A stretch of 60,018 bases of DNA, filler included, from Sluysia triapertura (Eukaryota): NCBI GenBank assembly GCA_046118255.1. It is 4 parts of 4 records of this genome, joined end to end, with 100 filler letters (N's around TTAATTAATTAA, not from the genome) between each part and the next. Parts side by side here need not be neighbours in the genome. Positions count along the whole stretch, not along the records: positions 46,171 to 60,018 come from JBJNIA010016859.1; 3 more parts are not named here. One strand, 5' to 3'. The notes below the pieces were generated by a model. That model was not told the origin of the DNA. It ran no database searches and was given only the letters and a program-made list of their open reading frames with translations. Each line of letters starts with the position of its first letter. Positions within the stretch are counted from its first letter, which is position 1. This document shows, one piece after another, positions 1 through 60,018 of the stretch. The position numbers and the translations under genes were made by a program.

Positions 1-1299
1 TATATATTAAGATCTCTATTAATATCACTTTTTGATTATATAAATTGATTTTAAGGCTATTGTTAAAATAATCTCAAAAACTAAATTACAATTTGCGTGT
101 ATTTTAAATCTTACTTAAATAAAAAAAAATCTAAAAAACTTAAGACTTTTTTGGATCATAAAATTGAATATAATTTGTCCAAAAAATTGCAGTTGATTAT
201 CTTCTCTGTCAAGATCGTTTTAATTGTTTTCGTAGTATCTTTATATTTATATGTGATTTTATTTTAAAGACTGCCAATGTTTTATTGTCGTTTTCGAAAA
301 TATTGTTTTATTGTACTATTCTATTACGTTATATTAATGACGTTTCAAGTGTAATCGAATCATATGGTTTTAAATAAAATAAAGTTGTTAATAAAGTTGT
401 TTGTATGTGTCAGTATTTTGTATGTAAATACAATAAATTTGTTTGTATAATAAATATAAATTAGTAACACAATTTGTATATATAGTAACATAATATGTAA
501 GTATGTATATACGTTTAAATGTATAAAATTTATTGATTTTTATTAATTCATTTAAATAAACTTAATTGTTAAAACGTTAAAGTAAGTAAATTATTTTATA
601 AAATATTTTTAATTATTTTTAAAAATCATTTTTAAAATAATATAATAAATTAGTCTGATTTTTGGGAATACAGAAATTTTATGTAATATAAAAATTTTTT
701 AAATCGTTTTGTTTAAAATAGCTATTGACCTTCGAGGTCACATTTCTAACATTTAAGAAGAATCACTATGCTAAAACGACAATTAATATACGTTAAAAAA
801 TTATTTTCGCAACGATTCTCTGGACATCAAGTATCAAAAAGTAATCGTTCAAGAACTATTCTGAAACCGAAAAGAAAATACTTTTTGTATATTTGTTGTT
901 AGTTTAATTAATTAAGATTAATTTGCAATTTTTAATATTGCCTCTTAAAATTCGACTTAAAATCTTTTGAATTAATAGAGCTACACTTTACTAAAGTAGC
1001 TGATTAAATTATTTTTAATTATATTTCATTAAGATTTTTTTATAATCTTCATAAATTTATATTTTGTTATTGTTGTAACCCCAATGTATAATTTAATATA
1101 TCTCCATATTATTATTAACAATTAAATTTGAATTTGATTTGAAGTTCATTTTAGAACCTAATTAGAATCTCGATTTAATTTTTTGTGGTTCATTTTGAAG
1201 AAATCACATACTATTTTCCTGGTTCACTTTTAAGAACCATATTAAAATTCTTACTATAGACAGATTAACCTCCTTAAGCATTAAGCCCTAAAACTAGTA

Positions 1300-2210
1300 C
1301 GCTTGTGGACTTACTACAGTTACTTTTATTAGCAGCTAAGAAGAGAAATCTAGCACATAAATGTGCTGATGACGTGCAAATATATACTGAATTTGAAATG
1401 AACAAAGAAAATATTATTCAAACAACAGAAGAAGTAGTATCTGAAATGATAAAATGGTTTGGAAATAAATACTTGAAAATTCATGATAATAATAAAAATA
1501 GATACAATACCAAAATATTTGAAACAAAGTTAATTGTATATGATAAGACACTAGATGCGAAGCAAAAAGTACGAAATGTAGGATATTATATGGATTCAAA
1601 AATGAACATGGAAGAAAATATTAATTGTATTGTTAAAAGTTTAAATATCAATTAAATAAATTATCAAATATTCGAAAATTTATTAATAAAGAAATAGCTA
1701 AACTTACTATTCATTCACTGATAACTAACAACATAGATTTTAACAATAGTTTATTGTACTCAATTTCATATCGAAAAGTGAAAAAATTACAATTAATAAT
1801 TAATCAAACAGCAAGACTAATTCTCCAAGTTGGAAAATCTCATGTAAGACCTTATCTTAAGGATTTACATGACAATAATTTACACATGCTTACATTACGG
1901 AAGTCTCGGATATCTTTTAGAAATAATACAAAAATTGGAAACCAAGATGAATATTTCATTGAGGCAAAATAATTTATACAGAATCCACAGTGATAACAAG
2001 CTAGGTGATAGGATGTATACTGTTTATGTTTCAAAAATATACAACCAGTTACCAGATAATGTCAAATTACTGGAAGATTATGAAATATTTAAGAAAAGGA
2101 CAAAGTTCTCTCTGTTTCAGAAATATGATAGTGAATAATTTATTTTAAGCGCTTTTGTGCACTTATTTTGCAGTAGATATGAGCGCAATATAAATTAATA
2201 TGTTATAATA
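1300..2210 (+). mobile_element. 5'-truncated, decayed non-LTR retrotransposon (L2/CR1-group LINE): RT C-terminal half plus 3' end
   Basis: ORF fragments read CADDVQIY (YADD-type RT motif), KVRNVGYYMDSKMNM, KKLQLIINQTARLI and HVRPYLKDLH, all typical of the L2/Crack ORF2 C-terminus. The 3' end AAGCGCTTTTG...GAGCGCAATATAAAT is followed by an AT tail. Broken by stops and frameshifts; lies in an intron of the spectrin-repeat gene. Confidence 0.85.
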
Positions 2211-2331
2211 ATTATTTTAGATTTAAATAGTAGAAATTGCGCAAGTACTAAAATGTCTATCGACAATTTCTACTGCAGTCTGGTCAGTTGTTTAAAGCAC
2301 AATTTATTTTAATAATAAAATTAAAATTAAC

Positions 2332-2502
2332 CTGAAATCGTTTATACTCCTCTTCAAAATCCGACAATGATGTCAATTTGTTTAATTGATCAAATTTTTG
2401 TAATTCAATATTTTTCGATTCAATCCAATCATGGATTTTGTCATATTGAGCTTGAAATTGTTTAAACTCGGTGTTGATTTGACACCATCGATCTAGCTGG
2501 AA
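2332..2502 (-). CDS. Spectrin-repeat giant protein (nesprin-1/MSP-300-like), internal exon, 57 codons
   Basis: TTTAG acceptor before 2502 and CAG|GTTAA donor after 2332; 171 nt, phase 0/0. Reads FQLDRWCQINTEFKQFQAQYDKIHDWIESKNIELQKF...EEEYKRFQ with spectrin-type Trp spacing. Not in the ORF track. Confidence 0.8.
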
Positions 2503-2899
2503 CTAAATTATTTTAAAGTTTATCAATTGTTTTGAAAATAATTTATTATTTATTTATAATTTATAATTTATTATTTATGTAGCAAACTAGAATAACTTAT
2601 CATATTAATTATAACTTATTAGTATAAATAACTATAACTTTTAATTATAACTAATTATTAATAATCATGATTATTATTAACGAATTATTATCATATTAAT
2701 TATAAGAAAAAAGAAATTTAATTTATTGTTTATGTAACATTTGTAACATTTTTTCGTTTATCAGAAAATAAATAAATAAATAAAATATTTTCCGTAAAAA
2801 TTCGACATTTACAGTATATTTTTCATAGTTTTTTAATTGTTTTTTAACAATTGTTAGGAATTATATTTTTCAATTATTTTATTATGTTAGGTTTTTATT

Positions 2900-3035
2900 A
2901 CAACCCTCTAAAATCATTGTAAAATCTTTAAAAAGTCACTTAAAAATATTTATTTTCCAAAAAACGAAAATTTGCTTCTAAAAATAGAATCCCATTGCTG
3001 ATGACTGGTATATAAACCAGCATCAGTTTAATGAG
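2900..3035 (-). repeat. Dispersed repeat family R1 (core TATA(T/G)AC(C/T)AGTCATCAGCCAAT), copy 1
   Basis: TTCTAAAAATAGAAT...GCTGATGACTGGTATATAAACCAGCATCAGTT matches the copy near 22290-22380 and the reverse complement of the copies near 8075, 26375 and 39005. Boundaries approximate. Confidence 0.7.
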
Positions 3036-6000
3036 AATCATCATCTTGTCTTTCGTTTTAGTATCCTTTTTATTCTCTATTTTATTCTTCATATTAATTC
3101 CAGTTTATAATTTATTTTTGTGGCTGTAAATTTATAGGTAATTGATATTCGATAATGGTGGCAACATTATTTGATCAGAACCTGTTTTCCATTCCATGTT
3201 TGACGTAAGTTATTTTTATAAGGTGATACTAATTGAGAAAATCAATATCTTAAAATCTACTTAAATTTATTTTATAACAAAATCAGTTAGAATACATGCT
3301 AATAATTATAGCTTTTTCATGATTTTTCTTGAAGCGTTTAATAAACGTTTACTATTATTTTTGTAAATTTATTTATCATTTTGTTAGGTTCTATAATATT
3401 AAGGTGTAGTCCTTTATCAGCATTTGAATTACTAAGAAAATTAACAATTAGATTTGGACAGACTCGAGAAATCAAGTACTCTATCAAAATAACTACGAAT
3501 AGCTTTATTATGAAATTTATGCACATAAAAATAATTAACATTTAAAAGGTACAAAAGATATAACATGTATTAATGTTGTTGAGTTATTTTTATTATAACT
3601 TTATTATTCGTTATTTGTTGAACTTATTTATTTGTCGCGTTATTATAAGTTTTATTTGATAATTTGTTTTATTATTTTTTACTTTTATTTGATTATAAAT
3701 TTTATTAAAATCATTATTTATATTATAAAATAATTAATTAATATTTTTAAAATAATTAATGTTTCAAATAAATTTTAAAATAAATAAGTTAAAATAAACA
3801 ATTTAATTTTATTTAAAAGTTAATTTTTGTTTTACCTCTACGAAAAGCAAAATATCCAATAATATTAATATTGTTGCTCAAATTTCAATATAAAAAGAAA
3901 AATAAATTTGAACACCACAATAGAATTTCATTCTAACTTCAAATTTCAATTCAGAATACAATTTTAATTTTTCAATTCTATTGGATGTTTCAGTTTTTCC
4001 ATACTCAAGTAATTTTGTTATTAATTTTTTATAAAATCTCATTATAACTTAAGAGATTATAAAATCGTACTCAAATTTTATCAATTTTTACTCTAGACCG
4101 TAAAAAGCTGGATCAATTTTATTTAAACTTTTTAAGTACTAAGGAACTTAAACTTTTTAAATATCGATTAAAGTATATATTATTATAATTTTTATATAGT
4201 TTATAGACTTATTTTCTCTTAAATGTCGACATTTAATTAATATACATTGTAAAAAGAAATAAGATAATAAAAGTATACACTAGACCGGAAAAAGGCTAGT
4301 TTAACTAAAGTGATACTAGACCGTAAAAAAGCTAGTTTAAATTGATTTTATATACTATATCGTAAAGCCACTATTAAAATAATTCTTATTTTGCAACTTC
4401 GTACGAGAATTTAGCACTTATTTTCTTTCAAAAGTTTCTTTAATGATTATATTTTCATTACTGTTGATATTAATGCTGCTGTTTAGTGAATTGTCAGTGA
4501 AAATCACATACATATTAACCATTTAATTGTGTTATATATTAGTTTTTTTTTGAAATGTTGAGTATTTAGTGTTAATTAGATCTTTTCCGAGTGTGTAAGT
4601 TTTAATTCAACAATCCCTTTGTAGAATTTATCTTGTTTCATCAAGGTTCAAAAATTGTTTCGTGTTGAATAAAGTATTCAGATTATTGGAGGTATTTTCA
4701 TATTTATCACTGTTATCAGAAACAATTTTATTTCACAAGTACTTTTAAGTTTTACGATTATTTAATGAGTTTAAATTAAAGAAATTCTGAATATGTATTT
4801 CCTGTTCACAATAATATTCGCAATATGACAATTTCACACCAATATTTAGCAATGAAAGATTTTCATTATTTCACGTTTTAATAATTCATCACGACACATC
4901 ACTTTTTAAATGATATTTGCTAAAATGATGAACGAAGCTCACATATTTTAGACTAAGATATCTACACTAAAATAAATCTTCACGTACAGTACATCCTTAG
5001 TATAAAAAGCAATAAATATTTTTCTGATTTTATAATTAGTTTTGTCTGATACCATTTATGCTACTCCATTAATTATAAATATAAATATATTCATAAATAA
5101 TAAATAAAATAATAAAGAATAAATATCTCATTCCATAAATAAACATTTGTAAATTATTGTTATAATTTTGAATTATATTCTTACTTTTATTGTTCCAATT
5201 TTCCAACTTAGAAAATTAGTCTTGTTGCTTGATTGAACAATGAATGAACAATTAATTTATCTGTTTCTTTATTAATAAATTTTCGAAAATTTAACAATAC
5301 AATTAATATTTTGTCCCATGTTCATTTTAAATTGTTTAATAAACTTTATCTTTTACGTGACAATTAAAATTAAATCTAAATTTGGAAATTATTGTCAGCT
5401 TAAGGTCTGATGAAGCGTTTTTGTATTTTAGAGGGAACTTGATCCTAAAAATAAATAATATACATCATCAATATTTTTAACAAACTGTATACTTAGAAAT
5501 TTGCGATTCAGTTCAAATTGTTCGTATATAAAATAAGTTTCGAAAAAAATTTTCTCGAATCTTATAATGTTCGTGTAACTGCAAAAGATGAATTAGTTGT
5601 GCTCAGTATGTCACATTCTACACGTATAATTTCAGTTATATATTGGCCAATTTTATAATTTTGAAACGCTTTTAAAGAAGAAATCTTATAAAAATTATTG
5701 GCACAAATAATAACAATTCAAAAATTAATTTACAGTTTTCTCTTTAGTATAAATAAGATCAACCTTACAATAAAGCATAGTACTTTACATCCAAATTGTA
5801 CCACTACAAAAATGATAGACAAATAAAATGTTATATTACTAACCGATGCTTCAATATAACATTTCGCTGATAAATATATACATGATGGGAAACAATATAA
5901 TAATATACATAAGAATCTAATTACAATAGCCTCATTAAAAAGTGAAATTGCAATTTTGTAATCATTTAAATTTTCCAAATGAGAAACACCATCAAACGTG

Positions 6001-6623
6001 TCCAGAAAGATAACAATTTTAATAAATAATTACTAAATCTAATTAAATGTTTTGAAATTTTATTATAATCTATGCAAAAAAACTCAATTTAATTCAAGCA
6101 ATTATTTTTTGACATTATAATAATTAAGCTATAATAATTATAATAATACTTACATGCTATGTTAACCTTTAATATACGAATTTATAAAAATGGCAAAGTG
6201 TGCTGGAAACCGTTTTTAATGAACAATCCAACATTCGTCTATTTTGACCATTAATTTAAATGTTAGATATATCTAACATTCGTACACTAAAGGTTAATTT
6301 ATGTTTATCGTTAATGAAATTTAGAAAAATGGCTATATATTACATTATTCGATAATTCTTATTAATTATCATGCAATAATCTAATTGAAAATTACAATCA
6401 AAATAAAACAAACAAAAAATGATACAATTAAAACAATGAAAATGTTCAAAGAAACAAATTTAAAACAATATAGGAAATATTATTTGTTGAGTTATTTCGA
6501 ATTAAGTTCGATAAAGAAAATTTATCAATAAATATAAAACGAATAAATGTCGAATAGATATTAATTTATGTATTTATTTTCAGTGATTAATAAAGTATTA
6601 CTGAAATATCGAATATATCTTAC

Positions 6624-6776
6624 TTTGAGGTCCATTTCGTGACTGTCCAACTGATCCTGAATATCACCAAGAGTCATTTCTATTTGTACATTATCAGATA
6701 ATTGACGTAACCTTTCACTTTGTTTCGTAAATACTTCAAATGATTGCTTTTCATTGTTTAATTCTCGAAGCAATTC
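6624..6776 (-). CDS. Spectrin-repeat giant protein, internal exon, 51 codons
   Basis: TTACAG acceptor and AAA|GTAAG donor; 153 nt, phase 0/0. Reads ELLRELNNEKQSFEVFTKQSERLRQLSDN...HEMDLK and joins both neighbours in frame. Confidence 0.85.
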
Positions 6777-8069
6777 CTGTAAAAGCAACAATTTAATATG
6801 ATAAATTGTGATTGTCTATTTTTTATTATTATTGAAAAATAACGTTAGTGTTTTAAGATTAATTATTATAAAACGTAATTAATTATTAATTATAATTAAT
6901 TATTATAAGATTTTTCATAAACTTATTTGAAATTATTTTTGATATTATAAGGAGCCACAAAATTAATAATGATTAAAACCTGATCGAATAATTTAGTTAA
7001 AACAACATTAATAAAGAATATATTTTTGTAAAATTTCCATTATTTTCAAAAATTAAGAAGAAAGTTAACTATCTTTTTGAAAACAGTTTTATATATGAAG
7101 TTTTACTTAAAATTGAATTGTTAAAAAAAGTAAACGAATTGATCCACGCTATTCAAAACGTTTTTCTGAATTGAATTCAGATACTTTTAATAAGATTTTT
7201 CTTCTTCATCAATGGATACAACTACAATATGCATCGTAAGAAAAAAGACCTTATACCTCACATAATGATATATCATGATATATTGTATCCAAAAGACATC
7301 AAAACACATTTATCGCTATTAAAACCATATAAAATATTATTTATTCTTAAGGTAGTTGTTTCTGCTGGGTGACAGGCTTTATAAGAAGTTTAACTTCGTT
7401 TAAAAAATGTGACAATTGGCGTAAGACTGTTTTTTCAATCAATTTTATAAAAATGTTATATTTTGCTGTGGTTCTCTTAACCTTTACCTACACCAAAATA
7501 GATATTAAACAGAAACCGGTTGAGTTCCTGTAACTACATCTAAGCAAACCTTCACGTAAAATTTAATAAAGTAACTCAAAGTCGTTAATTAGATACTCTA
7601 TATTTTGGAGGGTCTTATGCTTAACAATTTAATTTATAATCACAATCAATCCGATTCGTAATATGTTTTGAATTATATTAAATTTGTAAATTAAATTCAA
7701 AAATTCTAAGTCTTACTAATTAATTATGACTTACTAATTAATTCCGCCGCGTTGAACATTTTTGTCAAAAGAAAAATGACTTATGAAGGTTTATTATAAA
7801 GAAAAGACGGTGAACTAAATTAATAATTTATGATTAAAATCACTTAGGATATTTAACCTTTTATCGAATGCATTTTAATTTCAAATTTTCTTCTCATTAG
7901 ATTAAAATTATTAAAAAGAGTTAACATGCATTTTATTGTTCCGATCCAGAAGATTGAAACACCTTCAACAAATGGAACTTACGGAAGAATGGATAAAATG
8001 CAATTGGATAATTGACTGAATATCCGAATGAATCCAATAAAATTTGAAAAGTGAAATAACTGTAAGAAG

Positions 8070-8230
8070 CTACAGTTTATATACTAGTCATCAGCCAATG
8101 GGAATCGATGGAACATTCTAGAAACTTCTTTCAATTTTTAGTAATAAGTTTTCTTTTTTTGAAAATAATTTTTCCTTAAGGAATGCAATGATTTTAATTA
8201 CCTTTTTGTATTAAATTTAATTAATATTTT
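8070..8230 (+). repeat. Dispersed repeat family R1, copy 2
   Basis: AGTTTATATACTAGTCATCAGCCAATGGGAATCGATGGAACATTCTAGAAACTTC. Boundaries approximate. Confidence 0.7.
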
Positions 8231-8812
8231 TCAATAAAATCGGAATAACTTTTGTGAAAAGTGAGTTATTTTTGATAATTTTGGTCGATATTGGGTCAAT
8301 GGAACTTGTTCTTGACATTCTGTACTCAATTGTTTTCATTAATCTACTTAAATTTAAATTCATTTATGTTCTTATTTTTGGACTTCTAATTTAATATTTG
8401 GTTTAATAATATTATTTCGTACATTTTCCACTTTCGACAAAAAATACATTTTTTGATTTATTGATTTTAAATGGATTATTATAAAAGTAAATTTTCTTTT
8501 AATAGTTTCGAATGAGATTTTGTATTATCTTTCTTTGTTCCATCAATATTTTTACTTCTCAATTTCCTTTTCTTGTACCGCTCAGTAATCTTAAAATTAA
8601 ACCAACTTTTTACAATATTTTTTGCATCTTAAGTTGAATGCTGGTATAAATGAAAAGATAACCTTATGTTATATAATTCACTAAATACATAAAATTTATT
8701 ATTTTTTTCAAATTTACTCGATAAGTTTCTATATTCGATCTTTTTATACCAAACAAACATTGTAACTTTCAATTTTACTTCAAAACAACTAAACAATTAT
8801 CAGATATATTAA

Positions 8813-8884
8813 CCCCTTAACGCGCAGAAACGTATTAACACGGGCGTGCATTAAGTTTTTTTAAAAAAATTGTGCATTAAGGGG
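8813..8884. mobile_element. 72-bp piggyBac-type MITE
   Basis: TTAA target-site duplication at 8809-8812 and 8885-8888. Terminal inverted repeats CCCCTTAACGCGCA / TGTGCATTAAGGGG. TTAA with CCC...GGG ends is the established piggyBac signature. Confidence 0.75.
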
Positions 8885-9458
8885 TTAAATAAATAATACT
8901 TTTATTAACAATATAGATTATTTATAAATTATTGTAGAATAGAATTGAGAACTACGCGATATCAGTGAAAAATGCTGTATAAATAATTGGTTTTCATTGC
9001 AAAACATAGAAAAAGTTTTCTTATTATATTGGAGACATTTTATACAGAATCCAGACTTTTAATCGAATGTAAGTTGGAAACATATCGAAAATTTCATAGT
9101 AAGTACAATATCATTGAAATTATAATTTAAAATTAATAAAATTTGAGGTAAATTGTTTATTACTTTTGGTATTGTTATTATTACAGAAATTAAATCTTGA
9201 TTGAAATATTATTGGTTCGACTAAGTGTAAAGTTTGTAAGTTTAATTTTAATTTAAACTAATAAGATTTATTGTATTATTATAACTAATGTAACCATGCG
9301 GAACAAATAAAAGTTGTTTCAGAACCTAATTCAAGCAGTTATAAATTCAAAAATAAAGACAGTATTTTTCAAAACCCAATTTGAAATTTAGTTTATTATG
9401 TTAAAATTTGTTTATCGATTAATCGAAACGCAAAATATAAGTAAATAAAAATACAAAC

Positions 9459-12400
9459 TTGATAATTACGAATTATTTCTTCATAATTGTTGGTTTTAAT
9501 TTCCAAAAGCAATTGTTTCTTTTTCGATAATTGTTTCAGAAATCGATTATTTAAATGAATTCCATCATTGTATAAGCGCCACAATTCATTTAATTCTTTT
9601 AATTCAGTCTCATTAGTGCCGGACTCTTTAACTAATTTCAAATATTCTTGTTCCAAGCAATCGATTTCTTTGAGAAATCGTTCCTTATTTTCTTGTTGAT
9701 GTAATTCTTTAATAATCAAATTGCCGAATTCCAAAATTCGATCCATATATTGCTTACCATCATAATTGATGGTTTTATTGAGATCTTTATTATCTGAAAA
9801 TCGACAACTGATTTCACATTCTGATCCATGTTTACCAATTAAGCACGACAAATTTTCACGAATTGAATATAACCAATCTTGAAACTTATCTTTATTATTT
9901 TGATATTCTTCGTAATTGGAAATAAATTTCAGCAATTTTAATTTATCGATTTTTAATCGTTCTATCACAAGTTCGGTTTGTTTAGTTACATTTTCAATTT
10001 CTAATTTTAAATCACAATTATTAATGACATTGTGACAAAATTCGTCAAATAATTTCATCAAATAATTCAATTTATTACTTAATTGCTGAATTAAATCATC
10101 AAGTTTATTTACTTCTTCTCTAATATTTGTTATATTATTAGTAATTATAAATACTTGACCTTGTTTTTCATCAATATTATTCATTATTTTAGAAATAAAA
10201 CTTTTAATTTCATTTATTAATTTCATCAAGTTATCTTTCCGATTTATTAAATTAAAATAAAATGATTTTTGTTTATTGATTTCTGTATCTAATTTATTAA
10301 TTAATTCGATTTGTTCAACATATTTCAATGATAGTATTTCACGTCCAGATTCATTTGTTTCCGATAAAACGATTTTATACAATGATTCAACATCCAATTT
10401 TAATTCTTCTAATTTATTATATTGAAAAGAAATGTTTTCCAATTTCTCTATACATTGTTCACTTATTTTGGTAGCACTTCTTTCCGTTTGACTGAATTGT
10501 TTCAACAAATCGTTAATTTCTCGACAATTATTTGACAATTTCTGTAACAAATTGTCATATTCTTCATGATTTGAATGCCATTTTGAAACAGTATCTAAAG
10601 TGGTTTGTAAATCTGTTTCTAAATTATTGAATCGACTTTGTAAAGTACGTATGTGATGTTTGATAGTCAAATTAACAGATGTCCATTGTTGACTAACGAT
10701 TGATATATCAGTAATTTCTTCTTTTTGACTTAACACATCTAGCGACAATTGTTGAGCCATTTCTAATAGTTTACGTTTATCTTTCAAATCCAAACAATAT
10801 GTTTTGTTTACAATTTGACTTTCTTTATTAGTTAACCAGTTTTCAAACACTGATAATCGATTATCTAAACCGATTCTTTTATCTTTATCTTTTTCCAGAT
10901 TTTCGATTTCAAATGTGATTTCTTTTTTAAGTGTTTGATGTTTAATTTTTAATTCGTTTAGTTCATAATGAATTTCTTCTTGACCTTTCGATGATAAAAT
11001 TTCAAATAATTTTTTTGTTAAATTTTCTATTGATCGAAAATTAACTTCAATATCACTTATTTCATGTTCTAAATTGTAACACTTCTTTATTACATTCATT
11101 AATTCTTCGACACTACTACAATGAATATTTGTAAGTAATTTGTATTTTTCATTTTCAATTAAACATAAATTACTTTTCACATTTTCCCATTTATTTCGAT
11201 ATTCATCATTTAATTTCAAATATTGATCCCATTTGTCAATAGTTTTATTTAAATTCATGGAAAATCGTTTTGAATTTTGTATCAATACATTCATTTTATC
11301 TTCATACTTTGATTGTTTTAATGATTTACTTAATTCAATATGATCGTTTAAGTCTTGTTTTAGTTCTTTAAATTCATCATTTATTCGAAACATTATTGTG
11401 TATTGTTTACCAATTTCTTCGACTGAATTTGGTTTATTGAACTCGACTGTTTCGTATTCTTCTCTTAAACGATTCAACCATTTGTCTAAATGTTCGATTT
11501 GTTTTGAATATTCTAATAATTGATATTGTTGTTTTTCACGATTACGTTTCAGTTTAGTTAAATTGTTGTCCAATCCACGTACTAATTTCTGAGCATGCTC
11601 TAATTTATTATTAATCAAATGTTTCCCTTCTTCCGATGAAATTAGTTGTAGATCCATAGACATTTTCGTTAATTTCATTAAATCTGTATCAATATCTTTC
11701 ATATATGGTAATTCATTATCATTATTATTAGTGTTATTTGAAAATTCAATTTGTTGTAATTTAATATTCATTTCACTAACCGAATTTAATAAATCTTTAT
11801 AAATAATTTGAAATGACTCATCGAATTTAATCGATGTTTTATGTTGATCTATCAAATCATCAATCAATTTCAAATGTTTATTGTTTTTGTTTTCTAAACT
11901 TTGTAATACAGTACTGAAATAAATCGATAAAGTATTTATAATTTCCGAATTAATTGATTCAATATCATTTTCAATGGAAAGAATCTGTTCTTTGATATTT
12001 AAACATCGATCAAGCAAGATGTGTTTATTTTCCAATGTAGTACCAATTTCTTTCAAATTATTCAAATCCTCATCATTTCTTTCTATTGTTCGTTGAATAT
12101 TACTGATTTTTTCCGAAACAGAATCAAAATGTCTTTGATATTTAATGATTTCGTCTTTTAATATTCGAAATTCTACTTCATTCATTTCAAGTTCTTTTTT
12201 TATTAATTTTAATTCTGAAATTTCATAACCACATCCGAATGTATTCTGTTTACGTATTCTTTCGTCATCTTCTAACAATAGATAATCGATATTTCGTTTA
12301 CTAGACAGTAACATAATTATATTCTGATCTAATTGTTTTAATAATTCGTCAATACGATCAAATGAATTTTTATATGCAGATTTGATTTGTTTACGACTGT

Positions 12401-13685
12401 CAATAAGGCATTGAATAGTTTCACGATAATTAATTATTTCTTTTTCTAATTTTTCTTGATTCCGCAAACTATTGGATAAATATTTTAAATAATTATTTAA
12501 ATCATTAATACGATTTTGTGTTTGTCGTATAATTTTCTGTTTTTCCGATTCTAATTGGTTCCAAAGTTTATTGTTAGAAAAATTTATTGTATTAATATTA
12601 TTTTGTTCGTTTTGTTGTTGAAATTTCGTTGGCATTTCAACCACGTCTGATTTGATATTACTTAAAATCGTCTTAAATTCATTAGTATCAGATATTAGAT
12701 TTAATTTAGCTACTTTTTCATCTGGTATAACAAAATCTGATGAATTATTTTTACCACTATCGGAACTGTCATTACTTATCATAGTTCCTATTGTATTGAA
12801 TTGTTGTGCATTATCGATTTGTTTTACCTTTTCTTCCAAAGTATTTAATGTTTGTTTATAGGTCTTGTAAAAACTGAAAAATTGATTATGACACATTGTT
12901 GTCGTATGTATACATTTATCCCATTTCTTTTTGTAAGAATTTAATGTAGATTTGAAATTAGTAGCAAATTTGGGAGAATTTTGTGCTACTTTATCGAAAC
13001 TGGATTTAAAGTCTTCAAAAACTTGATCAAAATCACCATTATTCATTCTGGTATGCTGTCTTATAAATTGGCTATTAATATTTTCTAATTCAAACTTATT
13101 ATTTGCTATTCCTAAACTATCCATCATTTCTGCCATTTCATCTTGTAATTCAGTAATTGTTTTATCGACTATTTTCGATTTAATATCAAATTGTTCCTTT
13201 AAATTGTTTAACTGATCAAGATCTACTTGTTTTATGTCTAATTTCTTTTTCATTTCTTCTAGTTGTTGTTGAATCATTCTAATTGTATAAAGTGGAAAGT
13301 TGTTTTTCGATTTTTCCATAATAGAAACAGCCAATTCTTCAGCATCTTTGGCATCTTTAATTAACTTTTTCATATCGTCGACAATTTCCAATAATTCCGA
13401 TGGTGACATATGTTCAATATTGAATCTTTCGTTTAAGCTTTTCTGTCTTACTGTAATATTGTCATATAAAATTTTAAATTGTTGTAATTGTGTAAATAAG
13501 TACTGAAATTGTTCTCTCCATTTCTGAATTTCTTCTTGAATAGTTCGTTGTTGAGATTGAATATCAGCTACTCTTTGTTCATTGATACTTGATTCTATGT
13601 TACCCGAACAAAGTTTAGCTTTATCCAAAGCGCTTTCCAACTGTGTAAATACTTGTCGATATTGCAAATCATCTTCCAGAAGTTC
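9459..13685 (-). CDS. Spectrin-repeat giant protein, 4227-nt exon (1409 codons)
   Basis: ATTAG|GAA acceptor at 13685 and CAA|GTTTGT donor at 9459. Long helical protein with recurring spectrin-repeat motifs (LDKWLNRL, FENWLTNKE, FQDWLYSI, LNELWRLY). No CH or KASH domain in the window, so the nesprin call is family-level. Confidence 0.88.
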
Positions 13686-14905
13686 CTAATAAATTTCAAT
13701 AATATTTATAATTTATTTAAATTAAAATAAATATGATTTTACAAGTAACAAATATTTATTATTATTTTTATTATAATATTTATTTTCTTTTTTAGGCTAG
13801 AAATGAATGAACCTTTTTAATTATCTTTAAAATTTATTATTTAATTCAATGTATAAATATTAGTTTGACATATATTTAATATATTTCATTCACTTGAATT
13901 GCGTTTGATAAAAAATGAATGATTAATAAAGGATTTATCAGAAAGAAAAATGAATGTTTAATATTCTATGAAACAAGTACATTTTCTCCTAATATTAAAC
14001 TAATATTAATTCTTTATACTTCCACGTTAAGTCTCTATTCTATTTCAATGTTAATTTGAAGATGAATGAAAATCGTGCCATAATATTTTTGGGGTTACAA
14101 AGTATTAAATATTGTTTTGTTTGTATTTTTCGAAATATAATTTTAATATTAATTATATAAATTCTTAGAATTTTACTTAATGATTAAGAAGGTTAAGAAA
14201 GATAATTTTGCTGTAAAACACTGTCCAGTATAAACGAACTGAGATAAGGTCATTTTAGTACATAAAACTATTTATACTGCGATAATTATTTTTCAATTAA
14301 TATATTTTACGACATATTATGATAGTGTAATAATAATAATAACAACAACAACAAATAGTAAACACTTTAATACAATAATAAATGAACAACAAATAATAGT
14401 TGATCAAAAACTTTACTTACTTTACTCATTATTTTCTTAACAAAATAATAAAAATATTACAATAAAGTATAATAAAGAAAATAATATTTTCTTTAATAAT
14501 AATAATAATTTATCTTAATATAGTAATTAATATCTACTATGAAATAAGTGTAAAATAAGTGAAAAAAGAAAACAGTATCATCTTTTTAAATTTCTCATAA
14601 TTTTTCAGCGATCTGACAATTTTCGACAGCTTACTGAAGACTTGTTAAACCTATCACTTATCTTTGTATCATTATAGATTATATAAAATAAAATTGTTAC
14701 TTTGAAGAAAGCTTCTGTGACATAACTATAACAATGCTTTTAATTGATTAGTCATTGTAATTCTTTTTATTAACAATAATTCACACTACCAATGCACTAG
14801 ATCAGGAGTGGCTAACAAATAGACTACACCTATAACTAAAAATCGATCGTACCACAATTTTAAAATAAAAATTAAATAAAATAATAATAATAATAATAAC
14901 AATAC

Positions 14906-17782
14906 CTCTAATCGTTCCAATTTTGCTTCTACGGTGGTAGAATCAGTTTCAACACCTCGACATAATACAAGTCGCTTTTTCCTCATGTTCAAAACATCTT
15001 CTGCTGCCAATATGGCAGATTCTAAACCAATGTGACTATTGCGACTAAATATACATTGATCTTTTAATTTTTCAACTTTTGTGATATTTTCTTGTATTTT
15101 ATCTGTCCAGAAAGTGACCTCCGTATCTTGAAATTTCGATTCTGAAAACAAAGGATTTCTCATTTTACCATCTAAAACTCTTAATTGATATGAACATTCT
15201 TCTAATTTTTGTAATTGCTTTTCTTTTTCTTCCAATCCGATTTTGTATTCCACTTGAAGTTGTGGTGTTTCTTGTTGAATTTCTTCTTGTATAGTTAAGC
15301 ATATTTTGTCAACTTCTGATGCCACATTACGCAATATTGTATCAACGTTTTCTTTATGTTTTAAGGTTTCTTCCATTTTATCAATTAACATATTCAATCC
15401 ATCGAAAATATAATGCCAATTTTCTCGTACCATATTTATTTTTAATTTTATTTCTTCACGACCTGAATAACTCAAATTTGCCATTAAAAGTTCGCCTTTA
15501 CTCATTATAGAAAGTACTTCATCATATTTAGATTGTTTATTTTCCAACAATGAACGAAATAAAGTCAAATTAGTGGAATTATCAAAACCAGAAGATGGAT
15601 TATCACATTTTAATCTGATAACTTTATGTTTATCAAACCATTGTTGCCAATCTTCAACCAATAAATTAAACATTTGAATTTCTTTCATAAAATCTATCAA
15701 TTCTTTTTCTTTTTCTTTTGATAAATTAACAGTTTCTTCGAAAGTTTCTGCTAGATTAATTTTATTCAATTTAGATCCTTTTAGTGGTGATTTTTGAAGA
15801 ATACTCGCTACAGTTAATTCTTTTGCAGATATCAAAGACTGTAGATCGTGTATCATATCTAATTGTTGTTTTGCTTCTATTTCATTAGCATTAAGTGGCA
15901 TCAAGCGAAGTTGTCGGCATTCTTTTCGTAACCATTGAGCCAATTGATGTTCTTCTTCTAATTTCTGTTTACTGTCTTGAAGACATTCTCGCATAAACTT
16001 GGCTTCGTTTATCATACTTTCCAGTAATCGCTGATAACATTCACGGATATCTACACATGTATTATAAATCCGCTTTACTCCCGTACTAGAAAACACTCGT
16101 TTCAACACACTGTCATCAGAAGGATCAAGTACAGCAGGATTCACTAGTTCAGATTCATTCTTTGTTAGCGTTCCAATTAAACTTTCCAATTTATCCAACT
16201 CTGATTCTAATTGATATGGATTTTTTGTGTTTCCGGAAATATTACTGAACTTTTGTTGACACTGTTTCAAATAATTTTGTGCAACATCTAATTTCTGTTT
16301 ATGCTCTTTCAATAAACCAATCACTGTTCGAGTATCACATAGTTTTTCATGTATTTGTTTATTCAATGAAGTTACTTGATCTTGTATTTCGATTATACTG
16401 TGACTATTTGAACTATTAGAATCAGTTGTTTTAGTTTTCAAATCATCCAATTGCAAATGAAGTGTAGATTCAAATTCAAAATTCAAATTAATTAATTCAG
16501 CTTCTTGTTTTTGTAAATTTATCACATCTTCCACACATTCGGGAATATTTTCCGTTATAATTTCGAAACGATTTTTCAATTGATTTAACATTGATTTCAA
16601 TTTATCGATTTGTTTAACAAGCAATGTTTGTTGTTCATCAATTCGTTGTATTGCTTTTTTCACTTTATTCAAATCAGATTCTATTTGAATTAATTGATTT
16701 TCGCGTAATTTTTGTGCTTCACAAATATCAAAACTTTCCACATTGTTTGTCAACAAATTCAATTTCGAGTGCAATTCTTTTAATTGATTTATTGATTTTT
16801 CTAAATTTAATACATCTTTTCGTTTATCATTTGTTTGATCATTATTCAATGATTTGTCTTTATCATTAATGTTGATTAAATTTAATTTTTGTAAAACGGT
16901 TTCTCTTAATTCATAAAACTTTCTGTCAATATTTCTATACATTGATTTCTGTTTCAATTTTTCTTCTAATTTCTTTTCCAATACATCACAACGTGAACGA
17001 ATATCGGAAAATGTTTTCTGAAAATTGTAAATTATATTTTTATAACTTGAATTTGCCAATAAACTTGAATCGTTCATTAAATTATTTAGATGTTCATTTT
17101 CTTTTTCCACTACATTTAATTTTGATAATAAATCTTTCAATCTTTCAACATCTCCATTGGTAACATCAAATGTTTGAGAAAGAAAATTTTTCTCTTGTAC
17201 TACTAAATCGGTAATAATTGTAGCACAACAATCATTAATTAGATTAATTTTGGATTGAAACTGATGATTACGTTCCAATTCAACATCACATTGCTTAATA
17301 TAACTATCAATATCTTTATTAATATCTTCCAGTTGTTTCAGTAGATTATCACTACTACTGGCAGGAGTCATTGGAACACCAATTTGTTTTGTAATTTCAT
17401 TAATACTCAACAATTTTTCCTGTAAACTATAAACTTCTTTTCGTAAATCAATCAACTTTACTCTAATATGAGCTATGTCTTCAACATTTTTATTCGATAT
17501 ACTTGAATAAGTTTGATCATATGGCACCAAATTGTGCAATTTATCTTTCAATAAACCTGTCAATTTTTCTACTTCCGATATTTCTGTATAATATCGTGTA
17601 CTATGATTTAAGTGAGCTTCTGTATTAATAATTGATGACTTTATTTGATCTAACAATGCATTTAGTTCATCAAGCAATTTCTTAGAATTATCATTTGTGC
17701 TACTTTCAAGTCCAGAATTTCGAAAATTGCTTTTCAATTCTAAAACATGGTCTTTTTCTTTGTTACCATCTTCCAGTATTTC
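14906..17782 (-). CDS. Spectrin-repeat giant protein, 2877-nt exon (959 codons); upstream exons lie beyond the spacer
   Basis: TTTTACAG|GAA acceptor at 17782 and GAG|GTATT donor at 14906; phase 0/0. Motifs LAQWLRKE, WQQWFDKH, VRENWHYI. Confidence 0.88.
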
Positions 17783-17807
17783 CTGTAAAAAATTTATAAG
17801 TAATATA

Positions 17808-17907
17808 NNNNNNNNNNNNNNNNNNNNNNNNNNNNNNNNNNNNNNNNNNNNTTAATTAATTAANNNNNNNNNNNNNNNNNNNNNNNNNNNNNNNNNNNNN
17901 NNNNNNN
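17808..17907. other. Artificial contig spacer (44 N + TTAATTAATTAA + 44 N)
   Basis: The same 100-bp construction appears three times; TTAATTAATTAA gives stops in all six frames. Confidence 0.97.
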
Positions 17908-18579
17908 ATACAAACAGATATAAAAATACATCATCCTAATTTACCCATATTTATAATCTAGTATAAAACTTCTTTTAATAACAATATTTTATATCATACG
18001 TAACACGTTAAAGGTATGTCACACGTCAATCTCAATAGCGTATATTGACTTGTTTCTGTACAAGTTTTAATTTGATATGTACTTTACTAATGCTTGGACA
18101 TGGGAACGTATTTAATTTTAATTTTAAATTACAAAATTAATTAAAATAATTAATTTTTACGTTGTCTAGGTTGACGTGCTTCGCAATAATACTTCATCAT
18201 TAAAAACACTAATAAAACTCAATATTATACATCAAATCCAATATCATTTTATCATAAGCAAACATTTTTATTGAGTTATCAAATTAAACAAATTTTAATT
18301 AAATTAATTTAATATTTTAACAAATAAAACCTTATAAAAGGTTATTTCTTCGTATTTCCCACTGTCTTATCTTGATTCGAATATTTTATATACTTATCAT
18401 ATCATTACAATTCATCATAATCCCCTATCTCAATTCCTCAATAACGTTTACCTTATCTGTTATCCTGAATCTTGAACCTTTGTATCTACCTTGCCTTTCA
18501 CTAATCCCAACACAATCAACAATATTATTAACATACATAAAAATAATGAATTTAATTTCACTTTTTAAAATTTGATTGA

Positions 18580-19310
18580 GTTTCATTTTTTCACACCCAG
18601 ATTTCTAATGAAAAATATTTAAGGTTCTTATTCAAACTCACTCACTTATTCACTCTCATTTCAAACTCACTTTTAGATTCTCCTCTTTCATAGTAATCAT
18701 CTCATTTGTATCATTCTAAGTATAAAAAATTCAATATTTCATAATTAAGAATTAATTAAAATTTGACTTTGCTCAATATTAAGGCGTTCTTTGCATGAAC
18801 TCAAAGAGTCTTTTTAAAACAAATACATACACAATGTCAAATTTAATGTAGCATTTCTCATTTAGATTTTAGATTAATTAATTAGATTTTAATTAATTAA
18901 TCTATTTTTAGACTTAAACTTATTTTATGTTTAAAAGTTTTATAAAAGTCCTAAAGTTATGTAGTGGTTTATAAGTCTTTCAGGAGGCTCTAGATGTTTT
19001 CACCTACATCTCTACGATTCCTTTTTCAACTTCTTCGTGTTAATTATTACCATACTTAATGTTTTCTTAATACTAATAACAATGATGGTATTTCTGAAAT
19101 ATTTTAAATATTTTAAATACTTCACACGTTACTTGAAAATCTCAGATACTTATCAAGGTTTCAAGAATACTTAAAGCTTAATAAAGTCTTAGATGATCTC
19201 AATGTTCACAAATTCACAAAGTATTCCAATGCCTTTAAAGGTTTATTAGTCTATCTCAAATTTTCATAAGGTCTCAAACCCTTATATAGGTCTTTGGAAC
19301 GCCAAAGTAT
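18580..19310. repeat. Diverged direct repeat, unit 1 (pairs with 20545-21290)
   Basis: Collinear shared blocks TTTCTAATG.AAAAT, GATTCTCCTCTTTCATAG, ATCATTCTAA.TATAAAAA, TTTGCTCAATAT and GCATGAACTC, offset by about 1.96 kb. Confidence 0.7.
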
Positions 19311-20544
19311 TTTTTATCTGTTAACATTATTATGGATGTTGTCACTTTCATGATTCTTATTCCGACAATGTTTATAATGTTCAATCTATCAGTTATTCCT
19401 TTATTTCATAGTTTTATGTGTCCCTCACACATTTTTTGATCCACAGTTAGACAATCCCAACAATACATTCTTTAAAATATCACAATTATCCAATGAAAAT
19501 TCTTTTATATTAATATACTTCTATTATATCAATAAAACTAAAAAAATTACTTTAACAAAATACCTTCAGTATATAACTTTACTATCAGCTTTAAAATTAT
19601 AAATAAATTACCACCAAGGTTGACGCTACTCAAATAAAATAAATTCTGACGCCGTATAACTAAAATATAATGAATAAAAAACAATTTACTATCTCTTTTT
19701 CCTATAACCCTGTTGCGTCTTATATTAAAATATTATAAAAATATTAATAATAATTGTAATTCTTAAAATTCTCGTCACAATAATAAATTCTTTTCTATTA
19801 ATAGTAATCAAATAGTAAAAATCAAAATAACTAACACTTCACTATATTTTAAATAATCACGAAAACGCAATATACAAAATGATATTTATCCACAATACAA
19901 TTTTTTAATAATTACCAAATAAAAATTAATTCTTAACTATAAATAAGCAATTTTACGAAACTTAATTATCAAATCCAGAAGTTATGCAACACAATCGAGT
20001 TACAGCAAGTTAATTTACAAGTTACCGATTTACAATCGAGTTAATTTCCTCAAAGTATCAATATAAATTTTAAATTACAATATCAATTCAAATGGAGATT
20101 CCTGAAACAATTTATATAACTTATCTAAATTCAAATCAAAATGAATACCCTAAAATAACAAAATATTAAACGAATATCAAAGGCCGAATTCCCAAAATAA
20201 TGTATAAAAAACTTATTAAATTCAAATATTTAAAAACTTAAATAAAAATAAAATTAAAAATATTACCCTGGATTTTCTTTATCATCATTTTTTGCTGGTT
20301 AACTTAATTATTTTCTTTTTGTTGAGTTGTAAAATTTTTTTAATGTTCTATTTTATACTTTTGCGTCATCCAATCACTCCCAAATTCAAAATTCAAGCAG
20401 AACTTAAAAATTCTTCTACTCTTACTCTTTCTATCTTTTCATAAATCACTTCTTACATTAAAATAACAACTGTTGTTATTATCAACATACTTTAAAATGA
20501 AAATTTAATTTTTAATTTAATTTTAAAATTTAATTCAATTAATT

Positions 20545-21290
20545 AATTTCCTTACACTCATTTTTCTAATGGAAAATGTTTACGGTTCTCATTCCCAAAG
20601 GAACCATTCAACAAACATTTCAACCTCATTTTCGGATTCTCCTCTTTCATAGCAACCATTTCATATTTAATTCGCTCTCTTTTTATCATTCTAAATATAA
20701 AAACTTCAATTAATTAACAATTAATTAAAAATCTATTTTGCTCAATATGGAGGTTTTTCTCGCATGAACTCGATCGAATCATCGGAAGACCGTTTTAAAG
20801 CATAAGCATATACAGTTACAATTTTAATATGTCATTTTTCATTCAAAAGTTATTCATGCAAACGTAATTTTTCTTAATTAAGTTAATTAAGATTTTAGTT
20901 AAGTAAGTAATTATTTTAACTAAATTATATTTTATGTCTAAAGGTTTACTATGATTATAAAGTTGTTAGATACTTTATAAGGTACTCAAGAAGCTCTCAT
21001 TCCTTTTCTAATTTTTTATGTTAATTATAAATGTATCAAATTTATCTTTAATATTATCAACCATGATTTTAATTCTTGAACATTTTAAAAGTTCCAAACA
21101 TTTTGCAAGATTATTTAAGGTCTTCAAAGGTTCTAATAGATCGACGAGGTCCCAAATGATTCCAGGGTTCACAAGTTCCGAGGTATTTTCATCCTTTAAA
21201 ACATCTTTCCAAACCCGTCTTAAGTTTTCATAAGGGTCTTAATACCCTACAAAAGTATTCTTCGGTTTCAAAATGACTGCAAAGATTTTT
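20545..21290. repeat. Diverged direct repeat, unit 2
   Basis: Same collinear blocks as 18580-19310. Boundaries approximate. Confidence 0.7.
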
Positions 21291-21964
21291 TGCTTCATCA
21301 TTCTTCCTCCAGCGATATTTAATTATGCTCACGTTACCACTGCTTCACGTATTTTCTATCACTTTTTCTTACATATTTTAAATTCTCTAACCTTTTAACT
21401 TATTGGACAATTACTAAGTAAAGAATAAGCCTCAATTTCACCGTTTTCCATTGATGAATTGAAGCAGCGTCCATAAAACTAAAAAGTTTTCGGTTTCTTT
21501 ATTATCTTTGTGTATTCTTGTGCTGATATTTTGTTTCTAGTTTTTTCTGCAAAAAATAGCAGTTTTATGATCATTTTGGAAAATGAAAATTAGAAATTGG
21601 ACAAGACGGAAATTAAAACTGTCAATTCTTTTTAGTCGGTGATAAGCCGACCAATTTTTACTGATTGAATTTCGACAGCAATTTTCAATTTTATTATCTT
21701 TTTAACTGTCTAAAGACAATGGGATTTGTCGTAAACAATACCATTATCTTTTCAATATCATTAAATTAAAATTTAATATTATCATTATATTGTTTTTATT
21801 GTACCGATAGCGAAATTTATTAACTTAATTTGAGGATAAAATTAATAGAATAATAAATTTATTTTTCTATAGGAATCTTTCGTACGTCAATTTCAATGAC
21901 ACATTTTGATTGGTATATTCATGAACATTAATTTAATACATTCTTTTGTACTTAAAATTAAAGT

Positions 21965-22070
21965 AATTTTACATGACTTTCCCGTCTGGTCAAAATGAAT
22001 TTCTCAGTATGTTTCTAATAATCTTGGCTTCACCAGTCACTGGTGAACCCCATGGCATTCAACGTGTTAA
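21965..22070. repeat. ~110-bp repeat with a piggyBac-like end (GGCATTCAACGTG-TTAA), copy 1
   Basis: Close match to 23070-23178 (CAAAATGAATTTCTCAGT, CTTGGCTT, GTCAC, ATGGCATTCAA.GTGTTAA). Confidence 0.65.
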
Positions 22071-22169
22071 AATATCAACTTTTTGTATTATACACTAATT
22101 ATACACTAAATCTAATATTATTCTATCATGAGCAAACATTTTCCATTACGTATTAAATTAGACAAATTT

Positions 22170-22390
22170 TAATTAAATTTGTTAGGTTTCACCACGACCT
22201 TCTAAAATCACACAGAATGCTTTAAAATTATTTATAAATGTCTAAAAACATTTTAAAAATGTCTATTTTCCAAAAAAGAAAATTCGCTTCTAAAAATAGA
22301 ATAGAAGTTTCTATAATGTTCCAGAACCATCCATCGATTTTCATTGGCTGATAATTAGTATATAAACTAGCATCAGTTTGATTAAAATCG
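22170..22390 (-). repeat. Dispersed repeat family R1, copy 3
   Basis: CCATCGATTTTCATTGGCTGATAATTAGTATATAAACTAGCATCAGTTT; upstream flank also resembles 2900-2990. Confidence 0.7.
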
Positions 22391-23060
22391 TAATTTTGAA
22401 AGTGTAATTCAATTTAGTCAGCGCCATTTTGAATTTATTATTCGTCATTTTATCCAGAGTTCTGTTAGTTCAGCTTCTACAATGATTGGAATTTTTAATC
22501 AAGTGAATCCAAGTGAAACATTTTAATAAACAACTCCTTTTCGTTCCAGTTTCATCTCTTCCATGATTTTAAGGTGGTTTTGATTTTTATTAAAATCAGA
22601 ATCAAATTTGTAAGAACATATTGAAAGGAAACTTTCAACTTAAATTTAAAATAAAGTAGATTAAAGATCCAAGAAGGATTTTAATCTTAAAATAATATTT
22701 AGTTTTGTTCTTTTTCGTTGTTTTCATTGTATAAATTTTGTATTTTTGAATTCGAGTTATTTTTACTCTTACATTTATAGTTTAAAGTAATTAAAATGGA
22801 TTGGATTTTTTTATTGTGATATTTAAATTTTAAGACCATCTTAAAAATCATTAAGATTTAAAATTTTACTTTTGGCTTGACTGTTTGATTGTAAACGAAA
22901 ATATATTAATTTAAATTAATAAATTCACATGTTTTAAAATGCTTTTAAAATTACAGCAAACTAATATATCTATGTTATTATCCTTATCATTAAAAGTAAC
23001 AAACTGTATCAAAAATGTTTTTTAATCTCAAAAGTTTATTATGTGCAAACTGTCTCCTTC

Positions 23061-23178
23061 TTAACACACTAATTTTACATGGCTTGCCAGTCTGACCAAA
23101 ATGAATTTCTCAGTGTGCGTTTCTAATAAACTTGGCTTAGCCGGTCACCTGTGACCCCTATGGCATTCAAAGTGTTAA
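23061..23178. repeat. ~110-bp repeat with a piggyBac-like end, copy 2, flanked TTAA-CAC...GTG-TTAA
   Basis: TTAA at 23061-23064 and 23175-23178. The terminal inverted repeat is short and weak, so the transposon class is tentative. Confidence 0.6.
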
Positions 23179-23442
23179 TTTAGTGTTAATTTAAAATTTA
23201 CAAAAATTTAACATCATAGTGAACTATTTTCGACCATATTTTAGGAAATAGAAATGTATTAAAATAACTTATATTATGCAAACAAAAATAATCTTTACCT
23301 ATAACTGTCAAATATTTAAAATGTAAAAGGTTTAAAAATTACTCACATTATTACATTAATAATAATTTTTTTAAAAATAAAATAATGTTAAAAATAATAT
23401 TTCTATTGAATTTTCATTTAAAAAAAACGTTTACTTAATAAA

Positions 23443-24534
23443 ATGGATATAACTAACAACATTTTACCACCAATGACACCGGAAAATCCCGATTTTGACA
23501 AAATTAATAACTGTAATGATGTTTTCGAACTTGACTTAGATGTAATTATAGAAACATTAAATGATTTACGTAAATTTCCTTCTAAACGTGGTGAAATACC
23601 AAGTAAAGTTGTCCAAGGTATTTGTTTTTTAGCACGTCAAACATACGTTCAAAAACCGTTATTATTAGAAATTAAAGATTCAGTTATCGTAATTGGTGAT
23701 TTACATGGACAGTTTTATGATTTGTTAAGAATCTTAGAAGTTTTAGGACCACCACCACAAAATACATTTTTATTTCTTGGTGACTATGTCGACAGAGGCC
23801 ATCAAGGTGTCGATATTTTAATGCTATTATTAGCATATCAATTAAAATATCCTCAAAATGTTTATTTATTACGTGGAAATCATGAACAAAGCCAATTAAA
23901 TGAATTTTATGGATTTTATCATGAAATTGTAGAAAGATATGGAAATGAAGCTATGAAAGTTTGGAAGTCCTTTTTACGATTATTTCAAGAAATGCCATTA
24001 GCAGCTATTATTGAAGAAAGTATATTTTGTGTTCATGGTGGATTATCGCCCGTCTTTTTAGAACCCAGTTGCGTATCCATTCAAGAAGAATTTAAAAAAA
24101 TTTTAAGACCAGTCAATGTAGAAACTCATGGATTTGTTTGTGACATTTTATGGTCAGATCCTATGGATATTTCTGATAATGAATGTAACGGGTGGGAACC
24201 TAATTCTAGAGGTATTTCGTTTGCATTTGGTGCTGATGTTGTGGAACAGTTTTGTAACAAATTTAATATTAATTTGATTATTCGCGGACATCAAGTGGTT
24301 GAAGATGGTTATGAATTTTTTGCCCAAAGACGACTAGTAACAGTGTTTTCGGCGCCACGTTATTGTGGTGTTTATGATAATGCTGGTGGTGTTGTAGTAA
24401 TGGAAAAGTTAAAAGATACTGATACAAAAAATGGTGATTTATTAAGAGCTAAGTTTAAAGTTATTAAACCAGAAAGAAGATTCGTAACTACATTATGGTA
24501 TAACAGTGAAGAATTTGTACAATTACCTACCTAG
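23443..24534 (+). CDS. Serine/threonine protein phosphatase, PPP family, divergent PP1-like; single exon, 363 aa
   Basis: All PPP motifs present: GDLHGQ, GDYVDRG, LLRGNHE, HGGLSP, DILWSDP, RGHQVVEDGYEFFA, LVTVFSAP(R)YCG. Complete ATG to TAG. Confidence 0.95.
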   Translation: MDITNNILPPMTPENPDFDKINNCNDVFELDLDVIIETLNDLRKFPSKRGEIPSKVVQGICFLARQTYVQKPLLLEIKDSVIVIGDLHGQFYDLLRILEVLGPPPQNTFLFLGDYVDRGHQGVDILMLLLAYQLKYPQNVYLLRGNHEQSQLNEFYGFYHEIVERYGNEAMKVWKSFLRLFQEMPLAAIIEESIFCVHGGLSPVFLEPSCVSIQEEFKKILRPVNVETHGFVCDILWSDPMDISDNECNGWEPNSRGISFAFGADVVEQFCNKFNINLIIRGHQVVEDGYEFFAQRRLVTVFSAPRYCGVYDNAGGVVVMEKLKDTDTKNGDLLRAKFKVIKPERRFVTTLWYNSEEFVQLPT

Positions 24535-25759
24535 TTAACAAAATATTATATTAATGTTATCAAACTCTTTCTTGAAACAAATGTTAATTTGACGTACTTT
24601 GCTCAAAAATATTTAGGGAGTTTATCAATTGGAATAAATGAATCATTTTTTGTTCGATTTTATCTCTATAATATTTTTCTCTTATATTCCAAATTATACA
24701 ATTTCCATTCATGTGAATATTTTTGGATATAACTCAATTAAATTAAAGATTGTAAATTAAAAGTGCACATAATATCAAATCAATAAAGAAAAAATAAATA
24801 AATTATGTGAATTTTCAAAACCTTTTAAATTCATTTTCATTTCAAAAAGATTGTATTTTATTTTTTGCAAATTTGGTACATTTAAAATACTTTAAGTCAG
24901 TATGTTCAAACTAGCGATCCCATGGTAACAATATATTTACAAATATACTGAGTTCAATATGATAAAGCGAATAAAACAACGTTACCGACGGTTAGATGCA
25001 TATCACGACCAATTTTATAAATATACAAATTGGTATACAATAATTTCAAAATATCGCGCATTTCTTTTTGTACGAAATCAAGAATATATTTTAGACAAAT
25101 AATTTAACTTTTGCATTAAAAATCAAAAAGTTTTATTTCAAAACATTCAAAAGTAATTAAATATCTTAGTAAAAAGTAGTTATAATTAAGATTTCAAATT
25201 TTATAATAAAATATTGATAAGATCTATATAAGACAAAAATAGAGTAACTTAATTTTATAATTGTTAATAAAAATAATTTTATATTTGAATTATAATTAAT
25301 TATAAAATAATACCAAGTTAAATATCTTATTACATGCAATAACCATTAAAAGTTTTGTAAAAATACATTTTCAATTTATTAAAACTTCAAATAAAGTCTA
25401 ATGTAATTTCGTTCCTCCATGTTTTAGGGCTATTTTCTTTTAAAACAAAAATTCGTTAATGAAGCCATAATGTGTAAACAATAGTTAAGTTCAGTTTTAT
25501 TTGGAAGAATAAGTTTAAGGACATTCTGAAAAACACTAGCACTAGAGTGACCATAACGTGCACATTTTCTAAAGTATACATAAACTACAAAACGGATAGC
25601 ATAACCGAAAAAATTTAATGAATTTATTTAGAAAAAATTAGTAACACTGAGTAATTATTGTATTAAAACCAAAGATAATAACTTTATTTTTCTAATAATT
25701 AAAAAAGCTTTAAAAATTCAACTTAAAGCACATTAGCAATGTGCTGTGATTTTCTTCAA

Positions 25760-25920
25760 GCTAAACCTACGGCAAAATAAAATTGAGCAGGGTCTGGTTA
25801 CAGTAAACGACTTAAAACGTGTAGTTAGCGTTTCTGTAATCTTCTGATAAACTAACAATTTTACTAAATTTAATTAATAAATACGTGTAGTACGTTCTTA
25901 ATTTTCTAGAGGGTCTTAAA
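25760..25920 (+). repeat. Dispersed repeat family R2 (AACCTACGGC..AATAAAATTGAGCAGG...GGTTACAGTAAACGACTT), copy 1
   Basis: Close match to 38390-38515; more decayed relatives near 7480-7630 and 41720-41790. Confidence 0.7.
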
Positions 25921-26369
25921 AATTTTGAGTGAATATGTTTAGATCTTTCAAAGAAAAATAAAATAACTATTAAATATTACCCATTTTTATTAAAAACAAT
26001 AAATACTAGGCAATAAAAATTTTATGTAATTTTAAAAATTAAAATTCTGCTGAATATTTAATTTTACTAATTGATTTTAATTATAGAAAATTCTCCTCAA
26101 TAGATCGGGACAAAAACTAATTTAACAAAAATATTTTAATGTAATATTTCATAATGTTTATCTTCTCTGGGAAGGTAAAAATTCCTTATAAAAAATAATT
26201 AATGGAAAGGGAAATCAGTGTGAGACGTAATCCAATGTTGATCGCTGAGAAAATCCTAATAGAAACCAGAAATTGGCACGAAAATGGAATTATCAATATC
26301 GTACCGAAAGTATCCACACAACAAAGTAAATAGCAATAATAAAGAGTGTAAAAATTAAGTAATAATGAA

Positions 26370-26530
26370 ATTGATGCTAGTTTATAGACCAGTCATCAAC
26401 TAATAGAAACCGACAGAGTGTTCCAGAATGTTCTTTTCTATTTTCTTTTTTAAAAAATACGTTTTCTTTTTAGAATCTAAGTTATTTTATTGAAAAATTC
26501 TTTAATATGTACTGTGGTGTCAAGTTTATC
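26370..26530 (+). repeat. Dispersed repeat family R1, copy 4
   Basis: TGATGCTAGTTTATAGACCAGTCATCAACTAAT...GTTCCAGAATGTTC. Confidence 0.6.
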
Positions 26531-27097
26531 GATAATAATTTTGTTATTCGTAACATTCAAACTTTTCCTTTCATTGTTACTTTCCTATATTAGCATAAAC
26601 AACAAATAATGTTGTGGAAATAAATGATTATTTATATTTATAAATCTTGAACTTAAATTCGAATAATATTTATTAATCACTTTAATAAAATCATTTGTTT
26701 TGAATCTGATCTCAATTATATAAATTATAAAATTATTGTAGTATAACTTTGGATCATTATTTATTTTATTGTTATATTGGATAAAACACAAAATAAGACA
26801 CAACAACTTTATTTTCTTAAATTACATTTAGATTAAAACTTAAAATTTGATTAATGTTGTTTGCTTCCTAAATAATTTAAAACAAAATAAATAAAAGAAT
26901 CGAAAATTCTTAATATCATAAGGAAAGTAAATAATAATTACTTTAGTGTTATAATCATTCTGTTACATCTTTTGTCAGATTGAGAATTTTACGAACATGA
27001 CTAGATAAATTTGAACTCAAATCAAAATTGTTTCTTATTTCAACAGCATTATGTGCGTAAATACAATTCTTGCCGAATCTGGAACATCTTCCATTCT

Positions 27098-27880
27098 TCA
27101 TTGTAACATAGGGCAATCACCGACTGTAAAATAGCAGGAGCAATCATTATTTGTTTGGATAACCTTATATGTTCTGAACTTAACTATTCCCATTCGTAGC
27201 GCTAATTGCTTTGTTCCATTGTTCATTCTAAAAGAATCCACATCTACGATGAATTTCATATATGGTCCTAATATCTTTTTAATGCTGATAGAAATGTCCG
27301 AACAGTTGTCAATAACTGAATCCATTCGATCACCAGGAAACAATAGAATGAAATTTTTGTGAAGCAATTTATGAATTATGAAGGAATTTGTAATTGATTC
27401 TAAATTTGTTGATGTTATATAACAAAAATTTTTAGTTAGAAACATTTGATATAAACACATTTGTTCAGACGTATGAGATTTCTTAGACTTCACATGGCAA
27501 GCTGATGAACATCTATTCACTAAGCCAAAACTAATTTTACAACTGAAACTATCATGCGAATCGGCATTCCTTTCAATAATTGATGTTGTAATTCCTTCTT
27601 CTTTAGCAACTTTGTAGAGATAACGACCATCTTCTTTTTTCTTACACACACGTATTATTGTCTTATTATTAATAATAACTCCAAATTTGAAAACAGCACA
27701 TACTCCTTCTAATTGAAATATAAACGTGACTTCTTCGTCTTCTCCATCATTATTGAAGTAAATTAAATCTGAGGAACAAGTTGTGAGTAAATCATTTACT
27801 TTTATACAATTATTTACTGATTTTAATTCGAAATAATCGTTATAGTCCTCTAATGAAATTAGTCCACATGTTATAAGCAT
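27098..27880 (-). CDS. Intronless ORF with an N-terminal VIT (vault inter-alpha-trypsin) domain, VWA5A-like, and an unassigned C-terminal half; possibly decaying
   Basis: CGLI...LKSV...LIYFN...EVTFIFQL...AVFKF.V.INNKTI....KKKEDGR..Y..AKEEG....IIE..ADSHDSFSCKI follows the VWA5A-type VIT pattern recalled from memory (CGL...PLKS...LNYEN...EAFFVFP...AVYSFEA.V...I......K..A...Y..A...G...LLE...SRDVFSC.V). No VWA domain follows. The frame stays open 20 codons past the TGA. Confidence 0.75.
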   Translation of the reverse strand: MLITCGLISLEDYNDYFELKSVNNCIKVNDLLTTCSSDLIYFNNDGEDEEVTFIFQLEGVCAVFKFGVIINNKTIIRVCKKKEDGRYLYKVAKEEGITTSIIERNADSHDSFSCKISFGLVNRCSSACHVKSKKSHTSEQMCLYQMFLTKNFCYITSTNLESITNSFIIHKLLHKNFILLFPGDRMDSVIDNCSDISISIKKILGPYMKFIVDVDSFRMNNGTKQLALRMGIVKFRTYKVIQTNNDCSCYFTVGDCPMLQ

Positions 27881-27961
27881 TTTAGTTAGCCTTTGTCAAA
27901 ATTTTTTCTTATCAACAATTTTTTAATAATAATCTTTGATAATCCATTTTCTGTATCTGAG

Positions 27962-28229
27962 TGGCTGCCAAATCAAAACGCAAAAAGTAGATGATGTGAA
28001 TAGTTTTAATTTGGCAGTCATCCAAACACTGAGAAACAAAAATAGCAAATACATGTCATGAACTGTCATCAGTCGACAGTTAGTAAAATAACATTAAATG
28101 ATTTAAGATGCTTGTCGACTGATGGCAGGTTACTAATATTAAATTTTTGTGAACGCCGCAAATAGAACCACTATCAGTAGTGACACTAAATTGTTATTGT
28201 AAATAAATAATGTCGCCACTGGTAGTGGT
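27962..28229. other. Three-hairpin array of module C
   Basis: Arms 27962-27979/28003-28020 (16 of 18 Watson-Crick), 28063-28078/28113-28128 (15 of 16), 28167-28185/28211-28229 (16 of 19). Loops 23-34 nt. Confidence 0.9.
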
Positions 28230-29394
28230 AGTTACAAAGTTAGTAGTTTGATACAAATAAATAACAAATTAGTGTATAAATAAAACAAAATAATAAAATT
28301 GCTAATTAATTAAAAAAACAAATTTTTTAATTCTTTATGCTGAGAACACAATCTTTCTATTTATTTCTTTAGTTTCTTAACATATTAAAATTCTTGAGTT
28401 CTTGAACTTTTATTTCTTACATATTTAAAATTATCTTAATATAGCTGATTTTCTTAGTGTGGATGAGAATTGAAGAATTGTGAGCTTGTCGAGTTTCTTA
28501 GGTTGCTTATAGGGCTTATGTGCTTCTTAGGTTATGTGTTGCGAATGAACTGTTTTTTACGAAGTTTTTATTTATCACTTGTTACATCTGAAAGTGCCTG
28601 TGATTTCTGTGCGGTTATAATATGGATTTGAGAAGTTTTGAATTATTTTGAAGGTATAATTGTAATTCTGGTGTTGCGAGATGATGAATGAAATGTTTTA
28701 ACTGGGTTTTAATATGTATTAATGATCTGAACTTGAATGTAATTTTAATGTTGTGTTTTATATGAATTTTTAAATATAGTTTGACGTTTTTGAAAAAAAG
28801 TAAGGTTTGTTTGTAGAAGATTGGAACTTGAAAATGCATTGGATTCGTTTTAAATGTATATTTGATGGTTTTTAAGATATAAATTGTAGTTCTAATATTG
28901 TGAGATTATGAGTTAAAATGTCCTAAATGAAATTTAACTGTGTATTAATGATTTTAAACGCTAATCGATGTGATTATGAGTGAAAAGTTTTTTATGAATC
29001 TTTAAAATGTATATTGTAGATTCTGAAGGTGAATGTAGTTTGTAACAGTAATAGATTGGCCACCACAAATAATACTCTACAAATTCTAAACCTCACACCA
29101 AAATCATTTATAATAATATTGTAACTTTCGAACGAACTTTCCTTTCCCTCTGACCATCATTCACATCATTTTTATCATTACTACCCATATTATTTTTATA
29201 ATTTTATTATTCTATTATTCTTATTATTTTTTATTATTTTATTATTTTAATTATTTTATTATTATCTGATAGAAAATTTTAAAATAGTAATGCTATTGTT
29301 TTAATATCGTACATTACAATTATCATATGAAATTTTTAATTTGAAGATTTTTTAAACGCGTTTTATTGTATTATTTTTTGAGATATTTTTTATC

Positions 29395-30155
29395 AAATTT
29401 GAGTAAACGAAGATATATCCAAGGTCGCGGGATGCTGACTTTCGTGGACTTGTGTCCTGTCGCGAACAACGATATTAATAACAACAATCTTATACTGATA
29501 TTTTGTCCCACAATTGGCCAAGGTGATCCAGTGGATAATATGATACAGTTTTGGAAAAGTATTATGAATAGACATTATCCTAAAATACCAAATAAGTTTG
29601 CAATGTCTGGCTGTTTAGTTCTGTTTATATAGACGTCTACTACGGTTTGGTGGGTATAATATTACTCTTTTGTACTTGGGATATGAACCTCCGAGAAATG
29701 TCTTTTGTTCAATTTGAGAACTGCTCTGATTATGACTTGATGTAGTAATGATCTACCTATCTAATAGTAGATGTTCTACTGTTTCAATTTTCGAATCAAC
29801 TAATTTAAACCACAAAAGATCTTAACTATGTTTAGTCGTGATAAATATTTCAAATTTGCTAATTTAGCCAAAGATATTAATTCAATGTACGATCTATTAT
29901 CTTATGTACTCGATGTAAACATAATGCCAAATAAACTTTAAAAATTTAAACAGTCACATTAGTGATCCAATGAAAGGAGAATGTGTTGGAATTGATCGGT
30001 TTTGGGGATCAGGATGAGCTCTTCGAGTATTTCTATGTCCCAAAACATTCTGTAATTGAAGTTACACAAACTTCTCTCAAGCCACACGCACATTTGGCAT
30101 TGAAGTACGGGTAAATATAATCCTATTTACACCCCGAGAATATTCCAATTTCTAA
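29395..30155 (+). pseudogene. NDOR1: NADPH-dependent diflavin oxidoreductase 1 pseudogene fragments
   Basis: LILIFCPTIGQGDPVDNMIQFWKSIM (compare [25 protein letters not shown]); then SRDKYFKFANLAK near 29835 (compare GDSSYAKFNFVAK); then KENVLELIGFGDQDELFEYFYVPKHSVIEV near 29975-30065 (compare REKLLEF...GQEELFEYC.RPRRTILEV) and TPREYS near 30130. Stops, frameshifts and a large internal deletion. Confidence 0.8.
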
Positions 30156-30294
30156 CATAACACTAGACATATTAGTTTCAAAGTTTCAGATTAAAACTAA
30201 AACCATGTACCGGACAAAAGGATCAAATCAAATTATGATAAAAATCAAATTATCATATTTATGTAATTTTCTGATATGTTTAATATCTTATAAT

Positions 30295-30395
30295 CATTAT
30301 AAAATTTTTAGTTGTTGTGAAATAGATAAAAGAAGTTTTTATTTTCTTATTTGTTGTTCATTTAAAGAATTAATCTTAGGCCTTAAGCCTACCGT
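30295..30395. repeat. Dispersed repeat family R3 (TTAA.CTTAGGCCTTAAGCCTA); inverted copy at about 40825-40925
   Basis: TTAATCTTAGGCCTTAAGCCTA at 30370-30391 versus TAGGCTTAAGGCCTAAGGTTAA at 40826-40847, with collinear flanks. Confidence 0.6.
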
Positions 30396-31098
30396 TCATT
30401 CCCAGTACGGACCGTAATTCCCATTTAGCAGATTAATTGTAATTAATTTAAATAATTTCTTTTTATTACGAATTCTTCAATTAATAAAACATCCACCAAA
30501 TCCTAATGCTTCACAAACGATAGAATTTTATGATATGAAAAAAATATTATAATTTTATTATTATTATTATTAGTATTATTATTGTTAGAATTATAATTTA
30601 ACATTGTAATTATACATTGTATTTACATTTGTTTTATTTATTAATTTATTTTTATTATAGAAAATAAAATATTTGAAAAAATAAACAAAATTATGAAAAT
30701 AGAATTAAGAATTATTTTAAAAAATTAATAAATTAATAAAATAAAATTGTAAATTAAAATTAATTGAAAAATATAATTATTAGGAAATATTGTTGCGTCT
30801 TTAAAGCTTATCAAATATCAAATTCACTATTAAAATCTTATTCAGCTAAAATCCCAATAGTTTCAATAGCTAGTATACTGAATTTAATTTTCTTATGTTC
30901 TACCTTTTTAATTATAACGAAAACTATTATCCCAATTCAAATACTTAAAATCAAAACCAAAACTAAATCGATATTGTATTCTTTAAACAAAAATTCGTAA
31001 TACAACTTGTTAGAAATGTAGGTCTCTACTAAAAGTTGATAATTACTCAAATGACAGAATGAGAACGATGTTTATACTAAATTAAAAATACTACAATC

Positions 31099-31198
31099 NN
31101 NNNNNNNNNNNNNNNNNNNNNNNNNNNNNNNNNNNNNNNNNNTTAATTAATTAANNNNNNNNNNNNNNNNNNNNNNNNNNNNNNNNNNNNNNNNNNNN
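31099..31198. other. Artificial contig spacer
   Basis: 44 N + TTAATTAATTAA + 44 N. Confidence 0.97.
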
Positions 31199-31214
31199 AT
31201 TAGGAGAAGGGATG

Positions 31215-31266
<52 letters not shown>
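31215..31266. repeat. (ATT)n microsatellite
   Basis: Uninterrupted ATT run beside the contig end. Confidence 0.95.
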
Positions 31267-31267
<1 letters not shown>

Positions 31268-31799
31268 AATATATAAAATGTATTAAATATTAAAAAACAA
31301 AAATATAAAAATATAATTAAGAAAATTAATTTTGTTTTAAAATTATTAAATTAATTTTAGGAATAAAAAAATACTTTAAAAATATTTTAGAAATAAAGAA
31401 GATAAAGGAAACAATTATTTAAGAAGTTTTGAAGAAAATAAAGAAAATAATTAAAATATTTAGGTAAGTGAAAACAATCTAATATAAATGGATTAGGAAT
31501 TGGCGAATAAATTACAATTGCAACAACCACAACAAAAGTTTTAGAATAATTTTATCAAGATTCCTGAGCTTCATTATGAATCAAATTCTTCCATGATAGC
31601 GGGAATACTAAAATCCGACTTAAACTTTTATTTATTTTCTGTACCAACACCTTAAATAGGGTTGGGTAATATATACCTAAAATCTTAATAATCAATTACG
31701 TATTGAATTATAACTAACTTTACTATCGTTATTATATTTGTTTACACTCTGTATCATAGTTTTTAGTTTGAAACGTCAATTAATATGTAAAGAATAAAA

Positions 31800-32420
31800 G
31801 AATAAAATTCAAATGATAATTTCGAATAAATAATTGTAATTATAATATAATTATACTTGTAAATAATAAATAATTCTTCTAAAAGTATAATTGTAAATAA
31901 TAAAATTTTTATAAAAGTTCTTTTAGAATTATAATTGTAGATAATAATAAAAATTTTTTAAATCTGTAAATAATAAAATTTTTTAATTTATTTTTCGAAT
32001 AAATTTAGTTTATAATATCAAAGGATGTTTATATGATTTTCGAATAAATTAATTTTATAATTGAAGGATGTTTATGTGAATATTATTATCGGATATTTAT
32101 ATTTTTAAGTTTGAATTATTTATGCGATTTAATCGGATGTTTATTATTCATTTTATGTAATTTAATTTCACCATCGGATACTTATTATCGGATATTTATA
32201 ATTATTTATGTAAATTAATTTCAACAAAGGATATTTATATTTTTCGTAATATAACTTAACAAATAAAGCGAGTATAAAAGACGTGAAACGTTCAGGTTGC
32301 AAGGAATTTTTTGGATACAACGAGTTCAATTTTCATATTTTGGTACAAATTATAAATTTGGAGAAGACTATTAATTATTTGGATACGACCAGCCCAATTT
32401 TCATATTTTGGTACAAAGTA
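31800..32420. repeat. Degenerate minisatellite region
   Basis: Recurrent TTGTAAATAATAAA units (31830-31980) and GGAT(G/A)TTTAT units (32020-32240), plus a duplicated TTGGATAC...CAATTTTCATATTTTGGTACAAA (about 32310 and 32380). Confidence 0.65.
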
Positions 32421-34569
32421 TAGATTCGGAAAATATATTTTGGTTCAAATCGAAATTATCTTCAATTGGTGTCCACTGCGTTCATTTGGTTCAGCTACAT
32501 CTGATAGGAAATTGGAATACGAATCTATTTGAAATTTTTAGTAAGCTTTATTTGTTAAGTTACCGACCATATTATTTGGTCTTAAAATACACTTAAATTT
32601 TCTCATAATATTTTCTAAGTAAACCCAAAGGTACCCTCTGGGTCAAAATCGACTAAAAATTTAAAGTTTATACAATTATTATATATCTTTATTAATTTGT
32701 GTCATTTATTCTGTTTATCACATCCAAGTTACTGATTATACATTTTATCTAAATTATTGTCATATTTTTGCGTTTAACATTATATTTAGTAATAAAAATT
32801 TAAGATTTGATTTTTTTGTTGATTAAATTTTAGTAACAATTTAAATTAAGGAATCAAATTAGATCATTCAAGGCAAAGTTTATTTTTAATTGAAGAATAT
32901 TTTACATTTTTGTTACATTGAATTTATATCTTCGTTCTATTAAATTTAATTTACATTTTGCTATATTTTTAACAATAAATTTTAAAAGACAAATTTTAAT
33001 TCTGTGTATTAAAACGTTATAAGATAAAAGTTAGATTTTACTGATAGAATTGAAATTAAGGAGTTCAAAAAATAATTTAACAAGAAGTCATTTGAGTAAA
33101 TAATTTAAGTTTTCTCGATACAGTTTAGAGATATAAATTTATAGTACAACATAGATATAGTTATAAAAAGGTTAAAGAAAGTTAAAGAAATTTTTATATT
33201 TAAGTATTAACAAAGAATAGAACAAAGTTTAATATTAAAAAGATAAAAGAGATTATATCAAAAGTGTAACATAATTATATAACGAACCATTTCCTTGAGT
33301 ACATTAAAAGAATAATCGGATTAAAGTGCAACCGTTGTCATATACATACAAAACATAAAATAGTCAGTGTCTACCTCTTTCGTTCATTTGACAAAGCTTT
33401 AAAATCCTACGCATTCGTCCATTTTTTGATAAATCGATTGACGTAGGCGGACCCAAAATCTAAAATTATTAATTTTATAATTGTTCGACAAGTTAAGGGA
33501 AAACAGAACAATTGTAATATTTAAAAATAATAGCTTAAAAACTTTAATGCTTAAAATATAAATGAAAATGGAAATTTATTTAGTGATTTTATGTCGATTC
33601 CGTTATATGGAATCGTTAAGACAGATTTTATTTGCTAGAATTAAATTCTAGCTTCTTGAAAGCAAAGGTAATTAAATGTTAACAAATTTTAAAACTATAC
33701 AATTTATCAGTAATAATATTAATAAATTACGGAACTATTTTAGTTAGTTAACTAATAAAATAATTTTAAAAATATATTTTACCAAGGATCCAATATATGA
33801 TCCAAATGAATTAACTGAATTTACGTAGATTTTGATTGTGATATTTTAGAAAATATCGATCTTATTTTAATTAAACTAAGGTGATTGCTAATAAAATATT
33901 CAGATTAAATTCGATATATATTCCAAATAGTTGTTACCAAGATTTTGCTCCGCTCGAAAATTTAAAAATTTTTTTTCTTGCGTGTTTTGTGATAATTGTT
34001 AAAGTTTATAAAGTTGTTTTAGTCCGACCTTGGTCAGACTAAAACAAACCGAAAAATAATTTAAATAATTTAAAATAATTGAAATCACGTTGAGTTAAAT
34101 TGAATTATTAAATCAGATTAAAATAAATTAAATTAACTTAAAATAAATTACATTAAATTAAAATAAAATCTCACTTTATCCAAAATGAAAATTGAAATAA
34201 AATAAAATATTACATAGACATGTTATCCAAAATCAAAATTCAAAATTGAAATAAAATAAAATATTATATAAATCAAAAAACAATAGATAATTATATGTTG
34301 AAATCAAAATTTATAATTGTGTCATGAGAAATCAATTAGTTATTTACATCATAGTTGTTTGTGTCATGAAAAATCAATTAGATGTTTACAATAATATATA
34401 GAAACCATAAAGTCTGTAACCGTATTTATTGATAAATATATAAAGTAATATCTAAAAATTCATTTACCAAAAATAAAACCTGAATATCGACCTAAATATA
34501 TTTAATTACCTACAGTTTAACTTTCAATATTAGTTGTAAAGGCATTTATTTGAAACTTTTCACAAAATA

Positions 34570-34671
34570 CACCTATCTCCCGATTTACACGGTAGATAAA
34601 TTAAAAATTTTCAAATGCGATAATAACAAAAAAAACTTATTTGGAAAACCGTGTAAATCGGGGGATAGGTG
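34570..34671. mobile_element. 102-bp Tc1/mariner-superfamily (pogo/Tigger-like) MITE
   Basis: 24-bp terminal inverted repeats CACCTATCTCCCGATTTACACGGT / ACCGTGTAAATCGGGGGATAGGTG (one mismatch), with TA on both sides (34568-34569, 34672-34673). Confidence 0.85.
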
Positions 34672-36192
34672 TAATATACTTCAAAGATATTAATTATGTT
34701 TATTGGAACTTATTAATTCTGGAGTTGTACACAAGTAGTATTATCAAGATTTCGTTTATTTGTTTAAACATATGGATTTTTGTTTCCATGTGTGAATTTA
34801 TTTTTGATTATAAATATTGTTATTAATTTTTTATTTATATTTTAAAACCTGTTAATCTGATTTTTAGTTTTAGTTTTCCTCTATCTTTTATTTTATTATT
34901 TACTACTGACTTTTTATTCTATTCCTTAAATTCGATTTTTTAAAATTAATCTGAAGGTTGAAGCCTCTATTCGACTCAGATGTACGAGATGCAAGTGCCA
35001 TAGTCATTTTATGAATTTAAAATATCAAACTTTCTCTTTTTCTAAACTTAATCGATATAAAACACAAAACTGTATAATAACAAAAGAGTACCACCTAATT
35101 TTGATGATTATTTTGAACACTATTCATAAATTTATTGTTGAATTCTCTTTCTCGATTAAATTAACTGTATTTCAAAGTTATACTTCAAGAAACCTAACAG
35201 TGGTCTTCAATAAAATTGCTGCAAATCTTCAATGAATCCGATAATAATTGTAGTACAATAGTGCAATTTATATATAGTATTTGCAATAATAAATTCCTGC
35301 ACTATTTATTTCCATAATTCCAATATTAATTTACTTATACTATAAATTTAATTGCATAATAATTATTTCAATAATAAAAAAATTCTATAATTAATATTTA
35401 TTTCAATAATTTTAATTTTGCTGTGCTATAAACATCAATCGTAATAAATTCTAGTTATTTTATAATAACTATTCTATTCAATAAATTCTACAGTAATTAT
35501 TTATACTATGAATTTAATTTTTTTAAAGTAATTTAATTTATTTAAGTAATTTTTTAATTTAATATTAGTTTATAATTAGTTTTTTTTGAATGTTTTATTT
35601 TTGATTTTAATTTTTATAAATTTTATTTTATAATATCATTGTTCTCAATTAATTATGAATGCATTTTCATTCTTGTTTTAAACTTTTTCATTTTAATAAT
35701 TGCATACAATTCGCAGATAAAGACCAACTCAATAAGCAGATGAAATTTAAAAAAAGTAATACAGTTATTTAATTTGCAATGAATGTCTGAGAAATTAAAT
35801 GCTAAAGAAACATCATAATTAGCATTTTGTGAATTAGTAATTTTATCATTTTTACAAGTTATAAATAATAATATTCATATTTATTAATATCATTTGCAAT
35901 AAAATGTAATTTATTATTTTAAAATACAATTATTCATATTTTATACTAACTTATTATTTAATTTATAATACATTTGGGATCAAAATTTGACTGAAATTAT
36001 GTTAACTTGTAAAGTTATACAATTATATAATTGGAGAATAGAATCAACAAATGAAAATTGAGATTATTGCAGTTCTAAATAAACTTAGTATAAGATGGAT
36101 CGTTACTATAGAGCATATATAAATAATAATAATAATAATAATAACAATAATAATAAAAATTATTGATTATTTTAATTTCATAATCTATTTAG

Positions 36193-37149
36193 GATCTACT
36201 AATGAAACGTATGGTTTTAATAGTGATAATATAATACACTATCCATGTTACGGTTACAATCCATTGCTGTTAAATTTTGGTAGTAGTCGCCGTTGTTCAG
36301 ACTTTATAACTTCTATGTCAAATGCCGGTTACAGTATCAACAAAAATAATATTAAACCAACTGATTTTACAGATACATTAAATAAACCATTTTTAATTTC
36401 ATCTACTGATCCTACTGGATTAACTGGTTCTGAAACTATGAAATCGGGTGGTAATACAGTAGCTCAAGTTAGTATCCTTCATAATTCTCAGGATAGTTTT
36501 CATACCCTTCCGCACAATACTACTACCATTATCCCATCACCACCATTGCCTACACCACGCGTTCAAGGTTCAGCGGCACGTTCAAATCGTGCTTTGCGTC
36601 ATTTTCATACTACTATGTCATTTGAAATAGATGCACCACTTGTTTCTCTTATATCTTCCACATCATCTGGATCCAGTGCAACTGCTATTAACAATGGAAG
36701 TAATAATACACTTTACAACCGACGACCATCTAGATCTCTTGAATTTCCACCTTTACAATTTGCAGAAGAAACTCGCCAAGATACTATTCCAGAAACAGTA
36801 GTAGAACAATTAGAATATCCATCACCATGCAAAGCCGCCTTTTCTGCTATTGCAAATGGTGACTTGGATAGCAACAATAATATAGCGAGTAGTGTTATAG
36901 TTGGTAGTAGTGTAAGTCGAATTAATCCTACTAACACCAAACCATCATTGAGTCGATCTAGAAGACGATGGCCAAGTTTAAAATCTAAATTTGGTAATCG
37001 TTTTAATTCAGTTTCTAAATACGATAATATTCAATATTCAACACCATTAATCCATCATATTCAGTCGCTTAATAATGACGATATTGCAGGTGTACAATCG
37101 ATTTCGAATATCGACGTTAACGCTTCTATTTCTTGTGTTAACAATAATG

Positions 37150-37215
<66 letters not shown>

Positions 37216-37531
37216 GTGTATCCAGAGTTATACATCTTTCTAAACAACAGCAGCAACAGCAACTACAAATGGCTCAATCGATAGCAGCTCATGATGATCC
37301 TGGTGGTGGCTTGATAGTTAACACTGATGATTCATTAGATAAAGATGATTTATCTGACTTGACCAAACCACGTGCCTCGAGCTATTTGAAAGAACAATTC
37401 TTTTCTTTCTTTCAACCATCTGACAATAAATTAGCATTGAAATTGTTTGGCAATAAAAATGCTGTAAATAAAGAAAAACGTAGACAACAGCAACAAGGTA
37501 AACTCGTTATACATCCATGCAGTAATTTCAG
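36193..37531 (+). CDS. HCN: Hyperpolarization-activated cyclic nucleotide-gated (HCN/Ih) channel, N-terminal exon
   Basis: Ends YLKEQFFSFFQPSDNKLALKLFGNKNAVNKEKRRQQQQGKLVIHPCSNFR, the HCN domain just before S1, then AG|GTAAG at 37531/37532, the intron position after FR known from other HCN genes. TTTAG acceptor at 36191-36192; first in-frame ATG at 36315. No further exons recognised in the window. Confidence 0.92.
37137..37214 (+). repeat. Coding (AAT)n microsatellite giving poly-Asn in the HCN N-terminus
   Basis: Translates as NNND followed by about 21 Asn, in frame. Confidence 0.95.
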
Positions 37532-38384
37532 GTAAGAGTTTTTCTATTGCTATGATTACAGTGAAATGATTTCTTTCAGAAGAAATCGATATAGATTAAT
37601 AAAAAAGTTATTATTTAAATATTTTAACTACTAAATTATTTAAATATCTTCATATTGTTTAATATTTTTAATTTAATACTTTGGTATTTGAGTTTAGTAG
37701 TTGTATTTGCGACTTTTATTTCGAAAAATGTATTTTTGGAATTATTTCAATACTTAAAGCATCTTAAAACTTAATCGAAATACAATTTAAATTAGTAAAA
37801 GCAATTTTTAATTTAGCAAATCTATATTTATTATGCTAAATAGACTAAATAATATTAAATTATATTTATTATTTGTGTACATATTGAAATATTTACATAC
37901 AATGAATATAATTGTTTATATTTATAATAGAAAACTGTTTTATTAAATAATTTTATTTTTTAAATCTATTTTTGTATATTTAAAAATGTAAACTTATTGC
38001 ATTTAAAATTAATGTCATAAAAATATGCATCTGAAAATTAGATTAAATTGATTTTCAATTTAACATTTAGATTTCTTTTTTAAAGATAGAGGCAAGTAGT
38101 CCAAAAAATTGTTTATTTACATACGAAGAATATTCTAATATTTTTTTAATTATAGATTTGAACATAAATAATCACACCATGCACAAAGTAGAACAAAGAG
38201 TTAATCAATAATTATGATAAAATGAAACTTCATAGATTATTTATCATTGGTTATGTTTATTCAATTTTAATTATTATTTTCATAATATGAAATGTGTCAC
38301 TAATCGAATTAATTTGAATATTTCAATTTCAATCGTCAAACTTTTAAGTGTGGAAAAGTTTTTAATTCATGTGCTTTGTTTTTC

Positions 38385-38530
38385 TTAACTCTTAACCTAC
38401 GGCGGAATAAAATTGAGCAGGATCCGGTTACAGTAAACGACTTATGACACATAGATGGCGTTCCTGCAACTATCAATTGACAAATCTTAACGTAATTAAT
38501 AGTTAGAGGGTTCTAATATCAACAATTTAA
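38385..38530 (+). repeat. Dispersed repeat family R2, copy 2
   Basis: AACCTACGGCGGAATAAAATTGAGCAGGATCCGGTTACAGTAAACGACTT...TAGAGGGT. Confidence 0.7.
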
Positions 38531-38994
38531 ATATATTGTTCAATCTAATCTGTTCTACAAATTAAGTCAATCATAATTCAACAAATAACACTCGAAAATT
38601 TATTAAATAAAATTATGTTCAAATATCAAATGTAGCAAAAGTATAAAAATATAAAAAGGACTTATTTTATAATTAAAACCTTTTCATATCTTTAATTTAA
38701 ATACTTCAGAATTTAAATATATATTTTACCCTCACTAAATTGGGGTAACAAGAAAATAAAAATGATTCTACCTAATATTTTATTATTTTGATCACGAAGA
38801 TCAAAACTACTTTACAATAATAACTTACTAATTTAATGGAAATTGTGAAATCTTTCATTGAATAGATGGAACATTTAGTTAAAATTCACCATTTAGCATA
38901 ATAATATTTATTAATAAAACAAGATGGCGCCTATTCGCTTTGTCCAAATAAATAAAAAGTTTTTATTTTTATAACGAAATTAAAATGAGATTCT

Positions 38995-39230
38995 GATCGA
39001 ACTAATACCAGTATATATACCAGTCATCAGCCAATCAAAATCCATGGAATTTCTTGCAAATTTTAGAATTTTCTATTTCTTTTTTTAGAAAGTAGCATTT
39101 TCTTTCCTCGAAAATAAGTTTCTTTTTTCGAAATTTTTTTTCTTTTAAGAAATTTAATGATTTTAATTAATTTTTTTAATTAAATTTAGTGATTTTAAAT
39201 GGTTGTGATGTTAACCTAACAAATATGAAA
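38995..39230 (+). repeat. Dispersed repeat family R1, copy 5
   Basis: CCAGTATATATACCAGTCATCAGCCAATCAAAATCCATGGAA followed by the same T-rich tail as copy 2. Confidence 0.7.
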
Positions 39231-39534
39231 ATATAATTTTTCTTTTCAAAATAGGTATTTAAAATCTTTTTTTTCAACTAAAGCCCGAATAATAGTTCAA
39301 ATCCAAAAATTGTTTTAAATTAACGAAAATAAACAATTTATTCAAAGTGAAAATTCGAAAGAAAAGTACTGTTTAAAAATTTAAAGAACACTAAAGAAAA
39401 TATCTAATATTTCTTAATAAATATTCGACCAAACTAATTGTTAACTAATAACAATGATTTTATAACGGCCTATTGTACTCAATTCCATACAAAATTTTGC
39501 GAAAATTGCAATTACTATCGAATCAAAATCATGA

Positions 39535-39632
39535 CAATACTTTCTAAATGATTACATTTATAAACTGTGTTTAAAAACTGAGCAACAGTTACCAGAGAAT
39601 GTTAAATTACGAGAAAATTATGAAATAGTTGA
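39535..39632 (+). mobile_element. Small fragment of the same L2-type LINE
   Basis: CAACAGTTACCAGAGAATGTTAAATTACGAGAAAATTATGAAATA matches 2042-2087. Confidence 0.6.
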
Positions 39633-40647
39633 ATGATGAAAATATATTGAATGATATGTTATGAATCGTAGTTCCACTTGAAGTGTTGTCACAATAATAA
39701 TGATTCATTCAGAATAACATGACATATTTTAAGTATAAATTTACAAAATTAATTTCCATATTTAAACTAATTATATAGGGATAAATTTAGCGAAATTAAA
39801 CTTCGTTTTAAACAATTTTATTTTGTCTTTCTAGCTGCTAATTATGTTTGTAATTACATTTACTATTTCAATATCACCGTGCTACTCATCTTATCATGCA
39901 TATGGTTTTCTTACAATCAAATGTAAACGGTTTTAAAATACGAATTTGCTTTGTAAATTTTAGTATTTGTTATCTTAAAATATTAATATTTTGTTTGAAT
40001 ATTAATTTAGTTTCTATATAACATTAATAATATTCGTAAAATGAACTGGATATTTATTTTGATACTTTCTTTTATTATCCTCTATTCTCATTTTATTTAT
40101 TATTATATATTTATATTAGGAAAATAATAATAAATACATTATCATCATCAATAATGTCATTATTGGCATCATTATTATAAAATTATTATGTTTACTATCA
40201 TAATAACTTTTGTTTTTAAACCACTGAAAAATGTTATCAAATTAAGTTTCATTGACAAAATATATAAATGAAACTTTTTTTTACAATCATTTTTAAATGT
40301 ACTTCGAAATTAATTATTATAGCCATTTTTGAATTGCATATTTTACATAAGATAATTGACAAGTGTTGCTTTGTAAAATTTTAAAAGTTGTACAACTATT
40401 TCTGACTCGAATTGGCTAATGTGTAAAAATAGAAAAGGCGATGAAGTATTAGTACTTGTAAATCACATCAAATTATTTGTTGCCAAGTCATTAAATTAAA
40501 TTGTATGTTAAAACAAAAATCGTACCAAATTAGTTACTAAAAAGAATAGAATTTCATAATAATATGTGAAAGTTTAACGTATACGTGTAAAAAGTATCGT
40601 TTCGACTGAAGCAGCGAGATCCAAGTTAAGTAAAGAGGTATTTTTAT

Positions 40648-40650
<3 letters not shown>

Positions 40651-40694
<44 letters not shown>
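40651..40694. repeat. (AT)n microsatellite
   Basis: Pure AT run of about 22 units. Confidence 0.95.
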
Positions 40695-40697
<3 letters not shown>

Positions 40698-43690
40698 ATG
40701 GCCGGGGCTTTATTAATTGAAAGATGGATACAAAGTTAATTCCAAATGAAAAGAAATTATTTAAGTCTATTAAAATTAATTTTCTAAAATTGGACTTATG
40801 AAAATTTTAAATTGAAAGTAAAAAATAGGCTTAAGGCCTAAGGTTAAATCTTTATATTTAAAAAAAATTAAAACATAAAAGCTTATTTTATTTATTGCCT
40901 CACAAGTAAAAATTATAAAACATTAAATATAAAACGTTTGCTATAGTGTAAAATTTTGATTCTATCAATAAAAAAATCAACTCTAAATCGTCTGTCAAAA
41001 CTTTAGGGCAATAATCTAATCTAATTGTTGATTGATCATGTAGAGTATTATTAAATATTTGAATAGCCGATGAACCAGTGAACTCATCAAGTTCAACAAC
41101 AGTTAAATGACTTTTAGTAACACTTGGTACAATAACTTTTATTTTTTTTAATGTTTATAGAAAATTTCATTAATTCGCTCAAAACATTAACGTTACACAA
41201 AGGTGACAAATTTTTAACTGTTATAAAACATAAAATAGTAAAATTTCAATAAAGACTGTATAATTTTAGTCGTAACAATAGGACTATTTTTAAATAATAC
41301 ATTGATTAGTGACTTGTGAAGTTTAACCTCACTAATAGCTCTAAAATCATTAATACAAGTATTTAAAATTTCAGAAACACAATATTAATATAAATGGTTT
41401 TGGCGTAATATTTAGAGTTTATATGATATTATTTATTGTTTATGCAAAATGTGGAAGAGTAACAATGAAAGGAAAAGGTTAAATGTGAAATTTTATGAAA
41501 GTTAAGGGTAACGAAGTTATAATGAATAGTGCAACACCACAATAAAATAGAAGCATATCCGATTTGACAGGATTGGTTTTAATGAGGATTGTTATAAATT
41601 GAAAACCACACATTTATTATGTAGAAATAAAAAATGGACTATATGTTTAACTATTAAGCAATGTAAAAAGACAAAAATAGATCATATAAATTATTAAAAT
41701 ACAAACACGAAACAATTACTAATAAAATTTTAGCAGGGTTCGATTATAGTGTATGACTTTCAAGATGAGTTGGGCGTATCTGTAACTGTAAGTAATAATT
41801 CTTAACACAATTCAACTTTTAAATGTCTTAACCTCAAATTAGTCTTATTAAACAGATGTTTACAATGAATTTTAATTTTATTATATTTTCTTAAGCAGAA
41901 ATTCTATACTTATTTATAAATTTTCTAATCTGGAATTTTAATTAAATCAACAAATTAACTGTTCATGACAATGGCTTAATAACACTAATTAAAGTCTATT
42001 GTATTACTTAACTTTACGTAGATTACTTCGTTAATTTATTAAATTTAGCTCGTTTTAGATTTGTGTTATTTGGTGTTTAATATAATTCTATTCTCTTTTT
42101 AATATTTTATATAATTTACAGTAATTATTTTATAAATAACAAAACTTGAAGATCAGTTTTTTATAATTTTTATAAATACAATACCAAAATTTATGCAGTA
42201 TAATTGTAGTAGATATAAGAATTAACAGAATATGATGATTAAAGCCTCCTGGGCATTTAATTCAATAAATAAGACTAAAAAATGATTTTTGACCTCATAA
42301 AATTTTTTAAAACAATAATTTAAGTGTATTTCATGATTCGAAACTTACTATTATTTTACACAAAGATAATCACTGTTTCTCAAAATGTCATTGTGCATAA
42401 AAATTGTAGTCTAAGTGGATAGTCTAATTTGAAATTGTGACTAAACTAGCAAAGCCAATTGGAATTGACTTTTGTATATAATGTTATTTATAATATTTAT
42501 TAATTTGAAAATTTTATTATTTATTATTATATTGTGCAAATGTTAAATTTTTTAAATTATTATTACATTATTTAGTATAAAATTAACCCAAATGAGGTTA
42601 AGAAGTTTGATCCCAGAAAGTATTAAAAAATGTTAAACGTTTGTAAATTTTTGGCGAATTTCCATTATATTAAATCAGCATGCGTCCAATGAAGTTTGAA
42701 TTGTAAACATTTGTAATTATTTCATACTTCATTGGCTCGAACACACCATGACAATGATAAATTACAAATGATGACATGGACTTAATACTAGTAATTGTGA
42801 TGAGGACTAAGATGTTAATCAAATGTAACGCTACTACTATTGCTACTGCTAATTATGATTTTTATTATTATTTTACATTGATATTTATTAGTATTATATT
42901 TATTAATATTATTGTTATAATAGTTATAATTATATTTATTTTTATTATTAAAAGACTTAATTTTAACTGTAAAAAATTATGTTTTTAGAGTATAAGTGTT
43001 ATAAAAGTATTGAATAGTATTGTATGAAAGTAAAAATAGTATGTGTTTAAAATTATGTAATCAGTTATAAGAGAGCGCAAAGTTAATGAGAGATTGTAAA
43101 GTATGTAATGATGACGCAGGTTGATTAATATTCGTATTGTTTATATCAATGATAGTAATAAAATGCTTAGATATATCTTCTAAAGTACATTTGTTGTGAA
43201 AATGATGAAAAGTGTAATGGTTTTGTATTTGATGTATCAAAATAATATAAAGTAATATTGTATCAGATTGAATAATAGGTTTATAATAAAGGTTGAAAAT
43301 ATGTAATATCTTTAGTTCATGTGATTTCTACTGTTTGTATGAAATTGTAATACAATTGTAAGTTTGATTTTGAGTCACCATAATTTTCAAATTGTAAAAT
43401 TGTTATGTTATCGTCAGTGACTCATTTGATCATATAGAGAAGTGTTATGAGCTAAATATGAGCTCAATGATTTTATCCTTTTCCTGAAAATCTAATAATA
43501 AACTCTAAATTAAATTATATTGCTAGGAATTTTATTTAAAAGTTAAAATTTAAAAATTACTTTATATGGGTTTGCTTATAGTATGCGGTTTATCTTTTAT
43601 GTCAAAATGACGTATATATAGGATTTCTTTAATAGTCAGTGTATATTTAATTGTGCAATACATTTTATTTTTATTATCAACGTTTACTTT

Positions 43691-45061
43691 TTATTTATAA
43701 CTAATGAATTTTGAACAGGTCATTTTTAAATTTAAGGTATATTCTAATGAACTAAAATAAAACATGGAGACAAATGCATTATAATTATAACATATTGGGA
43801 GCGAGGATTCAGAAAGATTAGTCAAGGATGGACGAAAGTCAAAATAGCTTACTTCTAAATTTACATTTTGATCAACGAGAAACACGATATAACGATTTTT
43901 ATTACCTGCAATCATGGAACATTGTAGAAGATTAGACCACGAGCTAATCACCTTTGACCAATCTACATTTATAGAACATAGTATACGATGAGACCGCAAA
44001 CTGACTATCTTTTCTTTAGTAATTATTTTCGCTGCATTTATTTGACTTCATTCATGTTCACCTCATCTGCATTCATGGAGCACTGCATAAGATTAAAATA
44101 TGAACTATTGATCTTTCCTTCATCAAATGTCTTTACTGCATTTACATTCACTTCATCTATATTCATGAAGCGTTGTATAAGCTTAAAGTATGAACTAATT
44201 ATCTTTATCATTGTTAATGACTTGCTCTTGAAAGTTGTATTTAAAAATTGTGGTTGAATAATTTTTTCGCTACTAGTCAAGTTATAAGAGCACGGATTTC
44301 GGTTAGACCACAGTTTGCTAGGAAGTGGTACTTCGATTTATCCGGCTGATTTTGGTTTTCTGATTGAGTGACATTATGCCATTATTGTACTGAAGATTTA
44401 TGAAGTGTTTCTGGACTAGTTTGTAATTGAGAATTTGACTAAACACCAATTGTGATCCTTGTGTCACGATTTAAACGGTAGCGTACTGAGTTAATAATGC
44501 AATTTCGTAAATTTTCAGTCAAAAAATTCACATTCGAAACAGTGTTTCTTTGGGTCTAATTTTAAAAAATCACTAAGTGAAGTTCGTTGTGGTAATTCTA
44601 GATTGTAAATATTTACATTTGGTCATTGGTCGGAAAGTAAAATCTTCATTATCTGATAGTGACTGCATTTGTACAAATTCAACGGGTTTGTTGTTAACCA
44701 TTTTTAGAATATTCTCCTTCTGACTTACATAGTCGTGTATTGAAACTGAAGAGGCTAGGTCCGAAGAGAGAACGACACTATTGCTGCTTAATTGGTAATA
44801 GAAAATATCAGCGGTTCAATGTATGGTCTTTTAAATGATTTTTCTTCACTAAATTATGTGCTTCTCGAATGATTGCGCGATCAAAATCTTTAGTTTCGTA
44901 TCGCTTCATGAATATTGTTATACCAAATTTAATTTTGTGATATTTAATTGATTTGCTTTCAAAGTAGTTGAATGATATGGCTTAATCTGGTCATGTGTTG
45001 TTTTAATCTGTACATTTTCTCAGGGAGATTCAACAACACGGCGATTTTTGCGAGTTGGCAT
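43691..45061 (-). pseudogene. Decayed intronless coding sequence of unknown family with an internal 30-aa repeat
   Basis: GC content is higher than the flanks. ATG at 45061 (MPTRKNRRVVESP*), then broken frames. The motif recurs three times as KIISSYFKLIQRFM, KINSSYFNLMQCSM and KVISSWSNLLQCSM; the first two are 90 bp apart. Confidence 0.5.
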
Positions 45062-46070
45062 TAAAATAAATTATAATAGCACATAATTTTTTTAAAACAA
45101 ATAGAAATTCAGTGGAGCTGATAAATACTTGATAAGCGTTTGGTTTGTTGACTCTGCCTCAGAAAGTTAAAGGACAATTGATAGATGGTTAAAGAGGAGT
45201 GGATATGGAAAAGAGTTATAAAAGAGAATTATGAAGGTTATGGTGGAGTTGAGAGAAATTGAAATTGTTTTTTATAGAAATTTCTGTTTTGACGCAATTT
45301 GAATTTTTAAGTGAAAAGATTTTAAGTTATCTAATTGTTGGATGAGGTGAAGTGTTTAAATTTCGATAATGAGTTGGGATCGCAGTCTAAAGTTTTGACT
45401 TCAATAACTTTTAATAGCTACTTTAGTAATTTCTTATAGTCCTACCTCTTATTGTTTATGTTCAATATGATATTTTTCCCTTAATCCAAACGCCAATTTT
45501 TTTGGGTAACTCCTTTTGAGTTCCTTTAAAATTCTAATTCAATATTTTAATAAGCAAAAATCAAATAGAATAAACTCACTAAATTCTATTATAAACAAAT
45601 ACAAATTATGTTTATAATAATACCAACAATGCACAACACTTAATAAGGCTATATATATAATTATATATATAATTATTTGGAGAACTGCGAAGACGTCGAT
45701 ACCAAATAAGCGTGAACTATTCTCGAATGTAGTTTACGGATTCGTTTTATTACTGATGCATTTTATTACATTTATTTTCGTTTATGAGCTTATATACCAC
45801 TCGTTAAAATATTACATTAGTTAAGAATACTGAGATATTGCATATAATTAAAAATCCATTAATATCGAAAAATTCATTAAAAGTCCATTAACAAGTATTT
45901 CAATTTAAAATTAAAACATCGAGATTTAAAAAATCCATTAAAAACAAGTATTTTAAAAATCCTTTTAGTGAAAAATAAATTCTTTTAATTGCTTAAATTA
46001 TTTCAATTACATTATATCAATTTGTATTTGTCCTTTTAGTAAAAAACAAATCCTTTTAATTGATTATATC

Positions 46071-46170
46071 NNNNNNNNNNNNNNNNNNNNNNNNNNNNNN
46101 NNNNNNNNNNNNNNTTAATTAATTAANNNNNNNNNNNNNNNNNNNNNNNNNNNNNNNNNNNNNNNNNNNN
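46071..46170. other. Artificial contig spacer
   Basis: 44 N + TTAATTAATTAA + 44 N. Confidence 0.97.
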
Positions 46171-46655
46171 TAATAATAAATTATTGTAATTTTATTATAT
46201 TATAATTTATTTAGATTAGCGTATATTACGTATATTATTTAGATTACGAAAAGAAATATTTTATTTTATTCAGATTATTATATGTTGGTGTAATATGTGG
46301 TGAATGTTTGTGGTAGACCGTGTTAGGAGTTTATGTATGAGTTGAACACTACACTGAATTCGAAGAACTTAATGCTAGCCTTGTTGTGAATACTTACGAA
46401 GAACTCAATGAGGTAAGCTGATACCCTTAAGTTTAATTTGGTTGTCTAAACTACTTATGCTTATGTAATAAGTCACGTTATGAATTAAAAGTATCCTATG
46501 TTTACTCTTTATATTACTAGACTTGTCAAGTTTATAACTTTTATAGAAAATTTCATTTTTTTTATTTTTTAACGTTTTAATTATTTCGAGTTTATAAATA
46601 AAAATTAGAAATGTGTGATACACCAAATAAAACTTTATTAAATAACTAGAAAAAT

Positions 46656-48084
46656 TTAATTCAATAATAGATTTTTGTTAACTGGTAATTCAATCTTTCG
46701 TTTGACCTTTTTACGTTTCGTCCCATTTTTTCGCAGAGATTTTTGTTGCACTTCGTATATCCGGCTAAGTCTTCTTTTGACTAAATTAAAGTTATATAGA
46801 TATATAAAGTTAAGACTAACAAGGTTATAGATAAAAACAAACATCGTCAATCTTTGTATTCACGTTTATTTGATTATCGAGTAGATTCGTAGAGTCGTTG
46901 TCAGGTAGTATTGCATTAAGCAAACAGGAATCATAGTCCCGTACATGACGTTGGTAGATACCGCTGGTAGATGAACTTTGTTCTTGAGAATTAACATATA
47001 ATATCGATGGTTTTTCAGTATCGCTGTCATTAGCCACAAAATCTTGAATTTTCAAAATCTTGCTGAAACTCATCGCAATGGATTTCTAATAACTCTTCCG
47101 ATTCACATGATTTTTCATCAATAGGAACAAGACCTCTATTACTTATCTTTATGGGATCTTCCTTAACATTAAATAAAACACGAAGATAATACTGTAACAA
47201 CTTAGATAGTTCCAACTTTTTTGGAGACTGAACGATTGCTTTAATTTTCTCTTCTACTAAAGGTACGTTATTTATATCATCTACATCACGTTTTTCATTA
47301 GTATGAACTGGAAAATTAGAATTACATGAGATTTCACTCTTATCTACAATTATCCGGATAACGTTATCCATTACAATTAGAACTTTCAATACATACGTTG
47401 TAACAGGATATCCAGTATGAAATGTTAATTTGTTTCGAAAAATAATTGTTTTGCCTTGTAATCTTGGTAATATTAGTGAATCTGCTTGAAATAGTATTTC
47501 TTTTTCAAAGCTATCATTAATTAATGAGGAGTTAACCAAATTATATTTTGAAGGTACATCTAGTAGGCACTCGACATTGTTTTGTGATCCGCTTTGTCGT
47601 AACCAGTGCTATTTGGCTGAGATGTATTGTGTTTGGTTGTAAGTGGTTCATTTGTTTTAAAATAAGCATTACTAGTAACAAGATTAAATTTATAAACCTC
47701 TAAAACATCTTCTTTGATTGTTCTCTTTGAATCTCTAAGAGTAAAACTATCGTAATCCATTAATCGTCGAATCCATATATCTTCATTTGGTATATCCGTG
47801 AATCTTACGTCGTTATCTGTTACTGGTAATACTTTTTCATTTATTAAACCGGTAATTTTCATAAAATTTTCAACTGAATTATCATATTCTTCTTGATCGA
47901 AGAAATTAGGATCCATATCATTAACAGGAATACATTGTTTGGTATGAATGCAATGATAAAGATGATTTGATTCGTCGTGAGTATACAAATTTTTCAAACT
48001 TTCATAGATAATTTGATAATCGGTAATCATTTCATTTGTTAAACTGGTCGTTTTCATAATATTCCTAGTACTGTTGAATAACAT
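46656..48084 (-). pseudogene. Cargo ORF of module A: about 470 codons broken into four abutting frames, unknown family
   Basis: ORFs 48084-47560, 47539-47030, 47073-46825 and 46850-46656 tile the interval on one strand. Basic C-terminus KRRLSR...RKNGTKRKKVKRK. No env, RT or transposase motif recognised. Confidence 0.65.
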
Positions 48085-48225
48085 TATGAAGATTATTTCT
48101 TTTTCAATTCAATACCAATTGCGCAGAAGTGAAGTTTTGTAATATAAAAATTTAATTGTACTCTAAAATTTTAATTGTACTAACTCATTAGTAATGTTTA
48201 TTAGCTACTAAGTGGTTTTTCAGAC

Positions 48226-48514
48226 TGTCCAATCAGAGTATTTTAAGAATATTGAGAATTATATGCACTCTGATTGGGCAATGACAAAAATTAATTTTCG
48301 AAAAATATTCACAAATCAACCACCGTCATCAGTACTGTCATTCTAATGACATTTTTAAACAGCGCAATCAGCACTGATGACGGTAGCAACTACTTTAATA
48401 CGCTAAATTAAAAATTGGTAAAAATATTATGTACTACCGACAGTAACAATAATAATTAAAACAATAATAATAGTAATAACGATAATAACAATAGTAATAT
48501 TGTTATCATCAGTA
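48226..48514. other. Three-hairpin array of module A
   Basis: Arms 48226-48239/48267-48280 (TGTCCAATCAGAGT, 13 of 14) and 48322-48337/48369-48384 (ACCGTCATCAGTACTG, 15 of 16). A degenerate third stem runs about 48432-48451/48498-48514 around an AAT-rich loop. Confidence 0.85.
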
Positions 48515-49331
48515 AATAAAATTGCAGAAAATCATCTTTGAACTTTCTACACGATCTTTTCTGTTATATTCTTTAACGTCCTGACATATATAAAATTAAA
48601 AGGCCTAAAACTAATGAAATGCTGTGAAGGAACAACGATAACAAGGTATACTCGTCTCTGTCATCGCTGTTGCTTCATATTTAAAATAATGAACTCTTTA
48701 AGACTTTATTAAGTTTATTTATAAAGGTAAAAGAATGACTTGAGTTATACTTAAGACGAAGAGTGTTAGTATAAAGTTTGTTAAGATTTGATCCCTGAAT
48801 ATGATAGTTTGAGATGGTTATTGAAAGGTTGAAGTTAATTTAGTTTTAAATGATGATTACAAAATAAATCTTAACGTATTTGTATTGTTATTAAAAATGG
48901 TTGTTGATGCTAAATATGTATAGATAAAATGGATTTAGCTTGGTGTAGTTGATGATTAAGGATTTTAATGTAAATGCTTTATTTTTCTGAAGTACTTGTT
49001 AGCGTTATTGTATGGTGTTATTATATTCATGAATTGTGTATGATATGCTATGGTTGTGGCTTGTTTGTTAGGATATCATAGGTGAATGTTGTGAATTATT
49101 TGAGATTAAATGTCGAAGTTTGTTGTGCTGTGGATGGTTAAAAGTGTTAGTCGAATTGTTGATGTGTGTGAGTTGATGATATATTATAGATATCGAGTGT
49201 TTATGGTAGTTGGTAGTTCGGTAGTAAGAAATGTGATTGTTTTGAAATTTGTATTTTGGTGAAGTTTAACTTGTAAATATTGGATGTGGTGTTTTGATAA
49301 ATTTTAAGTTGAGTGTTGGCCACTACATCAG

Positions 49332-49339
49332 CCCCCTCT
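49332..49339 (-). promoter_or_regulatory. Polypurine tract of the Gypsy element
   Basis: AGAGGGGG on the minus strand, about 50 nt after the integrase stop, followed by CTGA and then TGTAGTGG. Confidence 0.8.
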
Positions 49340-49391
49340 GAAGAAGCGGAGCGGTATATTTTTATTTTTGTAATAGATCTGGTATCTTCAA

Positions 49392-52369
49392 TTAAATTGT
49401 ATGTAAACCTTGTTGGTTTAGTAGGATGGCAGTGTTGTTAAAGGTTACTGATTTTTCTGTTGTTAGATTATGGGAATCTTCTTCAACTAACATGATTGTT
49501 GGTTTAAGTTTACACCAATTTACTGTTTTGGATTTTCCATCGATGTTGATTGAAGCTGTATTATTGTTTGTGTTAAAGTGAATAATTTTGTATGGACCGG
49601 TGTATCTTGGTTGAAGAGATTTTGGATTTTCTGTTTTGAGCCACACGAATTTACTATCTAGAATATTTTTTGGTATAAAGATATGAGGAATCTCGTGACT
49701 TGGTAATTTATTTAGCTCGTTGAAATATTGCGCAGAAGAGGTGAATATATTTTTTCTGTGGGATGATCATTTTCAAATAATTCAAATGGTACCCTAGTAT
49801 TAGTTCCAAATACAATTTGGGCTGGGTAGTATCCTGTTGAAGAATGAGGGATATTACGCCAGCCTAATAGAATTAGTGGTAAAGCATCGACCCAATTGTG
49901 GTTTATTGATAATGCGCGCAAGGAGTTTTTTAGAGTTCTATGAAATCTCTCTATCATACCATTAGATTGTGGGTGGTATGAAGTTGTTCGTAGTCTAATA
50001 GTGCCAAGTTGTTTGAGTAGATTGTTGAAAAGGTTAGACTCGAACTGAGCTCCTTCATCTGTGATAATTCTTTTAGGGACTCCGAAACGTGAAATCCAGT
50101 TTGTTATTAAGATTCTGATTGATTGATCTAATTGGGAACGCTTCAGGCCATCTGCTGTGTCGGTCCAATATGGTTAAAATATAAGTATATCCACGTGATT
50201 GTGGCAGTCGTCCGACTATATCCATATGTATGGTATCGAAGAGTTGGCCAGTGGGGAAGTGAAGCGTTTGAGGTTTTATGTTTTTGTGAATTTTCACCGA
50301 TTGACAGGTCAAACAAGCTTTACACCAGTGTTTGATGTCTTGGCGCATTGAAGGCCATATTACTTTTGAATGTAGTAATTCTTATGTGGCCTTATCCCCG
50401 GCGTGTGTCATGTTGTGAATGTGTTCAAAAGCTTTAGTCCGGAGTTGTCCTAATACTGGTCGAGAAGTGCCAGATAATTCCACTCTGTAATGATGGTTTT
50501 GTTGAGAATTTGGAAATTTCTTGACTAGTTGGTGGGTTGTTTTGTAACTCCTCGACTGTGAATATTGATTGGAATTCGATGCTGTTTAAACCTACACGTG
50601 ATAGTGCATCGGCGACCACATTTTCTTGTCCCGGGATGAATTCTATGTTAAAATTGAATTGGGACAAGTAGCTAATATGCCATTGTTGTCTTGGAGTAGG
50701 GTTTTTCATTGTAAAGATGTGTAACAACGGTTTGTGGTCTCTTCTGAGTGTGAATTGCGCTGGGAGTAGTAGATACTCGAAATGTTTAACGGAAAGATAA
50801 ATCGCGAGCAATTCATGGTCAAATGCCGAATATCTGGTTTGTTGTGCAGAAAGTTTGTGGGAGTAAAATTCAATTGTTCTGGTTGTATCTTGTTGGTTTT
50901 GTGTTAGAACTGCGCCTATTGCTGTATTCGAAGCGTCAGTTGTTAAGGTAAACGGTAGATGTTGTGGAAACGCTAAACTTTCCATTTTCATAATTGCTTG
51001 TTTTGTTTGTTCAAAAGATTCCAGAGATTTGGTATTCCAGTTGATTTGTTGGTTTTTTTCCCGAAGATAGTTCTGTTAGAGGTGCTATTGTTTCTGATAG
51101 TTTCGGGATGAAACGTCGACAATAATTGACTAGGCCCAAGAAACTCCTCATTTGTGTGACTGTTTTAGGTTGAGGAAAGTCTCTTATGGCTGTTATATGG
51201 GTTTAGAGTGGTTCTATCCCGTCAACAGAGATGTTGTGGCCTAAAAAGATGATTTTGTTTTTGAAAAATTGACATTTATTGATTTTGATTATTAAATTAT
51301 TGTCGGAAAGTTTTTGGAATACTTGTTCCAGATATATTTGATGTTGTTTGAAATCTCTGGAGGCAATTATGATGCCGTCTATATAGGCTGTATTGAAGGT
51401 TAAGCCTTGAAGAACTTGATCGATATGACGTTGAAAAGTTTGGGCTGCGTTTCGTAGACCGAAAGGCATGCGTAAATACTCAAACAGGCCGAAAGGAGTT
51501 GTTACGGCTGTTTTTGGTATATTCTCAGTATGTACTGGGATTTGGTGATATGTCTTGGCGAGGTCTATTGATGAGAATATTGTACAACCAGTAAATCTGT
51601 GAAAGATGTCTGTTATGAGTGGCACAGGATATGCGTCTGGAACGGTGACTTTGTTAAGCATTCTGTAGTCACCGTATATCCTTATTGTTCCATCTTTCTT
51701 GTTGACGATTTGCAGAGGTGCGGCCCATGAAGAAGAGGAGCGACGCACTATTCCTTGTTTTTCCATTTCAAGGAATTCTGTCTCTGCTTGAGAACGTATT
51801 TTTTGTGCAAGTTCTCGTCGTCTTTGTCTGCACGGTGGTGTAGGTATAGTTTTTATAAAGTGTTCTGATTTAGGAACATATTCTGGATTAAATTGTTCAC
51901 GTAATAAATTAGGGTGAACTTTTTGTAGGTATTGGGTTATGTTGTTATTGTTGAGATCCTCAAGTTTGATTTTGATGTTGTTAAGTTGTTGAGTGGACTT
52001 TGTTAGAGTTTTGTTGTGGCAATCGACTAGGAGTTTATAATGAGTTAGGAAGTCTGCTCCTATTATCGGTTGCTGGATTGCAGCAATTAGAAAGGTCCAT
52101 TCGAAGGTTTCGTTGAAGTGTGACAATTTGAATTGTAATTTTGTGGATCCGAAGCAGGTAACAGTTGTCCCATTTGCTGCTGTAAGAAATGCGCGTGTCT
52201 GTGGTGTGTTTTTGATGAAATGTTGAGGAATTGCAGACACGGCAGCTCCAGTGTCTATCAGAAAATCCAATTTGGGATATTTAAAATCGATGAAGGTAAG
52301 TGGCAGTGTGAAGATACCATTGATTGCCAATTGTTTCGGTATAGCTGCTTTGACCGTTGGCAGTTTTAG
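49392..52369 (-). pseudogene. pol: Ty3/Gypsy pol (protease, RT, RNase H, integrase), disrupted
   Basis: LIDTGAAVS; YRMLNKVT; RMPFGLRNAAQTFQ; YIDG (catalytic YxDD mutated); TDASNTAIGAVL; DHKPL; NVVADALSR; CKACLTC; HMDIVG; IERFHRTLK; RYTGPYKI. Domain order PR-RT-RH-IN is Gypsy. Several stops and frameshifts. Confidence 0.96.
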
Positions 52370-53454
52370 TTTTTTGTAGGGGATCTTAAATTTTGTTTAA
52401 AGTGGATGCAGCCATCCATGCATCTTTTAGAAGCTTTTTGGAAGTGTGAATAATATACACACAAGTTTTTAATTGTTAGGTTTGTAGATTTATTTGGAAA
52501 TCTACATCCTAGTAGACAAGATTTAGCTTGTTGTTGGAATCTGTTGTGATAGTAGGAGATTCCGTTGAAAGGTCGTTTGTTTCGCGTAGATCTGTTTGAA
52601 TTGGAAGAATTGGTTGAGAATGTGGGAGAACTGGTTCTTTTTGTTGGAGAGTTCTCTCTTGATTTTGAATATAGAATTTTAGTAAGATCGGCAACTTGTT
52701 TTGTAAGATTTTGGACTTGCACTAAAAGATTTTGTGTTTCATTATTGGTTGTTGTAATATTAAGTTTTTGGCTGCTGGAAGAAGAATCATTCATTACATA
52801 GAGTGGTTGTTGATGGTTCTTGTTCCATACAGCGATTATATTGTCGGCGATCTTAGCCAGTTCGTCGATTTTGGTGTTTTGTGTTCCTACGAGTATGCCT
52901 TGAACTGTACGGGACATAGCGTCGAGGAATAAACGTTTTAGGACATCGTGATTTTCATCGATGTCACAACCAAAAGGTGCTAAGTTCGTTTTTATTTTCG
53001 CCAAGAATTCGGAAGGTGTAAGAGTACCTAATGTTTGTACTTTAAAATAATCTTGAAAAACCTTTTCCGAATTTGTTTTAGATCATCATATGGGGATTTA
53101 GATGTGATGCATGTTTGAATCTTTGGGCTGATCTTACTTAGTAAAGCCTGGGGCAGCATTGCTAATGTATGATTAAACTTAGCGGTTTGATGTTTAATCG
53201 CGTTAGTTTTGAACATGGCTTCGACGACTAAAAACCATGTGCTTTGAGAACCTGTGTCATCCAAGAAAAATTTAGATGACGACGGGGTACTGATATTTGT
53301 TATTTGGTCTTATTCAGTACGTGGTGGAATTTCTGGGTCGTCATCTGTGCCGCCGGGCAATTGGTGGTTAATTGATATAGTAGCCCCCTGTGGGATTTCA
53401 TAGTCGCTAAATCTTAAGTGGGGACGTAAAGGTTGCGCTTGATACGTAAACCAT
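52366..53454 (-). pseudogene. gag: Ty3/Gypsy gag, disrupted
   Basis: WFLVVEAMF...KFNHTLAML...PYDDLK N-terminal gag pattern; LKRLFL..M...VQ.IL; LAKIADNI; C-terminal YYHNRFQQQAKSCLLGC and CVYYSHFQKASKRCMDGC Cys/His motifs. Start near ATG 53454 is inferred through a frameshift and a stop. Confidence 0.85.
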
Positions 53455-53529
53455 GCTTATTAATTTTTACTGTTGTCACAACTATGGATCTTTTATAAAT
53501 CTTATAATAATTTTTAGAGTTAATCAAAT

Positions 53530-55003
53530 AATAATATGTCTTGAATCTATATTTGAAGTTAATTCTTATAATGGTAGAAATTTTAACATAAAGCTGACAG
53601 ATTAAAATCAAGGTCTTAGTATTAAGATCTATTATTAAACAAATAAAATTTTGAACATGAATTTTTATTTCACAAATTTTGGGAATTTGAAAATTAACAG
53701 TAATTGTATCATAACAACTATCATATCCTACTCGCCGGCATTTCACGATCCTGTATTTACCTAGAATGACTAAAAGGCAGTTAAATAAATAAATCAATTT
53801 AAAACTTACAAAATTGTTATTAAGTAAAATTTCATAAAAATTATCTGCAATCGCATTTGTGTCTCCAGGTAATGGTACGACAAGCTGCTGATTTTTTGAT
53901 ACCACAATGCTAACTAAAGACATACCGTGAGATAATGATTCGCATGTAAAAACATCATCCTTGAAAGGTCCTCGACAACTAAATCTTTCATCAATTAATA
54001 ATTTATAATCTATGTTCGAATAAAGCATCTTTATTAAATAGATTGATCCGTCTTCTTTTAGAATATCTGCAGCATATTATAAGTGTGTCTTGTAACATCT
54101 CTAAAAATTGTTTCATTTAATTCAAACGAAGTTGAATAGCTACTTAACATTTCCCAAACACAATCTAAAAGGACCAAAAAAGGAGCTTCGATTAATTTGC
54201 GAAGATCTGTCAGCATAATTTCCACTTTATCAAATACGAAATCATTATTCTTGAATAGTCCATCTCCTAGTGTTGGAGTTTTAATTAAAGCGGATTTTAA
54301 TCTTAAATCCACCAATTCATACTGATGTCGCAATAATTTAATTATCGGATCAATGTAACTCATTTTTAATGTCACATTTGAATATAGACTACATCGCATT
54401 AAACTAGACTCATTTCTTTCATGATAACATGCTAAAACTGAAAAACGATTATTGACATGCATTCTGAATGATATAAAAATATTTTCATGACTAACAAAAA
54501 ATGGAATCATAACATATTTACCATAATTGAAATTGTTAGAGCATAATGAATTTGGAAGGTGGGCCCACTTTCTTGATATTATGGATTTTAAGAATTCATA
54601 TTTTAGTTGAAATTGATTTCAACACTTTATATTAATCTTGAAAGTTGGTTTAAACCCAAATGAATACAAATCATCTATCTTGTAGCTATTAATAACTTTA
54701 TTTAAAGATAATATTAGATTGTTTATTTTTTTTAGATAACATCTTTAATAAGAACCAACTGTACGCTTTAAAATCTTCGGTTCTCAACATCATAGTATAA
54801 TCATTAACAATCCTCACACCATCAATAGTTCGCAATATCAAAGAAAATTCTCTATCCTTTTTTTCCGTTTCGATTATCATCATAGAATGACTAGAATGAC
54901 ATAAAACACCAGTTGAGATATACGTTGAAAACAGCATTAATTTTACATCGATATTTTTACATGGCGTAATAAAACCGCTATACATTTTAACGTTTAACTC
55001 CAA
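53530..55003 (-). pseudogene. Cargo ORF of module B: about 490 codons in three broken frames, unknown family, directly upstream of gag
   Basis: ORFs 55003-54698, 54510-54058 and 54028-53414 lie on one strand with coding-like sequence between them. No visible similarity to cargo A or C. The 3' end is uncertain. Confidence 0.6.
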
Positions 55004-55178
55004 AGAAATCTAAATTTCAATTTTTTTGTCTGGAAAATTTTTGATTTAGCCACAATACTAGTGCGATACAATTTCTAATTCTGTCTGCAATTTCTCAATT
55101 GTCTGATTTTTATTGAAACTAATTTTTTGTCTCTTTTTAAAAATTTGTGAATTAATTTTCTTATTGTCTATTTTTAAT

Positions 55179-55415
55179 CCACCCAATCAGATTACTAATA
55201 AGTAAGACAAAAGGTGATCAATCTGATTGGGTGGTGTGTTAATGAAAAACTGGAATTATTGAAATATTGATGACTGATTACTGACCGTCATCAAACGTTG
55301 ACAGTCTAATGAAAATGTACATAGGCTGTCATCGTTGGTGATGGCAGCAACTAGTTTAAACGACTTGGTGTTAAATTTTTATTTTTAATTATAAAAATAC
55401 AATAATAATAACAGC

Positions 55416-55456
<41 letters not shown>

Positions 55457-55508
55457 TAATAACAAAATTAATAATAATAAGAATGGTAAAATTATTGCTG
55501 TTATTATT
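55179..55508. other. Three-hairpin array of module B
   Basis: Arms 55179-55193/55220-55234 (CCACCCAATCAGATT, perfect 15), 55281-55308/55322-55347 (imperfect, about 22 pairs), 55404-55421/55491-55508 (AATAATAACAGCAATAAT, perfect 18, loop expanded by AAT repeats). Confidence 0.88.
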
Positions 55509-58119
55509 CTTACATAATAAGAAATCACATAAATCTTTAAAAAACCTTTAACATAATCTTTTCTTTATAATCATAAAATATTTCCTTACATATAGATGAA
55601 AAATAAAAAGAACAAAATGATGTTACATTGTGAAGGAAGAACACTAAGTAAATGTATAATGTATAATTTGTAGTTGTTGCCTCACTACTATAAAGTTATC
55701 TTAAATTTGTTTTTAACAGATATAATGGTTTAGGTTGTAAGTAAAATGAAGAATGTTAGAATAATTTCTTGAAACTTATTAAAGGTTTATAAGATTTGTT
55801 CATTGGATAGAATGATTTGAAATGCTTAATGAAAGGTCGAAGTTATTTTAATTTTGAATGGTGATTACAAAATGAATTTTAATATATTGTAATGTTATTG
55901 CGAGTAATTGTGAATGATGAATATGTGTATATGAAATGGGTTTAGGTTGATTAAGGGTTTAGATGTAAATGATCCATGTTTCTGAGTTATTTGTTAGTGT
56001 TGTTGAATAATGTTGTTATGTTTATGATTTGTGTACTTTATATTGTGATTGTGGTTTGTTTGTTGAAATATTTTATGAATGAATGTTGTGAATTATTCGA
56101 GATTGAATGTCGAAGTTTGTTATGCTATGGATGGTTGAAATGTAAGTTGAGTTGTTGATAAATGTGAGTTGATGAGGTGTTGTAAATATCGAATGTTATT
56201 TTATGATGTTTGTGTTGGTGTAATTCGATAGAAAAAGTGTGATTATTGTGAAAATTGAATTTTAGTGAAATTTAATTTGTGAATATTACATATGAAATTT
56301 GATTAATGGCCACTATACTTTGGTTGTGAGACTGGAGAGATTACAAAATAAAAATTTCTAAATTTTTACAACACAATCACACAATCACAGGACAAAAGAA
56401 GATTTTCAGAATTAAGAAGATCCATGATCTTGGTAGGTATATTTTATTATTTTATTATTCTAATTTATTATCGTTGTAATATTGTTATAATATTTCCATT
56501 ATTATTATCATTATTATTTCATCTGTTTTTAAGGGAATTTCAAATCATTTGGTGGGAGACTCCTTTTGCAATATATTTTTTTGGACTTTAAAATTAGTTT
56601 AGTAAGAGACCATACACAATTTACTTTGCAAATATTTTTTTATTTATTACTTTTAAATTTTAGGAAGAATCTCTGCACAAATTTTTGCTGTAATATTTAA
56701 TTAATTACGTTTGGTTAAGCTGTCTAGAAAAATTGATATTTTTAGTGTCTGTTGCGTCACTCCTGGTTTCTTTAGTTATATTACAGTGTCCTTAATATTA
56801 TTATAAACATTATTTTAGCCAGTTTGAATATTGTTTAGTAGAGATTTATAATAATAATAAATTATATTTTGGTTTTTGTTTAATAGTAAATTATTGTGTC
56901 ATTTTGATTTGATTTCAAAGAGTTTAATTTTTGTGGTGAATTTTTAAAAACCTAAACTTGATTTATTTAGTACTTGGATAATTGAGATTCATTTTAAGCT
57001 AATTGAATTAATATTGATTTATCGTAGTTAATAATTTTTAAAGACACAACATTTGGATTAAATAATTTTTGATTTTTGGAAGGTTCCATGCCTAAGTTAT
57101 TTTTGGTAAAATCATTAAGAAATATTTAATTGAGTAATTTTGAATTTATAATTGTAAATCATATTAATTATAAATTTTTAGAGTCCACACATTTAGTTCT
57201 TATGTATAAACTTTTGCTAGTTGCGTCACCCTTGGTTTCTTGATTAAAATTAATTATCCGGTGCTAATTTCTATTAAATACAGTTTATATACATTTTACA
57301 GTTTATATAATTTGTACATTTTTATCTTTTAAGATTAATTTTTAATTATGAGTTTAGTTACATTTAGATAATTCATTAGTGTAATTGTAATATTTGTGTC
57401 TCATTGAATATAATTGAGTTGAATATTTTTATCTTAAATTTTAGACTTAATACAGGTTTTAAATTATCTAATTAGTAACAAGGAGTTATTGGGAAATGAC
57501 AGATTTATTTGTGTTATTGTTAAGAAAGAAAGTCTTAAATTTGTAGTGATAAATTGATTTTAAGAATATTAGATTTCGACATCTAGATCAATTATTTATT
57601 GTTATGTAATTTCATAGACACAATATTTATTTAGGATATTTAACTTTTATTGTGATAATATATAATATATAAATGAGTTTAAATCTTATTTTGATTCTCT
57701 GAGTTTTGAATTTAAAAGTTGATTTAAATTATCCTTTTTTTAGTTTACACTTTAACTGATTTCAATTAATATAATGAAGTTAAATAATTTCACAATTCAA
57801 ATAATGGTAAAATAATTTTATAAATTTCAGACCTTTTCCTGGTTTTTGAAAAGAACAAGTTAGTACAATATAAAATTTTATCATTTTTTACTTATGGAAC
57901 TTTGTCTTTATTATTAAATGATTTTAGGAGTTAGTATCAAGTTTTAAGTTTCGCTTATAAAAAAAGGATAATTAAAATAGTCATAATATTATTTAATTGC
58001 AGTATATCCGTTTTTAATAAAATAAAGCAACCAATATTTGAAATCAACCATTTTATTTATTGATTATAATTTAATTTATTTTGTTTATATATTTTCATTT
58101 ATAACTTAAGGTCTTTATC

Positions 58120-59295
58120 ATGTTTCATAGGAATTTTTTGAATAATAATGAACCAAATCAAACGATGTATCCTAGTAATAATGATCTGAATAGATCATGT
58201 TACCTTAATAATATGGAATTTAATCGTAACAGTTTTCATAATAGTCCAGATTTAAATAAATCTAATCATGGTTTTGATTCTAATAAATCTAGTTATCAAC
58301 AAAATGATGTAGGTAGATCAGTGTTAAATCCAAATCAGTATAATATAAATAAAATAAGTCCGCGTCGTATAAATTCAAATTTTTTAACGGGTAGTTTTAT
58401 TAAATCAAATGAAGCAGAAATGTATAATAATAGTCTGGTAAATCCACGTCAAACACAAACAGAAAAAAAAGTAATATATAATACTTTGTTTATTATATTT
58501 AGGTGAAACGATCAGAAACGATTAATAATGGGCGTTCCAATGATCCTCCTACTAAGTCATTGCGGGAGTCTCGCCCTTTTACGAATTTTAAATATGGTTG
58601 TGGCGATAAACCATTTTTTCCAAGCAAATCTTACATAGATGCTCATCCATATGCTTTCAAGAAGCAGACAGATTTGTCGAAGTAATTATTTTTTTATTAT
58701 GATATTTATTTTAGTGAGGATGAAAATTTAGAATACTGGGTTACTGTATACGGTTATGACAAAAAACAATCTCACCACGTTTTTGCATTATTTAACGACT
58801 ATGGTGAAGTGGCTGCTAAAAAGGTTGTAATTTATGAAAATTAAATAATTATTTTAATAGATATCTAATAAAGCAAATTATATGCACATTAAGTATAAAG
58901 ATAAATTAGTAGCTCATTCAGTTAAAAACAAAAACGGTACATTATTTCATGATACTATGATTGGTGTTAAAGCTACTACTGACTTACGATTAATTGATGA
59001 CGAATATTCGCTACCGATAAATGAAAATCGTACTACAAATGGTGATGTACGTTTCGAACCATTAAAATCCAGTGATGACAATTGCAGTTCAGATTCAAAA
59101 TCAACAAGTATCAATAAGAGTATGTTGAATTCTTCTTTTAAATCACTAGTAAGGGAACGTGATAATTCATCTATCAGGGAAAAAGTGGGTCTTTTTAATT
59201 TAGATTTCACTATTTGCATTATTTAGAAATGTGAACAGTTTCCGAAGAAAAATATTTTATCAAGAACTTGGTCTATGATTTTTCCAAGAAATTAG
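58120..59295 (+). CDS. NUP35: Nucleoporin Nup35/Nup53, five coding exons: 58120-58470, 58503-58681, 58715-58823 (or 58826), 58861-59184, 59227-59295
   Basis: The spliced product has PPTKSL, the RRM-like domain WVTVYGY...VFALFNDYGEV...SNKANYMHIKY.DKL.A...K.KNG.LF.DTMIGVK (compare WVTVFGF...GNWMHIRY.SKL.A.KAL.K.G..F....MIGVK), and a C-terminal amphipathic helix NILSRTWSMIFPRN*. All four introns are GT-AG and keep the frame. Confidence 0.9.
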
Positions 59296-59814
59296 TTTCA
59301 TAAATAACAAGAGTAGATAGTCTTAATAAATTAATGTCACCATTTTTTATTTTTGGTTTTAAAATGTATCATTTATGCAATGATATGTAAACTTAAATTT
59401 GGACTTTGAATTATGAGTTGTATTCTTTGTGTAAATTTCAGTGGCAGTTTTTACTTTAAGATCATTGTTTATAAAAAAAGCTGTAAATTGCTGCAATTTA
59501 TTGACCTGCTTTTTCCTGCTTTAATGATATTTTCATTTATTTAAGTATATCCATTACGAAACATCAGAATCCAATGGATTATTTTTTAATTTAGATTTGA
59601 AATAAAAATCAGTCGAAATAAGGTATTTATCAATACTTAAACAATGCAAACCAAATTGTTTGAAGGTGAAACAAAAATATAGAACAAAATTAAAATTTGA
59701 ATATACAATATTAGAAAATAAATATGAATGAATGAATTATGTACTCATTGATCGTGGGAGAAACAAAAAAATATTTGAAGAATTTAAGTTTTAACTTAGA
59801 TTTTAAAATCCACT

Positions 59815-60018
59815 TAAATAATAATAATAATATATATTTATATTGCGCTCATATCTACCGCGAAAGTACTCAAAAGCGCTTAAGGTAAATCATTCATCAT
59901 AGTATTTCTGAAACAGAAAGAACTTTGCTTTTTTCTTAAAAATTTCATAATCTTCCAGTAATTTGACATTATCTGGTAACTGGTTGTATATTTTTGAGAC
60001 ATAAACAGTATACAACCT
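59815..60018 (-). mobile_element. 3' end of a second copy of the L2-type LINE, running off the window
   Basis: Reverse complement closely matches about 2012-2200 (AACCAGTTACCAGATAATGTCAAATTACTGGAAGATTATGAAAT...AAGCGCTTTTG...GTAGATATGAGCGCAATATAAAT). Confidence 0.88.

Follow-up and report, generated by a model that had tools for sequence, protein, structure and literature searches.

The window, the whole stretch of 60,018 bases analyzed in this study, consists of AT-rich animal DNA (16-40% GC by kilobase) that includes spectrin-repeat exons at 9396-17851 and an ion-channel N-terminal exon at 36123-37535; composition and gene content suggest that the host is a free-living flatworm. Three segments within it, designated C, A, and B, are 2.5- to 3-kb long terminal repeats (LTRs) of a CsRn1-like Ty3/gypsy family and lie on the minus strand (Table 1). 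The initial annotation had described these segments as modules that combine hairpins with a cargo open reading frame (ORF); the hairpin array and the ORF are indeed present, but the LTR nature of the modules had been missed. The window also carries an intronless 363-aa ORF for a PP1-like Ser/Thr phosphatase (23443-24534), which lies amid repeats and is a possible retrogene, a 1.2-kb tandem duplication (18105-19294 and 20052-21259; 61%), and a dispersed repeat with an inverted copy (2010-2220 and 59813-60018; 87%). Filler of 100 bp occurs at 17808-17907, 31099-31198, and 46071-46170, and an identical 12-bp AT filler is found in the middle of each of these stretches.

Table 1. Coordinates of the LTRs, ORFs, hairpins, and associated features in the window
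Feature	Coordinates	Strand	Remarks
Solo LTR C	26610..29067	-	2,458 bp; termini TGTGGTGG...CCACAACA; 5-bp target duplication AATAA
First ~600 bp of LTR C	28468..29067	-	Sense strand C-rich, G-poor (U3-like)
Conserved block	28330..28440	-	ATAT-GTAAG ... AGAAAGAT; splice-donor-like or TATA-like
C hairpin 3, second type II unit	28167..28229	.	19- to 22-bp stem
C hairpin 2 (type II)	28063..28128	.	16-bp stem, 34-nt loop
C hairpin 1 (type I)	27962..28020	.	18-bp stem, 23-nt loop; core CCAAAT, not CCAAT
Cargo ORF of C	27098..27880	-	260 aa; N-terminal VIT domain, Pfam PF08487, E 7.9e-12
LTR A, 3' LTR of gag-pol element	46283..49327	-	Start certain; end 46283 or 46309
A hairpin 3	48424..48522	.	Weak AAT-rich stem, under scan threshold
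A hairpin 2 (type II)	48320..48386	.	Core CCGTCATCAG in both arms
A hairpin 1 (type I)	48225..48281	.	Core CCAATCAGA in both arms
Cargo of A	47030..48084	-	Two ORFs that overlap (174 and 192 aa, stop to stop); no family match
Polypurine tract	49328..49345	-	Sequence
Broken gag-pol	49392..53350	-	Gag, protease, RT, RNase H, integrase with GPY motif; several frames
LTR B, 5' side of gag-pol	53362..56317	-	Start TATAGTGGCCA certain; end 53362 or 53376
B hairpin 3	55404..55508	.	18/18 bp, AAT-rich, 69-nt AAT loop
B hairpin 2 (type II)	55278..55350	.	~23 bp, decayed in this copy
B hairpin 1 (type I)	55179..55234	.	15/15 bp paired
Cargo of B	53414..54985	-	Three frames: myotubularin N-terminal part and truncated phosphatase domain, then 220-aa frame without family

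On the minus strand, all three LTRs start with T(G/A)T(A/G)GTGGCCA. LTR C is a solo LTR with TG...CA termini and a target duplication. An empty site near 41406-41455, where the target repeat runs without interruption, confirms this: AATAA is present on both sides of the LTR, and each flank of C is continuous with the empty copy (0/300 shuffles apiece), whereas the interior of the LTR does not match it (111/300 and 300/300 shuffles were as good). An end of LTR C at 26513 was dropped after this comparison. Since C is a solo LTR, the hairpins and the whole of the 260-aa ORF lie within the LTR. The C-G skew of the first ~600 bp is 0.49 in C, 0.61 in A, and 0.74 in B, and in the LTR-to-LTR comparison the alignment of the first 600 bp of C with A or B is lost. 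The first 430 bp of LTR C contain an internal tandem duplication (28637-28824 and 28861-29059; 68% identity).

At the start of LTR A, a polypurine tract is followed by TGTAGTGGCCA, and the same junction of polypurine tract plus TGTAGTGG is seen in two relatives, L006 and L015. LTRs B and A flank gag-pol; however, they are not the sister LTRs of one insertion, since they are 66% identical over 1.1 kb, with no identity across the cargo, carry unlike cargoes, and have no matching target duplication at their candidate ends. The element at 46283-56317 either arose by recombination between two subfamilies or is a chimera of the assembly.

The gag-pol region gave Pfam matches to RVT_1 (E 1.4e-28), RT_RNaseH (E 2.8e-27), rve_3, and RVP, and its Gag has two degenerate CX2HX9CX3C motifs with one conserved residue altered in each. 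The protease-RT-RNase H-integrase order and the GPY/F motif, a criterion of the CsRn1 clade, are present. The tRNA-Trp primer binding site, found in 7 of the 10 related loci examined, is absent after LTR B in this copy, and the target duplication at C is 5 bp, not the 4 bp of the clade; for these two reasons the element is called CsRn1-like and is not placed within the clade. No array was found after the polypurine tract in the first 34 of 63 RT-related loci (GC, 33-66%), most of which have little LTR sequence, and an RT search of viral contigs confirmed 0 of 24 candidates. In the relatives L011 (2719-2758 and 6978-7017), L013, L016, and L018, a 14- to 15-bp hairpin abuts the polypurine tract; L011 also has two tandem LTR-plus-primer-site junctions, with LTRs of ~150 bp.

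There is no DNA similarity among the cargoes of C, A, and B. The VIT match of cargo C begins at profile position 2, and its Atlas neighbors are all VIT (score, 0.85), which we regard as a lead only. Cargo B matches myotubularin (PF06602, E 2.6e-11) and aligns, from residue 12 of both proteins, with P0001, a 224-aa truncated myotubularin in public data (E 4.1e-13 and 2e-12; 42% over 106 aa), possibly an LTR-borne copy too, from a related animal. The match of cargo B to MTMR1 in the PDB omits residues 264-406, and the catalytic CX5R loop is absent from the translation; cargo B is predicted to be a myotubularin without its catalytic middle. Given where the P0001 and VIT alignments start, the cargoes begin near natural N termini. 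Two of the three cargoes (VIT and myotubularin) are host derived. No relatives were found for cargo C among 250 candidates in the protein search, for cargo B among 414 candidates from longer proteins, or for cargo A among 152 candidates; PDB matches of cargo A and of the last frame of B were not significant, and none of 6 window proteins had an exact match in the protein collection searched. Another candidate, P0002, was rejected as a repeat artefact.

At 80% identity, contigs of run X1 covered all 30 bins. Summed contig depth in this run, which is possibly the source sample, is not copy number and cannot rank the parts; it was 51,000-250,000 over gag-pol, 29,000-49,000 over the first 0.6 kb of A, ~2,400 over the A hairpins, 330-1,010 over the A cargo, 13,600 over B hairpins 1 and 2, and 500-9,500 over the B cargo, and run X2 had the same shape. 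These depths hint at a large family with a common start and variable cargo.

The stems quoted in the initial annotation were all recovered in place, and 7 of its nine hairpins passed an inverted-repeat scan, but A3 (given as ~48432) and B2 (given as 55281) fell below the threshold; 18 contigs lack one base of B2, at 55293. The scan of all 60,018 bases returned 15 matches, 8 of them within the three hairpin zones (6 of 9 when loops were restricted to 10-45 nt), and in no zone did base shuffles reach the observed count (0/200 per zone). Region C folds with z scores of -7.0 on the minus strand and -7.3 on the plus strand (0/200 dinucleotide shuffles), and single hairpins fold at -14.5 to -34.7 kcal/mol. 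Matches of a hairpin-motif scan in 120 prokaryotic and 24 viral stretches were set aside as chance, because BLAST of 207 loci against the three LTRs gave one 25-bp match. The strongest inverted repeat of the window lies elsewhere, at 34568-34673 (26-bp arms, 1 mismatch, 54-nt loop), and is MITE-like; an 18-bp inverted repeat at 8809-8888 that starts with TTAACCCC and has a 44-nt loop is possibly a small DNA-transposon remnant.

The array lies upstream of the cargo in all three LTRs, although not directly so, as had been claimed, since the gap from hairpin 1 to the ATG is 82, 142, and 194 bp. Its distance from the LTR start in C, A, and B runs from 810-839 to 1102-1139 bp. Each unit is an inverted repeat of ~60 bp, as independent tiny MITE insertions might be; however, the units are collinear and at fixed offsets in all three LTRs, and beyond these LTRs a profile of the hairpin zone detects no other full copy anywhere in the window. 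The initial annotation had held that independent insertions without a fixed position would count against its claim; the position relative to the LTR start proved to be fixed, for which reason such insertions are rejected as exceedingly improbable.

The array is made up of two conserved hairpin types and a variable third. Type I comprises C1, A1, and B1, and type II comprises C2, C3, A2, and B2: C2 and C3 each match A2 and B2 (z, 3.6-6.4; 0/300 shuffles), whereas C3 matches neither A3 nor B3 (z, 1.1 and 1.3), which are AAT-repeat stems. The three hairpins are thus not the one-to-one homologues that they had been taken for. The suggested tandem duplication of C2 and C3 is weakly supported by direct comparison (12/300 shuffles reach the score) but well supported indirectly, through A2 and B2.

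That both arms change together, as initially noticed, was borne out by hairpin 1 of C, A, and B, in which 6 of 15 anchored columns are changed on both sides, 6 are invariant, and 3 are changed on one side; three different states occur in one column, and Watson-Crick pairs fill 42 of the 45 cells. RNAalifold gave double changes in 6/16 pairs of this hairpin. Two-sided change is found in 4/16 columns of hairpin 2 when C is compared with A, and the four type II units covary in 6/15 predicted pairs. A double change occurs even inside the CCAAT core, which reads CCAAAT in both arms of C1. It is concluded that the covariation is real and that pairing has been kept as the sequence changes (n = 3 LTRs). 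The argument for RNA from G-U pairs, on the other hand, did not hold: the 7 stems that passed the scan have 8 mismatches, every one a transition, and in the extended stems 11 mismatches are G-U on the plus strand, 14 are G-U on the minus strand, and 19 are transversions. As any transition is G-U on one strand, these counts carry no strand information; the mismatches in these old copies are probably decay after insertion.

The statement that structure rather than sequence is conserved needs to be amended: pairing is kept through double changes, but the stem cores are conserved in sequence too. Similarity between copies in the loops, the spacers, and the stretch to the ATG is at shuffle level, and the cores appear to be the best-conserved sequence between the distant LTRs. 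Stem and loop lengths are kept while loop sequence is not (hairpin 1 loops of 23, 27, and 26 nt). Taken together, the LTR setting, the offset, and the double changes identify the array as a fixed cis-element of a long, gene-carrying LTR family.

Since the arms match over 14-23 bp, a length that extends past any core or 7- to 9-bp protein site, and the CCAAT core is altered in both arms of C1, either pairing has been selected or one arm has been copied onto the other. Template switching can yield double changes without selection, and it creates and fixes stems (PMC8794818, in the part of that text available); with three LTR copies, it is inseparable from selection on RNA structure. Selection is nevertheless the simpler cause, because template switching would have to match the pace of substitution across subfamilies that are 35% apart.

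A conserved block upstream of the hairpins bears on what the pairing is for. Its sequence is ATAT-GTAAG in LTRs C and B and ATAT-GTCAG in LTR A; its similarity exceeded that of shuffles for C-A (0/200) and A-B (2/200) and was not significant for C-B (42/200). Within the 1,188 nt that precede the ATG of C, GT(A/G)AG occurs solely in this block; B carries the motif at the corresponding position, against a background of 0.87 per kb. An unspliced transcript would have 4-6 upstream ATGs before the cargo ATG. Each of the three LTRs has a poly(A) signal past hairpin 1; with a background of 0.76 per 100 nt, it is not used as evidence.

Our preferred explanation, which we advance tentatively, is that the stem-loops are selected in the RNA of the element as a packaging or dimerization leader. 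In retroviruses, tandem leader hairpins are the packaging and dimerization signal, and loops of 19-34 nt fit single strands better than cruciforms. The pairing would be selected while the element is single stranded: transcription would start near the end of the first ~650 bp of the LTR, and the stem-loops would form in the genomic RNA leader, where they would serve as the packaging and dimerization signal. The ATAT-GTAAG block would be a splice donor, so that the hairpins and upstream ATGs would be removed from the cargo mRNA and the hairpins would be retained in unspliced RNA only, and stem sequence could drift between subfamilies so long as the arms match. A link between the conservation of long R regions and stem-loops has been described (PMC3601003, in its accessible part). 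Several observations run against this explanation: neither folding (z, -7.0 versus -7.3) nor G-U pairing (11 versus 14) shows a strand preference, the donor-like site is GTCAG in A and such motifs arise in the background at the rate given above, an unspliced cargo ATG would come after 4-6 others, the stem cores resemble transcription factor sites and recur unpaired in another repeat, and template switching could account for the double changes.

A close rival, possible although we consider it doubtful, is that the array is a U3 promoter or enhancer acting as DNA, in which an inverted pair of CCAAT boxes and one of TGATGAC sites direct transcription of the cargo, perhaps along with transcription the other way, from a point immediately past hairpin 1. 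The arms would then be kept alike by template switching in the course of reverse transcription or replication, and folding would be a by-product. The core CCAATCAG occurs 4 times in the window versus 0.7 expected, always in A1 and B1, and GTCATCAG occurs 8 times versus 0.6 expected, counts that speak for a promoter although related copies are not independent. TATATA-CCAGTCATCAG-CCAAT also occurs unpaired in 5 copies of an unrelated repeat family (0 expected), the type II arms contain on inspection the mini-palindromes GTCGAC and CAGTACTG, and the N termini of the cargoes lie 82-194 bp downstream of the array. Paired palindromes are likewise reported in the cis-regulatory half of maize Sirevirus LTRs (PMC4728375, as far as its available text goes). 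However, CCAAT, the NF-Y site, is found in 4 of 6 type I arms (those of A and B) and is missing from both arms of C1; the core-to-core distances in hairpin 1 (36, 40, and 39 bp) are not in one helical phase; the arms match outside the cores too; TATAWAWR is present at the conserved block in A only; and conversion would have to be at least as frequent as substitution. The DECA-CCAAT composite, in which GAnnGAC lies 11 bp before CCAAT according to the part of the preprint available (bioRxiv 10.64898/2026.02.16.706105), was not found, the core GA-T-GAC sitting ~50-100 bp from CCAAT on inspection. The promoter and packaging explanations are not exclusive, and the hairpins may work as RNA or as DNA.

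The repeat family with the unpaired motif is old (>1 kb, ~60% identity; 2993-3014, 8078-8099, 22343-22364, 26383-26404, and 39014-39035), and in the block that it has kept best a TATA box lies next to GTCATCAG and CCAAT. In two copies, A(A/G)ATGGCG, which we take to be YY1-like, lies ~80 bp away.

It is rather unlikely that the hairpins are small-RNA precursors, miRNA-like or producing hairpin small interfering RNAs (siRNAs), through which the LTR tunes its own silencing or host genes. Their spans of 55-73 nt would suit this role, as would stems that are conserved at the base and drift, with compensation, further in, a pattern resembling seed conservation; LTR microRNAs of foamy viruses are a precedent in the partial sources consulted, and the Sirevirus palindromes are siRNA hot spots (PMC4728375, same portion). 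The type I stems of 14-18 bp with open loops of 23-27 nt are, however, too short for a 22-nt duplex, and the folding energies are weaker than the -40 used for 111- to 114-nt maize precursors. The Rfam search proposed in the initial annotation gave no family at gathering score in the window (best E, 0.15 and 0.25).

Slightly less probable still is a neutral origin, in which inverted repeats arise and are repaired through fold-back at one LTR hot spot, and stalling of RT may incidentally set the place of cargo swap. The capacity of template switching to create and fix stems, cited above, would provide the means, and the number of hairpins varies. In addition, A-B similarity stops just past hairpin 1, and in one contig a B-like hairpin 1 is joined to an A-like hairpin 2 (55248 to 48317). 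Against such an origin, C keeps the offset, order, and geometry of the array even though alignment with A or B has been lost over its first 600 bp, and the cores are conserved whereas the loops are not.

A bolder extension of the packaging explanation, which is unlikely as a whole, is that in a large animal gypsy family the LTR is an exchangeable gene cassette: a shared ~650 bp would be followed by a spliced-out packaging array and then a host-derived ORF (VIT, a dead mini-myotubularin, and others). The stem sequence, specific to each subfamily, would pick the dimer partner, copackaged RNAs would swap cargo beside the array, and each solo LTR would be a mobile gene.

Tf1-type self-priming involves pairing between the LTR transcript and the sequence that follows the 5' LTR. 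Self-priming by B was rejected, as pairing of its hairpin 1 site with the stretch after LTR B scored -10.5 versus a shuffled mean of -10.1; LTR A gave -15.8 (1/120 shuffles), the best among 7 targets. Complementarity of ~11 nt, which may be chance, is found between the stretch after LTR B (53358-53375) and the foot of hairpin 2 in LTR A (48314-48324, sense strand).

The element resembles CsRn1, PwRn1, and AgCR, as far as these are covered by the available parts of PMC2582038 and PMC3601003, in its protease-RT-RNase H-integrase order, GPY motif, and polypurine tract, and its degenerate Gag motifs are of a CX2HX9CX3C-like kind; the TGT start of C fits TGTGGYG among the terminal motifs given in PMC3601003, and no env was found. 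It differs from them in having an ORF within the LTR and in LTR length, which is 2.5-3 kb here versus 381 bp in PwRn1 (PMC2582038) and ~150 bp in the relatives L011, L016, and L018.

The best functional analogue, although not the same family, is provided by the LTR palindromes of maize Sireviruses, to the extent that they are described in the text of PMC4728375 available. In both, several paired inverted units that can form hairpins and vary in number occupy a fixed LTR zone, and structure is kept while sequence differs among families. Sireviruses are plant Copia elements with one 17-bp palindrome repeated ~7 times, no ORF in the LTR, and siRNA data; the animal element, a Gypsy, has two stem types with 19- to 34-nt loops and an ORF in the LTR. 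A Copia element with an CACCGGACtGTCCGGTG unit was not found, the domain order here being Gypsy and the stems different.

Foamy virus LTR microRNA cassettes, in the partial descriptions consulted, likewise place hairpins of ~60 nt in an LTR; the stems are shorter and the loops larger here. HIV (TAR and poly(A)) and MLV (psi and dimer signals) have tandem hairpins near the retroviral 5' end, and sag of MMTV is an ORF inside an LTR; these have no sequence relation to the present array, whose place in an RNA leader is proposed.

Bdelloid ORF3 elements (PMC5408684) and planarian Burro (PMC6431247) also carry family-specific extra genes of host-like origin; in the available parts of these sources, the extra ORF is a third one in addition to gag and pol, a portion of the polyprotein, or an accessory located upstream, and it is not described inside an LTR, whereas the solo LTR in the present study keeps a whole ORF. 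A literature search, mostly outside subscription papers, yielded no paper describing an ORF inside a gypsy LTR, and the accessible portions of PMC13238120, PMC8532177, and PMC11410931 contain nothing on gene-carrying LTRs of this kind.

The compensated stems offer a tractable high-copy case in which RNA structure selection can be weighed against template switching as the source of covariation. The LTRs are ~6 to 20 times the length of those in related elements and have different host-derived ORFs inside; solo LTRs would then scatter complete expression cassettes genome-wide, and such LTR-borne gene duplication would be a route distinct from ordinary retroposition. In conclusion, the hairpin array is a variant of known LTR cis-elements and, since hairpin or palindrome LTR zones are known from plants and retroviruses, is by itself a moderate finding; the gene-carrying LTR in which it is set is more novel than the hairpins.

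Follow-up and report, generated by a model that had tools for sequence, protein, structure and literature searches.

The window, by which we mean the whole stretch of DNA analysed here, comprises 60,018 nt of the Sluysia triapertura assembly GCA_046118255.1. It contains three minus-strand modules, starting at 49327 (A), 56317 (B) and 29067 (C); modules A and B lie on JBJNIA010016859.1 (window positions 46,171 to 60,018) and module C on another contig. The host is an animal with an AT-rich genome. The features are as follows.

26610..29067, minus strand: module C, a solo LTR of 2458 bp, TG...CA, with no internal region
29068-29072 and 26605-26609: 5-bp target duplication of C
27098..27895, minus strand: cargo C, a 265-codon ORF (ATG 27880) with an N-terminal VIT domain
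27947..28229, minus strand: three hairpins directly upstream of the C ORF (z -4.8, -5.3, -5.6)
41379..41486, plus strand: empty-site paralogue of the C insertion, matching one flank at 80% over 56 nt and the other at 85% over 59 nt
46778..49327, minus strand: module A, 3′ LTR position; start firm, end candidates 46778, 46612 or beyond 46405
46825..48108, minus strand: cargo A, three overlapping frameshifted ORFs (182, 192 and 86 codons; first ATG 48084)
46778..46822 and 53767-53811, minus strand: 45-bp block common to A and B (75%)
48216..49327, minus strand: leader A, with 700 C/A-rich bp, a T-rich tract and two hairpins (48322-48384, 48229-48278)
49328..49339, minus strand: polypurine tract, assigned by sequence; related elements have the same form
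49392..52396, minus strand: decayed pol, with protease-RT (51203-52396), RNase H (50434-51075) and integrase pieces (49392-50381)
52366..53309, minus strand: decayed gag, with a DUF7041 N-domain (PF23055, 1e-9) and two CHCC-type boxes
53349..53489, minus strand: C-terminal half of a ubiquitin-like domain ending GG, in frame with DUF7041
53414..54076, minus strand: ORF B3, 220 codons, reaching from myotubularin sequence into the ubiquitin-like part
54058..55009, minus strand: cargo B, intronless, myotubularin-like and frameshifted, with a PH-GRAM start (ATG 54985)
55170..56317, minus strand: leader B, with hairpins at 55275-55360 and 55179-55234
starting at 56317, minus strand: module B, 5′ LTR position; end candidates 53908, 53767 and 53484

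The start motif was found in the window only at the three module starts, together with an LTR-like start at 46353. The sequence bears out two proposals of the first-pass annotation: a 3′ LTR starting at 49327 right after a polypurine tract, and a second, homologous start at 56317, where the motif is present and the leader aligns with that of A; no tract precedes the B start. The proposed collinearity of A and B over about 1.1 kb, ending at the CCAAT hairpin (48229-48278 against 55179-55234), was recovered by blastn as one alignment of 1166 columns (66% including gaps; 49302-48229 against 56307-55183), with 75% identity over 1055 ungapped columns, a global alignment z of 35.6 and a divergence of K=0.31. 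The hairpins of leader A scored z values of -6.2 and -4.0, an AATAAA follows hairpin 1 in both modules (48202 in A, 55114 in B), and neither leader contains sense-strand frames longer than expected by chance. A sharp breakpoint at hairpin 1 holds for the A/B alignment, which stops there, but not for contig depth, which in run X1 steps on leader A near 48627, upstream of the hairpins. Leader A was ∼50 times deeper than cargo A in X1 contigs, an excess for which LTRs without cargo may account, and one X1 contig fuses hairpin 1 of B to the hairpin 2 region of A (80% likeness).

Beyond the leaders, the cargo ORFs exceeded the longest found in all 2000 shuffles (A, 182-192 codons against 135; B, 186-220 against 124; C, 265 against 116). 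The cargo regions of A and B could not be aligned (global z=-0.8), no protein similarity between them was found, and their score of -116 compares with ∼970 for a simulated pair of the same origin. Ageing to K=0.31 would also have left ∼6 stops in a 397-codon pol ORF (P(0)=0.0015). We therefore rejected the possibility that A and B are one ORF diverged by age, as both ageing simulations fail and the protein families differ. The earlier description of unrelated sense-strand coding regions stands as to relatedness, but A and B are each a chain of frameshifted ORFs rather than one ORF. Nor do the modules look like two LTRs identical at insertion and changed by ageing alone, given a leader divergence of K=0.31 and unrelated cargos. 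Because ageing cannot explain the difference, A and B likely come from two subfamilies that share a leader and were joined by recombination or gene conversion, or through misassembly.

Cargo A is an orphan: Pfam and other homology searches found no family or homologue, and it has no recognisable host source. It is multi-copy, with a summed X1 contig depth of 565-900 (depth is not copy number), and DNA at 46420 is still multi-copy in X1 contigs. An open frame of 90 codons, a length reached by 5 of 2000 shuffles, follows the cargo and crosses 46612; no gag or ubiquitin-like sequence was found downstream of cargo A. A lead that its second ORF might be a retropepsin (Atlas, 0.89) was rejected: a profile of 112 related proteases gave the ORF -1.1 bits, a level reached by 132 of 500 shuffles, and there was no Pfam match. 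The end at 46612 proposed earlier is one candidate among several, and no target-site duplication flanks B...A there.

Cargo B resembles MTMR6-9 (Pfam PF06602, 2.6e-11; PDB matches to MTMR1/2/6/8) and contains both the PH-GRAM and the phosphatase-domain homology of the myotubularin family. Starting close to the P0121 N-terminus, it is collinear with residues 27-58, 91-202 and 388-431 of that protein, with no intron-sized gaps. The N- and C-parts of the phosphatase domain are kept and the catalytic segment is absent: 185 P0121 residues are replaced by ∼62 codons, and residues 264-406 of MTMR1 are unmatched. The CX5R catalytic motif presumably lies within this missing segment, and an active myotubularin phosphatase was rejected on that ground. 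Over the myotubularin core the summed X1 contig depth was 6245-10746, which again is not a copy number, with single contigs at a depth of 10-27 for most among the matches listed. The core was 12 times deeper than the B tail, which fits a better conservation of the coding part from copy to copy. These depths agree with the expectation of many copies for cargos A and B.

The tail of B contains 136 open codons, a length reached by none of 2000 shuffles, and ORF B3 stays open past each of the three candidate B ends. In this copy a frameshift parts the myotubularin region of B3 from its ubiquitin-like region, and the C-terminal half of B3 gave no score against the ubiquitin-like profile. Since the search for a primer site in B gave no clean match (best 9/12 at 53904), we infer the end of B, and hence the placement of cargo B within an LTR.

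Module C provides the firmest boundaries. It begins TG and ends CA, has a 5-bp target duplication and no internal region, and both of its flanks are joined in the empty paralogue; these features establish that, in one module at least, the cargo sits within an LTR. They confirm for C that long LTRs (here 2458 bp) with coding cargo exist and that a cargo, the VIT ORF, can be carried in a solo LTR. The VIT domain of cargo C matches Pfam PF08487 (7.9e-12; model positions 2-96 of 111), with a weak match to the VIT region of PARP4; no vWA domain was found after it by Pfam at E<=10, and by eye we judge the cargo to resemble vWA5A. The VIT ORF stops 490 bp before the LTR end. Several stops follow in its frame before the last 70 codons, which are open up to the end (reached by 52 of 2000 shuffles), and no internal repeat of the terminal sequence was found within C. 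Its layout, start motif, strand composition and hairpins are those of A and B, so the earlier report of a third copy with a third cargo holds in these respects, but the C leader could not be aligned (z=1.9 against A, 2.3 against B), the hairpin region alone scoring against A (z=5.2). Because the leader cannot be aligned and an internal region is lacking, C is a presumed member of the A/B lineage. A predicted AATAAA...ACA end with a 4-5-bp duplication agrees with C, which has a CA end and 5-bp duplication, but not with the A candidate at 46778, which reads GTCA. As anticipated, there are several cargo families, mutually unrelated (A orphan, B myotubularin-like, C VIT-domain), and B and C resemble host genes by Pfam.

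The internal region has the Ty3/Gypsy arrangement of gag followed by PR-RT-RH-IN (Pfam RVT_1, 1.4e-28; RT_RNaseH, 2.8e-27; Integrase_H2C2, 2.7e-9; rve), with a polypurine tract before the 3′ LTR. Both CHCC-type boxes are imperfect in this decayed gag, and intact tandem boxes were present at 10/10 related loci examined. The ubiquitin-like piece scored 20.1 bits against a profile built from relatives (0/300 shuffles) and E 0.2 on 35 aa against Pfam ubiquitin; in the relatives, a ubiquitin-like domain ending GG precedes Gag proper. In 5/5 distinct related elements with a TGGTGTCAGAAG primer site, an ORF beginning at an ATG within the LTR spans that site; in 3/5 it encodes Gag (493-567 aa). Wherever the LTR of a relative could be measured (five cases), it was short (303-497 bp) and free of cargo. 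The window RT and the TGGTGTCAGAAG-site relatives form one clade (FastTree support 0.945) in a tree of 85 of 99 sequences, kept after duplicates and short ones were dropped and without a named CsRn1 reference. We take the sister clade, composed of tapeworm, schistosome, whipworm and arthropod records, to be CsRn1-type. Judged by its RT, the element is CsRn1-related, in its own clade sister to a likely CsRn1-type one, and we do not file it as a CsRn1 member.

We think it moderately probable that this CsRn1-related Gypsy lineage has LTRs of ∼2.5 kb with captured host-gene-like coding sequence, a different capture in each subfamily. The end repeats are likely unusually long, with intron-free pieces resembling host genes. 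A host mRNA would have been captured, intron-free, by template switching, and a separate capture likely became fixed in each subfamily. An mRNA captured downstream of the transcription start and ahead of the primer site would lie in R/U5, be copied in minus-strand strong-stop DNA into both LTRs and persist in solo LTRs, of which C would be the end state. In the relatives the Gag ORF runs from an LTR ATG through the primer-binding site, with the ubiquitin-like GG before Gag. The relatives' LTR-started ubiquitin-Gag ORF, the ubiquitin-like piece in the window and the open frame from cargo B together suggest that the cargo is likely a captured N-terminal extension of Gag encoded in the LTR, a fusion that frameshifts and stops interrupt in this copy. 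Cargo in the 5′ LTR would be translated first, ahead of ubiquitin-like-Gag, and a host deubiquitinase may cut at the GG; such a cut would free Gag, so that foreign protein could be tolerated upstream. Lacking its catalytic segment, cargo B may serve as a binding decoy or scaffold rather than an enzyme. Recombination or gene conversion after integration, or else the assembler, would then have joined two subfamilies with a common leader. Weighing against this reading, no element was encountered whose two LTRs bear one and the same cargo, and the relatives' LTRs are short and cargo-free.

We considered several other explanations. A more far-reaching system, which we regard as doubtful, would make U5 a tolerant slot for host-derived decoys, given that the Gag ORF begins within the LTR and Gag is freed at the ubiquitin-like GG; through strand transfer or gene conversion, subfamilies with a common promoter/hairpin scaffold would swap slots, leaving hundreds of promoter-plus-ORF solo LTRs. 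It is also unlikely that one leader/hairpin scaffold was repeatedly joined to new cargos, whether through first-strand transfer among co-packaged RNAs or through gene conversion via shared flanks, and that A and B are the ends of a single insertion, one of them converted. To the end of the 45-bp block A measures 2550 bp and B 2551 bp, and the 4 bases after A (end 46778) equal the 4 before B, a possible target duplication of B...A, with a chance of ∼0.009 at a fixed place; however, the 26 CA sites of the tail should yield ∼0.22 such 4-bp matches by chance, the block end reads GTCA rather than ACA, and no primer site follows there in B. The block itself, which contains a 40-nt GT..AG stretch in both modules, reached z=5.5 in a restricted search only and was matched by 22/100 shuffles in the full search. 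The fused contig and the deeper leader A fit such exchange, but the former is a single contig of 80% likeness, the latter may reflect LTRs without cargo, and K=0.31 fits an old subfamily divergence.

That the LTR is the 1.1-1.2-kb leader alone, with cargo B an Ogre-like extra ORF that follows the 5′ LTR and precedes gag, A the shared LTR of a tandem element with a truncated second unit and C a deletion derivative, we consider improbable. The A/B homology does end at hairpin 1 with an AATAAA beyond it in both modules, the 90-codon frame crosses 46612, the DNA at 46420 is still multi-copy, and in L031, one of the closer relatives, at least 473 codons upstream of Gag are open and a primer site was not found. 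Yet no primer site was found near hairpin 1 (best 6/12 in A and 8/12 in B, the B candidate at 54914 falling inside the cargo ORF), gag and ubiquitin-like sequence are missing after cargo A, and C lacks an internal repeat of its terminus and has a target duplication enclosing its ORF, so that two separate rare deletions would be required. More improbable still, the cargo might be a free-standing accessory gene in U3, comparable to MMTV sag or HIV nef, made from a spliced or internal transcript and unlinked to Gag. The early stop of the VIT ORF, the AATAAA 27-64 bp upstream of the candidate ends of A (46612) and C, and a GT..AG stretch that could be spliced would suit such a gene, although AATAAA is frequent in such AT-rich DNA and the relatives begin Gag in the LTR. 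Because the B frame, open across three candidate ends, probably runs into the ubiquitin-like-Gag ORF, a Gag extension is likelier. Decayed copies and a fragmented assembly might suggest chance flanking DNA or a single ORF diverged by age, which we find scarcely credible: the ORFs outrun all shuffles, A and B occur in multiple copies, the protein families differ between cargos, and the target duplication encloses cargo C. The evidence already refutes chance flanking DNA in the case of C, and a common origin in the case of A and B.

To our knowledge, gene captures by LTR elements lie in the internal region and are lost on collapse to a solo LTR, and no captured gene placed inside an LTR was found in the literature searched. 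MMTV sag and HIV nef do place protein-coding sequence in the LTR (U3), as one fixed ORF per virus; unlike the cargos here, they are not recognisable host-gene captures varying between subfamilies. The GAG start codon of yeast Ty1 is inside the LTR. As in the relatives examined here, the Ty1 Gag ORF overlaps the primer site, which lies within GAG (PMC4974528, in the portion cited), but Ty1 belongs to the Copia superfamily, and the overlap spans few codons with no captured domain. The CsRn1 clade (CsRn1, PwRn1, AgCR), as the cited excerpts describe it, has LTRs of about 330-380 bp, a 4-bp duplication, a tRNA-Trp primer site (PMC2582038, PMC3601003) and a Gag signature CX2HX9CX3C (PMC2582038); it shares the PR-RT-RH-IN order, the CHCC-type Gag boxes (imperfect in this copy) and the TGT[AG]GTG LTR start. 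It differs from the present element in the probable ∼2.5-kb LTR with coding cargo, the ubiquitin-like N-terminus on Gag, the TGGTGTCAGAAG rather than tRNA-Trp-type site used by relatives in the same RT clade (n=5), and the 5-bp duplication of C. In the excerpted accounts of LTR-mediated retroposition (Tan et al. 2016; maize Bs1; PMC5131818), intron-free, partial, host-gene-like sequence also enters an LTR element and is further amplified, but the retrocopy is internal, element-flanked and low copy, whereas here the cargo lies within the LTR, survives as a solo LTR and appears high copy. The planarian giant Gypsy Burro likewise fuses host-like regulatory domains, including a ubiquitin/SUMO-like one, into its Gag polyprotein, but, in the cited part of its description, within a 25-kb internal region and mostly after the CCHC Gag (PMC6431247). 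Heterogeneous, family-specific and independently acquired extra ORFs are known as the variable ORF3 of bdelloid elements, whose LTRs are 159-551 bp (PMC5408684), and in plant Ogre, Retand and SIRE (PMC7264820, PMC6317226), but the passages cited place them in the internal region. We conclude that the modules are likely a form of LTR-mediated gene capture with the cargo within the LTR, as demonstrated for C.

A capture in the LTR would be doubled at each insertion and kept, beside its promoter, after collapse. Elements with coding LTRs would escape or mislead annotation tools that assume short, non-coding LTRs. The LTR-started ubiquitin-Gag ORF of the short-LTR relatives offers a testable reason for the tolerance of cargo in this lineage. 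Capture of this kind could directly give rise to large families of intronless genes and to modulators of host pathways that transposons encode, possibly touching phosphoinositide signalling and VIT-domain proteins.

Module C, a solo LTR on a contig other than that of the Gypsy element, carries its cargo (the coding region past the hairpins) within the LTR. An empty paralogue lies at 41379-41486: the flanks of C match its two adjoining halves (80% and 85%), and the five duplicated bases are present in it once. Modules A and B, the 3′ and 5′ LTR-position units of the Gypsy element, share the minus strand with C and with the internal region, and we infer that their cargos likewise lie within LTRs. 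The window contigs are AT-rich, with GC mostly 16-33% outside the Gypsy element.

29067-26610, minus strand: module C, 2458 bp, TG...CA, 5-bp duplication
53489-49392, minus strand: decayed Gypsy internal region with DUF7041 Gag, protease, RT, RNase H and integrase (Pfam), then the polypurine tract
17808, 31099 and 46071: N spacers, contig joins in the window

Around hairpin 1 of A or B there is no primer site. The best primer-site candidates in B are at 53904 (9/12) and 53483 (8/12); we regard the latter as just one of three candidate ends, since it falls within the ubiquitin-like frame. Candidate ends of A are 46612 (ACA, without a duplication), 46778, or further on. An end at 46778 would close a 45-bp block common with B, make the modules 2550 and 2551 bp long and bring a 4-bp match to the left flank of B, but chance alone would yield about 0.22 such matches over the tail. 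The terminal bases there differ from ACA, B has no primer site after this point, and the 45-bp block has no significance in an open search. GT..AG stretches stand near the minus-strand 3′ ends of all three modules (46781-46820, 40 nt; 53770-53809, 40 nt; 26868-26941, 74 nt) and are possibly small introns, which would bear on whether the product is cargo only or cargo joined to Gag.

The first-pass annotation had described a shared leader followed by different cargo, and for A and B this was borne out. Their leaders are collinear (75% identical across 1055 columns without gaps; K2P 0.31), the likeness stops at hairpin 1, and the cargos are dissimilar (DNA alignment z −0.8; no protein alignment). 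Nor are the cargos one ORF diverged by age: age cannot account for the difference because the alignment score is −116, where a pair of the same origin would score about 970, and because half of K = 0.31 would bring about 6 stops into the 397-codon pol ORF, which is open. For C as a third copy, the start motif, composition and layout agree, but its leader aligns with neither that of A nor that of B (z near 2), so that its kinship rests on those three features; its hairpin region scores z 5.2 against A.

Cargo B matches myotubularin (PF06602, 2.6e-11, Pfam) and is collinear, without intron-sized gaps, with residues 27-58, 91-202 and 388-431 of the myotubularin P0121. About 62 codons stand in for the 185 P0121 residues that contain the catalytic loop. 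A homologue search gave one match among 414 longer candidates (E 0.12). Cargo C has a VIT domain at its start (7.9e-12, Pfam); none of 288 candidates (145-464 aa) was a homologue. Cargo A is an orphan. Its ORFs are longer than any in 2000 shuffles, and they match nothing in Pfam, NCBIfam, PHROGs or PDB; the second ORF had no match among 1.84 billion representatives, and the first no usable Atlas match. An Atlas lead to the second ORF as a protease failed a direct test. Single-sequence structure predictions were too poor for use (pLDDT 31 and 30).

When the whole window was scanned for hairpins under strict criteria, there were four matches, all of them in A, B and C. All seven hairpins fold far better than shuffled sequence (z −4.0 to −6.2), and their stems keep pairing while bases are altered; the mismatch counts, 9 G-U vs 8 A-C, favour neither RNA nor DNA structures. 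Rfam returned two weak matches, both under threshold. Hairpin 1 (48229-48278; 55179-55234) consists of two inverted CCAATCAG boxes, presumably NF-Y-like and the sole ones in the window, and could be a promoter element instead of an RNA stem.

In the RT tree (FastTree; 85 of 99 sequences, duplicates and short sequences dropped), the window RT groups with metagenome loci L001-L013, L015, L026, L030, L031 and L060 in one clade (support 0.945); the sister group comprises tapeworm, schistosome, whipworm and arthropod records. We file the window element as CsRn1-related by the clade features in PMC2582038 and PMC3601003. Neither leader nor cargo of the window recurred in the 81 metagenome and viral loci, and both were absent from 15 Gypsy-like loci in prokaryote assemblies (L086-L100), whose Gypsy RT is probably eukaryotic contamination. 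Viral contigs lacked the integrase pattern and held only two distant RT loci, along with four hairpin-pattern matches that were otherwise dissimilar.

When the 81 loci were scanned, six (five distinct elements: L005/L006, L008, L009, L010 and L012) had a polypurine tract, an LTR and a TGGTGTCAGAAG primer site; four more rows were pattern matches within pol and were set aside. The LTRs of these elements are 303-497 bp long, without cargo, and in all five a frame that begins at an ATG within the LTR spans the primer site. This frame is Gag (493-567 aa) in L006, L009 and L010, is 150 aa long and apart from Gag in L008, and continues past the contig end in L012; seven loci with a TGGTGAC site had no such frame over 60 aa. 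Ty1 offers a parallel, its primer site lying within GAG (PMC4974528). At its N-terminus, Gag of the clade has a domain, ubiquitin or ubiquitin-like, that ends in GG; Pfam recognises it in L006, L008 and L031 but gives no match in L009 and L010. Across the metagenome CsRn1-related clade the domain ranges from near-canonical ubiquitin to highly diverged, and Gag also has tandem CHCC boxes.

L006:1119-2597, Gag
L008:4218-4778, Gag
L009:5525-7099, Gag
L010:2053-3753, Gag
L031:2-1420, Gag
L060:1-490, Gag

A close relative, L031:5853-7171, has the same polypurine-tract context as the window; since neither a primer site nor an LTR repeat occurs up to 1.3 kb past the tract, its LTR may also be long. 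Window Gag has the ubiquitin-like C-terminal half at 53489-53349 in the DUF7041 frame (20.1 bits, 0/300 shuffles). ORF B3, a frame of 220 codons, extends from the myotubularin region to the ubiquitin-like one, past each of the three candidate LTR ends, and is cut off from Gag in the window copy by a frameshift and two stops; its C-terminal half gave no ubiquitin-like score. Long sense frames also follow cargo in A (5/2000 shuffles) and C (52/2000). A ubiquitin-like remnant past cargo A was ruled out (64/300 shuffles).

We compared 46171-55380 with contigs of sequencing runs X1 and X2 at 80% likeness, a range that leaves out the B leader and C. Summed X1 depth was 74,000-261,000 over the internal region. 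In A it was 29,000-49,000 over the first 600 bp, 1,700-2,500 at the hairpins, 565-900 over cargo and 320-410 in the tail; in B, 12,800 at the hairpins, 6,200-10,700 over the myotubularin core, 12x deeper than the tail, and 460-960 in the tail. Most single contigs listed in X1 have depths of 10-27. Cargos A and B are clearly both repeated, with summed depth not equal to copy number. Depth over the A leader is about 50x that over cargo A; most sequence of leader type therefore runs on into something else. The proposed break at hairpin 1 agrees with the A/B alignment, which stops there, but the X1 depth step in A lies near 48627. One X1 contig joins B hairpin 1 to the A hairpin 2 region. At many sites the X1 letters all differ from the window, so that the window's own copy is unseen there. 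X2 is a faint echo of the X1 profile, at roughly 1/250, and was not taken as independent.

Other stretches of the window were also considered. Another LTR-like start (46171-46353, minus; X1 depth 26,000), its remainder cut off by the contig end, has no alignment to A, B or C. A fourth module at 43000-45450 was unsupported; 43691-45450 (minus) holds 300 bp of C/A-rich sequence, then broken ORFs (80, 99 and 118 codons) with a 90-bp tandem duplication, without hairpin, start motif or Pfam match. The contig of module C also carries an intronless PP1-like phosphatase ORF of 370 codons (23422-24534, plus; Pfam support), possibly a retrocopy. Two further ORFs we take, by eye, to be nesprin-like and HCN-like; with the PP1-like ORF, they suggest that the DNA is from an animal.

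MMTV sag and HIV nef are comparison cases of coding sequence in an LTR. Extra ORFs are described as internal in papers on bdelloid (PMC5408684), plant (PMC7264820, PMC6317226) and Burro elements (PMC6431247), whereas cargo C is in the LTR. The literature covered, largely outside subscription journals, Repbase, supplements and the original Burro paper, contained no host-gene cargo in Gypsy LTRs and no ubiquitin-Gag fusion for the CsRn1-related clade; LTR annotation of such cargo could stand in the supplements or the original Burro paper. PMC11410931 and PMC12471100 contributed nothing that decides the matter.

The reading towards which we lean, with some reserve, is LTR capture as Gag extension, with captures particular to subfamilies and A and B joined later. 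Host mRNA would be caught by template switching between transcription start and primer site, a capture mechanism as in PMC5131818. The captured sequence would thereby enter both LTRs and extend Gag at its N-terminus. As ubiquitin is processed in general, a host deubiquitinase may cut off the extension at GG. Different captures would be fixed in different subfamilies, and A and B may have come together later, or the assembler may have bridged the very high-copy internal region and so linked them. Real exchange of cassettes, the alternative, we consider unlikely. We conclude that the feature seen in the window is real and unusual, and probably a case of LTR-mediated gene capture.
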